From Amphiscolops sp. MND2022 (Eukaryota), in contig OZ076409.1 of assembly GCA_964187785.1 (NCBI GenBank), positions 65,660,001 to 65,724,000 of the forward strand: a stretch of DNA of 64,000 nt, read 5' to 3'. The notes beneath the pieces are model-generated. The model was not told the origin of the DNA. It did not search any database and saw nothing but the letters and a program-made list of their open reading frames with translations. The translations under genes were made by a program, and so were the position numbers. How positions within the stretch are numbered: the stretch's first letter is position 1; each line of letters opens with the position of its first letter. Of this stretch, positions 1 through 64,000 are shown piece by piece.

Positions 1-296
1 AACCGTACTAGACCCAGCAGAAAATCTGCGTAACATGAATTTATATTACCACAAGCAAACATTGATCTTCATGGAAGGGTAAACGATTTCAGTTCTCGAC
101 TCTGTTTTTCAAAAAGTCGGGCAAAAAACATTTTCGCAATAAACAACCGAATTGAGTTAATCTTTTCTATGCTCATAAAAATTTTTGGAATTCAAGAATT
201 TTTTTGAAATTTTAAGTATGTAGAAATAAAATTTCGGTTCCGGGCATGTTTCTTGAAACAACTTTATTCATTACTTTGCTCAGCTTCTTGGTTGGG

Positions 297-344
297 GTCA
301 AAAGTGTTGTCTTTCACAGAGTCAAAAGTGTTATCTTTCACAGA
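297..344. repeat. 24-bp tandem duplication (2 copies)
   Basis: gtcaaaagtgttgtctttcacaga followed by gtcaaaagtgttatctttcacaga (1 mismatch). Confidence 0.85.
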
Positions 345-457
345 GAGGGTTTCATTAAAGCTGTATTCATTGAAAATAGTTCATATTTACCATAAAAATT
401 TCACACATTGAAAAGTAGGAAAGTTTCTTTTTCACTTGAATGTTGAAAAGATTTTTT

Positions 458-1040
458 AGTCGGCGCTTCATGAAGTGAAACGCGACTATTATAGTGACTC
501 TTTTTTAGAAAATGCACGACTCTTACAGTGGCTAGTTTTTTTCGTCAGTTCAAGGCGATCGGTCCACTTTTTTGTTCATTTGTTCAACATCATCAACTTG
601 GACTACGGACGTCCAAAACATACTCGAAATGCCAGAACCTCGTCCAAAACAAAAACATAGACGTTCAGAACCTCGAAAACATAGGATCCTCCTTCGGTGT
701 TTTTCACTCGGATTTTTTTCGGCACTATGTAACTTTTTTTGAAGTTTCTTTTGGATTCCACCAAAGGGTCTCCCCTTCGTTGGTTTCGATATTTTGCAAC
801 ACAATGGATGTCAAAAAATCCCAAAGCGTCCCCTTTTACATTTTTCGGCAATGTGACACTGTTCAAAAATCTCATTTCTAAAATTTTTTTTCGGTGATTT
901 TTAAAATCTCCCAAGGGTCCATCTTCAATTTTTTTTTCATATTTTGCAACCAACTGGAGTTTCACAAAGCCCAAAGGGTCCCCCCTTTTACAATTTTGAG
1001 CCTTAGATATAGCGCCGACTTTGGCCGTTGCCGGCTTGTT
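458..1040 (+). repeat. Interspersed repeat, SINE-like family copy
   Basis: Collinear similarity to 57400-57943 (ggtccacttttttgttcatttgttcaaca; attttgcaacacaatggatgtcaaaa; aaagggtccccc blocks; 3' end ttgagccttagatat(a/g)gcgccgactttggccgtt..ggcttg). Boundaries approximate. Confidence 0.75.
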
Positions 1041-1169
1041 TCGATCCACACGAACTGACTAAAAGAGTTCTACAAAAGTTCTACGAAAATTCATGGTGTC
1101 AAATTGAACCAGTTGGCCTGGCGAACTAAACCAAAAAGGTGTTTCCTGCTTTCCCGCGTAACATACAGT

Positions 1170-1440
1170 ATCGGGGGAGACTGAAGGGTCTCCTCGTTCA
1201 GTTTTTTTGCATTGAGACTTTTTTTCGAAAAAAATGTTTCCCCAAAGGGTCCCCCTTCAATTTTTTGATGTTTTGCAACAATGGATGTTTAAAAATCCGA
1301 AAGGGTCCCACTTTTAGCGCGCCAATTCGTTTCAACTTTTAGGTTTTTCGGGTACTTTAAAAGAAGGCTTGACACTTTGAAGTCCTTTATTGTTTTTCGA
1401 GCCTTAGATATGGCGCCTACTTATGCCTTTCCCGGCTTGT
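1170..1440 (+). repeat. Shorter copy of the same interspersed repeat family
   Basis: aaagggtcccccttcaatttt blocks and the same 3' end gagccttagatatggcgcctactt...cccggcttg. Confidence 0.6.
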
Positions 1441-1830
1441 TTCATTTTAATACAAGAGAGTATTAATGATAGTCATTACTGAGATTCAATCTTTTGAAAG
1501 TAATGAAAAACCCTCAGCGAACTATTGATTAGTCAATATTCGGCACTCGACTTTTGTCTAAGACATTTGTTTAACTAGCTGTCTACTCGACATGTTTGCA
1601 AGGCTGAAAAAAGTGCAGTTTGCAGTTTGACTGTGAAAACATACGTGTGACAAGTTTCGGTAAACGTTCAATTAACTCATCAATAACAAAACCCATGGTT
1701 GAACTCGGGATATTTTTCACCCTAAAACACAGAATAATTACACTTGGGATAAGCAAGTGTTACGTGAAAGTGCGGGTGCTTTTTTCGCGCGACAACTCAG
1801 TCGTTTCAGTTCGCAAGTCGCACAGTTCAG

Positions 1831-2480
1831 GCGTTCGTTGCCTAGTGGTAAGATGCTTGCTTTTCAACCCAGAAGGTTCGTGCTCGAACTGGTGCGTATG
1901 CGCTAACTTTTTTCAAGCATTCCGAAGCAGAAGATTTAACTTTTTAGGACCCCCCTTTCGTCTTTGTGAGATTTTTCAAAATGAATAATTTTCGTCTTAA
2001 AATTGGATTTTCTCAGGCCCAGCACCCTATATCCGATTTTTGTTTTTTTCAAGACGCGCGTTTTTTATGCGACTTTTTTTCCATTTTTTTGTCGAATCCC
2101 CCCTCAATTTTTACTAGAAACGAAATTTCTTGCGTGCAGAAAGGATTCCTAAGGGTTTTCGGCACTATGCGACTTACTGGAGACCTTCATCAAAAAATTT
2201 TTCTATTCAAAAAAAATTTCTCCGATTTTTTCGTTTTTAAAATATTTTCAGTTGACAAAGATGTTTTTTACTGTTTCAAGTTGACGAAAAGTGGTTTTCG
2301 AGTCTTATGTGTATCCCTTTGCGTAATTTTTGGCGCTGTAAAATTGATGAAATTTCAACAATATTGGTTTTTACCCTTGGTTCTCTGTATGATACTACTT
2401 ATTTGGTTTTCTCTTCAAAAGTTCGCAACTTTCTTAACAAGTGTTTGCGAATCACGGCTTCGCCTCTGTGTTCAAAAAGT
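1831..2480 (+). mobile_element. tRNA-derived SINE-like repeat (tRNA-like head 1831-1903 plus body)
   Basis: Head has an A-box-like TGCCTAGTGG and a degenerate B-box GCTCGAAC. Body shares ttttcggcactatgcgactt and aaaagtggttttcgagtcttatg..tatccc blocks with repeats at 58190-58420 and 61800-62370. Confidence 0.5.
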
Positions 2481-2572
2481 TTTGAAAGAGGAACAGTGCT
2501 TCAGCATTTTGTGCGAAAATCTTATGAGATTATTTTTGGTAGAAAAGGTTAGGATTTATAAACAACAGCTAC

Positions 2573-4351
2573 TGTCGCAGGCTGCCGCCTGTGATGGCAA
2601 CAACTATACGACCTCGGGATACGGACAAGAAATTACCCCAGGTACATTACCCATTTATTAAACTCAAAACTGCAATTGCCAAGACTCGCTTTAACTATTT
2701 TAGTTTATTTATCCAAACTGAATATTAGTCTGTTAAGTACAATTTGGAATTGTCCAAATTGGGATGTTTTATGTTGCAAATGTGTTGAATACAATTACAG
2801 CAGAGCAATGTAATATAAAGCAACTGTAAGGCAGTATAGGAAACGTGTTCAAGTGATGCTAAGCGCTGATCCAAAAGCGTCACTTGAGCGCATTGTCTTA
2901 TCCAATCAGAGCGCTGTATTTGTTGTGCTATATTAGCTTTGTTGCTATCATGGCCTAATTAGGCCTATTTCCTAAATAACGCTTGCTGTACTGTATTACT
3001 TGGTCAAACGGCCGGTTCCGGCCATTTTGTACAAATAGTTAATTGACGTTGCTTTGATAGTAATAACCGGACCTATTATTTCAAATTCACTTTAGTCCAC
3101 TTGTTGATGCTATAATTATACTCCCCCTCTGCCTAAATGTGAGAAATGAGCATAATAATAATTGCAGTTGGAATGAAGCCTCTCCCCACCTTTTCCCAGT
3201 GCAAGACTGAAACCCCGGACATGGCCAGTTTCGGCCTCGTGAAAATAACTTGCACCAATTTCACTGCTGCGTTTGTTGATCATGATTTATTCAATTTGAT
3301 ACGTGAATTAGACGGCACATGGCAAGCCGCGTGGCAGCACGTGCTGTCTCAACACCTTGTAATAAGGAATGCAATGAACAGTGCATTGTTAACATTTTTG
3401 TTATTTGTATTGATGTTAAGTACGTTAGTTATTTGTTTGATGTTAACTCACGGTCGATGTAAGTTGGGCACGCCGCCTGTCACACCTATAACCACGTGAT
3501 GTTTGGAATAACATTTGACCTTACTAGGACGAATTCCTGAAAGTCTTTGAGGTGCTAACTATCTAACTGTATGTCGGTCCTCATGACCATTAAGGAATTT
3601 GTCGATTACAAATGGAATTTGATCACACTTGTAAGGGTATATATAGCAATGTTTCCTTGAGGTGATTATTAATTCCATACCGATTGTTCAGATCAGTTGA
3701 TTTGTTTCGCATTTATAGATTGCAAGACTAGATTACCAAATAAAATATTCAACCTTGAAATCTTGATGCCTACTACAAGGAAACAAAAGAAAGCTAGAAA
3801 GTCTAGAGGAATTGAGATGCTTTCTGACTTGGAGAACCTTGACATAATGCTAGGGGAAAACCACTTCAATAGAAATGAAAGGGACGGAAGTGTTAGTAGC
3901 AATTTCGGCAGAAGGCCTGGTAGTACCTCTGCAGATGAACTAGGAAATAATGGTGAAAACAGGCACTCAGCCACAAGGGACATTGATCCTGGTAATAATG
4001 CCGATTATGGTCGAAACTCAATTGGTGGCAACTCTAGTGCTGAGATTAACAAGTTGTCAAGTGAATTGAACTCTAGATTATCAAGAGAGTTAGATGATAT
4101 GATGTGTAGTGTCAATTCTCAGATCCAAAGGGCAATTAGTGATGCAATAAGCAACCAAGTACTCCCACAAATCCAATCCGCCCTTAGTGCCGGGTCAGGA
4201 CACATGACACAAAACAGATGGGACATTCCGTCCGAGAGACCGGAAATAAATTCCGAAGGACTGCAAAATACTAACCCCAAAGACAGTTCAACTAGCAAGC
4301 ATAACCATGACCATCAGAATGATGGTGGTATTAATTTAAATGCTTACGACA
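2573..4351 (+). repeat. 5' LTR of element A
   Basis: Direct repeat of 16917-18695, no differences seen by eye. TG...CA ends with a 5-bp inverted repeat. TATA-like TATATATA 3638-3645 and AATAAA 3739-3744. Confidence 0.96.
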
Positions 4352-5478
4352 TGGTGACAGGAGACAACGAATCTCCGAATCAAGTTCCTGAGTTTCTCAC
4401 AGGACGGATTCTATCGCGGAATCATCTTGACCAGTCCTATGAAGACATCAACCTTAACACGACGATCCCAGCACAAGAAAGACCCGCTCCGGTTGCCGAA
4501 TCTGATCCAATTACTAGACTGGCAGATGTCTTGACAAACATGCAGAATCGACCAACAGCCCAACAACTCACCATACGCCCGGTCAACTCAAATACCATGA
4601 CCTTTGACGGCAAAAGTGAGAAATTTGAACTGTTCGAAGATCTGTTTCATACTATGATCAAGATGCAGCCAGAAATGACTGAACAAATGAAGATTAACCA
4701 TTTCCACTCGCTTTTGAGGAAGAATGCTCTTCAGACGTTCAGAAATATCAACTCGACCAACCGACAGACTCTTGAAGACGTTTTGGTCATTTTCCGACGA
4801 AAATACGTCAAACCCGAGTCACAAGCGACTGCCAAGCACAAATGGCACCGCTTGGTCTTTGATCCCAACACGATGAAATTACCGGATTTCCTTGAAGAAT
4901 TGAATCAAGGGGCAGAAAAAGCATTCGGCGATCATGCACAAAAAATGATTGACAGCCTATTGTACGCAAAACTGCCTCCGAAACTCAAGCGATCAGTCAA
5001 CATGGCCAGATTAGAAAATGGCTCTTACGACGAAATAGTTGCTCATTTGGAGAGGGAACTAGAGCTTAACGCCCTTGAGGAGTCAGATGACCTACCCATG
5101 GCAACAATGACCTCCTCATCCTCCAAGACTAAAACCCCTCTGTCCACTAATCAAATGTCAGATATAACTTGCAACTACTGCAAGGAAAAGGGCCACATGG
5201 TCAAAGACTGTGAAAAACTCAAAAAGAAGAAAGAAAAAGATGCCCAACAAGGCAAATCGACGGAGAAGAAAACGTACCCTAAATGCGGGACTTGTGGCAA
5301 GAAAAATCATCCAGAGGAGCGATGTTGGCAGGGAGCAGGTGCTCACTTGAAACCCAAACGAACCAGACCTGAAGATTCTTCAGACACCGACAATGACTCC
5401 AAGGCACCCAAACCACACAACAAACCAACGTCCTCCAATACCCAATCCTCATCAAACAAAGATGAGTCAAAAAACTAA
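3766..5478 (+). CDS. gag: Gag of element A (570 aa; starts inside the LTR)
   Basis: MPTTRKQKKARK start homologous to element B MPSTRRQKAKARK; capsid-like core (FDGKSEKFELFEDLF); two CCHC knuckles CNYCKEKGHMVKDC and CGTCGKKNHPEERC. Confidence 0.93.
   Translation: MPTTRKQKKARKSRGIEMLSDLENLDIMLGENHFNRNERDGSVSSNFGRRPGSTSADELGNNGENRHSATRDIDPGNNADYGRNSIGGNSSAEINKLSSELNSRLSRELDDMMCSVNSQIQRAISDAISNQVLPQIQSALSAGSGHMTQNRWDIPSERPEINSEGLQNTNPKDSSTSKHNHDHQNDGGINLNAYDMVTGDNESPNQVPEFLTGRILSRNHLDQSYEDINLNTTIPAQERPAPVAESDPITRLADVLTNMQNRPTAQQLTIRPVNSNTMTFDGKSEKFELFEDLFHTMIKMQPEMTEQMKINHFHSLLRKNALQTFRNINSTNRQTLEDVLVIFRRKYVKPESQATAKHKWHRLVFDPNTMKLPDFLEELNQGAEKAFGDHAQKMIDSLLYAKLPPKLKRSVNMARLENGSYDEIVAHLERELELNALEESDDLPMATMTSSSSKTKTPLSTNQMSDITCNYCKEKGHMVKDCEKLKKKKEKDAQQGKSTEKKTYPKCGTCGKKNHPEERCWQGAGAHLKPKRTRPEDSSDTDNDSKAPKPHNKPTSSNTQSSSNKDESKN
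4352..4363 (+). other. Primer binding site of element A
   Basis: TGGTGACAGGAG immediately after the LTR CA; the identical 12-mer follows the 5' LTR in B and C. Confidence 0.9.
5469..5475 (+). promoter_or_regulatory. -1 ribosomal frameshift slippery site A AAA AAC (element A)
   Basis: Heptamer directly before the gag TAA. The -1 frame is open into pol (LTSPRLQ...) and homologous to B and C. Confidence 0.88.
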
Positions 5479-8400
5479 CTTCGCCACGACTCCAATACAA
5501 CCAACTAATATCCGTCCGTCAATACATCAGGTCGGATCCTCCGACGAAAACTTTCCATGAATACCAACATCAATTGATGGGTTACCCCTCTGTTGTCTGG
5601 CAGCAACAGATGGAAAAAGCTACCATTATCACCTATAATAATACCCATTTGCTCCAAAAACCAATTCCTGTATGGGACCCTGATTACACATCTGCTTTCA
5701 CTAGCCGATTCAGGCCCATTCCCTTGGTAGACGACTACAACCCTACCTACATAGATCCTGACTACGGACGAGATCCCTATTGGGATACCGAACTTTACAA
5801 CCAGGATTTGTTGCAATTCCAATACGTTATCGATGACATAGAACTCTATAACAGATCAGTCCACGACAATCCACCAATCACCCATAACAAGAAAACCAGA
5901 GCATTGATTGAAACATGGCAGATGAATGATGGTACAAGACATCCGGTGTTCCCAAACCCCTTGGGGACCGAAACCTCAGACAAACCAGAAGAAACAATAC
6001 CACAGTCACTACTTGATGAAAGTCAGTTCCAGAACATCCTCATCACTAGAGAAGGAGAACCAGACTGTATTCCTCTGTCCACCAGCATAAACTTGAAATG
6101 CAAAAAACGCATGCTGTATTTCCCTATGGACTTTGGGGAACTGACCATAGATGGACTTATTGACACTGGTGCTTTATCCAGTGCAATCCCTGAAATGGAC
6201 CTCCGGAAAATCAGGCTCCTATCGCCGCAATCAGTCATCCGGGAGGGTCCACCTCCGAATTTCCAGATAATGGTCGCAAATGGGCAACTAGAAACTCCAA
6301 AGAGTACGATAGAGCTCAAATTTGAAGTTGGTGACATAGAGTTCCATGAAATTTTCATAGTAATGGAACACTTGACAGGACCGATTATAGGACTCATGTT
6401 CCTACAGAGAAACCATACAGTTCTGGACATGAGGCAAGGAATACTGAACTTTCCATTCTTTTCGATGCAGCTCAAAACAGCTGATCACAAATACTCGAAT
6501 GTACTCGAACCAATTTTGAATCCTACCGAAATAACCATTCCGTCAAATGACAGAGTCCTAATTAGGACCAATTCCCTATTGTACCCTGAAAACACGGTCA
6601 CAGGGATTTTACAACCGAGCGACCTTCTCCATGAAGAAGGCGACATCACATTCTGTCCAGCCTTGGTCAGTTTGAATGATGGCAATATACAGATACAGGT
6701 AAACAATTTCACAGACCACCCTTACAAGCTCAAAAAGGGACTCCATATTGCCAGTTTCTCAGTCATGACGCCAGAACAGATGAAATACGTTAAACCGGTA
6801 GACCCAGCTTCAACCTGGCATTTGCTACAAAATGACCAAGAGCAGGCAGCCCATTACGTCAGTAGTCTCATCAAGACTAACAAGAATCCACAAAATACCG
6901 AAAACTACTGGTTCCCAACCCCAGAGAACCCAGGGAATCCGGAAGAACATACACCAATCCAAAAAAGGATACTCCGTGAATTACTAGCCCTACAGGAACT
7001 AGAATCACTTGATCCCACAAAGGACGAGGAATCTAGAACAAAATTCCTGGAAAACTTTGACTGGAAAGACTCCACATTGACACCTGATGAAAAAGAGAAA
7101 ATCGAACGATTACTAGTGGAGTTCCATGATATTTTTGCGAGACATAGATTCGACATAGGCATGAATGAGGAATTCAAAGTGAAGCTGACACCCAAAGATG
7201 ATTCCCCAGCCTATAGTCAGAGCCTCCCTGCACCGATAAACTTAAAGGAGGACATATTAGTTGAATTAGCCATGCTCCACAAATATGGCATAATAACTAC
7301 CTTACCGTTCTCGAAATACGCCAGCCCAATATTCGCACAAAAGAAGCCGAATGGGAAACTGAGACTTCTGGTTGACTTGAGAAAAATCAACAACCTAATC
7401 TCTGATGATTATATTAACAATAATCATCCAGTCAGTACCCTAGTCGATGCCGCCCAACACATGGCAGGCAAGAAACTCTTTTGCAAGTTAGACTGTTCAC
7501 AAGCGTATCATTGCCTTCCGATGGCTGACCAACGTTCAATCGAAATGTTGGCCTTTAACTTTGCAAGCCGCACATTTGCATATAGACGACTGGCACAAGG
7601 CCTTAATAGAGCACTGTCCGCATTCTCCAGCTTTATGAGAGAGTACCTTGACAAAGTCATAAAAGCGGACCAATGTGCACAGTATGTAGACGATATTGGC
7701 ATCGCAGCCAACGACGCCGATCACCTCATTGCTAACCTGAGAGCAACTTTCAAATGCATCCAGGAAGCAGGCCTTAAATTGACGATGCACAAGTGCCATT
7801 TTGGTGCCACAGAAATCGATTTCCTTGGCAGGACAATAACCGCACAAGGCGTCAAGCCCCAACGGCAGAATGTTCAGAATTTCCTAGAAAAAACCAAATT
7901 TCCGAAGTCGAAAAAGGCTCTACAGAGATATTTGGGTTTCTTGAACTACTACCGGAATTATGTCCCAAGACTGTCTGAACGCCTTGCTCCGTTCTACAAG
8001 ATGCTGAAGAGTGACGAAAAAGTCCTAGTGTCCAAAGAACTGGTTCAACAATTTGAGGAAATCAATCGAGCTCTGGACAAATGCTGCGACTTGGCCCTAC
8101 AACAACCCATCCCGAACAAGCAAATTGCCCTAATGACAGATGCAAGCTTTGGTGCTGCAGGATATGCAGTACTAATTGAAGATGACCCGAGTCAGAAATT
8201 CACGTCAATCCGCAAATCATATGCACCGGTCGCTTATGGTTCAAAAACCTTCACCCCAGCCCAGATAAAAATGTCGATTTATGCAAAGGAATTCCTCGCG
8301 ATTTATTTCGCATTCAAAGAATTTGGGCATATTTTCTGGGGAGCGCCGAAACCGGTCATAATCCTAACTGACAACAAAGCCGTAACGAGATTTTTCCAGA

Positions 8401-10682
8401 CGAAAATCGTACCCCCAGCCCTGTGGAATGCATGCGACTATGTAATTCAATTCAATTTTGTCATCGCGCACATCCCAGGAGCGCAAAATACGGCAGCGGA
8501 TTATTTATCCCGATTGGAAGCCGATCCGAAAGACAAATTAGTCATGAAAATCCGCGAAGATGTACAAACACTGCCAATAGAAATAAACGTCCAATCAGCC
8601 GGAGTCTCACAGGAAGAGCAAATCTTCTACACAAATGACGACGATGAGACTGAAGAACAATATTGGGCGAGGAAAGAAGCAATCAGGAAAAACCCTGTAA
8701 CTGAAGAACCTACTGTCACAATACAAACTCTATCTACTAACTTAGTCAAACAACAACCTGAAATACAGGTCCGATTGAGGAAAACGAACCAGATAATTAT
8801 TGAGCAATCCAAAGATACAGTACTGCAACAACTGAAAGCGAAGCTCCTTCATGAAGAGTACTCAGAAAACATACTGCAACAAGATGCTCGATACAGGCAT
8901 TACGCTAATAATCTGGAAAGAATTGTCATCAAGGAAGACATACTAACAAGGCAATATTTTGATGAAACTGGGAATATAAAATACCATCAAATTCTTCTCC
9001 CGCAACACTTGCTGCCAGAATTGCTTCAGTCCCTACACGGGACAGCCCACAAGCACCCAGGCATTTCAAAGATGCTGCAGGAGATCAGACAGAGATACTA
9101 TTATCCCAACATGGCGAAACATGTCAAAAAGTGGGTACAAGGGTGTGAACAATGTGCAAAGGACAAACGAGTCCCAAATGCAACAATCACGCCCGAACTA
9201 CTTAACTTGCCGGAATGGGACCTTGGACCCGAAGACGCCATGCAAATCGACTTATTGCCGAATCTTCCCCCAAGTGGAGGATACGAAAATGTTTTGACTG
9301 CAATTGATGTCTTCTCTCGATACTTGTTTGCTTATCCTCTTACGGACGCATCAGCGATCAATGTAGCTAAAGCAATCATTGATATTATGACCAAACATTC
9401 TTACCTACCGACGACGCTCATTACGGACAAGGGAACTGCCTTTACCTCCACGATCATTGCGGAAATTACACAGATTTTAGGCATTACCCTAAAATGTGCA
9501 ACGACCAAACACCCGCAAACTATCGGGAAGTTAGAGCGAACACATGCCTCATTGAAAACGAATTTGAAAATGGCATGTGGAGAATATCGCCGACAATGGC
9601 ATAAGTATTTGCCTTTAGCAGTTCTCAATCATAACACTAGTTATCATGCCAGTATCGGATGCGAACCGACAAGAGTGTTCCATGGGAGAATCCCATATAA
9701 CATCTTGGATCACAAACTTGGAATGAACCCAAATGAGCAAATCCATCCGACTACTGAATTCGCAGAAGAAATCCAGAACCGAACCAAACTCCTTATTGAC
9801 AAGACAAAGCAGAACATCATGCAGTCATATATCAAATATAAGGAGTATTACGACAGGAAAGCCAAAGCCGCCCCACTCAAAGAGGGCGATTACTGTTTTG
9901 TATTACAACCGAAAGCGGATCATCAAGGATCAAAAATTCCATTTAGGGATTATCGTTGGGTTGGACCGTTCATAGTCCAGAAGATTTTACCTAATGAGAA
10001 CTACATCATCCGCAGGCTTAATACAAATAAAACGCAGATTTTGCATCGAATTCGTCTCAAAAAGTTTATTCCGAATCAGCCACTTGAGGACAATTTCCGA
10101 GAACAGCGCCTACAGCCGGACGACGAAATAATCATTCCGCAAGACGACTTGTATGTAATAACGTGGGAAACAAACTTTGGTGAGCAACTAGCTACACGAG
10201 GCAACGAGCCGATTCCGGCTAGCCTGACGAATGGCGAGAGGCCGACTACGCCAGAAACGAATGTGAATGATGCAAACGAGAATGAAAGTGATTATGTAAT
10301 CACGACTGATTATCCGAATGACGTCAACGACGCTGTGCGCAGTAGAACCGAAAGAATGAGAAATGACGTCAGCAATGCTAATGAACCTAGTGAAGCAAAT
10401 GAGAATGAAAACTCTGATTGGCCGAATCCGGCCGTTTCCACAACGGATCAAGAAAAACCTGTGCCGAATACGGTTGAAAGACTAAAAGACGATGCGAATT
10501 TTCCAGAAAAGAATTTGATGAATGAAAACGATGCACAAAATTCTCCGAAAAAGGGGGATGATATTATCGTGCCCGAAATATCGCAAAATGATGCTAGAAA
10601 AGAGAGCTTGAGCCCCAGAGGAGGGAAATATAATCTCAGGCCTAATCCTAACCCAAACTACTCAGAAGACTTCAGATACTAG
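5475..10682 (+). CDS. pol: Pol of element A (protease, pseudo-dUTPase-like segment, RT, RNase H, integrase)
   Basis: LIDTGA protease motif; LRLLVDLRKIN and QYVDD RT motifs; LMTDAS RNase H; HHCC (H..H..CEQC), QIDLL/ITDKG/LERTH DDE and WVGPF integrase motifs; uninterrupted frame. Confidence 0.97.
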   Translation, partial: LTSPRLQYNQLISVRQYIRSDPPTKTFHEYQHQLMGYPSVVWQQQMEKATIITYNNTHLLQKPIPVWDPDYTSAFTSRFRPIPLVDDYNPTYIDPDYGRDPYWDTELYNQDLLQFQYVIDDIELYNRSVHDNPPITHNKKTRALIETWQMNDGTRHPVFPNPLGTETSDKPEETIPQSLLDESQFQNILITREGEPDCIPLSTSINLKCKKRMLYFPMDFGELTIDGLIDTGALSSAIPEMDLRKIRLLSPQSVIREGPPPNFQIMVANGQLETPKSTIELKFEVGDIEFHEIFIVMEHLTGPIIGLMFLQRNHTVLDMRQGILNFPFFSMQLKTADHKYSNVLEPILNPTEITIPSNDRVLIRTNSLLYPENTVTGILQPSDLLHEEGDITFCPALVSLNDGNIQIQVNNFTDHPYKLKKGLHIASFSVMTPEQMKYVKPVDPASTWHLLQNDQEQAAHYVSSLIKTNKNPQNTENYWFPTPENPGNPEEHTPIQKRILRELLALQELESLDPTKDEESRTKFLENFDWKDSTLTPDEKEKIERLLVEFHDIFARHRFDIGMNEEFKVKLTPKDDSPAYSQSLPAPINLKEDILVELAMLHKYGIITTLPFSKYASPIFAQKKPNGKLRLLVDLRKINNLISDDYINNNHPVSTLVDAAQHMAGKKLFCKLDCSQAYHCLPMADQRSIEMLAFNFASRTFAYRRLAQGLNRALSAFSSFMREYLDKVIKADQCAQYVDDIGIAANDADHLIANLRATFKCIQEAGLKLTMHKCHFGATEIDFLGRTITAQGVKPQRQNVQNFLEKTKFPKSKKALQRYLGFLNYYRNYVPRLSERLAPFYKMLKSDEKVLVSKELVQQFEEINRALDKCCDLALQQPIPNKQIALMTDASFGAAGYAVLIEDDPSQKFTSIRKSYAPVAYGSKTFTPAQIKMSIYAKEFLAIYFAFKEFGHIFWGAPKPVIILTDNKAVTRFFQTKIVPPALWNACDYVIQFNFVIAHIPGAQNTAADYLSRLEADPKDKLVMKIREDVQTLPIEINVQSAGVSQEEQIFYTNDDDETEEQYWARKEAIRKNPVTEEPTVTIQTLSTNLVKQQPEIQVRLRKTNQIIIEQSKDTVLQQLKAKLLHEEYSENILQQDARYRHYANNLERIVIKEDILTRQYFDETGNIKYHQILLPQHLLPELLQSLHGTAHKHPGISKMLQEIRQRYYYPNMAKHVKKWVQGCEQCAKDKRVPNATITPELLNLPEWDLGPEDAMQIDLLPNLPPSGGYENVLTAIDVFSRYLFAYPLTDASAINVAKAIIDIMTKHSYLPTTLITDKGTAFTSTIIAEITQILGITLKCATTKHPQTIGKLERTHASLKTNLKMACGEYRRQWHKYLPLAVLNHNTSYHASIGCEPTRVFHGRIPYNILDHKLGMNPNEQIHPTTEFAEEIQNRTKLLIDKTKQNIMQSYIKYKEYYDRKAKAAPLKEGDYCFVLQPKADHQGSKIPFRDYRWVGPFIVQKILPNENYIIRRLNTNKTQILHRIRLKKFIPNQPLEDNFREQRLQPDDEIIIPQDDLYVITWETNFGEQLATRGNEPIPASLTNGERPTTPETNVNDANENESDYVITTDYPNDVNDAVRSRTERMRNDVSNANEPSEANENENSDWPNPAVSTTDQEKPVPNTVERLKDDANFPEKNLMNENDAQNSPKKGDDIIVPEISQNDARKESLSPRGGKYNLRPNPNPNYSEDFRY

Positions 10683-10934
10683 GAAAAGAGTAAATTGCGT
10701 CCAAAAGAACGCTTAGCTCATTTTCTTTTTCCTTTCATTTCTTTTTTTCTGGCCCCGGAAGCTGAATTTTCAGAATAAACAACAAGGCATTAAAGCAATG
10801 ATCCCGCACAAGTGAATAAATATGGGATCATGAAACAAAGAAATGATAGCAGAATACAAATGTGACAACAAAATGAGAAATAAAGAAATCAACAGAGTTT
10901 ACAGTTTGATGTACATAAATACATATGTACAGAA

Positions 10935-13900
10935 TCAGGATTTAGTAGAAGAATCCTTACTAGGACTACCAACGACAGAGGATGACGATGATCGGGAAAC
11001 ACTCCTTCCCTTCTTCCGCTTCTTGCTACTGGGGATCCTTACTGCGGACTGATCTTCAACGGTACTACTCTCTGCCAAATTGACCTGCGTTGAAACCCTC
11101 TTCGGAGCTGAGTCGGCTTTGCGGTGAGTGGACAGGAGAGACTTATAGATTCTTGACCGACCGAAAGTGTCAGTATAAACCCAAGGATCGTACTCTGAGG
11201 AAAAGGCAGCACGTCCAAAGGACTCAGCTAGAGCAGAGAACTTGGCCAAGTGGGAGTCTTCACTGCTCCGTAAAACCGATCCGGCAACATTGGCCATGTA
11301 ACTCTGGCAAGGCAAGACCAGGTCCGTAAATCTGCTTTGCCCTCCTGCAGTGGTGACCTCTCCAAAGGTGACATCTGGGTAACTTGGGCTGACGGTGGTT
11401 GAACACAAACAACTCAATTTGAAGAGATATAACAAGTGTGGACGCTCATGAAGAAAATCAAGCCCCATCAGGAATTGAATCAAATCGGGTTCCACGCTAG
11501 TGATATCAAAGCTGGAACCGAAGGCAGTCTGGAGATGGTCCAGCAACTGAATATACTGGTCCCGACACTGAGACTCATTTGAATCTTCAACCCAAGATCG
11601 AAGTACAAAGGTGTTGTAGAGTACCTCGAAGTGCCGCAAAGCTACATCCGTGGGTCGCTTCAGCATTATATAAGGATCAAAGGCCGCCAATCCTTTTATG
11701 AGGTTGGTGCTGAAAGCTGTCTTCTCGAGTACTCCATTAATCAAAAACTGGATGTACTGCTGGCTGTCCTTGACGAAATCAGCTTTTACCTTATCGGCAG
11801 TGGCCAGGATGGCAGGACGTTCAGTTTTCTGGCCGAAATGGATTCCATCAGCCTTGACTCTGCTTGCCGTTGCCACTCGATTGCTCATCTTGAGACGAAT
11901 CAGGTATTCGTCTCCGGGGAGGAAAGTACCCTCACTGGTCTGGAACCGGAGGAGGAGAAACCAAGCGTTGGCAATTGGGGCAGTGTCCGGAGTATAGATT
12001 CGGGAGCAAAGCAGGCTGAGGAAGCGGCTAACTTCTCCGCATAGATAGAAGGAAGCATCCCGGCGGTATTGCAGATTCACTGTGAAGCTGGAAACGACTA
12101 AAAACAAAACTGATGTCCAACTCAAGACAGTTTTCTCTCACGAAAATTGTACAGGACTACACTCACAGTCATTGACGATCTTGCTGAAGAACTCCAGCTT
12201 AACGGTGAAGAATTCGTCACATATCAGTGACCACTCGAAACTTTGTGCCTGGAACAAACATATGGCCAATTGACGATTGGAAAACGGACCTTTAGTTTGT
12301 TTGACGGATAAGGACAACCCAAACCCTTAGGGGCTTAAGTGCAGATAAGGAAATCTAACCCTTCCTCTGGAGCCAGATCCTTCTTGCAGTGGTGCGTGAT
12401 TAGTGAGGTAGCGCACCACAGACTTCCACTCGGCAATGAGCTCTCGGCAAAGAATGGGCAGGGTTGGTACTTCTAGCTTGCAACTGGTTATGGCCTGAAA
12501 TACCAATTAAACCTGCGTTAGCATGATAGGGATATCTAAACGTCCTGACCCAGTTCCCGTTCCCTAGATGAAGATTCTATAAGAAAACTACTCACCTTGG
12601 TGAGCTCAGGACTTCTGATGACCCAGTCTTCCATGAGAGAACCGCCCAGAGAGACCATCAGAGCTTGCAGGACAGAGAAAAAATCTATTTTCCCAAAGAC
12701 GCTGTAGCTGGTTTTATGCATGAGGCAAGCTAGGGAGAAATGTTCAAATCGAGGACAGCTCTGAACCCCTTGGTTGTAATATCCAGACTCATCAATGGTT
12801 CTGGGTAGATCTGGATGACATCCCGAACAGGCGACTATTCCGGGCTTTGTGGACACAGCGGAGAGGAGGCGAGAAAGAGATCCCAGTTCGCCGGTAACAT
12901 CTGTAGTGAATCGGGAGCTACGACAGACGAACACCCTACAGAGTTCAGACCCCTTCCAGAACTTGATGGACATGTGTTTGAAAATTCCTACTGTTTCAAA
13001 TTCGAGGGAGAAGCACTGTTGGGAGTTGACTTGCTCCGCGATTTCATCAAGACAACAGATGAAGAAATGTTGGAAAATCGCCTAAAGACAGAAAGCACCT
13101 TTTGGACTAAATAGGGAAGAGGAAGACTTAGGAGAGACTGTCAATGAGTGAAGCGAAAAGTACTTACCGACAATCTTTCTTCACCCCAATCAAAATCGTT
13201 GAAACTGCTTTGATGGTTGGTGAACGATCCAATTCGGGACCACAGGTTGCGCAAGACCATCATATCGCCTTGGGTCCTGATGTAATCCCCAACCAGGCAG
13301 AGCTGAGTTTTGAGGCGAGCTTCAGGGGTGGCCATGGTAGTGGTGGAGCCTTTGACGAAGTCGTCATAAAAAGGAAAGCGCTCACCAATGTCCACTAATT
13401 CAACATTCCTGAATTTAGGCAGCTCTCTAGCTAACTCCACCTTGGTCAGGAGTTTCCCGTTCCCACCTCGGACTCGGAGTTGCGTCTTCCCTGTGACTGG
13501 ATCGACACTGCGGAGGTGTTCGTATCGCCAACGCTGGTCTCGCCGCAGATGACGTGCAGTCCGATGGTGCCTGAGGATTTCGTATGGCCCCTTTGACTTT
13601 ATGGAAAAATTCTTTTTACAAATGTGGCACCAGACCATGAGTGGATTATGAAGAGGATCTGCTGGGCCAGAAATGAAGGATCTCGTCCATCCAATTTTGC
13701 TAAAGAATTCCTCCCGCATAGGGACCCCACGTCTGGAGAGGGCCTTGCTTCCTTTCTTCTTTTTAGTCCCGGAGGATCCAGCGCTGGGTGCGGCTAGAGC
13801 TTGGTTCCTAACCTCAAGCAACGTATCATCTTGGCTACTGGACTCTGGGGCATCAATCTCAACATCCTGTGATATGTCTTGACTGGGAGTTTGCGGTTCA

Positions 13901-15159
13901 GGAGCGCCTTGACCTTGTGTGACCTTCTTGAAGGACTTGGTTATAAGATCCATTTCCGTTGCGCTGTCAGTCTCCCCATAATAGGAGGACTCTCCTGTCA
14001 TTTCAGTCTCAGTTGATCCAACATCTCTGTCCCCCAGAGTGGCTTCCCTTTCGGTGTCACTTCCGCTGGAACCTCCCATGGCTGCAGGTCCAGGAGTCTG
14101 AGCTCGTCTACCCGAGTAGAAATGTGCAGTCCTGGATGGAGCAATGGCTGGCCTGCCTCGAACCGCATCAATAACCATTTTTTCCATGGTTGAGAAGGAC
14201 CGTCCTAGAGTCTCATCGGTAAGGACTCTCAACAAGTGATATACTTGCGGCTCTGTGAAGGTGACGGTGGATTGGCCTACGGGGAACCTCGAGGATGGCG
14301 ACTCATCGAAATACTCCTTGAGAATTGCCCGACTCCTTCCTGAGAGGTGTGGTGGTTCTTTCTGAGTTGCGCCTTGCCCGGACGACGGCCCACTGGTACC
14401 TGGAACGTGAGGGTCAGGCCCAGTTTCGTCCCCTCCATCTGTTCCAGAGGCGTGAGAGAAAGGATGACTTCCATATAAAGCTACTGGAGCTATCACGCTG
14501 GACTGGTCGGTTGCCCCCTCATCTCCGCTGGGCTCTGTGAGGTATCGAACTCTTACTTCCCCACCGGGGAGGGGTGGAGCGTCTCCTACCGAGGAAGCTG
14601 CTTCCGTGTCCTGCTGCAGGGTTGGGCTATCTCCAGTGGTGTTGGCTGAAAGATCAATATCCACAAGTTCAACTAATTGGGATCCGGGTGTCCCGACTAC
14701 TCGAAAGGCTGACTCTAGAGCAGAAAGGTCAGCACTTGGGGTCTCCCCCACATTATCAGAAAGTGGGGTGCTCGCTCTTCTAGGCTCAGTGATGGGCGTA
14801 ATGACAGGATCCTTTGGGGTATCAAGATTGACTTCTGAGAATTGGCCTCTTTGCTCTGTCTTCTCTTGCGGAAGGCTTGATGTTTGCGCTCCCTCCAACT
14901 GACGTACCATATTGTCTGCATATGTAGTAACATCTGGGTCACTATCGGCGTTATGGGAAGAAGTGGCTTCGTCAATTCGTTGGCCGTGTGATTCTTGGGA
15001 CGTAGCTGGATGCTGGACTTGCTCAGTCTGTTCAGACAAGGGGTTGCTTGTCGAAACGCTGTCAGAGGGGTTAGCTGGTGTATTCACAACTTCAGTTGTT
15101 TGGTTCTCTAAACGAAAAGAGATAAAATTTGGCGGTATGCTTCCTCGAAAAGAATCCAT
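10935..15159 (-). CDS. Antisense spliced gene of element A: C2H2 zinc-finger, hAT-transposase-like protein (~1285 aa)
   Basis: Exons 15159-13168, 13081-12596, 12494-12360, 12248-12167, 12097-10935, joined by GT-AG introns (86, 101, 111, 69 nt), give 3858 nt in one frame, homologous along its length to the B and C genes. Possible alternative first exon 15323-15308 spliced to 15107. Product identity is inference. Confidence 0.85.
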
Positions 15160-15329
15160 ATTACCGCGTTAGAAATCTTCCGGAAGTATCTTAGACTTGA
15201 ACAAAACGTGTTATCACGTGCCTATTAGTGGAAACAGGAAGCGCTGTACGAACGAAATTTAGCCCTGATCAAGCTAAGCTAGTTCAACATGTGAAAACCA
15301 GACCAACCTGTACTCGAAGACATGCTTCT

Positions 15330-16222
15330 CCAGTATCGTTAGTCCAAAGTAGAAGAATGAGGAACAACGAAGGGACTGTGTGATTGAGCCAATCTCGGCT
15401 GGGGAAGGAAGGAACCAGAGATTCTCTGAGAGGGAGATGCCACTCGTGATGAGAGGAAAGGACGTCGTAATAGCAAAGTGTAACGAATATGCAAATGTGT
15501 TGAATTTGAATGGAGACAAATGGAAGTTAGATGGAATTGAAAATGTAACAATCAGATAGGATCGGAGAGTTGGAGTTCGTGGCTGAAGATTTACCAGACT
15601 AATATTATTCGATTATCTACATATTTAAAACTGTACACGGAGTCTGCCAGCGAAATGTACAGAAAATTCCTCGTTATTTATAACTTCGTTAGTTGAGTGG
15701 CCGATTACGGCCTTTTACCCTACTTACCTTTACCGTTTTGTTCCGTTGCCTTTATTACCCTTAGTTAGAAATCGCCATTTTAGAATAGTCAAAATTATTA
15801 TTTTTCGCCATTTTATTTATTAATTTTTCATTTTATCAACGGGTAATTCTGATTGGCTAACGCCATGTTGAGAAAGAGCTACGACGAGCGCAGTTAATTA
15901 CCTTCAAGCGACCTGTTAATTACCCACTTGAAAATAGTGAAGTTGGTTTTGATGACTCGAGTGTTATTCACACCTCTCCAAGCGGTGTAGTAGATGGGGG
16001 GTAAACATTGGATTATCAAAGGCAGCCAACTAATTATGGAATTCCATTCAAGAACGTTTATGTCGGATTGGGAGATTCGACTGAGGAATTCTACCGCCAC
16101 AACGAATTGCCGGGAAAAGACCGAACTCGGCTAATACCCTAAGTTTGATAAATTCATTCAATCTCATATTTCATCGACAAACAGTTGACTTGCCTAGACT
16201 CAAAATTGCAAAGAAATACATA
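15330..16222. promoter_or_regulatory. Putative internal bidirectional promoter region of element A
   Basis: Non-coding gap between divergent genes. TTGGAGTTCGTGGCT (15570-15584) and GGAGTCTGCCAGCGA (15639-15653) are conserved with element B at identical 54-nt spacing. Reverse CCAAT box (ATTGGCTAA) near 15853. Confidence 0.55.
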
Positions 16223-17005
16223 ATGAGCAAATTTAACCTCTCAAGGAAATTATTTGATCTTGAAGGTTGCGACTCAGATGAATCTACTGATTCAGTAATC
16301 TACATCTCTAGCGACGAAGAAGAGTCCTCATACTGGGAATCGGACTGTTCTACCGACACGGAACAATTAATCGCCCGCATAGAGAAAGAGGTTACGTCGA
16401 GCCCAATGCTGATCGCAGGACGAATTATGACGGTGGACACGACGGAAAATGATATGGTGGCTGGACCAAGCACGTCAAAGACGGACACTGAGATGACACC
16501 TAAACTGGATCACAGGTATTTCGACATAGACAGGTGCTACGCCCCCCCGAAGAAGGCCGGAAAATCAAAAATCGAGATTTGTAGTACGATTTTGCCAGTT
16601 TTGGAGTCGCCCCTATCTCCCCCGGATCACGAAAAGGGCCCAAGCAAAGACACCCCTTTGGTCCAATCAACTAGTGGGAGCTTCCGTGCCTCATATCATA
16701 TTCAGAACTCGAGGCCCTACGACGATATAAGCAGACAACGGTGTACTAGTTGCATGGTCTGCGGGAGAGCAGTAGATGAAATCAAAGAGGAAAAAATCAA
16801 GTGGTATATGGACAGATCGACCCCCAGAGGAGAGCCTGAGTACATCACCAAATTGAGGCGGGAAGCGTACGTGAACGGTCTTAACGCCGGCAGCTTACTT
16901 TTCATTGCACCCGCAGTGTCGCAGGCTGCCGCCTGTGATGGCAACAACTATACGACCTCGGGATACGGACAAGAAATTACCCCAGGTACATTACCCATTT
17001 ATTAA
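16223..17005 (+). CDS. Accessory sense ORF of element A (260 aa; acidic SIM-like N-terminus, CxxCxxC motif), ends inside the 3' LTR
   Basis: Homologous to B 52894-53730 (CTSCMVCG/CTDCLICG, VSQAAACDGN/VSQASACDGN); ATG context aaaattgcaaagaaa...ATG conserved with B. Confidence 0.8.
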   Translation: MSKFNLSRKLFDLEGCDSDESTDSVIYISSDEEESSYWESDCSTDTEQLIARIEKEVTSSPMLIAGRIMTVDTTENDMVAGPSTSKTDTEMTPKLDHRYFDIDRCYAPPKKAGKSKIEICSTILPVLESPLSPPDHEKGPSKDTPLVQSTSGSFRASYHIQNSRPYDDISRQRCTSCMVCGRAVDEIKEEKIKWYMDRSTPRGEPEYITKLRREAYVNGLNAGSLLFIAPAVSQAAACDGNNYTTSGYGQEITPGTLPIY

Positions 17006-18695
17006 ACTCAAAACTGCAATTGCCAAGACTCGCTTTAACTATTTTAGTTTATTTATCCAAACTGAATATTAGTCTGTTAAGTACAATTTGGAATTGTCCA
17101 AATTGGGATGTTTTATGTTGCAAATGTGTTGAATACAATTACAGCAGAGCAATGTAATATAAAGCAACTGTAAGGCAGTATAGGAAACGTGTTCAAGTGA
17201 TGCTAAGCGCTGATCCAAAAGCGTCACTTGAGCGCATTGTCTTATCCAATCAGAGCGCTGTATTTGTTGTGCTATATTAGCTTTGTTGCTATCATGGCCT
17301 AATTAGGCCTATTTCCTAAATAACGCTTGCTGTACTGTATTACTTGGTCAAACGGCCGGTTCCGGCCATTTTGTACAAATAGTTAATTGACGTTGCTTTG
17401 ATAGTAATAACCGGACCTATTATTTCAAATTCACTTTAGTCCACTTGTTGATGCTATAATTATACTCCCCCTCTGCCTAAATGTGAGAAATGAGCATAAT
17501 AATAATTGCAGTTGGAATGAAGCCTCTCCCCACCTTTTCCCAGTGCAAGACTGAAACCCCGGACATGGCCAGTTTCGGCCTCGTGAAAATAACTTGCACC
17601 AATTTCACTGCTGCGTTTGTTGATCATGATTTATTCAATTTGATACGTGAATTAGACGGCACATGGCAAGCCGCGTGGCAGCACGTGCTGTCTCAACACC
17701 TTGTAATAAGGAATGCAATGAACAGTGCATTGTTAACATTTTTGTTATTTGTATTGATGTTAAGTACGTTAGTTATTTGTTTGATGTTAACTCACGGTCG
17801 ATGTAAGTTGGGCACGCCGCCTGTCACACCTATAACCACGTGATGTTTGGAATAACATTTGACCTTACTAGGACGAATTCCTGAAAGTCTTTGAGGTGCT
17901 AACTATCTAACTGTATGTCGGTCCTCATGACCATTAAGGAATTTGTCGATTACAAATGGAATTTGATCACACTTGTAAGGGTATATATAGCAATGTTTCC
18001 TTGAGGTGATTATTAATTCCATACCGATTGTTCAGATCAGTTGATTTGTTTCGCATTTATAGATTGCAAGACTAGATTACCAAATAAAATATTCAACCTT
18101 GAAATCTTGATGCCTACTACAAGGAAACAAAAGAAAGCTAGAAAGTCTAGAGGAATTGAGATGCTTTCTGACTTGGAGAACCTTGACATAATGCTAGGGG
18201 AAAACCACTTCAATAGAAATGAAAGGGACGGAAGTGTTAGTAGCAATTTCGGCAGAAGGCCTGGTAGTACCTCTGCAGATGAACTAGGAAATAATGGTGA
18301 AAACAGGCACTCAGCCACAAGGGACATTGATCCTGGTAATAATGCCGATTATGGTCGAAACTCAATTGGTGGCAACTCTAGTGCTGAGATTAACAAGTTG
18401 TCAAGTGAATTGAACTCTAGATTATCAAGAGAGTTAGATGATATGATGTGTAGTGTCAATTCTCAGATCCAAAGGGCAATTAGTGATGCAATAAGCAACC
18501 AAGTACTCCCACAAATCCAATCCGCCCTTAGTGCCGGGTCAGGACACATGACACAAAACAGATGGGACATTCCGTCCGAGAGACCGGAAATAAATTCCGA
18601 AGGACTGCAAAATACTAACCCCAAAGACAGTTCAACTAGCAAGCATAACCATGACCATCAGAATGATGGTGGTATTAATTTAAATGCTTACGACA
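16917..18695 (+). repeat. 3' LTR of element A (contains truncated gag copy 18110-18730)
   Basis: Direct repeat of 2573-4351 followed by TSD GCTAC. Confidence 0.96.
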
Positions 18696-20292
18696 GCTAC
18701 CAATCCCCCTCCACCACCATACCCTTATGAAGCACAGGTTTCCACCAAAGTTGCACCTTTTGAGCAAGCCCCCATAAAATTAGGCTAATAGTTGTCTAAG
18801 ACTTTACTGGCAAGTATTCTATGTTATGTAAATATGATCGTTTGAATAATGCTGTTCCAACTATACATGTGACGGTATTTAAATCCAAAATTGTGAATTC
18901 AGTATCATCGGGCAATTTTAGTTCTTTTTCAACCTCATCTTTCCTAAGCTGAATTTTTGTGAGAAATATTTTTCTCAATTGACACCTCTGATTGTACAGT
19001 CCTGTGATAAGAGAATGGAACGCCTAATTATTAATAATGCTTGGAATAATTGATTTTACTGCCCTATCTCTGGAACTAGTGATATTCAAGAGGAATGCCT
19101 TTGAAATATTTCTTCTAGTTCTTTGTAATCTAGTTCACATTCGTGTTTGTTCGAATCTCCTATGACAAATACTAGGAAAAAAGTTCTCAATATCTCTCTA
19201 TGTAATATTTGGTTTGCAAATCAAGTTTTTAGTTTTTGTCTATTTCACAAACAATTTTGATTAGTTTTTGTTTATCTGCAGGTTCATCGCTGTCCACTGA
19301 TTGCACAGTGAAACTTTGAGGCACTTAGTATTCACACGTCCGAAGAAAATCGACAATCTCCATTGAATTAATTCCAGTACAAGTACCAAACCAAGATTGG
19401 ATATATACTCGAGTCATAGATTTGTGATTATCTTTTTACATGTATACTGCAGGGAGCTAAAACGTTTTGAGCATAATAAGTGATATGAGGGCACTTTGAA
19501 AAAGTAAATAATGACGAGCTTCCATTTCCAAAGTTTTACATGTTTACAAACTTATCTCATACTAGTTTTCAGACTTACGAAATTAAAGGAATGTAAGTGA
19601 GATAAAAATCCGAGAAACGTTTGTTTCTATCATATTTTCAAAAGTTTGAGTTTTCGAAAAATTCACAAACTCATTAGGCGTTCCAAACTTAATTTCCAAA
19701 CAGTGATTCTATTCTTTTATCACAGGACTGTATTTGTCACTTCATGAAGCATAGGCCCACCAAATTGCACCTCCTGACGTTCATAAGATCCATTAACCAT
19801 AATAAACTTGGGCGGATTTTCAAAATCTATATAATTTTTCAGCTTGTTGCCCCTTTACTTTGTCTATCGAATCGAGTGTAAGGAAGAAATCTTGATGAGT
19901 TGGCGAGAGGAGTACGTGTGTTTGACTCCCGCCTAATCTTTTTGAAAAAGTTTGTAAAGCTCAACGAGAGCAAAGGGTCCCTAATATGAAATTTTCGGCA
20001 CTTTTTGATTTGTCAAAAAATTCCTTTCCCCATTTCATGTTTTTTTTTCATGTTTTCAGTTAGCAAAAACCGTCATTTTCCCTCAATAAGATGTTTATGA
20101 AAACTTTCCATTATTTTTCCCTGAAATTACTTGAAAGACTATTTTTTTAGCCTCAAGCGGGCGCCAATTTGGACACTTTCCGGTTCGTTAGGAACAGTAG
20201 AAACGGTTTGCCACTATTCTGAGGCTTACATTTAAAAAGCGTCCAAAATTATTCAACAAAGCAGAAGTTCAGTAAATTTGGTAATTATATAG

Positions 20293-21720
20293 TGTCCCAG
20301 GCGTCCGCCTGTGATGGCAACTTGTATTCTATTTGCCACAACTACCAAAAAGCTCTACCCAACACGATCCATTTAAATTGAAACTTTTTAAATGAACTGC
20401 ATTTGTATCTCAAAAGTCATGTAATTTATTTATTCTGAATATAAAATATCATGTAGTGATGATTTAATATTATGTAATACCGGCGCTAATTTGTACGTTG
20501 CTAGTAGATTGGACACCAAGGCGTACAGGTAGAGGAAACGCGTTCAAATGTTTTCTCGCCTGTCGCCTTGGTCTACCGGTCCAATTAACTCGCTAGCCAA
20601 TCACAGTGCAGTACTTTCTTTATTCGGTGCTGTATTATGCTGCTAGATTAAAGGGACTGAGCGGCCATATGCCGCCAGTCAACAATATCTCGGTCCACTC
20701 ATGTCGATTGGACGCTGAGGCCGTTTTTGGAATTAAAGGCGCTTGCTGGAAAGTGCTATGAATTACATAATAACCGGTGCTTTACTGTCTTATTTAGTGA
20801 ATTATCAGTCCTTAGAGGACATGTAATCTGTGCTTAATAGTGCGCCATCAATGCCTTTGATATATTTCATGCAATTAGAAAATGTTGAAATACATGTAGT
20901 TTATTGCGTTCATACATGTATGTCGTTGCTTGTCCGCATGGACCTTCAGTCTTCCCGCCACAATAACTGTCGGGAATTATTATTAGAAAATGATGATCAA
21001 TATTATGCGTGTCATGTAGTTTGTTATATATATATAGCGGAGACATTTAGTCCCGGGACACAAGAAGTTTGACCTTACTACATGCTTGTTACTTGATACT
21101 GAGTAATCTCACACTGAATTTGCAAGCCTGAGAACTTAATTTAAATTCTTACCTCTTGCAATAATCTCTTATGCCTTCTACTAGACGACAAAAAGCGAAA
21201 GCTAGGAAATCTAGGGAAATGGACATGATGTCCGACTTTGAAAACTTAGATGTGATGCTGGGAAATAACAATAATAATCCCATAGAAAGAGAATTAGCTG
21301 AAGCTATAGATCAGTCGTCGGCCCATGGGGACGCTGATACACACACGTACCTAGAAAATGAATATAGAGATTATCAGCATGAAAATGATGTACTGAGACA
21401 AAATGAAATCAAGCACTCCTTTGAAACATTCTCGAATGAGTTTAATCTCAGATTGTCTCAAGAAATGGATTCTATGATGTCAATGATGCATAATCAAATA
21501 AATAGAGCTGTCACAACAGCTATAAATGAAAGAGTCATTCCAGAGATCCAAAACATTGCTAGTTCCATGTCCTCTGCTGGGCACAGGGACACTGAGGCCA
21601 GTTCGTCCCCGAATAGCCAGGAAAACAGGGAAAGCGTATCTGGGCCTAAAATAAAAATTGCAAAGAAGGATTCACGATCTGTAGGAGATCTAAGAGAGAC
21701 CCTAGGTCAGAGTTCTCACA
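20293..21720 (+). repeat. 5' LTR of element B (1428 bp; lacks 80 bp present in the 3' LTR)
   Basis: Direct repeat of 53642-55149; TG...CA ends; TATA-like (TA)n near 21025. Confidence 0.95.
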
Positions 21721-22859
21721 TGGTGACAGGAGCTATTGACACCCAACAGCAGATTCCTGAATTCCTGACTGGACGAATCCACTCAATCCCGAACCTCCAG
21801 AGGCAACATTCCAACCACAATGTCTCTCTAGACGCGACTCTGCCAGCCCCAGACCCCGAGGTCCCAGAGCCACAGCAGGACCCGTTCAACAGATTGGCTG
21901 ATGTATTAGTCAATTTGCAAAATAAACCACAAACTATGACCATTAGACCTGTCCAAACAACTCCAATGACGTTTGACGGAAAAAGCGAAAAATTTGAGCT
22001 TTTTGAGGACTTGTTCCACACGATGATCAAAATGCAACCTGCAATGACAGAACAGATGAAAATCAACCATTTCCATTCATTGCTACGAAAAGGGGCATTA
22101 CAGACATTTAGGAACATAAACTCCATCAACCGTCAGACTCTGGAAGACGTACTGGTCATATTCCGGAGAAAGTACGTTAAACCGGAATCCCAAGCGACGG
22201 CAAAACACAAATGGCATCGACTGACGTTCGACCCAAATACCATGAAATTGCCGGACTTCTTGGAAGAACTGAACCAAGGAGCTGAAAAAGCTTTTGGTGA
22301 AAATGCAAAAAGCATGATTGACAGTTTGTTATATGCGAAACTTCCACCAAAATTAAAACGATCTGTCAACATGGCCCGGTTGGAGAACGGGACGTATGAA
22401 GAAATAGTCGCTCATCTTGAAAGAGAGCTAGAACTTAATGCATTAGAAGAGTTCGATGACTTGCCAATGGCCACTATGGCCTCGGCGTCAACAAACCAGA
22501 GCAACTTGCTTTCTACCGGCATCAACACCAACAAAGACGCTCAATGCTCCTATTGCAAGGCAACCGGACATTTTTACAAAAGCTGTCCTAAACTCAAGAA
22601 AAAGAAAGAAATGGAGGAAAAAGATGGCAAAAAACCACAGCGTCCTACTTACCCAACTTGTGACACATGTGGGAAAAAGAACCATTCAACTGAAAAATGT
22701 TGGCAAGGCGCAGGTGCCCACCTGCGTCCCAAGAGGTTACAAGCGGAGCAAAAAGATCCAAATGCCTCAACTTCAGAAAGCAAACCTAAAACACCAGGTG
22801 ACACGACGACCACCAGCTCAAGCCAATCCAATATCAAAAAGACAGATCCAAAAAACTAA
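21171..22859 (+). CDS. gag: Gag of element B (562 aa; starts inside the LTR)
   Basis: Capsid core near-identical to A; CCHC knuckles CSYCKATGHFYKSC and CDTCGKKNHSTEKC; ends at slippery A AAA AAC TAA (22850-22859). Confidence 0.93.
   Translation: MPSTRRQKAKARKSREMDMMSDFENLDVMLGNNNNNPIERELAEAIDQSSAHGDADTHTYLENEYRDYQHENDVLRQNEIKHSFETFSNEFNLRLSQEMDSMMSMMHNQINRAVTTAINERVIPEIQNIASSMSSAGHRDTEASSSPNSQENRESVSGPKIKIAKKDSRSVGDLRETLGQSSHMVTGAIDTQQQIPEFLTGRIHSIPNLQRQHSNHNVSLDATLPAPDPEVPEPQQDPFNRLADVLVNLQNKPQTMTIRPVQTTPMTFDGKSEKFELFEDLFHTMIKMQPAMTEQMKINHFHSLLRKGALQTFRNINSINRQTLEDVLVIFRRKYVKPESQATAKHKWHRLTFDPNTMKLPDFLEELNQGAEKAFGENAKSMIDSLLYAKLPPKLKRSVNMARLENGTYEEIVAHLERELELNALEEFDDLPMATMASASTNQSNLLSTGINTNKDAQCSYCKATGHFYKSCPKLKKKKEMEEKDGKKPQRPTYPTCDTCGKKNHSTEKCWQGAGAHLRPKRLQAEQKDPNASTSESKPKTPGDTTTTSSSQSNIKKTDPKN
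21721..21732 (+). other. Primer binding site of element B
   Basis: TGGTGACAGGAG abutting the LTR end. Confidence 0.9.
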
Positions 22860-25800
22860 TTTTGCCACGACTCCAAATACATGACTATATGTCGGTTCGA
22901 CAGTATGTCATTTCAGACCCTCCAATTATAACATTCCGACACTATATAAAGGATACCACAGGCACCCCATCCGTCGTCTGGCAGCAACAGATGGAGAAAG
23001 CCTGCATCAAAACCTATAAACAAGTACACAACGATCGCCCAGACCGATTTTACGAAACTGACTATACTAAAGACTTTGAGACTCAATTCCGTCCCTTACC
23101 ATTGGTCGAAGACTACCATCCTCAATACATTGACGCTGAGTATGGCAAAGATCCGTATTGGGATGATGAATTATATGACAAACGAAATCTCCAATTCCGG
23201 AACGAAGACTATCCCCCAACAGACGATGAGGACGATCCCCAAATAGATGACACTAAACTCTCTAGGGCCCTCATTGAACTTTGGCAACCAAATTCTGAAG
23301 CAATCTCAAGAGAAATAGGGGAAACTCAAGAGCAAGAAGATCACCAAGACCCCAATAGCCTCCTGGATGAAACAGCCTTCTTGCATATTTTAGTGGAACA
23401 ACAAGGTGAACCATCATACGTTCCTCTTTCCACTAATCTTGGACTTAAAATTAAAAGGCGGATGTTATATTTTCCAATGGACTTTGGAGAACTAACGTTA
23501 GATGGACTCATAGACACTGGGGCCCACTCCAGCGCAATCCCAGAAGCAGACCTCAGGAAAATACGGCTATTAGCGCCTCAATCCATAGTCAAAGAGGGAC
23601 CTGCCCCATCTTTCCAAATCATGGTCGCAAATGGTGACCTAGAGACTCCCAAAAGCACAGTGGAATTGAAATTTGAAGTAGGGGACATTGAGTTCCATGA
23701 GATCTTCATTGTGATGGAAAAACTATCCAGCCCCATAATTGGACTTATGTTCTTACAAAGAAATCACACAGTCCTAGATATGCGCCAAGGCATACTCAAC
23801 TTCCCCTTTTTCTCGATGCAATTGAAAACGGCTGACCACAAATACTCGAACGTCATGGAGCCCATCCTCAATCCTGAGGATGCCACAATTCCACCAAATG
23901 ACCGTACAATCATCTCCATTCAATCCAGAATTTACGCAGAAAATGCTGTCACTGGGATTTTACAGCCCAGTGAACATCTAAATGAAGAAAATGATATAAC
24001 CTTCTGCGCTGCCATAATTACACTCGATGAAGGGACCACGAGGATACACATTAATAATTTTACTGACCAACCCTACAAACTCAAGAAGGGGATGCATATA
24101 GCCAACTTCTCAGTAATGACGCCAGAGCAGATGAAACACGTCAGGCCAATAGACCCAGTGTCCACATGGCACCTCCTCAATGAAAATGAAGAAGATGCTG
24201 TTCAATATATCAGCAGCCTTCTGAAAGCCAACAGGAATAACGACCAATATGAACAATATTGGTTCCCAACTCCTGAGAACCCGGGGGACGAAGCGTCCCA
24301 CACGCCAATACAAAAACGAATACTCAGAGAATTGCGAAATTTGCAAGAGGCAGAAAGCCTCAATCCTCAAGAAAATGAAGAATCTCGGCAAAAATTCCTC
24401 AGTAATTTTGATTGGAAAGACTCAATGCTACAACAGCATGAAATCAAACAAATAGAAGCTCTCTTAGTGGAATTTCATGACATATTTGCACGTCATAGAT
24501 TTGATATTGGGATGAACGAGGAGTTCACGGTCAAATTGACCCCGAAGGACGACTCACCCGCATACAGCCAGAGCTTACCGACTCCAATAAATTTAAAAGA
24601 GGATATCCTAGTTGAGCTGGCATTACTCCACAAATACGGTATTATAACTACTTTACCGTTCTCAAAATATGCCAGTCCTATTTTCGCACAAAAGAAGCCT
24701 AATGGGAAGCTACGATTATTAGTAGACCTCAAGAAGATCAATAATTTGATTTCTGATGATTATATTAATAACAACCACCCAGTTAGTACCTTGACGGACG
24801 CTGCGCAACACATGGCCGGGAAGAAACTTTTTTGCAAACTTGATTGCTCACAGGCGTACCACTGCCTCCAAATGGCAGACCAAAGGTCTATTGAAATGCT
24901 GGCCTTCAATTTCGCCAGCAGAACTTTCGCTTACAGACGATTGGCCCAAGGACTCAGTAGAGCCCTGTCGGCTTTCTCTAGCTTCATGAGGGAATACTTG
25001 GACCGCGTTATCAAGGCAGACCAATGTGCGCAATATGTCGACGACATTGGCATAGCAGCAAATGATGCCGAACATTTGATCAAAAACCTCCGAGCCACAT
25101 TTGAATGCATAAGAGAGGCTGGATTAAAACTCACAATGCACAAATGTCATTTTGGCGCAACAGAAATTGACTTTCTGGGAAGAACAATCACCCCAGAGGG
25201 CGTCAAGCCTCAAAAGGAAAGTATCACAAACTTCCTAGAAAAAACTAAATTTCCGAAATCCAAAAAAGCCTTGCAAAGATATCTCGGTTTCCTCAATTAT
25301 TACAGAAACTACATACCGAGACTATCAGAAAAATTGGTTCCCTTCTTTCAACTACTTAAGAAGGACGAGAAGGTCTTAGTCACATCAGAGCTAATCGAAC
25401 AATTCAACGAAATCAATAGAGACCTGGACCGGTGTAGCCAATTAGCCTTGAGGCAACCACTGCCGAATCGACAGCTAGTCCTGATGACAGATGCCAGTTT
25501 TACGGCAGCAGGATACGCTATACTCACTGAAGACGATCCAAACCAGAAATTCACCTCAGTCAAGAAATCCTATGCACCTATTGCTTATGGTTCGAAAACT
25601 TTTATTCCTTCCCAACTCAAAATGTCGATATATGCGAAAGAATTTCTCGCTATATATTATGCATTTAAAGAATTCGGACATATATTCTGGGGGACACCTA
25701 AACCGGTAATTATCCTTACAGACAACAAATCGGTCACAAGGTTCTTCCAGACCAAGATCATACCGCCGCCATTATGGAATGCCTGTGATTTCGTCATCCA

Positions 25801-27957
25801 GTTCAACTTTATAATAGCCCACATTCCAGGCAAGAATAATACAGCGGCAGACTACTTGTCCCGTATGGAAATGGAACCGACCGAAAAGTTAGTTTTGAAA
25901 ATTCGTGCAGACGTTGAAACACAGCCTATTGAAGTCAACGTGCAGTCGGCCGGTGTGTCCGAAGAGGAACAAGTGTTCTTTACTGAGGAAGATAATGAAA
26001 CGGAAGAACAAATCTGGGAACGAAAACGACAATCAAAAGCAGGACTCAAAGTCCCGGAGACTGTCATCCAAATTGATGCCATATCCGAAAATATCGTCGA
26101 AGAAATTACTAATTTCACCCAGAAGCTCCGTAGAACTAATCAAATACTGCTAGAGCAATCCAAAGACCCGATATTACTTCAATTAAAGGCAAAAATTCAG
26201 AATGAAGAATACTCTGAGGAGATCCTCCAACAGGACATCAGGTATAGACATTATTTGAATAATCTAGACCGAATAGTCCTCAAAGACGAAATTGTCACAA
26301 GGAAATACTATGACGAAACAGGCCAAATTAAACACCACCAGATATTACTGCCCAAACACTTGTTAAAAGAATTACTGCAAGCAATACATGGCACGGCCCA
26401 TAAACACCCGGGCATATCCAAAATGTTACAAGAAATTCGCCAAAAATACTACTACCCTGGGATAGCCAAACATGTTAAAAAATGGGTAGAAGGCTGTGAG
26501 ACGTGTGCCAGAGACAAAGGGTCCCTAACAATACAATCACGCCAGAATTGTTAAATTTGCCCGAGTGGGACCTAGGTCCCGAAGATGCCATGCAGATCGA
26601 CTTACTACCAAATCTACCGACTAGTGGAGGATACCAGACAGTGATGACGGCTATTGATATATTTTCAAGATACCTATTCGCCTACCCGCTAATTGAGGCA
26701 ACAGCCACGAATGTAGCCAAGGTGATAATTGACATAATGACGAAACATTCATATTTGCCAACAACTCTCATCACAGACAAGGGGTCCGCATTTACATCGA
26801 CCATCATAGCTGAGATAACTCAAATTTTGGGCATAACACTCAAATGCGCAACTACAAAGCACCCGCAAACAATCGGCAAGCTGGAAAGGACGCATGCCTC
26901 ACTCAAAACCAATTTGAAAATGGCCTCAGGAGAGTATCGACGCCAATGGCATAAATACCTGCCATTAGCAGTACTCAACTATAATACCACATATCACTCC
27001 AGTATTGGATGTGAACCGAGTAAAGTCTTTCATGGCCGAATTCCTTTTAACGTCCTAGATCACAAATTGGGGAACAATCCCAATAAAAATTTCATGCCAA
27101 CTACAGACTTTGCGGAAGAAGTGCAACAGCGGACACAAATCCTCCTTGATCAGACCAAAAAGAACATAATGCAGTCCTACCTAAAGTATAAGGACTACTA
27201 CGACCGAAAGGCCAAAGCGGCTCCGCTTAAAGAAAACGATTATTGTTTTATCCTACAACCTAAAGCGGACAGTCAAGCATCAAAGATCCCATTCAGGGAA
27301 TACAGGTGGATTGGCCCCTTTGTCGTTCAGACAGTACTGTCCAATGACAATTATATTGTGCGTCGATTAAATACAAATAAAACACAAATACTACATCGCA
27401 TTAGATTAAAGAAATTCGTACCAAATGCCCCCTTAGAGGACAAATATGAAGGTGAAAAATTACAGCCCGACAATGAGATAGTAATACCACAAGACGACTT
27501 GTATTCCATCTCATGGGAAGTGGATTTTGAGTACGACTTATTTGAACCGAGAAAGGAAGATTGGACCGACGTGGCCACACGCCGGCCGACCGACACCGAG
27601 GACGGCAGTGCGGATCATTACGTCATTGAAAATGAACGCAGCAGCGCGAGCGAAAATGAAAGCCGCTCCGAACGAAATAACGAGGATGACGTCACCGAGA
27701 ATGAAATATGGCCAACAAAGAAGAATAACAGTGACGAATCGTCCCCGCTGAACGAAACGCCATATGAGAACGACAATCAAAATGACGTCACTAATGATTT
27801 CAAAAATACGGAAAGCGTTTCAAACAGAGGCGCAGATATTACCGTGCCCGGAATATCGGAAAAAGAAAGCTTTGAAGAAAACTCTAGCCCTAGAGGAGGG
27901 AGATATAACCTTCGACCTAACCCCAACCCCAACTTTACTGATGAATACAGATACTAG
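22856..27957 (+). pseudogene. pol: Pol of element B, frameshifted in the integrase N-terminal region
   Basis: ORFs 22862-26554 and 26503-27957 together match A pol. GACAAAGGGTCCCT at ~26513-26526 lacks one base relative to the KDKRVP frame of A. Confidence 0.92.
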
Positions 27958-28192
27958 CCAGAAATTTGAATTACTAGTCCCCTCTTTATTTTGACTATTG
28001 GTCCATGAGGACATTCATTTTTTACTTGGGACTTTCTGACTTACTTTGTTACTCGAAATAATTATGTACAATAAAGAAGACTTAGTGGCGAATAATACAA
28101 AGCCACGCCCAAACAAAACAACAAACAGATGAAATAAATATAAAGCAGTTTACAACAAGTACAGTCTAGAAACAAATGTACTCTTTGTACAT

Positions 28193-28898
28193 TTAGGATT
28201 TAGAAGTTCCGGGAGCGTTCACATCACTGGACTTTCCGGCTTCAGTTTCACTAGCTACCCGAAAGCCAACTTTCTTGCCTTTACCCGGGGACAGCTTACG
28301 TTGTTTCCCCCCTTCTTTAGACGAGGAATTGGAAGCGGACTCGATGTCAGGACGGACACTCTTGCCCAGAGCTTTGTAAACTGCGATTAAGGTTTTATGC
28401 AAATTAGCTTTGCCGAAACTGTCTACGTGCGACCAAGGGTCTCCTGGGACGTTGCCAATACTGAATCGGAATTCCAGATCTTTGAATGTACCCAAGGAAG
28501 CTTCTGTAGTGCACACAGCCACTGAATTTGCCACATTAGCTAGGTAAGACTGTGCAGGCATGATCACATCGAAAAGTCTACTTCGGGGATCATTGCAATC
28601 AACTCCAGGGAATTTGATGGCTGGGAGCTCTGGCAACTTAGAAGTCAGGCACAGACAACTCAACTGGAAGATGTAGAACAGATGTTTCCGCAACTTCAAT
28701 TCAGGCATACCAATCAGAAAGGCTACCATGTCGGTGAAGACCTCTGGGGTATCCTTGACTCCAGAGTTGGCTTGACGGAAGTACTCCACGAAATCGACGT
28801 ACTCGTCTCGGGCATCGGTCTCTGGGGAATTCTCTAACCAGCCTCGCAAACTAAAGGATCGGTACAGAGCGGAGAAACAATATGTGGCTTGCTCAAGC
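28193..28898 (-). pseudogene. Duplicated 3' fragment of the B antisense gene (retains the ancestral C-terminus ...PGTSKS)
   Basis: Near-identical to 31245-31949; truncated at the duplication junction. Confidence 0.85.
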
Positions 28899-28899
28899 T

Positions 28900-31009
28900 C
28901 AGACTACTTGTCCCGTATGGAAATGGAACCGACCGAAAAGTTAGTTTTGAAAATTCGTGCAGACGTTGAAACACAGCCTATTGAAGTCAACGTGCAGTCG
29001 GCCGGTGTGTCCGAAGAGGAACAAGTGTTCTTTACTGAGGAAGATAATGAAACGGAAGAACAAATCTGGGAACGAAAACGACAATCAAAAGCAGGACTCA
29101 AAGTCCCGGAGACTGTCATCCAAATTGATGCCATATCCGAAAATATCGTCGAAGAAATTACTAATTTCACCCAGAAGCTCCGTAGAACTAATCAAATACT
29201 GCTAGAGCAATCCAAAGACCCGATATTACTTCAATTAAAGGCAAAAATTCAGAATGAAGAATACTCTGAGGAGATCCTCCAACAGGACATCAGGTATAGA
29301 CATTATTTGAATAATCTAGACCGAATAGTCCTCAAAGACGAAATTGTCACAAGGAAATACTATGACGAAACAGGCCAAATTAAACACCACCAGATATTAC
29401 TGCCCAAACACTTGTTAAAAGAATTACTGCAAGCAATACATGGCACGGCCCATAAACACCCGGGCATATCCAAAATGTTACAAGAAATTCGCCAAAAATA
29501 CTACTACCCTGGGATAGCCAAACATGTTAAAAAATGGGTAGAAGGCTGTGAGACGTGTGCCAGAGACAAAGGGTCCCTAACAATACAATCACGCCAGAAT
29601 TGTTAAATTTGCCCGAGTGGGACCTAGGTCCCGAAGATGCCATGCAGATCGACTTACTACCAAATCTACCGACTAGTGGAGGATACCAGACAGTGATGAC
29701 GGCTATTGATATATTTTCAAGATACCTATTCGCCTACCCGCTAATTGAGGCAACAGCCACGAATGTAGCCAAGGTGATAATTGACATAATGACGAAACAT
29801 TCATATTTGCCAACAACTCTCATCACAGACAAGGGGTCCGCATTTACATCGACCATCATAGCTGAGATAACTCAAATTTTGGGCATAACACTCAAATGCG
29901 CAACTACAAAGCACCCGCAAACAATCGGCAAGCTGGAAAGGACGCATGCCTCACTCAAAACCAATTTGAAAATGGCCTCAGGAGAGTATCGACGCCAATG
30001 GCATAAATACCTGCCATTAGCAGTACTCAACTATAATACCACATATCACTCCAGTATTGGATGTGAACCGAGTAAAGTCTTTCATGGCCGAATTCCTTTT
30101 AACGTCCTAGATCACAAATTGGGGAACAATCCCAATAAAAATTTCATGCCAACTACAGACTTTGCGGAAGAAGTGCAACAGCGGACACAAATCCTCCTTG
30201 ATCAGACCAAAAAGAACATAATGCAGTCCTACCTAAAGTATAAGGACTACTACGACCGAAAGGCCAAAGCGGCTCCGCTTAAAGAAAACGATTATTGTTT
30301 TATCCTACAACCTAAAGCGGACAGTCAAGCATCAAAGATCCCATTCAGGGAATACAGGTGGATTGGCCCCTTTGTCGTTCAGACAGTACTGTCCAATGAC
30401 AATTATATTGTGCGTCGATTAAATACAAATAAAACACAAATACTACATCGCATTAGATTAAAGAAATTCGTACCAAATGCCCCCTTAGAGGACAAATATG
30501 AAGGTGAAAAATTACAGCCCGACAATGAGATAGTGATACCACAAGACGACTTGTATTCCATCTCATGGGAAGTGGATTTTGAGTACGACTTATTTGAACC
30601 GAGAAAGGAAGATTGGACCGACGTGGCCACACGCCGGCCGACCGACACCGAGGACGGCAGTGCGGATCATTACGTCATTGAAAATGAACGCAGCAGCGCG
30701 AGCGAAAATGAAAGCCGCTCCGAACGAAATAACGAGGATGACGTCACCGAGAATGAAATATGGCCAACAAAGAAGAATAACAGTGACGAATCGTCCCCGC
30801 TGAACGAAACGCCATATGAGAACGACAATCAAAATGACGTCACTAATGATTTCAAAAATACGGAAAGCGTTTCAAACAGAGGCGCAGATATTACCGTGCC
30901 CGGAATATCGGAAAAAGAAAGCTTTGAAGAAAACTCTAGCCCTAGAGGAGGGAGATATAACCTTCGACCTAACCCCAACCCCAACTTTACTGATGAATAC
31001 AGATACTAG
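28900..31009 (+). pseudogene. pol: Duplicated pol fragment (RNase H tail plus integrase) with the same frameshift
   Basis: ORFs 28884-29606 and 29555-31009 repeat the translation of 25848-27957. Confidence 0.9.
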
Positions 31010-31244
31010 CCAGAAATTTGAATTACTAGTCCCCTCTTTATTTTGACTATTGGTCCATGAGGACATTCATTTTTTACTTGGGACTTTCTGACTTACTTTG
31101 TTACTCGAAATAATTATGTACAATAAAGAAGACTTAGTGGCGAATAATACAAAGCCACGCCCAAACAAAACAACAAACAGATGAAATAAATATAAAGCAG
31201 TTTACAACAAGTACAGTCTAGAAACAAATGTACTCTTTGTACAT

Positions 31245-34200
31245 TTAGGATTTAGAAGTTCCGGGAGCGTTCACATCACTGGACTTTGCGGCTTCAGTTT
31301 CACTAGCTACCCGAAAGCCAACTTTCTTGCCTTTACCCGGGGACAGCTTACGTTGTTTCCCCCTTCTTTAGACGAGGAATTGGAAGCGGACTCGATGTCA
31401 GGACGGACACTCTTGCCCAGAGCTTTGTAAACTGCGATTAAGGTTTTATGCAAATTAGCTTTGCCGAAACTGTCTACGTGCGACCAAAGGTCTCCTGGGA
31501 CGTTGCCAATACTGAATCGGAATTCCAGATCTTTGAATGTACCCAAGGAAGCTTCTGCAGTGCACACAGCCACTGAATTTGCCACATTAGCTAGGTAAGA
31601 CTGTGCAGGCATGATCACATCGAAAAGTCTACTTCGGGGATCATTGCAATCAACTCCAGGGAATTTGATGGCTGGGAGCTCTGGCAACTTAGAAGTCAGG
31701 CACAGACAACTCAACTGGAAGATGTAGAACAGATGTTTCCGCAACTTCAATTCAGGCATACCAATCAGAAAGGCTACCATGTCGGTGAAGACCTCTGGGG
31801 TATCCTTGACTCCAGAGTTGGCTTGACGGAAGTACTCCACGAAATCGACGTACTCGTCTCGGGCATCGGCCTCTGGGGAATTCTCTAACCAGCCTCGCAA
31901 ACTAAAGGATCGGTACAGAGCGGAGAAACAATATGTGGCTTGCTCAAGCGGCAGACTCAGGAGGGCTACTGGATCGAATCTGCCCAGGCCTCTTACGATA
32001 CCAGCATTCAGGCTAATGTCGGCAAGGAAGACTTTCAAAAGATGGACGAGGTAACCTCGGGCCTTGGTGGCGAAATCGTCCCGAATGGCCTCAGCTGCTG
32101 TTTCCGTCTCTTCAGGTGTCAGTTGCTTCTCACTATAAATTCTCTTGACGCGAGCATGGCATGCGGCATCCAAATTTTCTTTGAGCTTCAAGCGACTCAA
32201 GAAATCTCGATTAGACAGTTGTCGCCAATTCTGTCCTTGCAAATCGCCCAGCGACTTCCAGTCCAGGATATCAGGCACGTGTCTGGGAAGTAGTGCTCGA
32301 CCTGCCAACTTGCGGATGAAAGTATGGAACTCTCGGAAGGTGTAGAAGCCACTATCCCTTCGCTGTGCAAACTGACTCTCGAAGCTCTTGGTGTCTGGAA
32401 AACAAAACATTACCATCCTGAAGGGTCCCTATGACACCATTAGACCTAACGTGTCAATCTACTATATCTCGCATGAGCCTCAAATAGTGGTAAGAGAAAC
32501 TGAGACCATGAGGTCCGTGGACAGGAGGAAAACCAATATACTAACAATCGCGGACAATTCGTGCGAAGAACTCCAGCTTGATGGTGAAGAAATCATCAGC
32601 TATGATTTCCCACTCGAGGCTTTGGGGCTTGCTTTTGACCCCCTGGTGGACCTGTGGTGGTGCAATCTTCGTCAAATGCTGGTGCACAGACTTCCAGTTC
32701 GCAATCAGTTCCGAACATATGGCTGGTACAGCGGCAATTTCCAGGTGATAGGTAGACATCGCCTACAATCAACATGTTCATTGGAGGCAATTCAAAGCTG
32801 GACCTACAGTCTTACGGACAGTGACCTTACCTTAACGAATTCTGGCATTAGGGCGGCCCATGGCTGTCCACCGCAACCGTCCAAGAAAGTAACCAGAAAC
32901 TTCAACTGAGAGAAGAAACTGATGGTGCCAAACACGCTGCCCCATCGTTCGTGCATCAGGTCCGGCAGACAAAGTGCATCAAATCGAAAAGGGTACTCAA
33001 TCCCTTTTTGGAAGAGGCAAGAACGTTCAAGAAGAGGAATCACCTCTGCAGGACACCCAGACACGCTCACAATCTGAGGTTGTGTTGATAGGACGGACAA
33101 GAGACGGGAAAGTACCAACAGGAAACCAGCAGCAGGTTCTGAAGCAGTCCGATATCGTAGCAAACGGACGACATTAAGGGATTTGCCCTTCCAGAATCGG
33201 ATCGAAACAAAGCTGTAGGTGCCTCGCATTTCAAACTCCAGAGAGTACTGACCCGTGACACTGACTTGGTACGCGATGTCAGCGATACCACAGAGGAAGA
33301 TGTGATGAAAGATCGTCTAAAACAAAATTAACTAGGATGAAAATGCATCGAGGCTACGTTAGGGCTAAAGGACCCTGAGACTAGAAGTCGCCAATACTTA
33401 CTGTCAGTTTGGAGGAGCCCCAATCGTAAGGAGAGAACAGACTCTGATGGTTGGTTACAGTGCCAATCTGTGACCATAACGACTCAAGAACGTTTAGATC
33501 TCCACAACGAGGAGCGAAGAGAGCAACCATAGAGATTTGGACGCACAGTCTGATCTCCTCCTGCCCAGCGATGGAGCCCAGGCAGGCCATATGATCCTCG
33601 TAGAAGGGGTTGCTGCTGCCAGTTTCAACCAAGGGAACTTGCATGAAGAAGGGCTTCTCTTTCTCAAGTTCTAAGGGAGTCAACAATTGGCCCTTCTTCC
33701 CTCTGACTTCGTGCACAATCCGGCCAGTCACCTTGTCTTTCTTCCTTAAGTGTTCGTATCTCCAGCGCTGATCTTTGCGGAAATGCGACTCACACTGGAA
33801 ATGGCGGACGATCTCCCGAGCTCCTTTTGAAAAAATGGAAACGTTCGTCTTGCATATTTGGCAGTAGAACTTATGTTTATTATGCTCTGGGTCGAGGGGG
33901 CCGGCGACGAATGTGCGAGTCCACTGGATTCCTTTGAAATAGGCCTCTTTCATTATTTTGCCTGTGCGTCCAGGAAGCCGACGACGTTTGGGAGGTGGAC
34001 TTGAGGCAGAAGCTTGGTCAGTGGTCAATGTGGCTAAGGGCTCATAGTCGGTTGAGCAGAATCCTGGACTAGGGACTTGTTGTGCAGATGATGGTCCAGG
34101 TGTTGAAGTCGAACTTTGATCTGGAGGGCTTGGAGGGGGATTGATGTTCAGATCCTTGCCAGTTCTTTGCGAATTGATGACAAACTCATCTTCCGAACTG

Positions 34201-35234
34201 AGGGCTCCGCTAGTGTACCCCTCAGTCCCAACGTCACTGTCTTCCGCACCTGATCCAAGGCTGCCGCTCTGCTTACGGAAGATCTTGATTCGCTGTTTCC
34301 CGGATCCTTGAGGAGTACCTTGGGAGCGAATTCCCACCCGGATCGCTTCTTCCAGTATGTTTTTCATCTGGTGTAGGGAAGAAGTAATGGTTTCTGTGGA
34401 GACGGCACGCAAGATGGAATGAACTTGCCCCTGATTGAAGGCCACAGTCGCATGGCCTACCGGGAGGATGCACGGGTTGGTCTCATTGAAATGCTGATTT
34501 ATGAGCGTTCGAGCAGAGGAAGATAGAGGCCTGGTGGGACTGAAGAGCTTCGGGGAAGATATGCTTGGTAACTCAGCCGAGGTTGATGGCTTAGCATTCT
34601 CATGGGTTTCGGTCCCAGCGGAGCTTAACGCATCCAGTGCAATCAAGAACGGAGGTTCCTTGACGGTCTCAGCACCTGAACTATCAAGCAGTTCTTCAGC
34701 GTCGCTGGTATCTGTTTGGAAGTAATCCGCCTTGGTGACGGAAAATCCAGCCTCACTGACGGCATCATTGCCCCGCTCAATCTCAGTCTCAGGAGACTCC
34801 TTGTCTTGTGACCCAGTCGTGACCTGGGGAATTGGCTCCGACTCGGAAGCCTTCTCTGTATTGGACTCAGGTGCATGGCTTACGATGGCAGATGTAGTGG
34901 GTGGCAAGAAAGAGATGACTAGTCCAGTATCCTGACAACCTAGATTCTGCAACTGACGCTCAATGTATGCTGAGATACTCTCATCGGTGGAAGCGCTGGA
35001 AGTTGGACCAGTCTTAGATGAGCTGTCTTTTGGCGGATCAGGCTGCTTGGACTCCGCGTCCTTTATGGCAGTGGCGGTCTGGTCGTCGACTGTTTCTTCA
35101 GGCTGTTGTGGAACTTCTTCTTCTGTTAAAGTCCCAGTAGCGGTAGCGGGAATGATTTCGTTGTGCTCTTCGGACGACATGTCTAAATAGAAAGAGATAA
35201 AATCAAGCGGAGAACTTCCTGAAAAAGAGTCCAT
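31245..35234 (-). CDS. Antisense spliced gene of element B (~1200 aa, zinc-finger/hAT-transposase-like; late frameshift near 31360)
   Basis: Exons 35234(or ATG 35180)-33402, 33316-32831, 32762-32546, 32394-stop; GT-AG introns of 85, 68, 151 nt. Exon 2 is 486 nt, as in A; exon 3 is 217 nt, equal to A exons 3+4 (135+82). Confidence 0.85.
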
Positions 35235-35859
35235 TGCCGCATTAAAAAATCTTCCGGAAGTAGATATTTGAACTCAAGTGAATGCTTGAGTTATGGGACA
35301 GGAAGTACGTGAAGGAAATGAGAGCCCTGATCAAGCCTCAAACTAGTTCAATACCAAAGATAGAAATGAAAACCCTTGAGACGCTACTGACCTGTGTGGA
35401 CTAAATTGAAGGAGAGAAGTTTTGTATGCAGACTGTGGATGCCGGGTGAATGGTTAATCCTGGAAGTCGGGCTGACGAGAAGAAGTATTTTGGGCTAGAA
35501 GTAGTGGTTGAACAGCAGAAGCTGGGTGAGAGAAGCAGATTCTTCTTTGAAAGAGGGAGAGGATGTTGAATATGGGTGAATTTGCCAAAAGGGACTCAGT
35601 GTCGATTGTCCTAGACTGTCCCAAGAAATCCAGAAGTGTTGTAACAAAGCGAAATTACAAAAGGAAACTTCAAATGAAATGGAAATAAATACAACGCAAA
35701 GACTAAAAGACTAAAGATGATTAAATACTGGCGATAATACAAAGAAAGTAACTAGAGAAGAATTCGAATGTAAAAGAATTGAAAGCTGAATTAGCAATGT
35801 GACAAAGTGTCAAAATTGGAGTTCGTGGCTATACAGTTTGGTGTCAAATTTGTTATTAT

Positions 35860-38200
35860 TGTCACGACCCGCTCCCGGTCGTAATTTCTACTGCTGTAGC
35901 GGTATACCCGGCTTTGGAAGAGGCCGAGGACAAGGCCGAGGTAAACCCTATTAAACTAATTTTAAACTAATCTAAATTCTACTTACAGTACAGCGAAATC
36001 GATTGCAGATAATTTTCCAAATACAAAACCTAGCGTAAACGTTACGGAACACTTTTCAGAAATGATTTTTAGCTAAAGCTTCCGGTCAATTATTCCACGC
36101 GCGTGACAAGATTTTTCATTTCCGGTATGATCTTCTGATTTTCTGCCATACTAATCTAAACACTAAAATGAACATTTATAATTGGGATCATTCTTTCCGC
36201 TGGTCCACACTAAAATGAAAACATTAAAATAAAATTCAATTCCGAGATTCCAACGGAATTCATACAATCTAAAATGAAAAGAAACAGACAAATAATAGAG
36301 CGGAATTGGTTTCCAGTGATGAAGTGGTTGTCAATATTCACTTAAAAGCACAGCCAAGTGATTTAGGCAAATATTTACAACGCTATGGCAACGCCAATCT
36401 ACTGAGCTAATATTAGGAATTTTGCTTCTACGGACCAATAACGTCACTCTATTGATAGAACTATTCTTAGCTAAGCTGAATAGAAGCAATTTCGGTTGCC
36501 CCTAGCAACACCAATTGAAATAAGAGAGAGAGAATGAATTCACCTACGCACTCCGTTTTCTCTCCGCTTGGTCCGATAGCTGAGCTATGAGCAACCTTAA
36601 TACGTACGGGACAGCTACGGAGCGGATTGTAAAATTGTGTTCCGTTGTTCTGCCATAGATAGTCTTAATACGTAGCATCCACGGAGCGAATTGTAAAATC
36701 GTAAATGGAAAATACTGCTTTAAACGAAATCCAAACGAAGCCTTTTAAATCGATGCATTTGAAAAGATTTGAGGGTTATGATTTTATATAAGGAAAACTG
36801 TACTGTAAGGAAGAATGACAGAGAATTGCAATGGTAATTTTATGTTCTGGATTTGTATCATTATAGTAGATCACTAAAACACGTTGACATTACGCCCTAC
36901 TTAGTTTCTCTTTAAGGGAACAAATCCATTTGATTTACTATGGCATTCAATATATATTAATGATAATCCTAAAGTAGGACGTAAGGTCAACGCCAATTCA
37001 TAGGCTCCAAGCCAGTAGTGACAGTTGTATTTCATGATAATGACAATCGGGCTAGTGATCAGACTTCGATTATGTTTTGATAAATCTCATGATTATCGTG
37101 CAAAGTGTTGAAGTTGCTTTCCGTTTATTATTACGAATATGTTGCGCTCATCTTTGTTGTATCTCGTTAAAGTCCCGTTTGGACTTAATTTGTGTTCAAT
37201 GTAAACAATATAGCATACCATTAGCAGGTAATTCATATGTTTGGATTTGAGATTATAATTTCAGCATTGTTTGTTCCTCTATACCAAATTCCCATGTTTT
37301 TTCCTCCGCTTCCAAATTGATTTATTCCGTCGTCGTTCCGTCATCATTTTTGAGTGTCATTCTGTTGCTTCGAATCTCAGTTTCCCAAATTGAAAGTTGA
37401 CTAATTGTTCATGCCGGCGTGCTTACGCTGATGAAAATACAAGCTAGACTTTTATTTTACCGCAATTTTGAGACTCAAACAGGAAATGGGATTGCCTGAA
37501 CAAAAATGATTTCAACAAATTTTACGGAACGCTGACGCAACAAGGAATTTTGATGCCTGATTTTACGACGCGGGACTGAAATGATATGAATCATTAGCGC
37601 TTTTTGTTGAACAAACCCGATTTTTGTGATACCTAGGAATTTTTAGGTGAGGAACAAATGATGCTGGGAAAGTATAAATATGTAGTACATACATGTAAAG
37701 TTAGTTAGTTGTGTTTTGCAAGTTGTAATAAACTTAAACTATTTCCGTTGTTCCAACGTTGAACAAAATCATCTTCGAAGAATTCACCTATTGCCGAAGA
37801 ATCATTTTTTAACATTAAAAAATGACCACTAGAAGCCAGAAGAGGAAAGCTGTAGCTGAGTTAGTGTCAGGAGATTTTGAAGCTTCCTTAGCTGAAAATA
37901 ACTCTACTGAAAACCTGATACCCAGTTCTAGTAAAAATCCTAGACTTGAACTTGAGAACCTGGAGGAAATAAAAACAGCTCTGAGAAAAGAAATAATGAC
38001 TGATCTAGCAAAGATATTAGCCGAAAACCAAAAGGAAATGCTTAAATTAACAGCACCAGCGAACAAGAAACGCCCAGTCAGTTCGAACATACAAGATTCT
38101 GATTCTGACCAAGAAAACATTTCCGTAACGAGAACGTCCACTCCAGTCAAGACACAAACTGCGACTAGTTCTAAAACAACACCGGTTAATAGTCGTAACA
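35860..38200 (+). repeat. 5' LTR of element C
   Basis: Direct repeat of 49944-52284 with at least 6 substitutions seen; TATAAATA ~37673-37680; AATAAA 37727-37732. Confidence 0.96.
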
Positions 38201-39231
38201 TGGTGACAGGAGTCCTCAATGATTCCACTAACCAACCCACCAAACGACCAAAAACGCAACGTATACTCAACGAACAACAAAAAGACCGTCCCTCCACATC
38301 AAAGATCCTGTTCGCCCCACAACCACAGACATTCCCATCAACCGACCTACTTCCGATGCCGAAAGCACTCACTGCTTCGCTCCCAGTTTTCGATGGTAAG
38401 TCCGAAAAGTTTGAACTTTTTGAGGACCTATTCCGAAACAATATCAAAATGTATCCTCACCTAACCGAGATACAAAAGATCAACTACTTCCATTCACTCC
38501 TACGAGGAAACGCACTACAAGCGTATTGTAATCTCGATGACACCAAAAAAGACAATCTAGAAGAAGTCATAACGGCATTTAAACGCCGCTTTGGTGATTT
38601 CCAATCATCCGCTAAAGCGAGATGTGAGTGGGACGCCCTGCACTTTGACCCCACTAAACAGAAACTTCATGAGTTCCTTGACACCCTGCAAAAAACTGCG
38701 AAGGAAGCATTCGGCTCAGAAGCACAAAAATTCATTGATAAAGCAATCTACGCCAAAATGCCAGATCACGTCAAAAAGATCCTCAACAGAGCATATTTGG
38801 AAGATAAACCCTACAATGACATAGTTTTACATCTTGAGAGAGAAATGAGATTAAACGGACTAGGTGCGCCTGATGAAACAACCCTAGTCCCACTCAACAC
38901 AGTGGACGCTGTAGTGACGGACCATCAAAAAGACCAACAACAACGAGGCCATTGTTTTCACTGTGGCAAATATGGCCACTACAAGGCACAGTGTCGCAAA
39001 CTTCAACGAGAACGTTATAATACAGCCAAAACAAACCCAAAAGACCCAGCCCAAAACGAAGTACCCAAACCCAAGTGTGATACATGTGGCAAGATGCACA
39101 AAACTGAGAATTGTTGGAACGGAGCCAACGCAGCAAATGATCCCAGAAAGAAGAAACGAGAATTCACCATCCCAACCAACAAAATCAGTGAACAACCTGT
39201 ACCTACCACGTCCTCTCAGCCAAAAAACTAA
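37822..39231 (+). CDS. gag: Gag of element C (469 aa; starts inside the LTR)
   Basis: FDGKSEKFELFEDLF core; CCHC knuckles CFHCGKYGHYKAQC and CDTCGKMHKTENC; ends A AAA AAC TAA (39222-39231). Confidence 0.93.
   Translation: MTTRSQKRKAVAELVSGDFEASLAENNSTENLIPSSSKNPRLELENLEEIKTALRKEIMTDLAKILAENQKEMLKLTAPANKKRPVSSNIQDSDSDQENISVTRTSTPVKTQTATSSKTTPVNSRNMVTGVLNDSTNQPTKRPKTQRILNEQQKDRPSTSKILFAPQPQTFPSTDLLPMPKALTASLPVFDGKSEKFELFEDLFRNNIKMYPHLTEIQKINYFHSLLRGNALQAYCNLDDTKKDNLEEVITAFKRRFGDFQSSAKARCEWDALHFDPTKQKLHEFLDTLQKTAKEAFGSEAQKFIDKAIYAKMPDHVKKILNRAYLEDKPYNDIVLHLEREMRLNGLGAPDETTLVPLNTVDAVVTDHQKDQQQRGHCFHCGKYGHYKAQCRKLQRERYNTAKTNPKDPAQNEVPKPKCDTCGKMHKTENCWNGANAANDPRKKKREFTIPTNKISEQPVPTTSSQPKN
38201..38212 (+). 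other. Primer binding site of element C
   Basis: TGGTGACAGGAG abutting the LTR end. Confidence 0.9.
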
Positions 39232-42200
39232 AATCGCCGCGCCTACGATTTGGGGAAAAAGTAGACGCGAGGGCGTACACGATAGAGGACCCCCCAAACA
39301 GGTATGAAGAAGATTTTTTAACTGAATGTAATGAAGAACCAACTCAAGACTGGCAACGCCGATGGAACGTAGGTATGATACTCAGGCATAACGCCAGACA
39401 CCCAGAAGATCCAACACCACTACCCCAGTGGATAACAGAATCGCCCGATAACTATGCGACACTCAAAAGACCGTTACCGGAATCAAAAACAGATCGAATT
39501 TATATATATGACAGAGACTATAGATGTGACCCTTGGGATGAACCAACCATCTATGATACAAATAAACTATCCTTCAAAATCCAAGTCTCAAACCCTCAAG
39601 CTCAAACCACGAAGACCACAAACCTACCGTCACCGCCGTCACCGATCCTGAAAAGAACAACACCGTCCCCAACAGCACCCGTCACCGTCACGTCCACACC
39701 GATCGATGCCGAAAATATCATATGCATTGAAGACAAAACAATATGGGCACGACAAGCAAGAGAACAGCGAGAAAACACAGCTTCGCTCTCGTCACCACCG
39801 CAAACCGCGCCAGCCACAGCAATAGCCGCTGAAGACGAAGAAATAATGGAATGCCACCCAACACTACCAGAAGATCTAGATGTCATCAAAGAATTCATTC
39901 AACACGACAAGGAAGACGACTACATCCCGTTAATGTCTGCAATTGCCCTCAAGAAGAAAAAGAGAATGCTCTTCCTACCAATTGAATTCAACACTGTCAA
40001 AATCGAAGCCTTAGTCGACTCAGGTGCGTACATTAATGCTATTAGCGAAAGGGATGCTGAAAAACTCCACCAAAATGCGAGTCAATGCATTATTAACAAA
40101 GCACCTCCACCCCCTTTCAAAGTGCAATACGCCAATGCCGAACTAGAACAACCACTTGCCACGTACACTCTACGCTTCAAAATAGGAGATTACACTTTTG
40201 AAGAAACATTCATTATCATGAATCAAACGTCATTCCCCATAATTGGATTAGCGTTTCTACGAAAGCATGCCGCAATCCTTGACACGGCACAGGGAACCAT
40301 CAACTTTCCCAAGATCCAAATCACGATGGCGCTCACAGACGAAAGACAAAAGTGCAATCCAAAACCCATCACGATAAAGACCGAAGCCAAACACACAATT
40401 CCAGCACACTCTACCCGAATCATATACGCAACAATCCCTGTGAGTACCGAACACTCAATAACGGGCACAATACAACCCCTACCACAATTCGATGAATGCG
40501 CGAAAGTAATAGTAGCCCCAGCGATTACAACAGCTAGAGATAAAAAGCTCCCAATTAAAATCGCCAACACCACGGATTTTCCATACACAATAGCCAACGA
40601 CACCAAAATGGCCGAACTGCAAATCCTGAAACCCGAAGAAACGAAGATGATCCGCCCAGTTGACATTGCTGCCCTGAATCTCCTCAATGACCATGACGAT
40701 GTGGTCACGTACATCAACGCACTAATGCAAGTAGAACGGCCAGAAGACAACGAAGAAAAATTCTGGTTCCCGACCCCAGAACACCCAGGCAACGAACAAG
40801 AACATTCGCCCATACAAAAGCGAATCCTGAAAGAACTGCGGGACCTTGCTGAATTAGAAAAACTTGACCCAACCGAAAACGAAGACTCTCGCAACAAATT
40901 TCTATCAATGTTCAAATGGACAGACTCACTAATTACGGGCAAAGACCGTGAAAAACTTGAGGACACCATTGTTGAATTCAATGACATCTTTGCTCGACAC
41001 CGACTAGATATCGGGATGAATACACAGTTCAAAGTCAGCCTAACACCACAGGACGACAAACCAGTCTACACACAGAGCTTACCCGTCCCGATCAACCTCA
41101 AAGAAGACCTAACAGTGGAACTGGCACTGATGCACAAATACGGCATCATCACGACACTCCCCTTCTCCAAGTACGCCAGTCCTATATTTGCACAACGGAA
41201 ATCCAACGGCAAACTGAGACTACTGGTGGATCTGCGCAAAATCAACGCACTCATAGCAGATGACTACATCAACAACAACCACCCTGTCAGCACCCTCTCA
41301 GATGCGGCACAACACCTAGCAGGGAAAAAACTATTCTGCAAACTTGACTGCTCCCAGGCGTACCACTGCCTTCAAATGGCAGACCAAAGGTCAGTAGAGT
41401 TACTTGCTTTTAATTTTGCTAGTAGAACGTTCGCCTACCGTCGTCTGGCACAAGGACTAAGCAGAGCTCTATCAGCCTTTTCGAGCTTCATGCGTGAGTA
41501 TCTGGACTCAGTCATTAAAGCCGATCAATGTGCACAATACGTAGATGACATTGGCATTGCCGCAAACACAACGGAACAGCTCATAAAAAACATCAGAGCA
41601 GTCTTCAAATGCATCCGGAAAGCAGGACTAAAACTAACCATCGAAAAATGTCATTTTGGAGTAACCCAAATCGAATTTCTTGGACGAACCATCACCCCTG
41701 ACGGAGTAGCCCCGCAAGACCAAAAAGTCAAAAATTTCCTCTCCAAAGTACGCTTCCCCAAATCCAAAAAACAAGTTCAAAAGTACATTGGCTTTGTTAA
41801 CTATTACCGCAACTACATACCGCGCTTATCAGAAAAACTCATCGGCATGTACGAACTTCTTAAAGCAGACTCCAAAATCAGAATTTCAGAAGAACTTGTC
41901 GATAACTTTAAGGAAATCAACGCCAGTTTAGCGGAAGCTTGTGGACTCGCACTAAGACAGCCTATAGCAGGGAAACAGTACGTCCTAATGACGGACGCAA
42001 GCTTTCGTGCGTCAGGCTACGCCCTAATGATTGAGGAGAATGATGAACGCAAAATACTCTCCAAACGGAAAACTTTCGCACCAGTAGCGTTCGGATCACG
42101 AGTTTTTTCACCTGCACAACTGAAAATGTCTATCTACTGCAAGGAATTCTTAGCAATCTATCATGCATTCCTCGAATACAGTCACATACTTTGGGAAGCA

Positions 42201-44519
42201 ACAATTCCAACCCTGGTCTTAACGGACAACCGCTCAGTAACGAGATTCTTCCAGACCAAAACGACACCCCCTGCACTCTGGAATGCCTGTGACTATGTAT
42301 TACAATTCAAGTTTCGAATCATGCACGTAGCAGGCTCCCAAAACACAGCAGCAGATTTTCTCTCAAGACTCGAACTTACACCGAAAGAAAAAGTACAACT
42401 TAAGCTACGAGACGACATCCTAACGTCCCCAATTGAGGTCAATCTACAATCATCAGATGTAGCTGATGAAGAACAACTTTTCTTCCTACCTGATGACGAA
42501 GATGAATCCGAACAAGAAATCTTCGCCCGAAAAGCACTCAGCAAACGACGCGCCCTAGACGAACATGAGAGAGAATTATCAACAAAAGTAACCGAAGTCA
42601 TCAAGATACCACTCAACTCTGCAGTCTACTCCTTCGGTGCAATCAAAGAAAATGCACGGATCAGAAACGAACAAGATGCAGACCCTCTCCTCAAAGCACT
42701 GAAACAACGGATCTCACATGAAGAATATGACAAACACCTCCTCAAAACTGAACCACGAGGACGAAACCTATTACGCCACGAAGAAAGAATCATAATGAAA
42801 GATGGAGTTCTGATGCGGAAATACTACGGAGAAGACGGATCAGTCACCCATAATCAAATCATAATTCCGAAACACCTAGTCCCAGAACTCTTGGCCACTC
42901 TACATGGGAAAACAAATAAACATCCAGGAATCGCAAAAATGATACAAGAATGCAGAGCGAAATACTACTTCCCGGGTCTTGCACGTAAAATCAGAGCTTG
43001 GGTAACCAGCTGTCAAGACTGCATTGCCAATAAAAGAATTGACACAAGACAAATACGCCCCAAAATGCTAAGCAACACTGAATTCACAATGGGACCAGAA
43101 GACTGCCTAGAAGTAGACATTCTACCAAACCTACCTTCCTCAAATGGATACCAACACATCATCACGATGATGGACGTTTTTTCACGTTACCTTTTCGCTT
43201 ACCCGACACAGGACATGACAGCCAAAACAGTCGCACGATGCATAATAGACGTCATGACACGACACTGCTACCTGCCGACCGTCATTCTAACAGATAAAGG
43301 ATCACAATTCAGGTCAGAAGTAGTCAATCAAATAACACAAACATTGGATATACGGATAAGCCACGCATCGACGAAACACGCTCAAACAATTGGCATCCTA
43401 GAAAGGACTCATGCCTCTTTGAAAACCTCCCTAAAGATATCAACGGGGGAACGACGCTCTATGTGGCATAAATATGTCCAGATCGCAGTCATGAACTACA
43501 ATACGAGCTATCATGAAAGCCTAGGTTGCGAACCTACAACAGTATTTCACGGACGCATTCCGTACAACATCCTAGACATAAAACTCGGATTGAAACCTGA
43601 ATGGAAAAAAGATAACAACGAAGAACTGACGGATCAACTACAGAAGCAAATATCCGAAATACACCATGCCGCCAAAGAAAATCTAATGCAGTCCTACTTA
43701 AAGTACAAACAGTACTATGACAAGAAAGCAACAGCAACACCGCTCAAAGTCAACGACTACTGCTACGTCCTTAATCCGAAGGCAGACAACCAGTCAATGA
43801 AATTTGCCTTTAAAGATTGCATCTGGACTGGACCCTACATAGTAGTCAAAGTACTCTCAAACAACAACTACGTCGTACGCCGCACGGGAACTAGGTATAC
43901 TCAAACCCTCCACAGAATTCGCCTAAGGCTATATGCGCCCAATCAGCGAGTACCTGACGTAACAGTCAGAAGGGAAGATTACCTTCCAGACCCAGAGGTT
44001 AAAACAACCCACAATGATTGGTACGCGCAAGCTTGGGAAACCGAATTCGGAGAAGTTCTGTTCGGAAGCAATACCGAAAACGCCGCAGAAGAAGCCACAG
44101 TTACAGAAATCGCAGACACAACAGGACGCAACGAAACTACAACGGAAAATGATGTGGTTAAAACAACCACCAATGGAAACACAGTGGAAAATGACGTGGT
44201 TCAAACAACCACACACGAAGCTACAACGGAAACCGACGTGGCTCAAACAGCCACAAATGAAAATACTACAGCAGATAAAACACCTTCCGACAATATAACG
44301 TCATTTGATCTAGATGTCAGCGATAACCCATATATTTTGACCCCACCACCGATACACAGCCCTCCCAAAACACCCGAATTACCGCCTATAGTTGTTGGAT
44401 ACAATCCTAGAAAAGTGGGACGATACAATTTGAGACCTAATCCGAGACCCAACGTGGACCCTGACTTCAGAATGCTAAACTCAACTACAGCGGACGATTT
44501 ACGTCAAACTCAAAACTAA
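39228..44519 (+). CDS. pol: Pol of element C
   Basis: -1 frame open from the slippery site (LKSPRLR...); LVDSGA, QYVDD, LMTDAS, HHCC, EVDIL/LTDKG/LERTH and WTGPY motifs. Confidence 0.97.
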   Translation, partial: LKSPRLRFGEKVDARAYTIEDPPNRYEEDFLTECNEEPTQDWQRRWNVGMILRHNARHPEDPTPLPQWITESPDNYATLKRPLPESKTDRIYIYDRDYRCDPWDEPTIYDTNKLSFKIQVSNPQAQTTKTTNLPSPPSPILKRTTPSPTAPVTVTSTPIDAENIICIEDKTIWARQAREQRENTASLSSPPQTAPATAIAAEDEEIMECHPTLPEDLDVIKEFIQHDKEDDYIPLMSAIALKKKKRMLFLPIEFNTVKIEALVDSGAYINAISERDAEKLHQNASQCIINKAPPPPFKVQYANAELEQPLATYTLRFKIGDYTFEETFIIMNQTSFPIIGLAFLRKHAAILDTAQGTINFPKIQITMALTDERQKCNPKPITIKTEAKHTIPAHSTRIIYATIPVSTEHSITGTIQPLPQFDECAKVIVAPAITTARDKKLPIKIANTTDFPYTIANDTKMAELQILKPEETKMIRPVDIAALNLLNDHDDVVTYINALMQVERPEDNEEKFWFPTPEHPGNEQEHSPIQKRILKELRDLAELEKLDPTENEDSRNKFLSMFKWTDSLITGKDREKLEDTIVEFNDIFARHRLDIGMNTQFKVSLTPQDDKPVYTQSLPVPINLKEDLTVELALMHKYGIITTLPFSKYASPIFAQRKSNGKLRLLVDLRKINALIADDYINNNHPVSTLSDAAQHLAGKKLFCKLDCSQAYHCLQMADQRSVELLAFNFASRTFAYRRLAQGLSRALSAFSSFMREYLDSVIKADQCAQYVDDIGIAANTTEQLIKNIRAVFKCIRKAGLKLTIEKCHFGVTQIEFLGRTITPDGVAPQDQKVKNFLSKVRFPKSKKQVQKYIGFVNYYRNYIPRLSEKLIGMYELLKADSKIRISEELVDNFKEINASLAEACGLALRQPIAGKQYVLMTDASFRASGYALMIEENDERKILSKRKTFAPVAFGSRVFSPAQLKMSIYCKEFLAIYHAFLEYSHILWEATIPTLVLTDNRSVTRFFQTKTTPPALWNACDYVLQFKFRIMHVAGSQNTAADFLSRLELTPKEKVQLKLRDDILTSPIEVNLQSSDVADEEQLFFLPDDEDESEQEIFARKALSKRRALDEHERELSTKVTEVIKIPLNSAVYSFGAIKENARIRNEQDADPLLKALKQRISHEEYDKHLLKTEPRGRNLLRHEERIIMKDGVLMRKYYGEDGSVTHNQIIIPKHLVPELLATLHGKTNKHPGIAKMIQECRAKYYFPGLARKIRAWVTSCQDCIANKRIDTRQIRPKMLSNTEFTMGPEDCLEVDILPNLPSSNGYQHIITMMDVFSRYLFAYPTQDMTAKTVARCIIDVMTRHCYLPTVILTDKGSQFRSEVVNQITQTLDIRISHASTKHAQTIGILERTHASLKTSLKISTGERRSMWHKYVQIAVMNYNTSYHESLGCEPTTVFHGRIPYNILDIKLGLKPEWKKDNNEELTDQLQKQISEIHHAAKENLMQSYLKYKQYYDKKATATPLKVNDYCYVLNPKADNQSMKFAFKDCIWTGPYIVVKVLSNNNYVVRRTGTRYTQTLHRIRLRLYAPNQRVPDVTVRREDYLPDPEVKTTHNDWYAQAWETEFGEVLFGSNTENAAEEATVTEIADTTGRNETTTENDVVKTTTNGNTVENDVVQTTTHEATTETDVAQTATNENTTADKTPSDNITSFDLDVSDNPYILTPPPIHSPPKTPELPPIVVGYNPRKVGRYNLRPNPRPNVDPDFRMLNSTTADDLRQTQN

Positions 44520-44665
44520 CTGAAAACAATCAGCAGGCTAAACCGAACCGGAGTAGCTACGTAAAATTATCATCTAAACTAAAAAGAACAGCAACAAAGC
44601 CAAAATTATAGTTCCTTCAGAATCATCAAAACATAATAAAAGTCTACAAATCGTCACAACACAAA

Positions 44666-47600
44666 TCACTTGACATGATGATGTATGGAAGGATCAATGT
44701 CTTTCTTCGACTTCTTCTTTGGAGTCGTTTTACTACCACCAGCTTGCACGTTAGACTTCTTCGTCTTCTCGACCTGCTTCCCATCAGTACTCTTTTCACC
44801 AACTTTACTTCCACCACTTTTCCCTTTTCCACTAACAGAACTGGAACTACTCTGCACAACGGAACTACTACGAGACCCCTGCTCTGCCCGAGATAAACGA
44901 TTGACTCGATTACACTCCGTATAATGCTCATCACTGGATTGACGTCGCTTTGCCAAAAATTCTTTATACAGCTCGCAGAAAGATGCAATAAACGAGTCCA
45001 CACCGGCATCGCACAAATCTTTGCATACGTTAAAATCAGAGCCAATATAAAATAGCCCAGCTTCAGAAACAGCATCACGCATTAGGCCCATGGATGACTC
45101 AGTAAATAACGACTGCGGAGAATAACCGTCGCTCAAAACATACGATTGAACAACTCTGCAACACAGAAGAACACTTCCTTCAGCCTGTTTACAACTCGAC
45201 AGATCAAGAGTAAACGGAGGACTAACACGGTTGGGCTCACCGACAAGCAGACAACACAACTTGAAGACACGAAGTACATGTCGTCGTGACTGGAACCCAA
45301 AATCATCCAGCAAGTAGCGGCGAATGTCCGTGATAGAACTGGCAGAGCGCTCCAATCGACTATGCTGCCTGCGTTTCTCGATCACGTACGCACTATACTC
45401 ATCCACAGCAGCATTGCATTCTTCTCGAGATAAAGCGCCACACCTCACAAGACCATCACACAGCTCAGAAAACAAATCAAACGCACACTTATCGTCACCT
45501 TCTAACATCAGTTCAGGGCAGAAACTGCACAGACCCTTCGAAACAATGGAACGAGTGCTGGCACTCTCCACTAACAGAGTGACGAGGCGATCGATAAATT
45601 CTCTGCAGCGACCACGAAACTTTGGCATCTCGCTTGCTTTCGACGACAAAAGAGACTTCCCATAATCACAGTGAGCCAAGAACTCATCCATAGGTGCAAC
45701 AGGGAAACTTGCCGCCTTTTCCACGTCCATATATGCATCCCAATCGTGGATAGCTGGAAGACTTGATAACTGGCGCGTCTTCATCAACAAGCAGTATACG
45801 AAATTGCATAATTCACCATAGCCATGGAATGCATAATCGCTGCGGCTCTGTCTCAACTTCGGCAAATGAATATGGAAAGTATCCAGCATCAATTGCAACA
45901 GCCCAAAACGATACGGCACCAGTCCGTCCGAGATCACAGTTGAATCCATACCTCTCAACTAAACAACAACACAAAATAACTAAGTAGACGGAAAACAACA
46001 GATGACCAACGAGACGACCGTGAAGAACCCCCCGAAAAAAAAAAAGAAAAGAAAAAAAAAGAAAAAAAAATCATGCAACAAACTCACACTGTCGGCCTGA
46101 TCTTTCACATGAGGCAATCCGGTACACCGAATGAACAGGCGAATTGAAGGCCACAGGTCCACCAAATCAGTCAGAACCTCACGAAGATCCTGGAAGGCAA
46201 CGGAACCTTGACGAATGGCCTTGCGCAACAACACCTTGCCATCCGTCCAGTCCTCGTACACGGCGCTCTTTAGCCGTAAAATGACATAGTCCACCAAACT
46301 TGTCACCTCTACCATCCCGAAAACATCCTGATGTGCCTGACGCACACACTGTAAGAACACCTCCTCGGAAAACTGTTGATGCATAACAAGTCGTTTCCCA
46401 TCAGTACGATTGTCCTCTATCACTCGAAGAAGCACCGGACTAGCACCGCTGACACAAAAGGGAAGTCGCGCATTTTGCACACTATGGACGAACTGTGCCA
46501 AAGGAACCAACTCGGATTTGGGCATAGGCTGGTCCAAAACTTCCTGACCAATGCAGATTTTCCGCAGAGCATTATCCAACCAGCACACAACAAAGCATCG
46601 TTCCACATCCGCGTCTTTCTCATAGAACAGTGCATATTCATTACGCGTCCCGACTGCACTGAGAACCAAACGCAACACCCGAGGAGCAAGGCCACGACAC
46701 AGCAAGGACTGAAACAATATACAAATACCATGACTACAAAACCACACTACTACTACCCCCCCCTCCCGAAGAGAAAAAAAAAGAACAAAAAAAAACAAAA
46801 AAAAGGAAAAAGAGGGAACACGACACAGACAAAGCTCATGAACCCAAAGACCACAAAAATATGTAATACCCCTACTTACCACCGTCTCAGCACGACTCCA
46901 ATTCAGCTGATATTCGGGCGCCCTCTCACCCAAAGAAGCTCGGAAACACGCCCATAAACGTCGCAGCAACGTGAAATCGCCGCCACTCCGGAGCCACTCA
47001 CAGACGGCCGAGATCATGGTCATAAATGGGACCTTTGAATCAACTTGGGCATGTTTGGGCACCAAATCTTCTGGAAAGGGAAACCCCTCTGCCAAGTCCA
47101 CAAAAGGTTGAGCTTTGTATTCCGCAATCTGGGCGGCAGTCAGTTCCATAGGCTCCAACCATCTATTGTATACGGGCAACCCTGAATGGACTCTGTAGCG
47201 CACGTCACGAAACCAGTGCCCATCAGACGCGAAGTGACGTTTAAACTCGCCAGATCCTTGTGCCTTCATCCGCACATCTCGATTGCACACTCGACAAAAG
47301 AAGGACGTAGGCTCCCCGCACTTAGAGCCACTGACAAAGTTGGGATATGCGGGATGCAAAGATAGCATGCGTCTCTTCAAATGTTTGCGATTCCCATAAG
47401 TTCGCACTCGCCGCTGGCAGCGATCTCCAATCTTCTTCGACAACTTCGTGAAACCTGCAAACGACAACACAACCATCTATAAATATGACACACGATATTG
47501 CGACCCCAAAACCCCAACCACACCTAAACAACCCCCTATCAACTATGACATACTAACGGACCTGTCTCGATACTTTGTACTGCCCGAGTCTCCACCTCAG

Positions 47601-48556
47601 AAATCAGATGACGACCAAATTGCGCCAAGTCAATCGGACTCAACGGAGTATTGCCGGGGACAGCTAACACCTCCTCCTCCGCTTCTGGATCACCTATAAC
47701 AAACATCAAAACAATTAGGTGGAAACACTATGGAACCCCGAACCACTCTGAGAAACCCAACCAGAAGACTAAATTGAACAACCCCATACAAGCATTCTAC
47801 CAAACAAAGAGAAGAGAAAAGGAATGGATGAGGAAAAAGAGAAACAACTAACTGCTCCATCCCTCAGCCATAAGCTCCTGTAAACTAGGAGAATGACCAC
47901 CTTGACGTTGCGGTGGCGGAGTCGAAAACTTCACAGCCCGCTCACGAGAACAACTTGGCTCCATGACATCGAAAGTCACAGCTTCCACATCATTTCTTCC
48001 TCCTCCACTTTCTTTTGGGGAGGCCGGAACGGCCTCGCCTCCACGAGGCTCACTAGCAACAGCAGCATCTTGAAGCTGAGAACCAAATCCGGTGGCATCT
48101 CGCGAAACTCCAGTACTGACGTCGGGAGCCTCTAACAACGAAGAGGAACCAGGCTGGAAAGAAGCAGTATGTCCAGAACTAGCAAGAACAGTCGTCAGCA
48201 TAGCGTTGACAGAGGCAACCGGAAATGCCTCGGTAATGGAAGGGAGTCCCACGGGAACCAAAGAACGACTAGCCTCCGTATGGGAGCTAAGCCCGGGCAG
48301 CGCAATGGGTTGAGTTACTGAAAATCAAGATCTGGTTCAGACGCGTCAGAGTTACGGGTAAGACTATAAAAGGCTGATCACCAAAAACAATAGTCCTATT
48401 GCCCAGGAAGTCAGAAAGATTTTACCAACCCGAAGCAGAACGAGAAATATCGATGTCAGAGGGAACAACATCATCATCGGTGAAATTGAATGTTGTCTCG
48501 TTTCCACTGACGAACCCTGCACCAGTACCAGCAGGAGGACCAGAATCACCATCCAT
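44666..48556 (-). CDS. Antisense spliced gene of element C (~1070 aa, zinc-finger/hAT-transposase-like)
   Basis: Exons 48556-48430, 48317-47853, 47693-47562, 47454-46880, 46708-46088, 45958-44666 with GT-AG introns (112, 159, 107, 171, 129 nt) sum to 3213 nt in frame. The last three exons are homologous to A/B; the first three are predicted from splice signals and frame only. Confidence 0.75.
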
Positions 48557-49141
48557 CCAGAATAACAACTCAAGAAATCTAAAACAAAAGGAAAAATCAA
48601 GAAAAAAACTACGCAAAGCGAACGTAAAAGACAAGAAAAGGATCAACAGCATCATTTCTACAGGAAAGAAAATCATCTATGTTCCAATTTCCTTTTTCCC
48701 TTTAAAAGCCTATTATGGCATTGACGGAACAAAACGTTCCAAAAAGCATACGGATGAATAAAAGATTCATCAAGGAGCTCTGAAGAAAAGATGGCATTTT
48801 GAAAATTACGGAATATGAACGTAGAACATTTGAGAAAAATCAATGACGTCATCGCGTCATTAAACAGAAAGAAGAAAGAAGATAAAATTGGAAGATTTTC
48901 TATGAGTTTCAACCAATCACCGCGCAGATGAAAGAAATCTCTTTTCTTAACTCGGGACGCACCGGAACGAAAACGGAAAAACCGACCAATAGAATTTCGA
49001 TAAAAATTACGTAAGAAAGAATTTGAAACGGTCATTTGTCGTCCAATCTTCATAAAGCTCGACCAGCACAATTTTCTTAACGCACAATCGTCGCCAACAA
49101 GGAAAATCCTTGAAATAAAACAACCTGAAATTCTCAACAAG

Positions 49142-50014
49142 ATGAACGGCTATAGCTTGGTTATTGACATCTCTTCTGATGAGGAAAATAACCGTACGAG
49201 CACTCCGCTGAAAACGCTGCCACTGAATACGGTAGGAACTCTAAGTGACTCCTCAGTCGAAGTTTACCGCGGAAGTGACGCAGACTTAGAGTCTTCTTTT
49301 GGTTCCGATGTCTCCCCAAGGAAATTTGGGCCCACCCCCAAAAAGAAAAAGAAGTCCGGGCGGGTCACGTTCAATTTGTCAGCAGCCAATTCGGACACAG
49401 ATGACTACTACGAAGAGCCACCTTCCCCGCAGGAACAGTCCTCTCGGGCAGAAACCGCGTCCACTCCGAAAGGCAAAATTCCCTTGCTGGGAAATGAAAG
49501 AATACCGAATACGGTCAGGCTGAATGACCTAAATGAACCCCCGCTAGCTGACCTGGACGCACTGTACAACTTAGATTTAGAAGACCGTCAGTTCTCCGCA
49601 ACCGCCAGACGTGACCGTGGCCTGAAAGCAATGGAATGCCCCAGACAACCCCCATTCTTACTCCGCAAAAAGGAAAACGTTCCCCCTACGGAGGGAAAAG
49701 GAAAATGCAATTGCAGCTCGAGCAAGCCAAGTGGGCCACCCGAATTTTGTCCTGCAGTATGGGCGCAAATAGAAAAGGAAAGTCACGAAATGGAAGAAGA
49801 AGAAAAACTCATAGCCAAGATGAAGGAGGGCAGAGGTCTTGCTCGCGGCAGGCGGCTACACAACGGACGCCCCCCAATCATTATCCGAAAAGAGATCCCG
49901 CACTGCAACGCCCTACCCTTGTCTCTTGGTTCAAGAGGGGCCCTGTCACGACCCGCTCCCGGTCGTAATTTCTACTGCTGTAGCGGTATACCCGGCTTTG
50001 GAAGAGGCCGATGA
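49142..50014 (+). CDS. Accessory sense ORF of element C (290 aa), ends inside the 3' LTR
   Basis: Same position and orientation as the A/B accessory ORFs; LVIDISSDEE motif; basic PKKKKK cluster; otherwise little visible similarity to A/B. Confidence 0.7.
   Translation: MNGYSLVIDISSDEENNRTSTPLKTLPLNTVGTLSDSSVEVYRGSDADLESSFGSDVSPRKFGPTPKKKKKSGRVTFNLSAANSDTDDYYEEPPSPQEQSSRAETASTPKGKIPLLGNERIPNTVRLNDLNEPPLADLDALYNLDLEDRQFSATARRDRGLKAMECPRQPPFLLRKKENVPPTEGKGKCNCSSSKPSGPPEFCPAVWAQIEKESHEMEEEEKLIAKMKEGRGLARGRRLHNGRPPIIIRKEIPHCNALPLSLGSRGALSRPAPGRNFYCCSGIPGFGRGR
49933..49940 (+). other. Short polypurine tract of element C
   Basis: AAGAGGGG three nt upstream of the 3' LTR. Confidence 0.55.
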
Positions 50015-52284
50015 CAAGGCCGAGGTAAACCCTATTAAACTAATTTTAAACTAATCTAAATTCTACTTACAGTACAGCGAAATCGATTGCAGATAATTTT
50101 CCAAATACAAAACCTAGCGTAAACGTTACGGAACACTTTTCAGAAATGATTTTTAGCTAAAGCTTCCGGTCAATTATTCCACGCGCGTGACAAGATTTTT
50201 CATTTCCGGTATGATCTTCTGATTTTCTGCCATACTAATCTAAACACTAATATGAACATTTATAATTGGGATCATTCTTTCCGCTGGTCCACACTAAAAT
50301 GAAAACATTAAAATAAAATTCAATTCCGAGATTCCAACGGAATTCATACAATCTAAAATGAAAAGAAACAGACAAATAATAGAGCGGAATTGGTTTCCAG
50401 TGATGAAGTGGTTGTCAATATTCACTTAAAAGCACAGCCAAGTGATTTAGGCAAATATTTACAACGCTATGGCAACGCCAATCTACTGAGCTAATATTAG
50501 GAATTTTGCTTCTACGGACCAATAACGTCACTCTATTGATAGAACTATTCTTAGCTAAGCTGAATAGAAGCAATTTCGGTTGCCCCTAGCAACACCAATT
50601 GAAATAAGAGAGAGAGAATGAATTCACCTACGCACTCCGTTTTCTCTCCGCTTGGTCCGATAGCTGAGCTATGAGCAACCTTAATACGTACGGGACAGCT
50701 ACGGAGCGGATTGTAAAATTGTGTTCCGTTGTTCTGGCATAGATAGTCTTAATACGTAGCATCCACGGAGCGAATTGTAAAATCGTAAATGGAAAATACT
50801 GCTTTAAACGAAATCCAAACGAAGCCTTTTAAATCGATGCATTTGAAAAGATTTGAGGGTTATGATTTTACATAAGGAAAACTGTACTGTAAGGAAGAAT
50901 GACAGAGAATTGCAATGGTAATTTTATGTTCTGGATTTGTATCATTATAGTAGATCACTAAAACACGTTGACATTACGCCTTACTTAGTTTCTCTTTAAG
51001 GGAACAAATCCATTTGATTTACTATGGCATTCAATATATATTAATGATAATCCTAAAGTAGGACGTAAGGTCAACGCCAATTCATAGGCTCCAAGCCAGT
51101 AGTGACAGTTGTATTTCATGATAATGACAATCGGGCTAGTGATCAGACTTCGATTATGTTTTGATAAATCTCATGATTATCGTGCAAAGTGTTGAAGTTG
51201 CTTTCCGTTTATTATTACGAATATGTTGCGCTCATCTTTGTTGTATCTCGTTAAAGTCCCGTTTGGACTTAATTTGTGTTCAATGTAAACAATATAGCAT
51301 ACCATTAGCAGGTAATTCATATGTTTGGATTTGAGATTATAATTTCAGCATTGTTTGTTCCTCTATACCAAATTCCCATGTTTTTTCCTCCGCTTCCAAA
51401 TTGATTTATTCCGTCGTCGTTCCGTCATCATTTTTGAGTGTCATTCTGTTGCTTCGAATCTCAGTTTCCCAAATTGAAAGTTGACTAATTGTTCATGCCG
51501 GCGTGCTTACGCTGATGAAAATACAAGCTAGACTTTTATTTTACCGCAATTTTGAGACTCAAACAGGAAATGGGATTGCCTGAACAAAAATGATTTCAAC
51601 AAATTTTACGGAACGCTGACGCAACAAGGAATTTTGATGCCTGATTTTACGACGCGGGACTGAAATGATATGAATCATTAGCGCTTTTTGTTGAACAAAC
51701 CCGATTTTTGTGATACCTAGGAATTTTTAGGTGAGGAACAAATGATGCTGGGAAAGTATAAATATGTAGTACATACATGTAAAGTTAGTTAGTTGTGTTT
51801 TGCAAGTTGTAATAAACTTAAACTATTTCCGTTGTTCCAACGTTGAACAAAATCATCTTCGAAGAATTCACCTATTGCCGAAGAATCATTTTTTAACATT
51901 AAAAAATGACCACTAGAAGCCAGAAGAGGAAAGCTGTAGCTGAGTTAGTGTCAGGAGATTTTGAAGCTTCCTTAGCTGAAAATAACTCTACTGAAAACCT
52001 GATACCCAGTTCTAGTAAAAATCCTAGACTTGAACTTGAGAACCTGGAGGAAATAAAAACAGCTCTGAGAAAAGAAATAATGACTGATCTAGCAAAGATA
52101 TTAGCCGAAAACCAAAAGGAAATGCTTAAATTAATAGCACCAGCGAACAAGAAACGCCCAGTCAGTTCGAACATACAAGATTCTGATTCTGACCAAGAAA
52201 ACATTTCCGTAACGAGAACGTCCACTCCAGTCAAGACACAAACTGCGACTAGTTCTAAAACAACACCGGTTAATAGTCGTAACA
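49944..52284 (+). repeat. 3' LTR of element C (contains truncated gag copy 51906-52385)
   Basis: Direct repeat of 35860-38200 followed by TSD ATTAT. Confidence 0.96.
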
Positions 52285-52893
52285 ATTATTTACTATTTAC
52301 AGGGTTATGTGGATGGAGTCTGCCAGCGATATCTACAATTACTTATTTATTTCGAAAATGTACCATTTTACAAATTATTTCATGATTTTCCAAGATTTCA
52401 TTAATTTCAAGGTCATTTTACATTAGTCCTTATATGGAATTACGACCTTGGGGGGCCATTTTTATTCAGAAAGGATCGTGCTGCATTCCTATTGGCTAAT
52501 CAAGATTGCTGGGGGACGGCGTGGCTGACTGCCATAGCTTACCCTCTTGAAACCTTTAAGTGCTCGATGAGTGTTAATAAACACTTGAAGCGGCACTCTT
52601 AATATGGAGGTGTTGACAAAACTGATGTAAGCCAACAAGGCCGTTGTCGGCGTTATCAAAGAAGGCAAGACGGATAGATGAAAGATATTACCAAGATGGA
52701 ATTTGTTATTGAAAATTTATCCTTCTTAGGAGACGTAAAACCCCGGGAAACTGAGACGAAAACTCCCGCTAGTCGACGGAAGGGAAGGCCGCCATTGTTC
52801 TACAATCATTCACAACAACCAGTTGGCTATTTGAAATAAAACTCAAAAAACTTCTAAAAAGAAATCTCTCCGAAAATTGCAAAGAAAATAATT

Positions 52894-53730
52894 ATGGACA
52901 AATTCCTATCAAGCCATTTCGACTCAGAGTCCCCCGAGTACTTCCCTGAAGACTTTCTGGGTGCAGCCCCAGGAGACGGAATAATTTGCATATCCAGTGA
53001 TGATGAAATGGAATGTGTGAGCAGCGCTTCAGTAGACGACCTAGAATCTCTATCCGACGATGATGAAGTGGCTCTACTGGCGGAATGCGTAGAAAGACAA
53101 ATGGAACTCCCATTAGCCTCAGAAAGCATTCCGGTGCCCTCCTGTTCAAACCAGCAGGGAGAAGATCGCTCCGGGACCCCCAGGCTCTCATACATCCCTG
53201 GACCAATGTTCGATGCTGGATACTTTGATCTAGGAATGGGGAGAGGGCCAGTCGCAAGGGACCCAAGGCTCAAAAACGATCATCCGATTAATATTTGCAG
53301 CCAATTAATTCCAATGGTGGACACGCCAAAGTCACCCCCTGCTGTGGATAAATACCCTACAGGCGACTGGAGGGCAATGGTAGAGCCCTCTACTAGTAAC
53401 AAGCAACAATGCCCAAGTAGAATACACTTTAAAGGCCCTAGCGACGACAATCCCTACATCACTGGCTGCACAGACTGCCTCATCTGCGGAAAATCCGTAG
53501 AACAGATTCAAGATGAAGCAGTGATTGACTACATGCACAAGACGGCTGTCCGAGGGGAGTCCCCAGAACAATTCAATGCCAGAAGACTAGCGTTCTTAGA
53601 AGGAATGAAGGTGGGCTGTTTCATGCTAATCCCAGGGGGAGTGTCCCAGGCGTCCGCCTGTGATGGCAACTTGTATTCTATTTGCCACAACTACCAAAAA
53701 GCTCTACCCAACACGATCCATTTAAATTGA
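52894..53730 (+). CDS. Accessory sense ORF of element B (278 aa), ends inside the 3' LTR
   Basis: Homologous to A 16223-17005; IICISSDDE and CTDCLICG motifs. Confidence 0.8.
   Translation: MDKFLSSHFDSESPEYFPEDFLGAAPGDGIICISSDDEMECVSSASVDDLESLSDDDEVALLAECVERQMELPLASESIPVPSCSNQQGEDRSGTPRLSYIPGPMFDAGYFDLGMGRGPVARDPRLKNDHPINICSQLIPMVDTPKSPPAVDKYPTGDWRAMVEPSTSNKQQCPSRIHFKGPSDDNPYITGCTDCLICGKSVEQIQDEAVIDYMHKTAVRGESPEQFNARRLAFLEGMKVGCFMLIPGGVSQASACDGNLYSICHNYQKALPNTIHLN
53634..53641 (+). other. Short polypurine tract of element B
   Basis: AGGGGGAG immediately upstream of the 3' LTR TG. Confidence 0.6.
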
Positions 53731-55149
53731 AACTTTTTAAATGAACTGCATTTGTATCTCAAAAGTCATGTAATTTATTTATTCTGAATACAAAATATCA
53801 TGTAGTGATGATTTAATATTATGTAATACCGGCGCTAATTTGTACGTTGCTAGTAGATTGGACACCAAGGCGTACAGGTAGAGGAAACGCGTTCAAATGT
53901 TTTCTCGCCTGTCGCCTTGGTCTACCGGTCCAATTAACTCGCTAGCCAATCACAGTGCAGTACTTTCTTTATTCGGTGCTGTATTATGCTGCTAGATTAA
54001 AGGGACTGAGCGGCCATATGCCGCCAGTCAACAATATCTCGGTCCACTCATGTCGATTGGACGCTGAGGCCGTTTTTGGAATTAAAGGCGCTTGCTGGAA
54101 AGTGCTATGAATTACATAATAACCGGTGCTTTACTGTCTTATTTAGTGAATTATCAGTCCTTAGAGGACATGTAATCTGTGCTTAATAGTGCGCCATCAA
54201 TGCCTTTGATATATTTCATGCAATTAGAAAATGTTGAAATACATGTAGTTTATTGCGTTCATACATGTATGTCGTTGCTTGTCCGCATGGACCTTCAGTC
54301 TTCCCGCCACAATAACTGTCGGGAAAGGCCTTTTGATCTATGATGATGTCACTAGTTAACCGTTGCTATATTTAGAACTGTTGCTATTTTTAGAAGCCCT
54401 TAAGGCTATTATTAGAAAATGATGATCAATATTATGCGTGTCATGTAGTTTGTTATATATATATAGCGGAGACATTTAGTCCCGGGACACAAGAAGTTTG
54501 ACCTTACTACATGCTTGTTACTTGATACTGAGTAATCTCACACTGAATTTGCAAGCCTGAGAACTTAATTTAAATTCTTACCTCTTGCAATAATCTCTTA
54601 TGCCTTCTACTAGACGACAAAAAGCGAAAGCTAGGAAATCTAGGGAAATGGACATGATGTCCGACTTTGAAAACTTAGATGTGATGCTGGGAAATAACAA
54701 TAATAATCCCATAGAAAGAGAATTAGCTGAAGCTATAGATCAGTCGTCGGCCCATGGGGACGCTGATACACACACGTACCTAGAAAATGAATATAGAGAT
54801 TATCAGCATGAAAATGATGTACTGAGACAAAATGAAATCAAGCACTCCTTTGAAACATTCTCGAAAGAGTTTAATCTCAGATTGTCTCAAGAAATGGATT
54901 CTATGATGTCAATGATGCATAATCAAATAAATAGAGCTGTCACAACAGCTATAAATGAAAGAGTCATTCCAGAGATCCAAAACATTGCTAGTTCCATGTC
55001 CTCTGCTGGGCACAGGGACACTGAGGCCAGTTCGTCCCCGAATAGCCAGGAAAACAGGGAAAGCGTATCTGGGCCTAAAATAAAAATTGCAAAGAAGGAT
55101 TCACGATCTGTAGGAGATCTAAGAGAGACCCTAGGTCAGAGTTCTCACA
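53642..55149 (+). repeat. 3' LTR of element B (1508 bp; contains truncated gag copy 54600-55154)
   Basis: Direct repeat of 20293-21720 followed by TSD TATAG. Confidence 0.95.
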
Positions 55150-57210
55150 TATAGAAATTAACATGAGATTTAGTTGAAAACCAATGTTAACTTGATTTCC
55201 TTGATTAAAGACGACTTATTTCTTCAGATTTTTTCTGTTGGGCTCAATTTATTCGAGAAAAAGAATGGTTGTTGTTCGGATTGAAGTAATAACTAGATTC
55301 ATTCAATTTTCCTTGTCTGATTATAGCTAATCAAGTTTAACTGTATGCGAATAAATTTCTAGGGTAAGCGAAGATAGAAGGTTACCCACAATTTGTCATG
55401 TGAAAAAACGTTTATGAGAAACATTTTACTTGCGATTGCCAAATCTAATCCTTCTGTGTGATATGAGCGCAGTGTATTTTGCTATCAAATTGATTTTCGT
55501 GTCGAGGCAGTCACATTTTTCTCATAACAGTCAAATTTCTATGTCATGGCACCGCTTGGCATTTCTTTTATCAAATTTTCAGGTATATAAATTGCGCTAA
55601 GCACCCCTGTGTCCATGAAAACTACAAGCAAAATTAATAAAGTCTGGATATTCTCCGCCTACCTTCGAAAAAATCGGTGAACAAAATTGATCGGTTGTCG
55701 GATTTGATCCCTCAACATTTGGTTTCTTCATGAAGTTAATGTAGTCACAGACTAGCACACGTCCTTATTGATACACGTGCGATTTGTTGTAGTCAAATGG
55801 ACGTTTCGTCTTGAAAAACGGTTATTACTGATAAAGTGTTAGATTTGAAGGTGTGCGTTCATTTCAGCACACTTCCATTTCACCCCATATCATTGCACCG
55901 TATATGATTTCACCCACGATGGCGATATTTTTCGTTTGATGACTTTAAAAATATTTTTACAATATACTGTGTGTTAGATCTATCTCCCAGTGAGTAATTG
56001 AGCAACCTCTAAACACTCTCTTGAAGTGAAACCTACAAATTGTTCAACTGTTTTCATGTTTCTCATCAAAGCTTTCAAGCGTCTTTTATTCTAAATCACT
56101 CTCCATTTTCGCTGTTTGTTTTCTGCGTGTTTCTTCACAACTACTTTCAAATGAGCCAGACTTTATTGTGAAAGGAAATTAAGAGCGAAAATTTAGTTTA
56201 CTTAAGTATTCCAGCGACCTCTTTTGTCTCTTATTTCATAAACACAGAACCTTAAAGCAACCCAGATAAAATCTTTGGTACGTGAGTTTATAGGGTAGTC
56301 TTTAGTATACCGTACGGGATGAGTCTATATGGTAAAGTGATGAAATAAACAATTCAGGGGACTATCTTTATTAGGAAATGACAAACAAGGTTGGATGGGT
56401 GGTTTCAAAATGACAGGGGGGATGAGAGAATCTACACTTGTAGAACTGAGACCAACATTCACCAGGTGCAAATTGAATTCCTTTTTAAGGGTCAGCAGAA
56501 AACACTGCATGTATGTCAGGAGTAAATAACAATGGCGCTATTGTTTTGAGTTTAAGATTCGGGCCTGTAAGGTCGGCAAGATCAAACAGGCTCTGGCCCG
56601 AACTTCAAAGAATTCGGTGGTGAGAAGAAATGTTAAACTTCCGGATCTTTTTAGCACAAAAAAATGAAACTCAGGAAATTCAATTATTCCGAAAGATTAT
56701 TTTAGAAACGACCATTTTCACGAAAAGGTCAATTGATATAACGAAACTGCAAATATGCAATTTCAAACGCGTTTTCACTCAAAAGGTGTCTAAATTTCAA
56801 GTGGATTAGTTTTCTATGGAATTTTAAATCATTGCAAACTATTACAGTGGCAAGTTTTTGTTCTCTTTTTTTGTCAGACGACAATCTCACATTGAATAGT
56901 CCATTTTTTGTAAAAAGCAGACACTCTTACGGAGACCATGACCCAACCCCGAATATCCAAATTTTTACGTTATTTCCAGAGTAATATGCGTTTTACTGAA
57001 GAGGAGACCGATATTTGAAAAAAGCGCTATCGTGTCGTCCAGCACGCTATATCCGAAGTTTTGACGTTATATTCTAAGTAAGCTGCGTTCTACTAATGAG
57101 GAAGCGGTGGTTCGAAAATATTGCGCCATACCCGAATTTTGCGTTTTTTGAGACAAAAGAACTAACGCATTTCCGTAAGCATTTCTATAAGTTAATTTAG
57201 TACCATCTTA

Positions 57211-57943
57211 GTGCCACTTGGCCTAGGGTTTAACTGAGATTTGCAGGCCTGGTGATGGGGTTTGAGAAGCAGGAGTTCGTGGGTTCGAGTGTCACTGAAC
57301 AAAAATTTTTTATTTTGCAAATGTAGAAGGGAGACCCTCTTTGGAATTTTTCAACACTAGGCGACTTTTTGCACATTTTTTCAACTGAAATGCCCTTTTT
57401 AGTCGGCGCATTTTAGTAGAAAATGTGCCCGACTATTACAGTGGGTAGTTTTTTTTAGACACGAAAGGTCCACTTTTTTGTTCATTTGTTCAACAACCTC
57501 AAACCTCAACAACTTCAAACCTCAACAACTCCAACCTCAGAAGCGCGTCCAAAACGAAAAGAAAAACAAAAGAGACGTCCACAACCTCGAAAACACACTA
57601 AATATCCCACCTTAGCCCCACTGTTTTTCGGCACCATGCGACTTTTTTTGAAGTTTTTTGGATTGCACCAGAGGGTCCCCCCTTCATTTGTTTCAATATT
57701 TTGCAACACAATGGATGTCAAAAGATCGCAAAGGGTCCCCCCTTTTACATTTTTCGGCACTGTGACACTGTTCAAAAGTCTCATTTAAAATTTTTTTTTC
57801 GGAAATTTTTTCATATCTCCAAAGGGTCCCCCCTTCAATTTTTTCAACTTTTTGCAACCAGCTGGAGATTCACAAAGCCCGAAGGGTCCCCCTTATAATT
57901 TTGAGCCTTAGATATGGCGCCGACTTTGGCCGTTCTCAGCTTG
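57211..57943 (+). mobile_element. SINE-like repeat(s): tRNA-like head (57211-57295) plus body homologous to 458-1040
   Basis: gccacttggcctag...gagaagcaggagttcgtgggttcgag (B-box GGTTCGA), similar to 61614-61700; family 3' end at 57901-57943. Confidence 0.6.
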
Positions 57944-58549
57944 TTAAATTTTAGCAGAACCAAGCGTTTTGCTAGCTTAGAAGGACAACGTAGAGTTTTT
58001 CAGCACAATGAGTCTTACCGAAGATTTCCAAAACATTTTTCCTTTTTCTGAGGTTTTCTGTAAAGAAAACCGATTTCCAGTCCCAAGGCTAACCTCATTT
58101 ATTTTTTGGTCCTGTGGAACTGATGAGAGTTTTCTCAAAAATTGTGGAAAAGACTCACGGTGTTTTTCGGCACTGTTCGACTTTTCCCCGGAAAAAATGG
58201 TTGAGTCGAAGTGTACCCCTTTACTTTCATGAACGTTATCGGCTTGACAAACTATTGTTGTCGACCTAAAGCTCCATTTTTGAGACGAAATATTTTCGGG
58301 GCTCGAATTTTTTTCAAACCAAATGTTTTCTTGCTGTTTACAGTTGGAAAAAAGTGGTTTTTGAATCTCATGCCTATCCCTATGGCGTATTTTTCTGGCA
58401 CTGTAAAATTTATAAAATTTTAATAATAGTGTCCTTTGCATATTTAGGAAACTGTTGAAACTTGAGCGGGCCTGGGCCCGACATATTCCATAGATTTTTG
58501 GACTGGAATCTATATTTATCACCATAAACAAATAAAGTATTGAACGTAG

Positions 58550-59001
58550 GGTGTCAGGACATTTCATCCTATGCACTTTCAACCTATGCACTTTCAACCG
58601 TTGCCATTTCAACCGCTCACAATTTCAACCTATTGCATTTTCAACCGTCCCCCAATTCGACCTAAACTAATTTTAGGTACTGGATCCTAATTAGTTACAT
58701 AATTATTTTGGTGGTTTTAACTTTCATACATTTCTAAATTTAAATGTGCTAATTTTTACGCCAGTTTCGATACGTTTTGGCTTCTTCATGAATAATTACA
58801 ATTAATTAAAGCTGTTTGATTCATTGGTAATTATTATACTGAAAGAATAGCTCAACCGAATTAAGACTAAATAGCCAAAATTAGTTTAGGTCGAAATTGC
58901 GAACGGTTGAAAATGCAATAGGTTGAAATTGTGAGCGGTTGAAATGGCAACGGTTGAAAGTGCATAGGTTGAAATTGCATAGGACGAAATGTCATGTAAC
59001 C
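58550..59001. mobile_element. MITE / foldback-like non-autonomous DNA transposon (452 bp)
   Basis: ~125-bp terminal inverted repeats (58550-58674, 58877-59001) built from TTTCAACC-containing 15-16-bp subrepeats; 8-bp TSD GAACGTAG (58542-58549, 59002-59009). Confidence 0.92.
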
Positions 59002-60394
59002 GAACGTAGTATTCGCAAGAAAGTCAAGTTAGTAATGTAAGTGAGAGAATTTAATTTTTACTCGGAAATATTGCAATTTGCATTAGTATAAGCTTGTTTT
59101 AAATTGTTGAACTTCAAAATCGTATCTCATTTTTTGTAATTTTGAAAGAGCCCAATTTCGGAGCTTATATTATGATTTTAGAAGGATTCCAAAAACAAAA
59201 TATATCAGGGGCTTCGTTAAGTTCAAGGGGTCAATTGAACATGAAGTTTCTCAAGACTTTCGAACAAAAGTAGAACAAAAATGAGATAAACCACAATGAC
59301 AAAAATCACGAAATTTGGCTAAAAAAGGCGTATCAAAGGTTTTACAATTTTAATCGCATATTTTTTAAACAGTAAACTAGACGAATATCTAAAAAAACAT
59401 TTACTTTTACTATTTTTCAAAATCAGTCGATTTTGAGATTTGCCTTATTTTGCTTTTTCCAGAATCACTACTTAGTCAATTCCTTTGATTGTCACGAAAA
59501 TTCTTAGCCATATAAAAGGCAAACGATCAATCCATTGACGAGGTATTAACGAGATAAAGGTGAAATTAGTGGAAAATTGAGGAAGTTTGATAATGATTCT
59601 AGTTTCCCAGAAGAGTATTCCAGTGCTCAAAAAACTGTCTCAAAAATTCACAATCAATAAACGGCTATTTTTCTTCACATACGGTGAGTTACAGCTTGAG
59701 TTACGGTGAGTGTAGGAACGCAAGAGTACAGCTTTAAAATCAAGTTTCTAGAGAAATTTACCCAACTCTGCCGCAATTGAGAAAGAGAAATGAAAATAAT
59801 ATGTCCAAGTAGAAATAAAAAAATCTCTAGTCTTTGGAATTTTATTTCGTTTTTTTTTCGATTCGTGGAGAAAGTGCTGATTTTAATTTAGAGATGCTTG
59901 GAATATGCCACTACATCCTTAATCTAGGACCTGCTTCTACGGGGAAATAAATTGAAAACGAAGGCAGCTTCTAAGGCGCCAAATTGTAAAAATCGCAGTT
60001 CAATTCCGGCAAACATTTACATACCCGCTGGAAATTTTCAACAGAAAACTCGTTGAAGGTGCCTGATTGTCTATACAATTTATCTTGTGAAAATTGTATC
60101 ATTTCCTCAACTAATTTGTTGACTAAAGTATGGGGAAATGTGGCAAAAATAATTTTTTCAGCTACTTTTCAGTGATTTTATCAGCAGTTTTAATCAAAGC
60201 CTAATTATATTTCTCTTGACATAGACTGTATTCAACTCCGAGGAAATTCATTTCCTCCTGATTATCTTGATTGATAAATATGAATGAAAATTTCTATGGT
60301 TAATAAAACTTGTATGCCCCAAGGAGGCTTGCAATCGAAAGCTCCTAATTGAAGCAAACATTTTAGGAAATGTAGTTTACATTCCTTGGAGATG

Positions 60395-61140
60395 AAACAA
60401 GCCGGAACGACCCAAATCAGAGCCCGGCTCAAGGTTCAAGAAGAGCGAAATGTTTTGAAGATGTGAAGGGACACTATTGTGGAAATTTTTATCAACTTCA
60501 CAGGGCCAAAAATAGCCGAAGAGATACCCATAAAACTCGAAAACCGCTTTTGCCCTAACCTCAAAACATCAAAAAATTAAACTCAGGAAAAAGTATCATA
60601 GTGCCTGAAAACCCGGAAGGAGACCTTCTAAATTCTTAAAACGCCGTTACCAAGCCAGAAACTTTCCAAAAAATGAAGGGGTTACCCTTTGACAAAATTA
60701 CAAAATTTTTGAAAAAACCTCGCATAGTGCGTCATTAGTAGGTCTTCCCCAGGTATTGAGAAAACTCTCATCAATCCGATAGAACCTAAAAAGGATCCCT
60801 TAAGATGTCACTAAGATGTCACTCTTAAGACTTGAAAACAATTTTGCATAACAGAAAACGTCGAAAAGCCAGAAATTGCGAGAAACTGAGATAAAACCCA
60901 TTGTGCCGAAAAACTTCAAGGGGCCCTCCATGCTTGCAAAACGCTTTGTTTCAGCTAAAAAATGAATTGTGCTTCGATTGAAAAATTTGGAACAAGGTCT
61001 TTATGTACTGAAAAAGATCCAAAGGGGAATTCTGTTCTGGTCTTTCCTCCAGCATAAGAATCCCGATTTTATTTGCGGGACCCAAGCCCACGTACTCCTG
61101 CTTCTCAAACGAAGTTAGCCACTGAGTCAAATGGCGGGAC
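60395..61140 (-). mobile_element. Degenerate SINE-like repeat on the minus strand
   Basis: Minus strand head gccatttgactcagtggctaac...gagaagcaggagtacgtgggcttg (61140-61075) and family 3' end (caagccggaacgacccaaatcag...ggctcaag, 60398-60433). Confidence 0.45.
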
Positions 61141-61613
61141 CACTCCATGCAAAATCTCATCCATTTAAATATCTTCCATTCAAAATTTATGAAGTGGACA
61201 TTTCACGGTGACTGGAAAAAAGACTTGCCATTGTAAGAGTTGTGCAAGAGTGTTTTAAAAGCGCCAACTAAAAACATGTTTACAACGTTCAAACATTACG
61301 CAGTTTGATTATATTTTGGAAGCAACTGTGGAAAAAGAGACATGTTTTTTGTTTCACTTTTTAAATCGTTTCTTTAAACTCAATTTAAAACCTTGTATTT
61401 CTAAACTATTTTTTAGAGTTCATCAAATACTTTCCATCGCATGAAAGTTATCAGTTTAATCCAAGAAAACGTTCGAAAAATATGAAATTTTCAATTGGCG
61501 CTTTTCTTTAGAAAAGAACTACTAGTCATAGCTTTCAGCGTTTTGTTCGAGACACCTGAACTGTCCAAAGGAGTTCTTGCGAAAGTTCTTCAACTTCTTC
61601 AAGTAACTTCTCT

Positions 61614-62368
61614 CTGCCACTTGGACTAGTGGTTACCACGGATTTCCCGTACCGATGGCAGAGTCTGAGAAGCAGGGGTACCTGGGTTCGATTCTCGCAC
61701 TAACCAAACACTTTTTTATGGTTGCAAAAGTAAGAGGAGACCAAAGGCTTTAGAATTTTTACGACGCTATGCGATTGTTTTCTGATTGTTTTTAAAACTA
61801 AACCCTTCCTTCTTCAATTTCCAGCAGACGCAAAGCGTTTTGCGAGCATAGATAGCTACTTCTGGTATTTTCGGCACTACTGCTACTTACCGAGGTATTT
61901 TTTAAAAAGGCAATTAAGAAAAAATTTTCGATTTTTTTCACAATTTTCGGATTTTGTGGTTTTCTAAACGAAAATTAGCTTCCCGGGTCTTCAGTGTGAC
62001 CTCTTTGTTACTTTTTGATCCTGTGGAACTGATGAGGTTTGTTAATGATTGTGGAGAAGTCCTTTGTTCCAGCTTTTTTGGCTCTGTGCGTCTTTTTCCG
62101 AAACCTTCATTTGGTACCACCCTCGCTTTCATAGATGATTTCGGCCTAAGAAAAAGTTTTGCGAGCTGAGAGACTTTTTCAAAAAAACCCTGAAAAATTT
62201 CAAAAATTGGATTTTTTGTTTCGAGTTCGGAAAAAGTGGTTTGCGAGTCTTATGCGTATTCCTCGGGGGTATTTTTTGGCACTGAGAAATTGATAATAGT
62301 TTTTAAAAAGTATCCGTTGCTTTAAGAAGCTTGAGCGGGGCGCTGACTTGAACCGGTCCCGGCTTGCT
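61614..62368 (+). mobile_element. Degenerate tRNA-headed SINE-like repeat
   Basis: TGGACTAGTGG A-box-like and GGTTCGATTC B-box; family 3' end ttgagcggggcgctgacttgaaccggtcccggcttg. Confidence 0.55.
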
Positions 62369-62894
62369 ATTCATAATCGGCGCTTTTAGTTAAATAAAAT
62401 AATGAGAATGTCACTGTTACTTTTTTTCAAGACAGAAACGAAAGTGAAGAAACGGATACCGCGGACGCGGAAATGAAAATTGCTCGCGAGTTTTCAGTTC
62501 GAATAGTATTCAGTATTCTGGCTTCCGAAACAAGAAAACGAAGTTCGAATTTTACTAGTGTCCAATTTTTCGCGCTTTTCTTTAGAGCTGGTCTCGGCTC
62601 ATTATACATCGATATCACAATCAACATCAATGAGACAGAAATTCAATTATACTTTTGAAAAAGATTCCAATGTGTCACTTCAGCATGTAGCGATTCCCAT
62701 TTTCCATATTAAGTGGTCAATGCTTTTTTCCAATTCCGTTGCAAAATTATTCCATTTTTATGATACGTTTTTTAGCTTTACCACCTTCATCAAACAAAGT
62801 ATTTTATGAAGCAATCAACCTTCTGACAGTTCTATGTCTTCGCACTATGGTGGTTAGATTTTGCTCCAATGATTACAACAGACATGATACCTAG

Positions 62895-63002
<108 letters not shown>

Positions 63003-64000
63003 TCTTTTTTCATTTTAAGATAGGTCTTATGAAAGAGTTATTAAAATCGATTCCACGGCAGAATGATTTCCAATTTTTGCGTGAAAACTAGTAAAATTTT
63101 GTATGAGAACAATAAAACTAATTGAAAACATCAAATTTCTTTTCAATAGAGTAGATGCACAAATTTTCAATTCACTGAAAATTGATTCCTGAAAAGTTCA
63201 AACTAATCGACGAGTTTACAGGATGTTGATTTCCAGCGGCGATCAATACATAAATTTTGAGTGTTGGTCGAGAATGAAGCCTAAGCTATTAATGTTTTTA
63301 ATTGCTGGAAATTGTCAATGCTTTCATACTCTATCGATTCGTTCTGAATATGAATGTTTAAAAATGTTTTCTTACGAAATGAACTTCCATCAACTTTATT
63401 ATACGGTTTAAATTTGAAGCTTTTAAAATCACTTCTCTACTTGTTTTTTTTTAATTTTCTAAAAATGACTTTTTCAAACAATTCTCATTCGAACTTCAAA
63501 TTTTGTCATCAGTCGTGGCGACGATAAACACATTTTCATCTGACTTCTTTGTTTCAATCGCAGTCGTTAAAGGTGATAGAAATGCGTATAGAAAACAATG
63601 AAAAGCCAATGCAAGATCTAATTTAACCGTTAAAACTTAGTCTGATTATACTGATAAAAATTGTTCAATCACAAAACCTGCTTCCCAAATTATACAAAAA
63701 CCTCGATGATCATTTAAGTCTCCTACAGTTGCATAAAAATGATCGATTGTTCACGTAGTGAAAAAACAATGACTGATATAAAAGACTGTATAAGGGCCAC
63801 TCTTGAATATAGTGGATCTGCACGAAGCTCCACGGGGTATTTTCTCGGGTTAATCTCCGGGTTTTTGTCTAGCCGGAAATTACCCTGACACTGATCTCAC
63901 GGTACCTACTGATTTTGAAAGCCTTTAGGTCATAACTCAGTCCCATCAAAAAACCCCATGCTACCGAAATTTTCAGTGAAAATCAACCAAACTAGCATTT

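Follow-up and report, generated by a model that had tools for sequence, protein, structure and literature searches.

An antisense gene in Ty3/Gypsy retrotransposons of Amphiscolops sp. that is probably a disarmed hAT-type accessory factor

Antisense accessory genes and domesticated hAT proteins

Antisense genes located between pol and the 3' LTR and conserved across copies are known from the plant retrotransposons Retand, Grande and RIRE2, whose aORFs (TRP28, PF04195) are described as having their own promoter and as encoding a proposed nuclear regulator (PMC7264820; PMC11963269). The former records no similarity of these aORFs to other transposable elements (TEs), gives their origin as unknown and sets aside a nested-transposon origin because no such similarity was seen (PMC7264820). 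The gene described here shares position, orientation and conservation with the plant aORFs; it differs from them in having five predicted exons, a recognisable full-length hAT-type architecture and no match to TRP28 (PF04195) at E ≤ 1 or at E ≤ 0.1. A possible functional analogue is VANC of the VANDAL DNA transposons, with which a plant DNA transposon encodes an accessory factor serving its own family; VANC is presented as MAIN-related (PMC13547354). Further related literature comprises PMC5408684, PMC6431247 and PMC10368747.

Reuse of the hAT scaffold outside transposition is known from the host-domesticated proteins DREF/ZBED1, FAM200, ZBED5, GTF2IRD2, EPM2AIP1 and ZNF862, and families of these types are the named Atlas neighbours. 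ZBED1 and DREF bind palindromic promoter motifs (PMC7471704). In contrast to these proteins, the domesticating host would here be a multi-copy retrotransposon, and the gene travels with the element. Both antisense accessory genes and domesticated hAT proteins are thus known kinds, whereas an origin of a class I gene from a class II element is unusual; searches of mainly open-access literature turned up no LTR element with a hAT-derived gene, although an entry in a TE library such as Repbase could exist.

The antisense gene and the elements that carry it

The window, i.e. the whole stretch of 64,000 nucleotides analysed (positions 65660001-65724000 of contig C1 in the 1.07-Gb source assembly G000), contains three complete Ty3/Gypsy LTR retrotransposons, A, B and C (Table 1). 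All hallmarks are present: LTR pairs with TG...CA ends and 99.7-100% identity, 5-bp target site duplications (TSDs), a PBS-like site (TGGTGACAG directly after the 5' LTR of A) and domain matches in the order protease, RT, RNase H, integrase. A tRNA gene search found none. Element C was inserted into the predicted internal promoter region of B, between the two accessory ORFs of the latter.

Table 1. Coordinates of the features found in the window
Feature	Position	Strand	Remarks
Element A, 5' LTR	2573..4351	+	1,779 bp, TG...CA, TSD GCTAC
Element A, gag	3673..5475	+	Weak DUF1759 and zf-CCHC matches
Element A, pol	5466..10679	+	Protease, dUTPase-like, RT, RNase H, integrase; Ty3/Gypsy order
Antisense gene A, exon 5	10935..12097	-	Predicted helical insertion/C-terminal part, aligns to Hermes 368-566
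Antisense gene A, exon 4	12167..12248	-	82 nt; followed by a phase-1 intron precisely absent from element C
Antisense gene A, exon 3	12360..12494	-	45 codons; putative insertion domain, placed by position
Antisense gene A, exon 2	12596..13081	-	Predicted RNase H-like core and start of insertion domain, conserved Trp (EDW)
Antisense gene A, exon 1	13168..15159	-	N-terminus, finger, helical region positionally equivalent to the Hermes DNA-binding/dimer part
Element A, non-coding gap	15160..16084	.	0.9 kb between two divergent ORFs; predicted internal promoter
Element A, second accessory ORF	16085..17002	+	Acidic, Cys pair motif, enters 3' LTR
Element A, 3' LTR	16917..18695	+	100% identity to its 5' LTR
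Element B	~20293-55149		TSD TATAG
Antisense gene B	31310..35234	-	Exon 1 35234-33402, exon 2 from 33316, last exon ~32395-31310
Element C	35860-52284		TSD ATTAT; nested within B
Antisense gene C	44669..47476	-	Finger exon to 46880, exon 46708-46088, last exon from ~45955; gene without mapped 5' end

Several other features of these elements were observed. Second accessory ORFs in sense orientation enter the 3' LTR also in B (52858-53727) and C (49004-50011); those of A and B seem homologous, with an acidic N-terminus, a CxxCxxC motif and weak zf-C2H2_12 and zf_PCFS4 matches (E 0.05-0.09), and that of C has no obvious kinship to them. The gag frame starts inside the LTR in all three elements, 125-225 codons ahead of the PBS, so that each LTR bears a 5' fragment of gag (3673-4351, 18017-18695, 37819-38200 and 54594-55149). 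The dUTPase-like segment between protease and RT was matched in A (E 0.21) and B (22802-26551, E 6e-4), with no match in C. Element B has a tandem duplication of 3,052 bp (25848-28905 and 28900-31957, 99.7%) comprising the pol end and part of the last antisense exon. Outside the LTR elements (506-1441, 57417-57945 and 58544-59007) there are a repeat family with a 150-bp period and inverted repeats, possibly transposon remains.

All 13 peptide motifs quoted in the preliminary description were recovered on the minus strand of A, B and C, in the order it had given. In element A the zinc finger lies at 13632 and is followed by FSLEFET (13012-12992), SIKFW (12970-12956), LIKGLAAFDP (11702-11673) and HLLYLFKLSCLC (11438-11403), with the stop at 10935. 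Four predicted GT-AG introns of 86, 101, 111 and 69 nt account for the change of frame between motifs, and the five predicted exons sum to 3,858 nt encoding 1,285 amino acids with a single terminal stop. Of the boundaries 10935 and 13720 originally assigned to the gene, the stop stands and the start does not, as the frame opens 1.4 kb further upstream; the start is most likely Met 15159 (MDSF...), with its counterpart in B at 35234, both proteins opening with MDSFxGSxPxxFISFxL, after which A has 469 residues rich in S, T, P, D, E and G. Exon 1 thus begins with a low-complexity N-terminus of ~470 amino acids and has a basic cluster at 13764, and exon 5 has an additional helical tail and a basic cluster at 11024.

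The antisense gene is under purifying selection. All eight splice dinucleotides are kept in 8/8 aligned copies, among which the exons are 61-82% and the introns 32-61% identical. Comparison of A with seven relatives gave pN of 0.07-0.19 and pS of 0.62-0.87, i.e. near saturation at synonymous sites, and dN/dS in the unsaturated comparisons (7 of 20) was 0.036-0.064 (0.02-0.03 for pol); for the gene of C, dN/dS was 0.05-0.16 (5/16 comparisons). Such low pN at near-saturated synonymous sites, together with the C-x2-C-x16-H-x5-H spacing kept in 36 of 38 matches, argues against a chance frame. The last exon is stop-free in all 40 matches of 99-100% identity in the source assembly; across 30 of these, the distinct substitutions comprise 46 synonymous, 36 non-synonymous and 1 stop change plus 23 in introns, and there is a single intronic indel.

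The gene is likely spliced. Element C reads through the site of a phase-1 intron that is present in 9/9 scorable C-clade relatives (16 were examined, 6 of them not scorable) and, equivalently placed, in A; a precise loss of this kind is the outcome expected from recombination with a reverse-transcribed spliced transcript and is thus an indirect sign of expression. Homologues that are longer or lack introns did not turn up in a search over 925-2,640 aa, which is weak evidence, and two loci with 723-aa frames were rejected as intronless homologues from one full sequence and one frame list. At one locus (L116) exons 1-2 are doubled in tandem (757-2050 and 3026-4388).

Predicted fold and catalytic positions

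The predicted structure of the antisense protein has the domain order of the Hermes transposase, namely zinc finger, helical region, RNase H core, helical insertion and C-terminal part, and is collinear with it (PDB 8edg, 8sjd, 2bw3) over Hermes residues 33-265 and 368-566. The core is predicted in exon 2, with FSLEFET as β1, SIKFW as β2 and IVACSG as β4; the large helical insertion and the C-terminal part follow. The finger, proposed from three elements (13629-13550 in A), is a conserved, invariant C2H2 finger and aligns to the BED region of Hermes, with no zf-BED match. Differences from Hermes and other hAT transposases are the finger spacing, the disordered N-terminus, the extra helical tail, the missing catalytic motifs and the location in an LTR element with 5-bp TSDs, apparently not between terminal inverted repeats.

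In Pfam scans, exons, representatives and alignments were without any hAT or zf-BED match, including Dimer_Tnp_hAT (PF05699); of 12 hAT frames used as controls, 10 matched. PDB sequence-profile searches with the protein were empty, hhalign against 12 hAT frames of the source assembly (mostly Ac-type) was negative, and Foldseek with the last exon alone gave nothing significant. No donor was found, and DUF4371 and zf-C17orf113 had no match in the source assembly, where the controls were silent too. Inverted repeats of at least 40 nt flanking the antisense gene are absent, the mobile unit being bounded by LTRs and TSDs. Genuine hAT transposase frames that retain TRW and ERxFS are numerous in the source assembly, several being 597-697 aa long (L081-L100).

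According to PMC4763223, hAT enzymes require DDE and CxxH; the Hermes numbering was set from the alignment and from K585/R586/R588 given there. At the column of the first Asp, assigned by strand position, Glu occupies 36 of 41 rows across families, with A/V/I in 5 and never Asp (Glu in 68/70 rows in a separate count). The end of strand 4 is Gly in 80/88 with no conserved Asp, the second catalytic site is not acidic, and the column of Hermes E572 (column 236, register +336) holds L/Y/F and is acidic in 0/50. Hermes 266-268 of CxxH correspond to model positions 319-321, where the columns are R/F/acid with an invariant Phe and no conserved His, and an ERxFS-like motif was found in none of 51 representatives (under 62% identity), nor in exon 5 of A. 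A Trp stands where Hermes W319 (TRW) is expected in 84/86, in a tentative register, preceded by E-D/E and not by T-R. The missing DDE, CxxH and ERxFS residues lead us to reject an active transposase and place the protein outside the active hAT enzymes, from one of which it most likely derives. The original proposal of a hAT-derived fold lacking the cutting residues is thus supported, and we consider it very probable that the protein is hAT-derived and catalytically dead.

Shared descent with the integrase and candidate function

Of 40 loci hand-picked to cover the families, 36 have the integrase core downstream and in opposite orientation, and 3 more have the tail of pol placed likewise; the remaining locus (L112) is a lone last exon, and pol is on the same strand in 0/40. 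For 31 of 43 sequences, those in which integrase and last exon each gave a long match in a single frame, the tree distances of the two correlate at 0.91, a value reached in none of 2,000 permutations. The trees have 11 of 28 splits in common with two well-supported conflicts, an agreement that fits one old capture followed by mostly vertical inheritance with some recombination. Selection, splice conservation and this co-phylogeny rule out a chance antisense ORF or a decaying nested insertion. The antisense gene (tree length 12.6) diverges about five times faster than the integrase (2.4).

Candidate matches at first look number 6,779-7,408 in the source assembly and are not copy numbers. Among database relatives, of which those checked come from ENA, the last exon has 945 representatives at E ≤ 0.001, with details taken from the best 150 of 945, and 162 relatives are near its length. 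Two members, P0246 and P0184, have best matches of only 32% and 31% in the source assembly, and the family may therefore extend to another genome. Some matches in G000 are spaced by 14.3 and 14.0 kb (C5: 67770022/67784367; C6: 27809380/27823722; C13: 16515366/16529327/16543286), and a spacing of one internal region plus one LTR suggests head-to-tail tandem elements with common LTRs.

The non-coding gap of A contains conserved clade-specific motifs at 15177, 15229, 15261, 15570, 15639 and 15804, which occur in 13-19 of 26 A/B-clade regions and in 0/16 of the C clade, shuffled sets containing them no more than 0.1 times each; the C clade has a gap motif of its own (13/16 regions). This contrast is partly kinship because the motifs were chosen for being shared; they persist, however, although synonymous sites are saturated. 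The motif at 15177 is a 10-bp palindrome, CTTCCGGAAG, which we take to be ETS/STAT-like; in both A and B it precedes the ATG by 17-18 nt. No repeated motif array was found in promoter or LTR regions.

We consider it probable that these Ty3/Gypsy elements carry, antisense to pol, a conserved disarmed hAT-type gene for a nuclear DNA-binding accessory factor of the element itself, and its action as a DNA-binding regulator of its own element is, to our mind, equally probable. An ancestral element would have gained a hAT-type transposase gene as DNA, the source being either a nested transposon or a transposon-derived host gene. The antisense orientation suggests capture as DNA; it preserves the introns through retrotransposition, since the genomic RNA that is packaged represents the opposite strand and is unspliced at these sites. 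The divergent internal promoter would drive the gene, and the protein would bind the clade-specific motifs in the promoter or LTR through the finger and retained transposon-end-binding surfaces, and host machinery, recruited by the long N-terminus with its acidic, disordered sequence, would keep the element transcribed or unsilenced, a role likened to that of host-domesticated DREF/ZBED proteins acting on genes. Given the invariant finger, the basic clusters, the acidic disordered arm and the conserved motifs nearby, we favour a regulator of the DREF/ZBED kind that acts on how its own element is transcribed or silenced.

The isolated finger has its best matches in the TUT1/TUT4 fingers, so that a protein of the same origin could act on RNA, its U1/matrin-like finger and empty RNase H cleft binding small-RNA complexes or the RNA of the element, whether to suppress silencing or to serve RNA export or packaging; this is unlikely, as fingers with H-x5-H spacing occur also in Buster/Tip100-type hAT proteins (Atlas families), selection covers the whole transposase scaffold and not the finger alone, and the gene has conserved clade-specific DNA motifs next to it. 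Less likely still is an integration cofactor that bridges or tethers LTR ends or the integrase complex to chromatin; the β1 Glu and the Trp at the W319-like place might then confer a residual single-metal nuclease activity. Transposases are built for holding DNA ends and both residues are widely kept, but the substitutions of the Glu fall in divergent families, the second and third acids are lost, a separately promoted antisense gene stands outside the Gag-Pol polyprotein, and the elements retain an intact integrase and 5-bp TSDs. The least likely of all is descent from a different DDE superfamily that has a helical insertion (Mutator, P, Kolobok), or from an unrelated RNase H-like protein; the missing hAT profile matches and the missing CxxH are in its favour, and Hermes would top the scores only because few such structures are solved and few eukaryotic transposases are in the PDB, the structure set compared.

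Beyond the DNA-binding regulator favoured here, a fuller account, which we hold tentatively and as somewhat less than probable, would be that an LTR lineage once, long ago, domesticated a whole hAT transposase as a family-specific transcription or anti-silencing factor that co-evolved with clade-specific internal-promoter motifs and was essential to genome-wide expansion. Where the antisense accessory genes of LTR retrotransposons come from and what they do become directly testable here, given the full transposase architecture, its conservation across deeply diverged, recently active families and the clade-specific candidate sites. Genes of this kind are missed when TEs are annotated with Pfam. 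The domestication of transposases, so far known from host genomes, would extend to a transposon as the host and, if this is true, a class I element runs on a disarmed class II enzyme.

Follow-up and report, generated by a model that had tools for sequence, protein, structure and literature searches.

Elements and antisense genes in the window

The window, that is, the whole 64,000-nucleotide stretch of Amphiscolops sp. MND2022 DNA analyzed here, contains three LTR retrotransposons, A, B, and C (Table 1). Each has direct LTRs with TG..CA ends, a 5-bp target duplication, and a primer-binding site, and each contains gag and pol, with an antisense gene following pol and then a short sense ORF; the order gag, protease, RT, RNase H, and integrase was found in A and C by Pfam scans. 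The three belong to one Ty3/gypsy family, whose common RT motif has 4,928 exact matches genome-wide (1.07 Gb; reversed control, 0). In all three, the gag frame begins within the 5' LTR and runs through the primer-binding site, so each 3' LTR carries a gag fragment. About 300 codons long, the sense ORF occupies the interval from the antisense gene to the 3' LTR and continues into the latter; its A and B versions have a CxxCxxC motif in common, and it gave no Pfam match above the cut-off. Element B contains an internal tandem duplication covering the ends of pol and the antisense gene, and its window copy has a frameshift near the 3' end of the antisense gene, unlike most of its siblings.

Table 1. 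Retrotransposons, antisense genes, and predicted introns in the window
Feature	Position	Strand	Remarks
Element A, Ty3/gypsy LTR retrotransposon	2573..18695	+	two identical LTRs (2573-4351, 16917-18695); target duplication GCTAC; primer-binding site starts at 4352
Element B	20293..55149	+	target duplication TATAG; split by C
Element C, nested in B	35860..52284	+	LTRs 35860-38200 and 49944-52284; target duplication ATTAT
gag frames of A, B, C	3673-5478, 21165-22859, 37819-39231
Sense ORFs upstream of 3' LTR	16085-17005, 52858-53730, 49004-50014	+
Tandem duplication in B	25848-31957		3,059 bp
Antisense gene of A	10935..15159	-	five predicted coding exons, 1286 aa; zinc finger and hAT-like region
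Antisense gene of B	31307..35234	-	217-nt single exon 32762-32546 crosses empty site 3
Antisense gene of C	44666..48556	-	core introns 1 and 3; sites 2 and 4 empty
A intron 1	13082..13167	-	86 nt, phase 0; carried by A/B, C, and D clades, missing from E
A intron 2	12495..12595	-	101 nt, phase 0; carried by A/B and D clades, missing from C and E clades
A intron 3	12249..12359	-	111 nt, phase 0, in-frame stop within; lost in B clade, absent in E
A intron 4	12098..12166	-	69 nt, phase 1; C sub-family has lost it, E lacks it
B introns	33401-33317, 32830-32763, 32545-32395	-
C core introns 1 and 3	46879-46709, 46087-45959	-
C upstream introns, three	48429-48318, 47852-47694, 47553-47477	-	hand-predicted

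Coordinates of the antisense genes were set with a purpose-written protein-to-DNA spliced aligner in which GT/GC..AG ends were obligatory, and the GT..AG dinucleotides are therefore no independent evidence for introns. Intron 1, which an earlier sequence-only reading had assigned to all three genes, was found where it had been placed; like every A, B, and C intron of that reading, it has GT..AG ends and leaves a stop-free frame once spliced in silico. Support independent of the dinucleotides comes from recurring codon positions, from the spread of lengths over mod 3, and from relatives that naturally read through. In blind spliced alignments of the B protein with A DNA and of the A protein with B DNA, all A/B introns were recovered at identical codons, and at site 3, B read through with its length unchanged. 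Intron lengths range from 63 to 923 nt, while those of the flanking exons hold constant, and they are even over mod 3 (22/22/23 of 67 at site 3). The read-through relatives serve as natural cDNAs, confirming the antisense gene model. The antisense introns are predicted to be spliced as modeled. In the interval separating the antisense and pol stops (10683-10934 in A, 44520-44665 in C), the antisense strand has no AATAAA.

Purifying selection on the antisense gene is indicated by dN/dS values of 0.02-0.06 in 5 pairs; in the other 7 of the 12 pairs compared, dS was saturated. A CxxC and two histidines are conserved in all four clades of the family (A/B, C, D, and E), with weak zinc-finger Pfam matches; this putative N-terminal finger may be BED-type. 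In the ESM Atlas, an intact clade E protein lay near hAT-derived FAM200/ZBED5 clusters (score 0.93), with 159 shared features, which is below the 170 typical of family members. Neither a hAT dimerisation nor an RNase H-like domain was found above the Pfam cut-off, and there is no conserved DDE triad, only one acidic column being conserved across clades and none in the putative first strand. Structure models (pLDDT 60 and 37.5) gave no Foldseek match at E 0.001 or better, PDB sequence searches returned no family, and a search of 1.84 billion proteins gave 630 matches, none of them named, with 0 hAT matches in 42 scanned among the 150 listed. The product thus labeled hAT-like, by resemblance, looks like a disarmed hAT transposase.

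Intron states across the family

The antisense gene of C has 20-23% protein identity to those of A and B (22% to A), and blind cross-alignment of A with C, too distant for the purpose, did not recover all sites; C was therefore bridged via intermediate relatives. These carry an intron at the site of A intron 3 and, 82 nt on, a phase-1 intron, as in A. Via these intermediates, intron 3 of C is judged homologous to that of A, a correspondence that the sequence-only reading had stated. Exon lengths between the sites agree with this correspondence across the family: among rows with at most one break, 45 four-intron rows show 486/135/82 nt (8 others deviate), 12 rows without intron 2 show 621/82 nt, and 6 rows without intron 3 show 486/217 nt, where 486 + 135 = 621 and 135 + 82 = 217. 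Clade D, distant and retrieved via the RT motif, has all four introns in unchanged geometry. Site 1 lies six residues past a conserved tryptophan in A/B, C, and D; it fell into two columns of one multiple alignment and a single column of another.

We scored sites 2-4 in the best matches to each antisense gene, 30 per type. Four introns were found in 30/30 A-type copies, intron 3 was absent from 30/30 B-type copies, and introns 2 and 4 were absent from 30/30 C-type copies. The claims that, of the three window genes, introns 2 and 4 occur in A and B only, and that intron 3 is cleanly missing from B, are thus borne out, but the differences are old, fixed sub-family states and not the polymorphism that had been supposed. 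An intron-1 call was missing in 2 of the 90 copies, one of which (L090) still has the acceptor, while the match to the other (L058) starts within exon 2; no new exact loss was seen among these near-identical copies (0/90). Introns of C-type copies (L061-L090) differ widely in length, from 128 to 204 nt for intron 1 and from 103 to 129 nt for intron 3, although the exons are nearly identical; those of the window copy contain long T runs. In most clade D copies, intron 4 has grown to about 370-700 nt with short tandem repeats (e.g., L238:4915-5527), and in L249 and L269 of the same clade, intron 2 is enlarged instead (859 and 923 nt).

For diversity, 144 stretches of 10 kb were fetched by protein and motif searches, a sample that is not random. 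Once the genes of A, B, and C were added, 146 could be annotated, 134 of which went into the trees; the other 12 were dropped for a partial pol or antisense gene, and no antisense-gene match was found in L239. After correction, the states at sites 1-4 (1, present; 0, absent) in the 134 rows were 1111 in 84, 1011 in 28, 1101 in 9, 0000 in 8, and 1010 in 3, with imprecise deletions in 2. This scoring counts 12 shifted or decayed calls in damaged copies as present, of which 3 were verified in DNA, and takes scattered calls elsewhere, each seen in one or two rows, as aligner noise. Several candidates for further losses were rejected at the DNA level: intron 1 has decayed in L131 and L198, and in L216 the donor is damaged with the intron present. 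Two more were rejected as exact losses: the deletion in L183 removes exon sequence too, and exon 2 is deleted in L264; both are single damaged copies, not sub-family founders. Sequences P0001-P0007 were not counted as independent support, since P0007 matches this genome at 100%. No long, spliced relatives of the last exon of A were found among 5,653 candidates, and a motif search for B-like copies with a site-3 acceptor gave 0 matches; intron-bearing B-side families surfaced through looser searches.

In clade E, core introns were called in none of the 8 tree rows and none of 30 further loci. Its genes are single frames of up to about 900 codons, and 132/132 scored matches to a query spanning sites 2-4 were single blocks at 53-100% identity. 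Sites 1 and 4 are 234 codons apart in 6/8 rows and 233 in 2/8, compared with 234 in intron-bearing relatives; no gap occurs within 7 residues of site 1 or site 4, and site 3 is alignable only to within about 2 residues. Upstream of the core, four predicted introns, almost all phase-1 and at matching positions, are kept in 8/8 E rows. C-side genes have three or four predicted upstream introns, unalignable to those of E, whereas A/B and D rows mostly have a long first exon without introns there.

Losses of introns 3 and 4

The sequence-only reading had proposed mapping intron states on an RT phylogeny. Within clades, this map is unsafe and was rejected as a scaffold: the pol and antisense-gene trees conflict, and pol and the antisense gene have been swapped as modules. 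The antisense gene lacking intron 4, for instance, occurs on two pol backgrounds (that of C and L111 vs. that of L112), so an RT tree would tally its loss more than once. L095 and L145 are 99.8% identical in pol and 61.9% in the antisense gene, and window A and L194 are 99.2% and 61.8% identical, respectively; L248 and L254 present the opposite case (88.3% and 98.6%).

In the antisense-gene tree (FastTree), intron 3 is absent from one clade of nine rows (support 100), which is nested within B-side families that carry the intron, and the residues flanking site 3 in L207 (NR/PQ) are the same as in the intron-bearing L182. The group formed by C, L111, and L112 (support 100) lacks intron 4, which is present in its sister group; compared with seven intron-bearing close relatives, all with zero microhomology, the absence at site 4 in these three is exact to the base. 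Each exact absence is limited to one branch of the tree. Judged by this nesting, the absences of intron 3 in the B clade and of intron 4 in the C sub-family are losses, wherever the root falls among the main clades.

Possible routes of intron loss

The mechanism by which spliceosomal introns are lost exactly is still argued, and exact losses from host genes are rare and old. That the introns here are antisense to the genomic RNA of the element, as had been stated, was confirmed from orientation; the reverse complement of a GT..AG intron is unspliceable from that RNA, and ordinary retrotransposition would copy the antisense introns intact. Exact loss therefore calls for either a template of spliced antisense RNA or a DNA deletion that is exact by luck. 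We consider it rather likely that spliced RNA of the antisense gene, or a DNA copy of such RNA, was the template. It would have directed the rewriting of one element, which would then probably have founded a new sub-family by retrotransposition. Intron 2 would have been lost before the C/E split and introns 1, 3, and 4 on the stem of E, the tracts being short in B and C, whereas E may reflect a single long 3' tract; candidate enzymes are the element's RT, a LINE RT, and a host repair polymerase.

Recombination with cDNA, the route suggested by the sequence-only reading, survives in part. It is favored by the exactness of the absences, by two polarized losses, and by a clade without all four core introns, but B and C have each lost a single intron and yet retain a neighbor 82-135 nt off, from which we infer short tracts or partly spliced RNA, and intron 3 has a 2-nt AG microhomology. 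Single losses of this kind misfit a long, 3'-anchored cDNA and need a very short tract. The expected 3' bias is seen in E and C and not in B, the events being few, and upstream introns, if lost in A/B and D, would contradict a simple bias. Adjacent introns were not lost jointly in B and C; E lacks a run of them, on a long stem. RNA-templated break repair, gene conversion by cDNA, and, as we infer, a template switch of the element's RT in plus-strand synthesis would all fit. Self-editing within the particle seems to us an unlikely form of this: the antisense mRNA, once spliced, would be packaged together with the genomic RNA to which it is complementary, and a brief RT hop onto this mRNA in plus-strand synthesis would give insertions born without one or more introns. 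If true, it would be a route of intron loss internal to the retroelement, accounting for the very short tracts of B and C as well as for the long tract of E.

Junction microhomology, read from intron-bearing relatives and not from ancestors, was 0 nt in 69/71 clean calls at site 4, which is empty in two separate lineages, and at most 1 nt in 57/73 at site 1; it was at least 2 nt in 42/67 at site 3 and 3 nt in 28/59 at site 2. Sites 1 and 4 thus speak against a microhomology route, and sites 2 and 3 fit either. Exact deletion at the DNA level, by microhomology repair or by RT slippage between short repeats of the genomic RNA, with selection retaining the in-frame products, could have removed intron 3, because the 2-nt AG repeat is present in the closest relatives of B (the nearest being L243), and a 3-nt repeat is common at site 2. 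The events hit single introns, deletions do happen in these elements (L183, L264), selection by itself filters for in-frame ones, and an effect of microhomology is described even at single nucleotides in the account of PMC3698931. This alternative is improbable all the same: site 4, with zero microhomology in 69/71 calls and in 7/7 close relatives of C, has nevertheless been emptied to the base in C and is also empty in E; among 47 in-frame endpoint pairs within 6 nt of the intron ends, 1 is exact (a count, not a rate model); and three further independent near-exact deletions would be needed on the E branch.

Clade E and the root

Intron 2 is absent throughout C and E, and the reading of E depends on the root. 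In a FastTree pol tree with outgroups of 27% identity, E was placed inside the family (support 87-88). IQ-TREE on RT-RNase H did not settle the base, and AU tests with these distant outgroups rejected none of four roots (p 0.44 for E-basal and p 0.44 for C+E vs. D+A/B). MAD rooting fell between C+E and D+A/B for pol and at the three-way junction for the antisense gene, and the stem of E scored worse in both (0.196 vs. 0.170 and 0.226 vs. 0.104, respectively). Because MAD disfavors the stem of E while the AU tests keep an E-basal root, the absence of all four core introns from E is likely, and not proven, to reflect loss rather than an ancestral lack. As this stem is long, the losses of E need not have been one event.

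If E was instead ancestrally intron-free in its core, as the E-basal root permits, introns 1, 3, and 4 would have been gained on the stem shared by the remaining clades, intron 2 would have been gained in A/B and D, and only the B and C events would be losses. The C+E vs. D+A/B root, which is the MAD root for pol, leaves the direction at intron 2 either way. We regard such partial gain as quite unlikely, given that MAD disfavors the stem of E in both trees and that no new core intron position is common to more than 2 of 130 rows checked, so that no ongoing gain is visible, whereas losses are. Of the system for intron loss or gain that had been envisaged, the losses stand, two being polarized by nesting, and no gain was demonstrated. 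That the four introns are artefacts of an aligner imposing GT..AG, in a region not spliced as modeled, is scarcely credible beside introns so variable and even over mod 3 between fixed exons, with natural read-through relatives joining identical codons.

With spliced antisense RNA as the favored template, the family would be a natural test bed for genomic intron loss, as it holds one gene in thousands of copies beside an RT, in an orientation shielding it from ordinary splicing loss. It has intron sites with and without microhomology in one genome, and surveying its young copies could distinguish losses templated by RNA from those driven by microhomology.

Relation to known systems

A literature search, mostly outside subscription journals, yielded no paper on antisense genes of LTR retrotransposons losing introns. 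Giant elements of planarians may likewise carry antisense ORFs. Plant Ty3/gypsy elements carry antisense ORFs between pol and the 3' LTR (Grande gene23, RIRE2, and Retand TRP28; PMC7264820, PMC11963269), and, in those accounts, they share position and orientation with the antisense gene here and are kept across copies. The gene described here is, in contrast, multi-exon and hAT-like; the TRP28 domain (PF04195) was not found in it in Pfam scans, and the word "intron" occurs nowhere in the main text of either article. The hAT-derived FAM200/ZBED5/C17orf113 proteins resemble its product in language-model features (0.91-0.93) and in the succession of a zinc finger, a strand-rich region, and a helical region, whereas the product lacks a Pfam hAT match and conserved catalytic acidic residues and is carried by a retrotransposon.

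Among mechanisms, RNA-templated break repair has been described for whole-intron deletions in human somatic cells, with polymerase zeta, and, as presented in PMC12065846, involves a spliced mRNA template, exact junctions, and single or consecutive introns, with microhomology unnecessary; germ-line action would be required in the present family. Microhomology-mediated loss, in the text of PMC3698931, which argues against RT-mediated intron loss in worms and flies, likewise removes single short introns exactly. Intron 3 fits it weakly, and site 4, empty in two lineages and without junction microhomology, does not. Loss through reverse-transcribed cDNA, which according to a review badly needs experimental corroboration (PMC3488318), matches the exact removal seen here and the state of E, in which a series of neighboring introns is missing on the 3' side and those on the 5' side persist. 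Compared with the losses discussed in that review, those in B and C differ in being isolated and internal, with neighbors 82-135 nt off, and in that the target gene sits within a multi-copy retroelement, so that each loss has been amplified into a sub-family.

Follow-up and report, generated by a model that had tools for sequence, protein, structure and literature searches.

An extra sense gene with a candidate SUMO-interacting motif in Ty3/gypsy LTR retrotransposons of Amphiscolops sp.

Introduction

What is encoded by the extra sense gene that adjoins the 3′ LTR of three retrotransposons of Amphiscolops sp. MND2022, does it serve the element, and could the short motif common to its three versions bind SUMO? 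The question arises in a 64-kb stretch of contig OZ076409.1 (64,000 nucleotides, hereafter the window), in which the three elements, named A, B and C, each carry such a gene (ORF4). SUMO has been described as a key switch in piRNA-guided transposon silencing (10.1101/2021.07.27.453956), and viruses are reported to use SUMO-interacting motifs (SIMs) against SUMO-dependent silencing (PMC12751080). Transposon-encoded protein suppressors of silencing are presented as rare, plant VANC being named the most convincing case (PMC6719617).

LTR elements with extra ORFs are already known (PMC11963269, PMC5408684). The LTR retrotransposons described here carry two accessory genes as a module: an intron-bearing hAT-like gene is paired head-to-head with ORF4, an arrangement that is unusual in itself. 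Full-text literature searches of incomplete coverage listed neither a retrotransposon accessory protein with a SIM nor an antisense hAT-like gene in an LTR element.

Results and Discussion

Three Ty3/gypsy elements in the window

The window contains three Ty3/gypsy LTR retrotransposons, all on the + strand, with C nested within B. Element A (2573-18695) is bounded by TG...CA LTRs and a 5-bp target duplication; its 5′ LTR (2573..4351, +), inside which gag starts, and its 3′ LTR (16917..18695, +) show 0 mismatches. Element B (20293..55149, LTRs at 20293-21720 and 53642-55149) is interrupted by element C (35860..52284, LTRs at 35860-38200 and 49944-52284), which sits in the head-to-head intergenic region of B. 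The LTR pair of B differs by 3 mismatches and one 80-nt gap and that of C by 6 mismatches, and both elements have a 5-bp target duplication. With LTR pairs this close to identity, the three insertions are recent.

The Ty3/gypsy assignment follows the PR-RT-RH-IN order of pol and a CCHC knuckle in gag, both found by a Pfam scan. In element A, gag (3766-5478, +) is joined to pol (PR-RT-RH-IN, to 10682) by a slippery site for -1 frameshifting where gag stops; the gag genes of all three elements start within the LTR and end on a -1 slippery heptamer. The pol of C is 51-54% identical to those of A and B, and the pol of B is in two frames, split within the integrase. After pol, each element shows the same layout: an antisense multi-exon gene, intergenic DNA (about 1.1-1.2 kb in A and B) and the sense ORF4.

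The LTR-internal gag starts cover 3766-4351 in A, 21171-21720 in B and 37822-38200 in C, so that U5 is coding over several hundred bases and gag includes the primer-binding site; the first letters of this site, TGGTGACAGGAG, are alike in A, B and C. Within the LTR of A, a TATA-like sequence is found at position 1066, AATAAA at 1167 and the gag ATG at 1194. The 3′ LTR of A (16917) is preceded by no clear polypurine tract. Element B contains a direct 3.05-kb duplication (25848-31957, 99.7%) spanning the ends of pol and of the antisense gene, with the same integrase frame break in both copies; it could be real or an assembly artefact.

ORF4 is a conserved coding gene

ORF4 extends over 16223..17005 in A (260 aa, largely disordered by prediction), 52894..53730 in B (278 aa) and 49142..50014 in C (290 aa), always on the + strand. 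A previous reading made from the letters alone (the sequence-only reading) had reported sense ORFs of 260-290 aa, which agrees with these lengths, but had placed them before the 3′ LTR; the last 29 codons in A and B and the last 23 in C lie inside it. Since the LTR starts inside ORF4 (at 16917, 53642 and 49944), its first bases are expected to be under both coding and terminal constraint. The absence of a transmembrane segment, from which the same reading had concluded that ORF4 is not env, holds up, with 19-residue Kyte-Doolittle maxima of 1.35 (A), 1.44 (B) and 0.52 (C). We discarded env as a candidate, as hydropathy gave no segment of transmembrane strength and Pfam no env family. The gene can be said only loosely to stand "in place of env": it is a non-env ORF, but the antisense gene lies between pol and ORF4.

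The ORF4 proteins of A and B are homologues, 34% identical over 172 aa (E 1e-29), and in tblastx between A and B the ORF4 frame was the strongest (E 4e-17, opposite-strand shadow 7e-4). Outside the LTR (residues 93-231), identity at codon positions 1/2/3 was 0.50/0.63/0.29, compared with 0.83/0.94/0.43 for RT-RH of A and B, the protein-guided alignment inflating the values at positions 1 and 2. At 90% identity, a profile search with the A/B ORF4 gave 301 clusters, and at 50% it gave 510 representatives; the best 120 and the best 150, respectively, were analysed, as protein sequences. The C ORF4 profile gave 97 clusters. The rows listed in the 90% search and in the C search share one source label, so the family may come mostly from one genome. 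A relative from a different collection, L001, is 28% identical and possesses the motif. Viral contigs gave no relatives of either ORF4 or the antisense exon, and in metagenome contigs the search for ORF4 relatives yielded 1 of 352 candidate stretches.

That no ORF4 protein exists, the frame being a by-product of RNA- or LTR-level constraint, appears extremely improbable. Its last 23-29 codons overlap the LTR start and are partly constrained at the DNA level (position-3 identity 0.48). However, position 3 is saturated outside the LTR, A and B use different codons for 6 of the 7 identical residues of the motif window, the frames remain full-length across clusters down to 16-35% identity, and shortly before the ORF4 ATG A and B agree over 15 nt without a mismatch (0/300 shuffles). 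Taken at the level of sequence comparison, these data show ORF4 to be a genuine selected accessory gene of a large Ty3/gypsy clade. The proposal of a non-env accessory gene is thus borne out by the conserved coding frame, the codon-position pattern and the hundreds of clusters.

The ORF4 of C could not be related to those of A and B outside the motif. The best match between A and C had an E value of 0.23 and covered the motif only, and profile searches in both directions gave nothing significant; homology beyond the motif was rejected on these pairwise and two-way profile searches.

Other frames were seen around the C-type gene. A 102-aa basic sense ORF (48453-48761, +) lies upstream of the C ORF4; nothing corresponding was seen in A or B. 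Other open frames occur at 47400-48300. The protein P0215 is a chimeric frame in which the finger region of the antisense gene is joined to a C-type ORF4 tail, which implies a rearranged copy.

A parallel SIM-like motif is the constant element of ORF4

The hydrophobic-SSD(E/D)E motif that had been claimed for all three elements was found in each: VIYISSDEEE in A (16295..16321, +, V25-E33), IICISSDDE in B (52981-53007, +) and VIDISSDEE in C (49160-49186, +). Its core had been written as [VI]-x-[VI]-[VI]; the actual core is V-I-x-I, that is hydrophobic-hydrophobic-x-hydrophobic. In the published description, a parallel SIM has this hydrophobic-hydrophobic-x-hydrophobic order and then residues that are acidic or can be phosphorylated, frequently by CK2, and an antiparallel SIM is the reverse of it (PMC12751080). 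The ORF4 motif fits the parallel phospho-SIM pattern as a sequence. When the 64 kb are translated in six frames, the pattern [VI][VI]x[VIL][ST][ST][DE][DE] has exactly 3 matches, one per ORF4; the chance of such a match per protein is 3.7e-4 (A), 2.0e-4 (B) and 8e-5 (C) in 200,000 residue shuffles each, for a strict pattern that was fitted after the motifs had been seen.

Column conservation in 83 A-like rows was V94 I99 Y92 I95 S95 S99 (%), or 92-99% over VIYISS, and in the C family (about 80 rows with the region) V89 I96 D98 I98 S97 S96 D94. Among conserved 6-mers the motif ranked second in 36 A-like rows and first in 48 C rows. A looser pattern was matched by 90/120 A/B sequences and 66/97 C sequences, many of the misses being without the N-terminus, and by none of the controls (0/120 antisense-exon homologs; 0/10 gag, pol and antisense frames). 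The motif is the sole stretch common to the A/B and C families of ORF4, although the pol and antisense genes of these elements are orthologous.

Twenty-two divergent rows (16-74% identity to A) keep S29, S30 and D31 at 90% or above. Across the family as a whole, A-like, C-family and divergent rows together, the motif is retained, a check that the sequence-only reading had proposed. Among the divergent rows S-S-D holds better than the hydrophobic core, which is lost in P0275, P0285, P0308 and P0313. A tree built from 25 chosen rows places these four in a single clade with good support. A strict reversed SIM (acidic-I-E-V-[IL]) occurs about 20 residues downstream in 2 of them, and in 3 if F is allowed, a change made after the rows had been seen; the fourth is without it. 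This is suggestive of SIM turnover from one event, and is not independent replication. The better retention of S-S-D and the absence of the strict reversed SIM in the other 2 rows suit, in sequence terms, a plain CK2 site. The residues found at the x position of the pattern are Y, C, W, N, I and D.

In the structural model of A, residues 1-45, which include the motif, have no secondary structure and a pLDDT below 50, low confidence not being proof of disorder. When residues 12-48 of the A protein were modelled in complex with a stand-in SUMO (from locus L003), the prediction reached 0.31 against a mark of 0.34, with controls at 0.00-0.02, and we give it no weight either way. The stand-in is encoded by a 90-aa SUMO gene (L003:382-654) on a giant-virus-type contig; it matches Pfam Rad60-SLD (E 5e-20) and is close to SUMO2 structures. 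SIMs are described as loose motifs that arise easily (PMC12751080), which counts against SUMO binding. Weighing these sequence data, we consider it likely that the ORF4 motif binds SUMO.

The motif is best kept in high-copy clusters

Counting only clusters that cover the motif region, with 29 low-copy rows lacking it set aside, the motif is intact in 61/62 clusters with at least 10 members, in 21/24 with 3-9 members and in 70/102 with 1-2 members. The contrast between 61/62 and 70/102 has a Fisher p of 5e-7; with one chimera dropped and three start-site artefacts counted as intact, the low-copy figure becomes 73/101 and p 5e-6. Within clusters, deviations affect 5/564 motif cells versus 623/24,179 cells elsewhere, and the V/I-I-x-I core is conserved at 91-100% per column in the high-copy clusters of both families. 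These counts support a motif that would be required by the element in order to propagate, and not by the host. A similar copy-number contrast would be expected wherever a site is constrained, and singletons, being decayed, should carry more mutations anyway.

The remainder of the ORF4 protein

The AlphaFold2 model of the A ORF4 has a mean pLDDT of 51.7 and is confident only in a helical hairpin (184-223). This hairpin belongs to a conserved C-terminal region (16580..16891, +) that includes C120, H159, C177 and C180. Of the CxxCxxC and C-terminal domain said to be shared by A and B, the conserved C-terminal region was recovered; CxxCxxC was rejected as a conserved unit, its first Cys being present in 38% of A-like rows versus 98% for C177 and C180. 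In the 22 divergent rows, C120, P125, S132, C177 and C180 are invariant and H159 is kept at 90% or above. C120, H159, C177 and C180 could possibly form a zinc site. A RING-type ligase (RNF4/ICP0 type), which needs eight metal ligands, was considered and rejected, since A and B conserve only C120, H159, C177 and C180 (plus C238) and Pfam gave no RING match. None of the A/B Cys/His ligands is conserved in the C family.

Searches with ORF4 returned only sub-threshold zinc-finger matches at CxxC in Pfam, a best E of 0.92 in a PDB profile search, no match in the ESM Atlas, none at E 0.001 in BFVD, and a generic helical hairpin (best Z 5.9) in the VIA wide structure search. As the model has a pLDDT of 52, these blank fold searches do not show a new fold.

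Other short motifs differ by family. RxLF (16244..16255, +, in A) is confined to the A-like subfamily, where it is found in 30/36 rows versus 1.5 expected by shuffling. Among 47 C-family rows, [ST]Px[KR] occurs in 46 (18.0 expected), an RVxF-like motif in 30 (1.1 expected), KEN in 19 (3.0 expected) and LxD[IVL][TS]N in 17 (0.2 expected); the last two are largely complementary, either one being present in 32/47 rows. All these expectations ignore shared ancestry, and the counts are not independent events. We take RxLF to be cyclin-docking-like, [ST]Px[KR] CDK-like, RVxF PP1-docking-like, and KEN and LxD[IVL][TS]N APC/C-degron-like. So read, the family-specific motifs suggest cell-cycle control of the ORF4 protein. 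The C ORF4 has a basic cluster too; no strongly basic NLS-like pattern was seen in A or B. LxCxE, BC-box, Fbw7, ABBA, FFAT and LIR patterns, compared by eye, did not fit ORF4.

The antisense neighbour and the head-to-head intergenic region

The antisense multi-exon gene of A (10935..15159, - strand) has a BED-like finger, a hAT-transposase-like body and predicted introns at 13167-13082 and 12595-12495. Its counterparts span 31307..35234 (-) in B and 44666..47476 (-) in C, the 5′ end in C being provisional. GT-AG splice sites, which mark the host as a eukaryote, are at matching places in all three, and the genes of C and A/B are orthologous (E 1e-12). Each of the three has the BED-like finger pattern, which in the B gene also gave a Pfam C2H2 match (E 8e-4). 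The last exon has 174 homolog clusters. Its model (pLDDT 71.6) gave Hermes as the top structural row (Z 6.5, rmsd 8.8, 194 aligned), tied with unrelated rows (next Z 6.1 and 6.0); Hermes is the only leading row that spans the whole model. Atlas leads were hAT dimerisation and FAM200-like clusters (scores 0.88-0.90, low recognition), while Pfam gave no match among 70 members of this exon and Foldseek none. The hAT assignment, as modelled, is a weak tie. Judged by eye, the residues at the expected first two catalytic Asp positions appear to be replaced. The gene probably encodes a dead, hAT-derived DNA-binding protein.

The head-to-head intergenic region of A (15160..16222, no strand assigned) is a candidate bidirectional internal promoter. 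Upstream of the ORF4 ATG, ATTGGCT is found at -371 (A), -403 (B) and -345 (L001), CAGTTG at -41, -74 and -56, and TTGCAA at -17, -17 and -24, respectively; ATTGGCT is presumably a reversed CCAAT box. A block with CCGGAAGT, common to A and B, adjoins the antisense ATG. Local upstream scores for A/B and A/L001 were above 300/300 shuffles; the B/L001 similarity was not significant (79/300 shuffles reach the score). In C, none of the three motifs is at a matching place, and upstream pairs with C did not rise above shuffles. By these similarities, ORF4 is probably transcribed from its own internal promoter, shared head-to-head with the antisense gene. The insertion of C at 35860, about 625 nt from the B antisense ATG and 610 nt from the B ORF4 ATG, splits the candidate promoter of B.

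The sequence-only reading had identified the accessory gene and its motif. It did not include the antisense hAT-like gene that faces ORF4, the candidate promoter between the two, the other short motifs or the lack of detectable homology between the C ORF4 and those of A and B.

What ORF4 may do for the element

We lean towards ORF4 being a selected, SUMO-binding nuclear accessory protein that serves the element. Its transcript would start at the internal promoter shared with the antisense gene and end in the 3′ LTR, and its product would be a mostly disordered nuclear adaptor. The one constant element would be the N-terminal parallel SIM, with serines in a CK2-type acidic context, a pattern from which phosphorylation would be expected to raise SUMO affinity; the other short motifs, differing by family, would time the protein by cell cycle. 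A counter-silencing role, in which ORF4 docks on or competes with SUMOylated silencing factors at element chromatin, is the likeliest single use, though we hold it at less than even odds. More speculatively, the antisense BED/hAT-like protein could be the DNA-targeting partner of ORF4. The full scheme, a self-targeted two-gene counter-silencing module in which a captured, dead hAT transposase binds element DNA and SUMO-dependent silencing is intercepted by a SIM under CK2 and cell-cycle control, kept or re-evolved as the rest of ORF4 was replaced, is improbable as a whole. If true, it would amount to VANC-like, protein-based anti-silencing by an LTR retrotransposon, with the SUMO step as its target.

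A SUMO-binding ORF4 could instead serve RNA or DNA traffic, through CERV/Rev-like export of genomic RNA or as an integration tether to SUMO-rich chromatin, timed by the cell cycle. We regard this as unlikely, though less so than the two alternatives below. CERV of Cer1 is described as a nuclear, phospho-dependent accessory protein with a Cys cluster, needed for genomic RNA export (PMC10309623), and ORF4 likewise has S/T-P sites and a Cys/His cluster, with [ST]Px[KR] in nearly all C-family rows and KEN or LxD[IVL][TS]N in most of them; C sits inside the intergenic region of B, and the window holds a cluster of such elements. However, CERV is made from a spliced mRNA that shares exons with gag, and the word "sumo" is absent from the main text of that report (PMC10309623); no RNA-binding region is evident in the A/B ORF4.

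The motif could also be a phospho-acidic site of CK2 type at which a non-SUMO partner docks or regulates, with the hydrophobic residues part of the interface. The retention of S29, S30 and D31 in the divergent rows and the loss of the core in a clade of 4 speak for such a site. Against it, the core is nearly fixed in the high-copy clusters of both families, the variable position falls exactly at the x of the SIM pattern, and a reversed SIM-like motif is found in 2/4 core-less rows; we find this reading quite doubtful. It is more doubtful still that ORF4 is a self-limiting repressor whose SIM brings SUMOylated corepressors, limiting activity to some cells or cell-cycle phases. SIM-type docking is described as a route of host repressors into silencing complexes (10.1101/2021.07.27.453956, PMC12751080), a brake that acts at set times would agree with the degron-like and CDK-like motifs, and the BED-like neighbour could give element-specific DNA targeting; but conservation of the motif is highest where clusters are most amplified, and a helper would explain this at least equally well. 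The SUMO question is directly testable, since the family has thousands of young copies, the motif is short and natural variants of it exist (intact, lost and reversed).

Comparison with known systems

The three elements resemble Retand (PMC11963269) and the bdelloid ORF3 types (PMC5408684), which are described as having gag, a PR-RT-RH-IN pol and extra ORFs in a long region from pol to the 3′ LTR; in Retand, the antisense ORFs likewise have a probable DNA-binding domain (PMC11963269). Unlike in these types, a spliced antisense hAT-like gene here faces a sense SIM-bearing gene head-to-head. No Pfam match to TRP28, env, GDSL or DEDDy was obtained in our elements. CERV of C. elegans Cer1 is similarly a non-env accessory protein of a gypsy-type element with a Cys cluster, and it is phospho-regulated and nuclear, as ORF4 would be, but according to its description it has 517 aa and three folded domains and is spliced with gag exons (PMC10309623), whereas ORF4 has 260-290 aa, is mostly disordered and is 3′ located. 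VANC of Arabidopsis VANDAL is also an element-encoded accessory protein and the model for family-specific counter-silencing; in contrast to ORF4, it comes from a plant DNA transposon and is reported to act on DNA methylation through tandem motifs (PMC6719617).

The candidate SIM resembles the phospho-SIMs of PML, DAXX, ICP0 and K-bZIP, in which a hydrophobic core followed by Ser/acidic residues lies in a disordered region (PMC12751080, PMC8430037). It differs from them in being retrotransposon-encoded and without a RING or other ligase domain. The antisense gene has a BED-like finger, as do Hermes and domesticated BED/hAT proteins; unlike these, it is carried in antisense orientation inside an LTR element.

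Other features of the window

Rfam and tRNA searches of the window gave no match. A repeat of 150-bp units flanks the element cluster on both sides (715-1040 and 57624-57945, 86%). At 58544-59007 lies an inverted repeat of 149 nt that has subunits of 15-16 bp and is presumably MITE-like, and at 62898-63002 a TC microsatellite.
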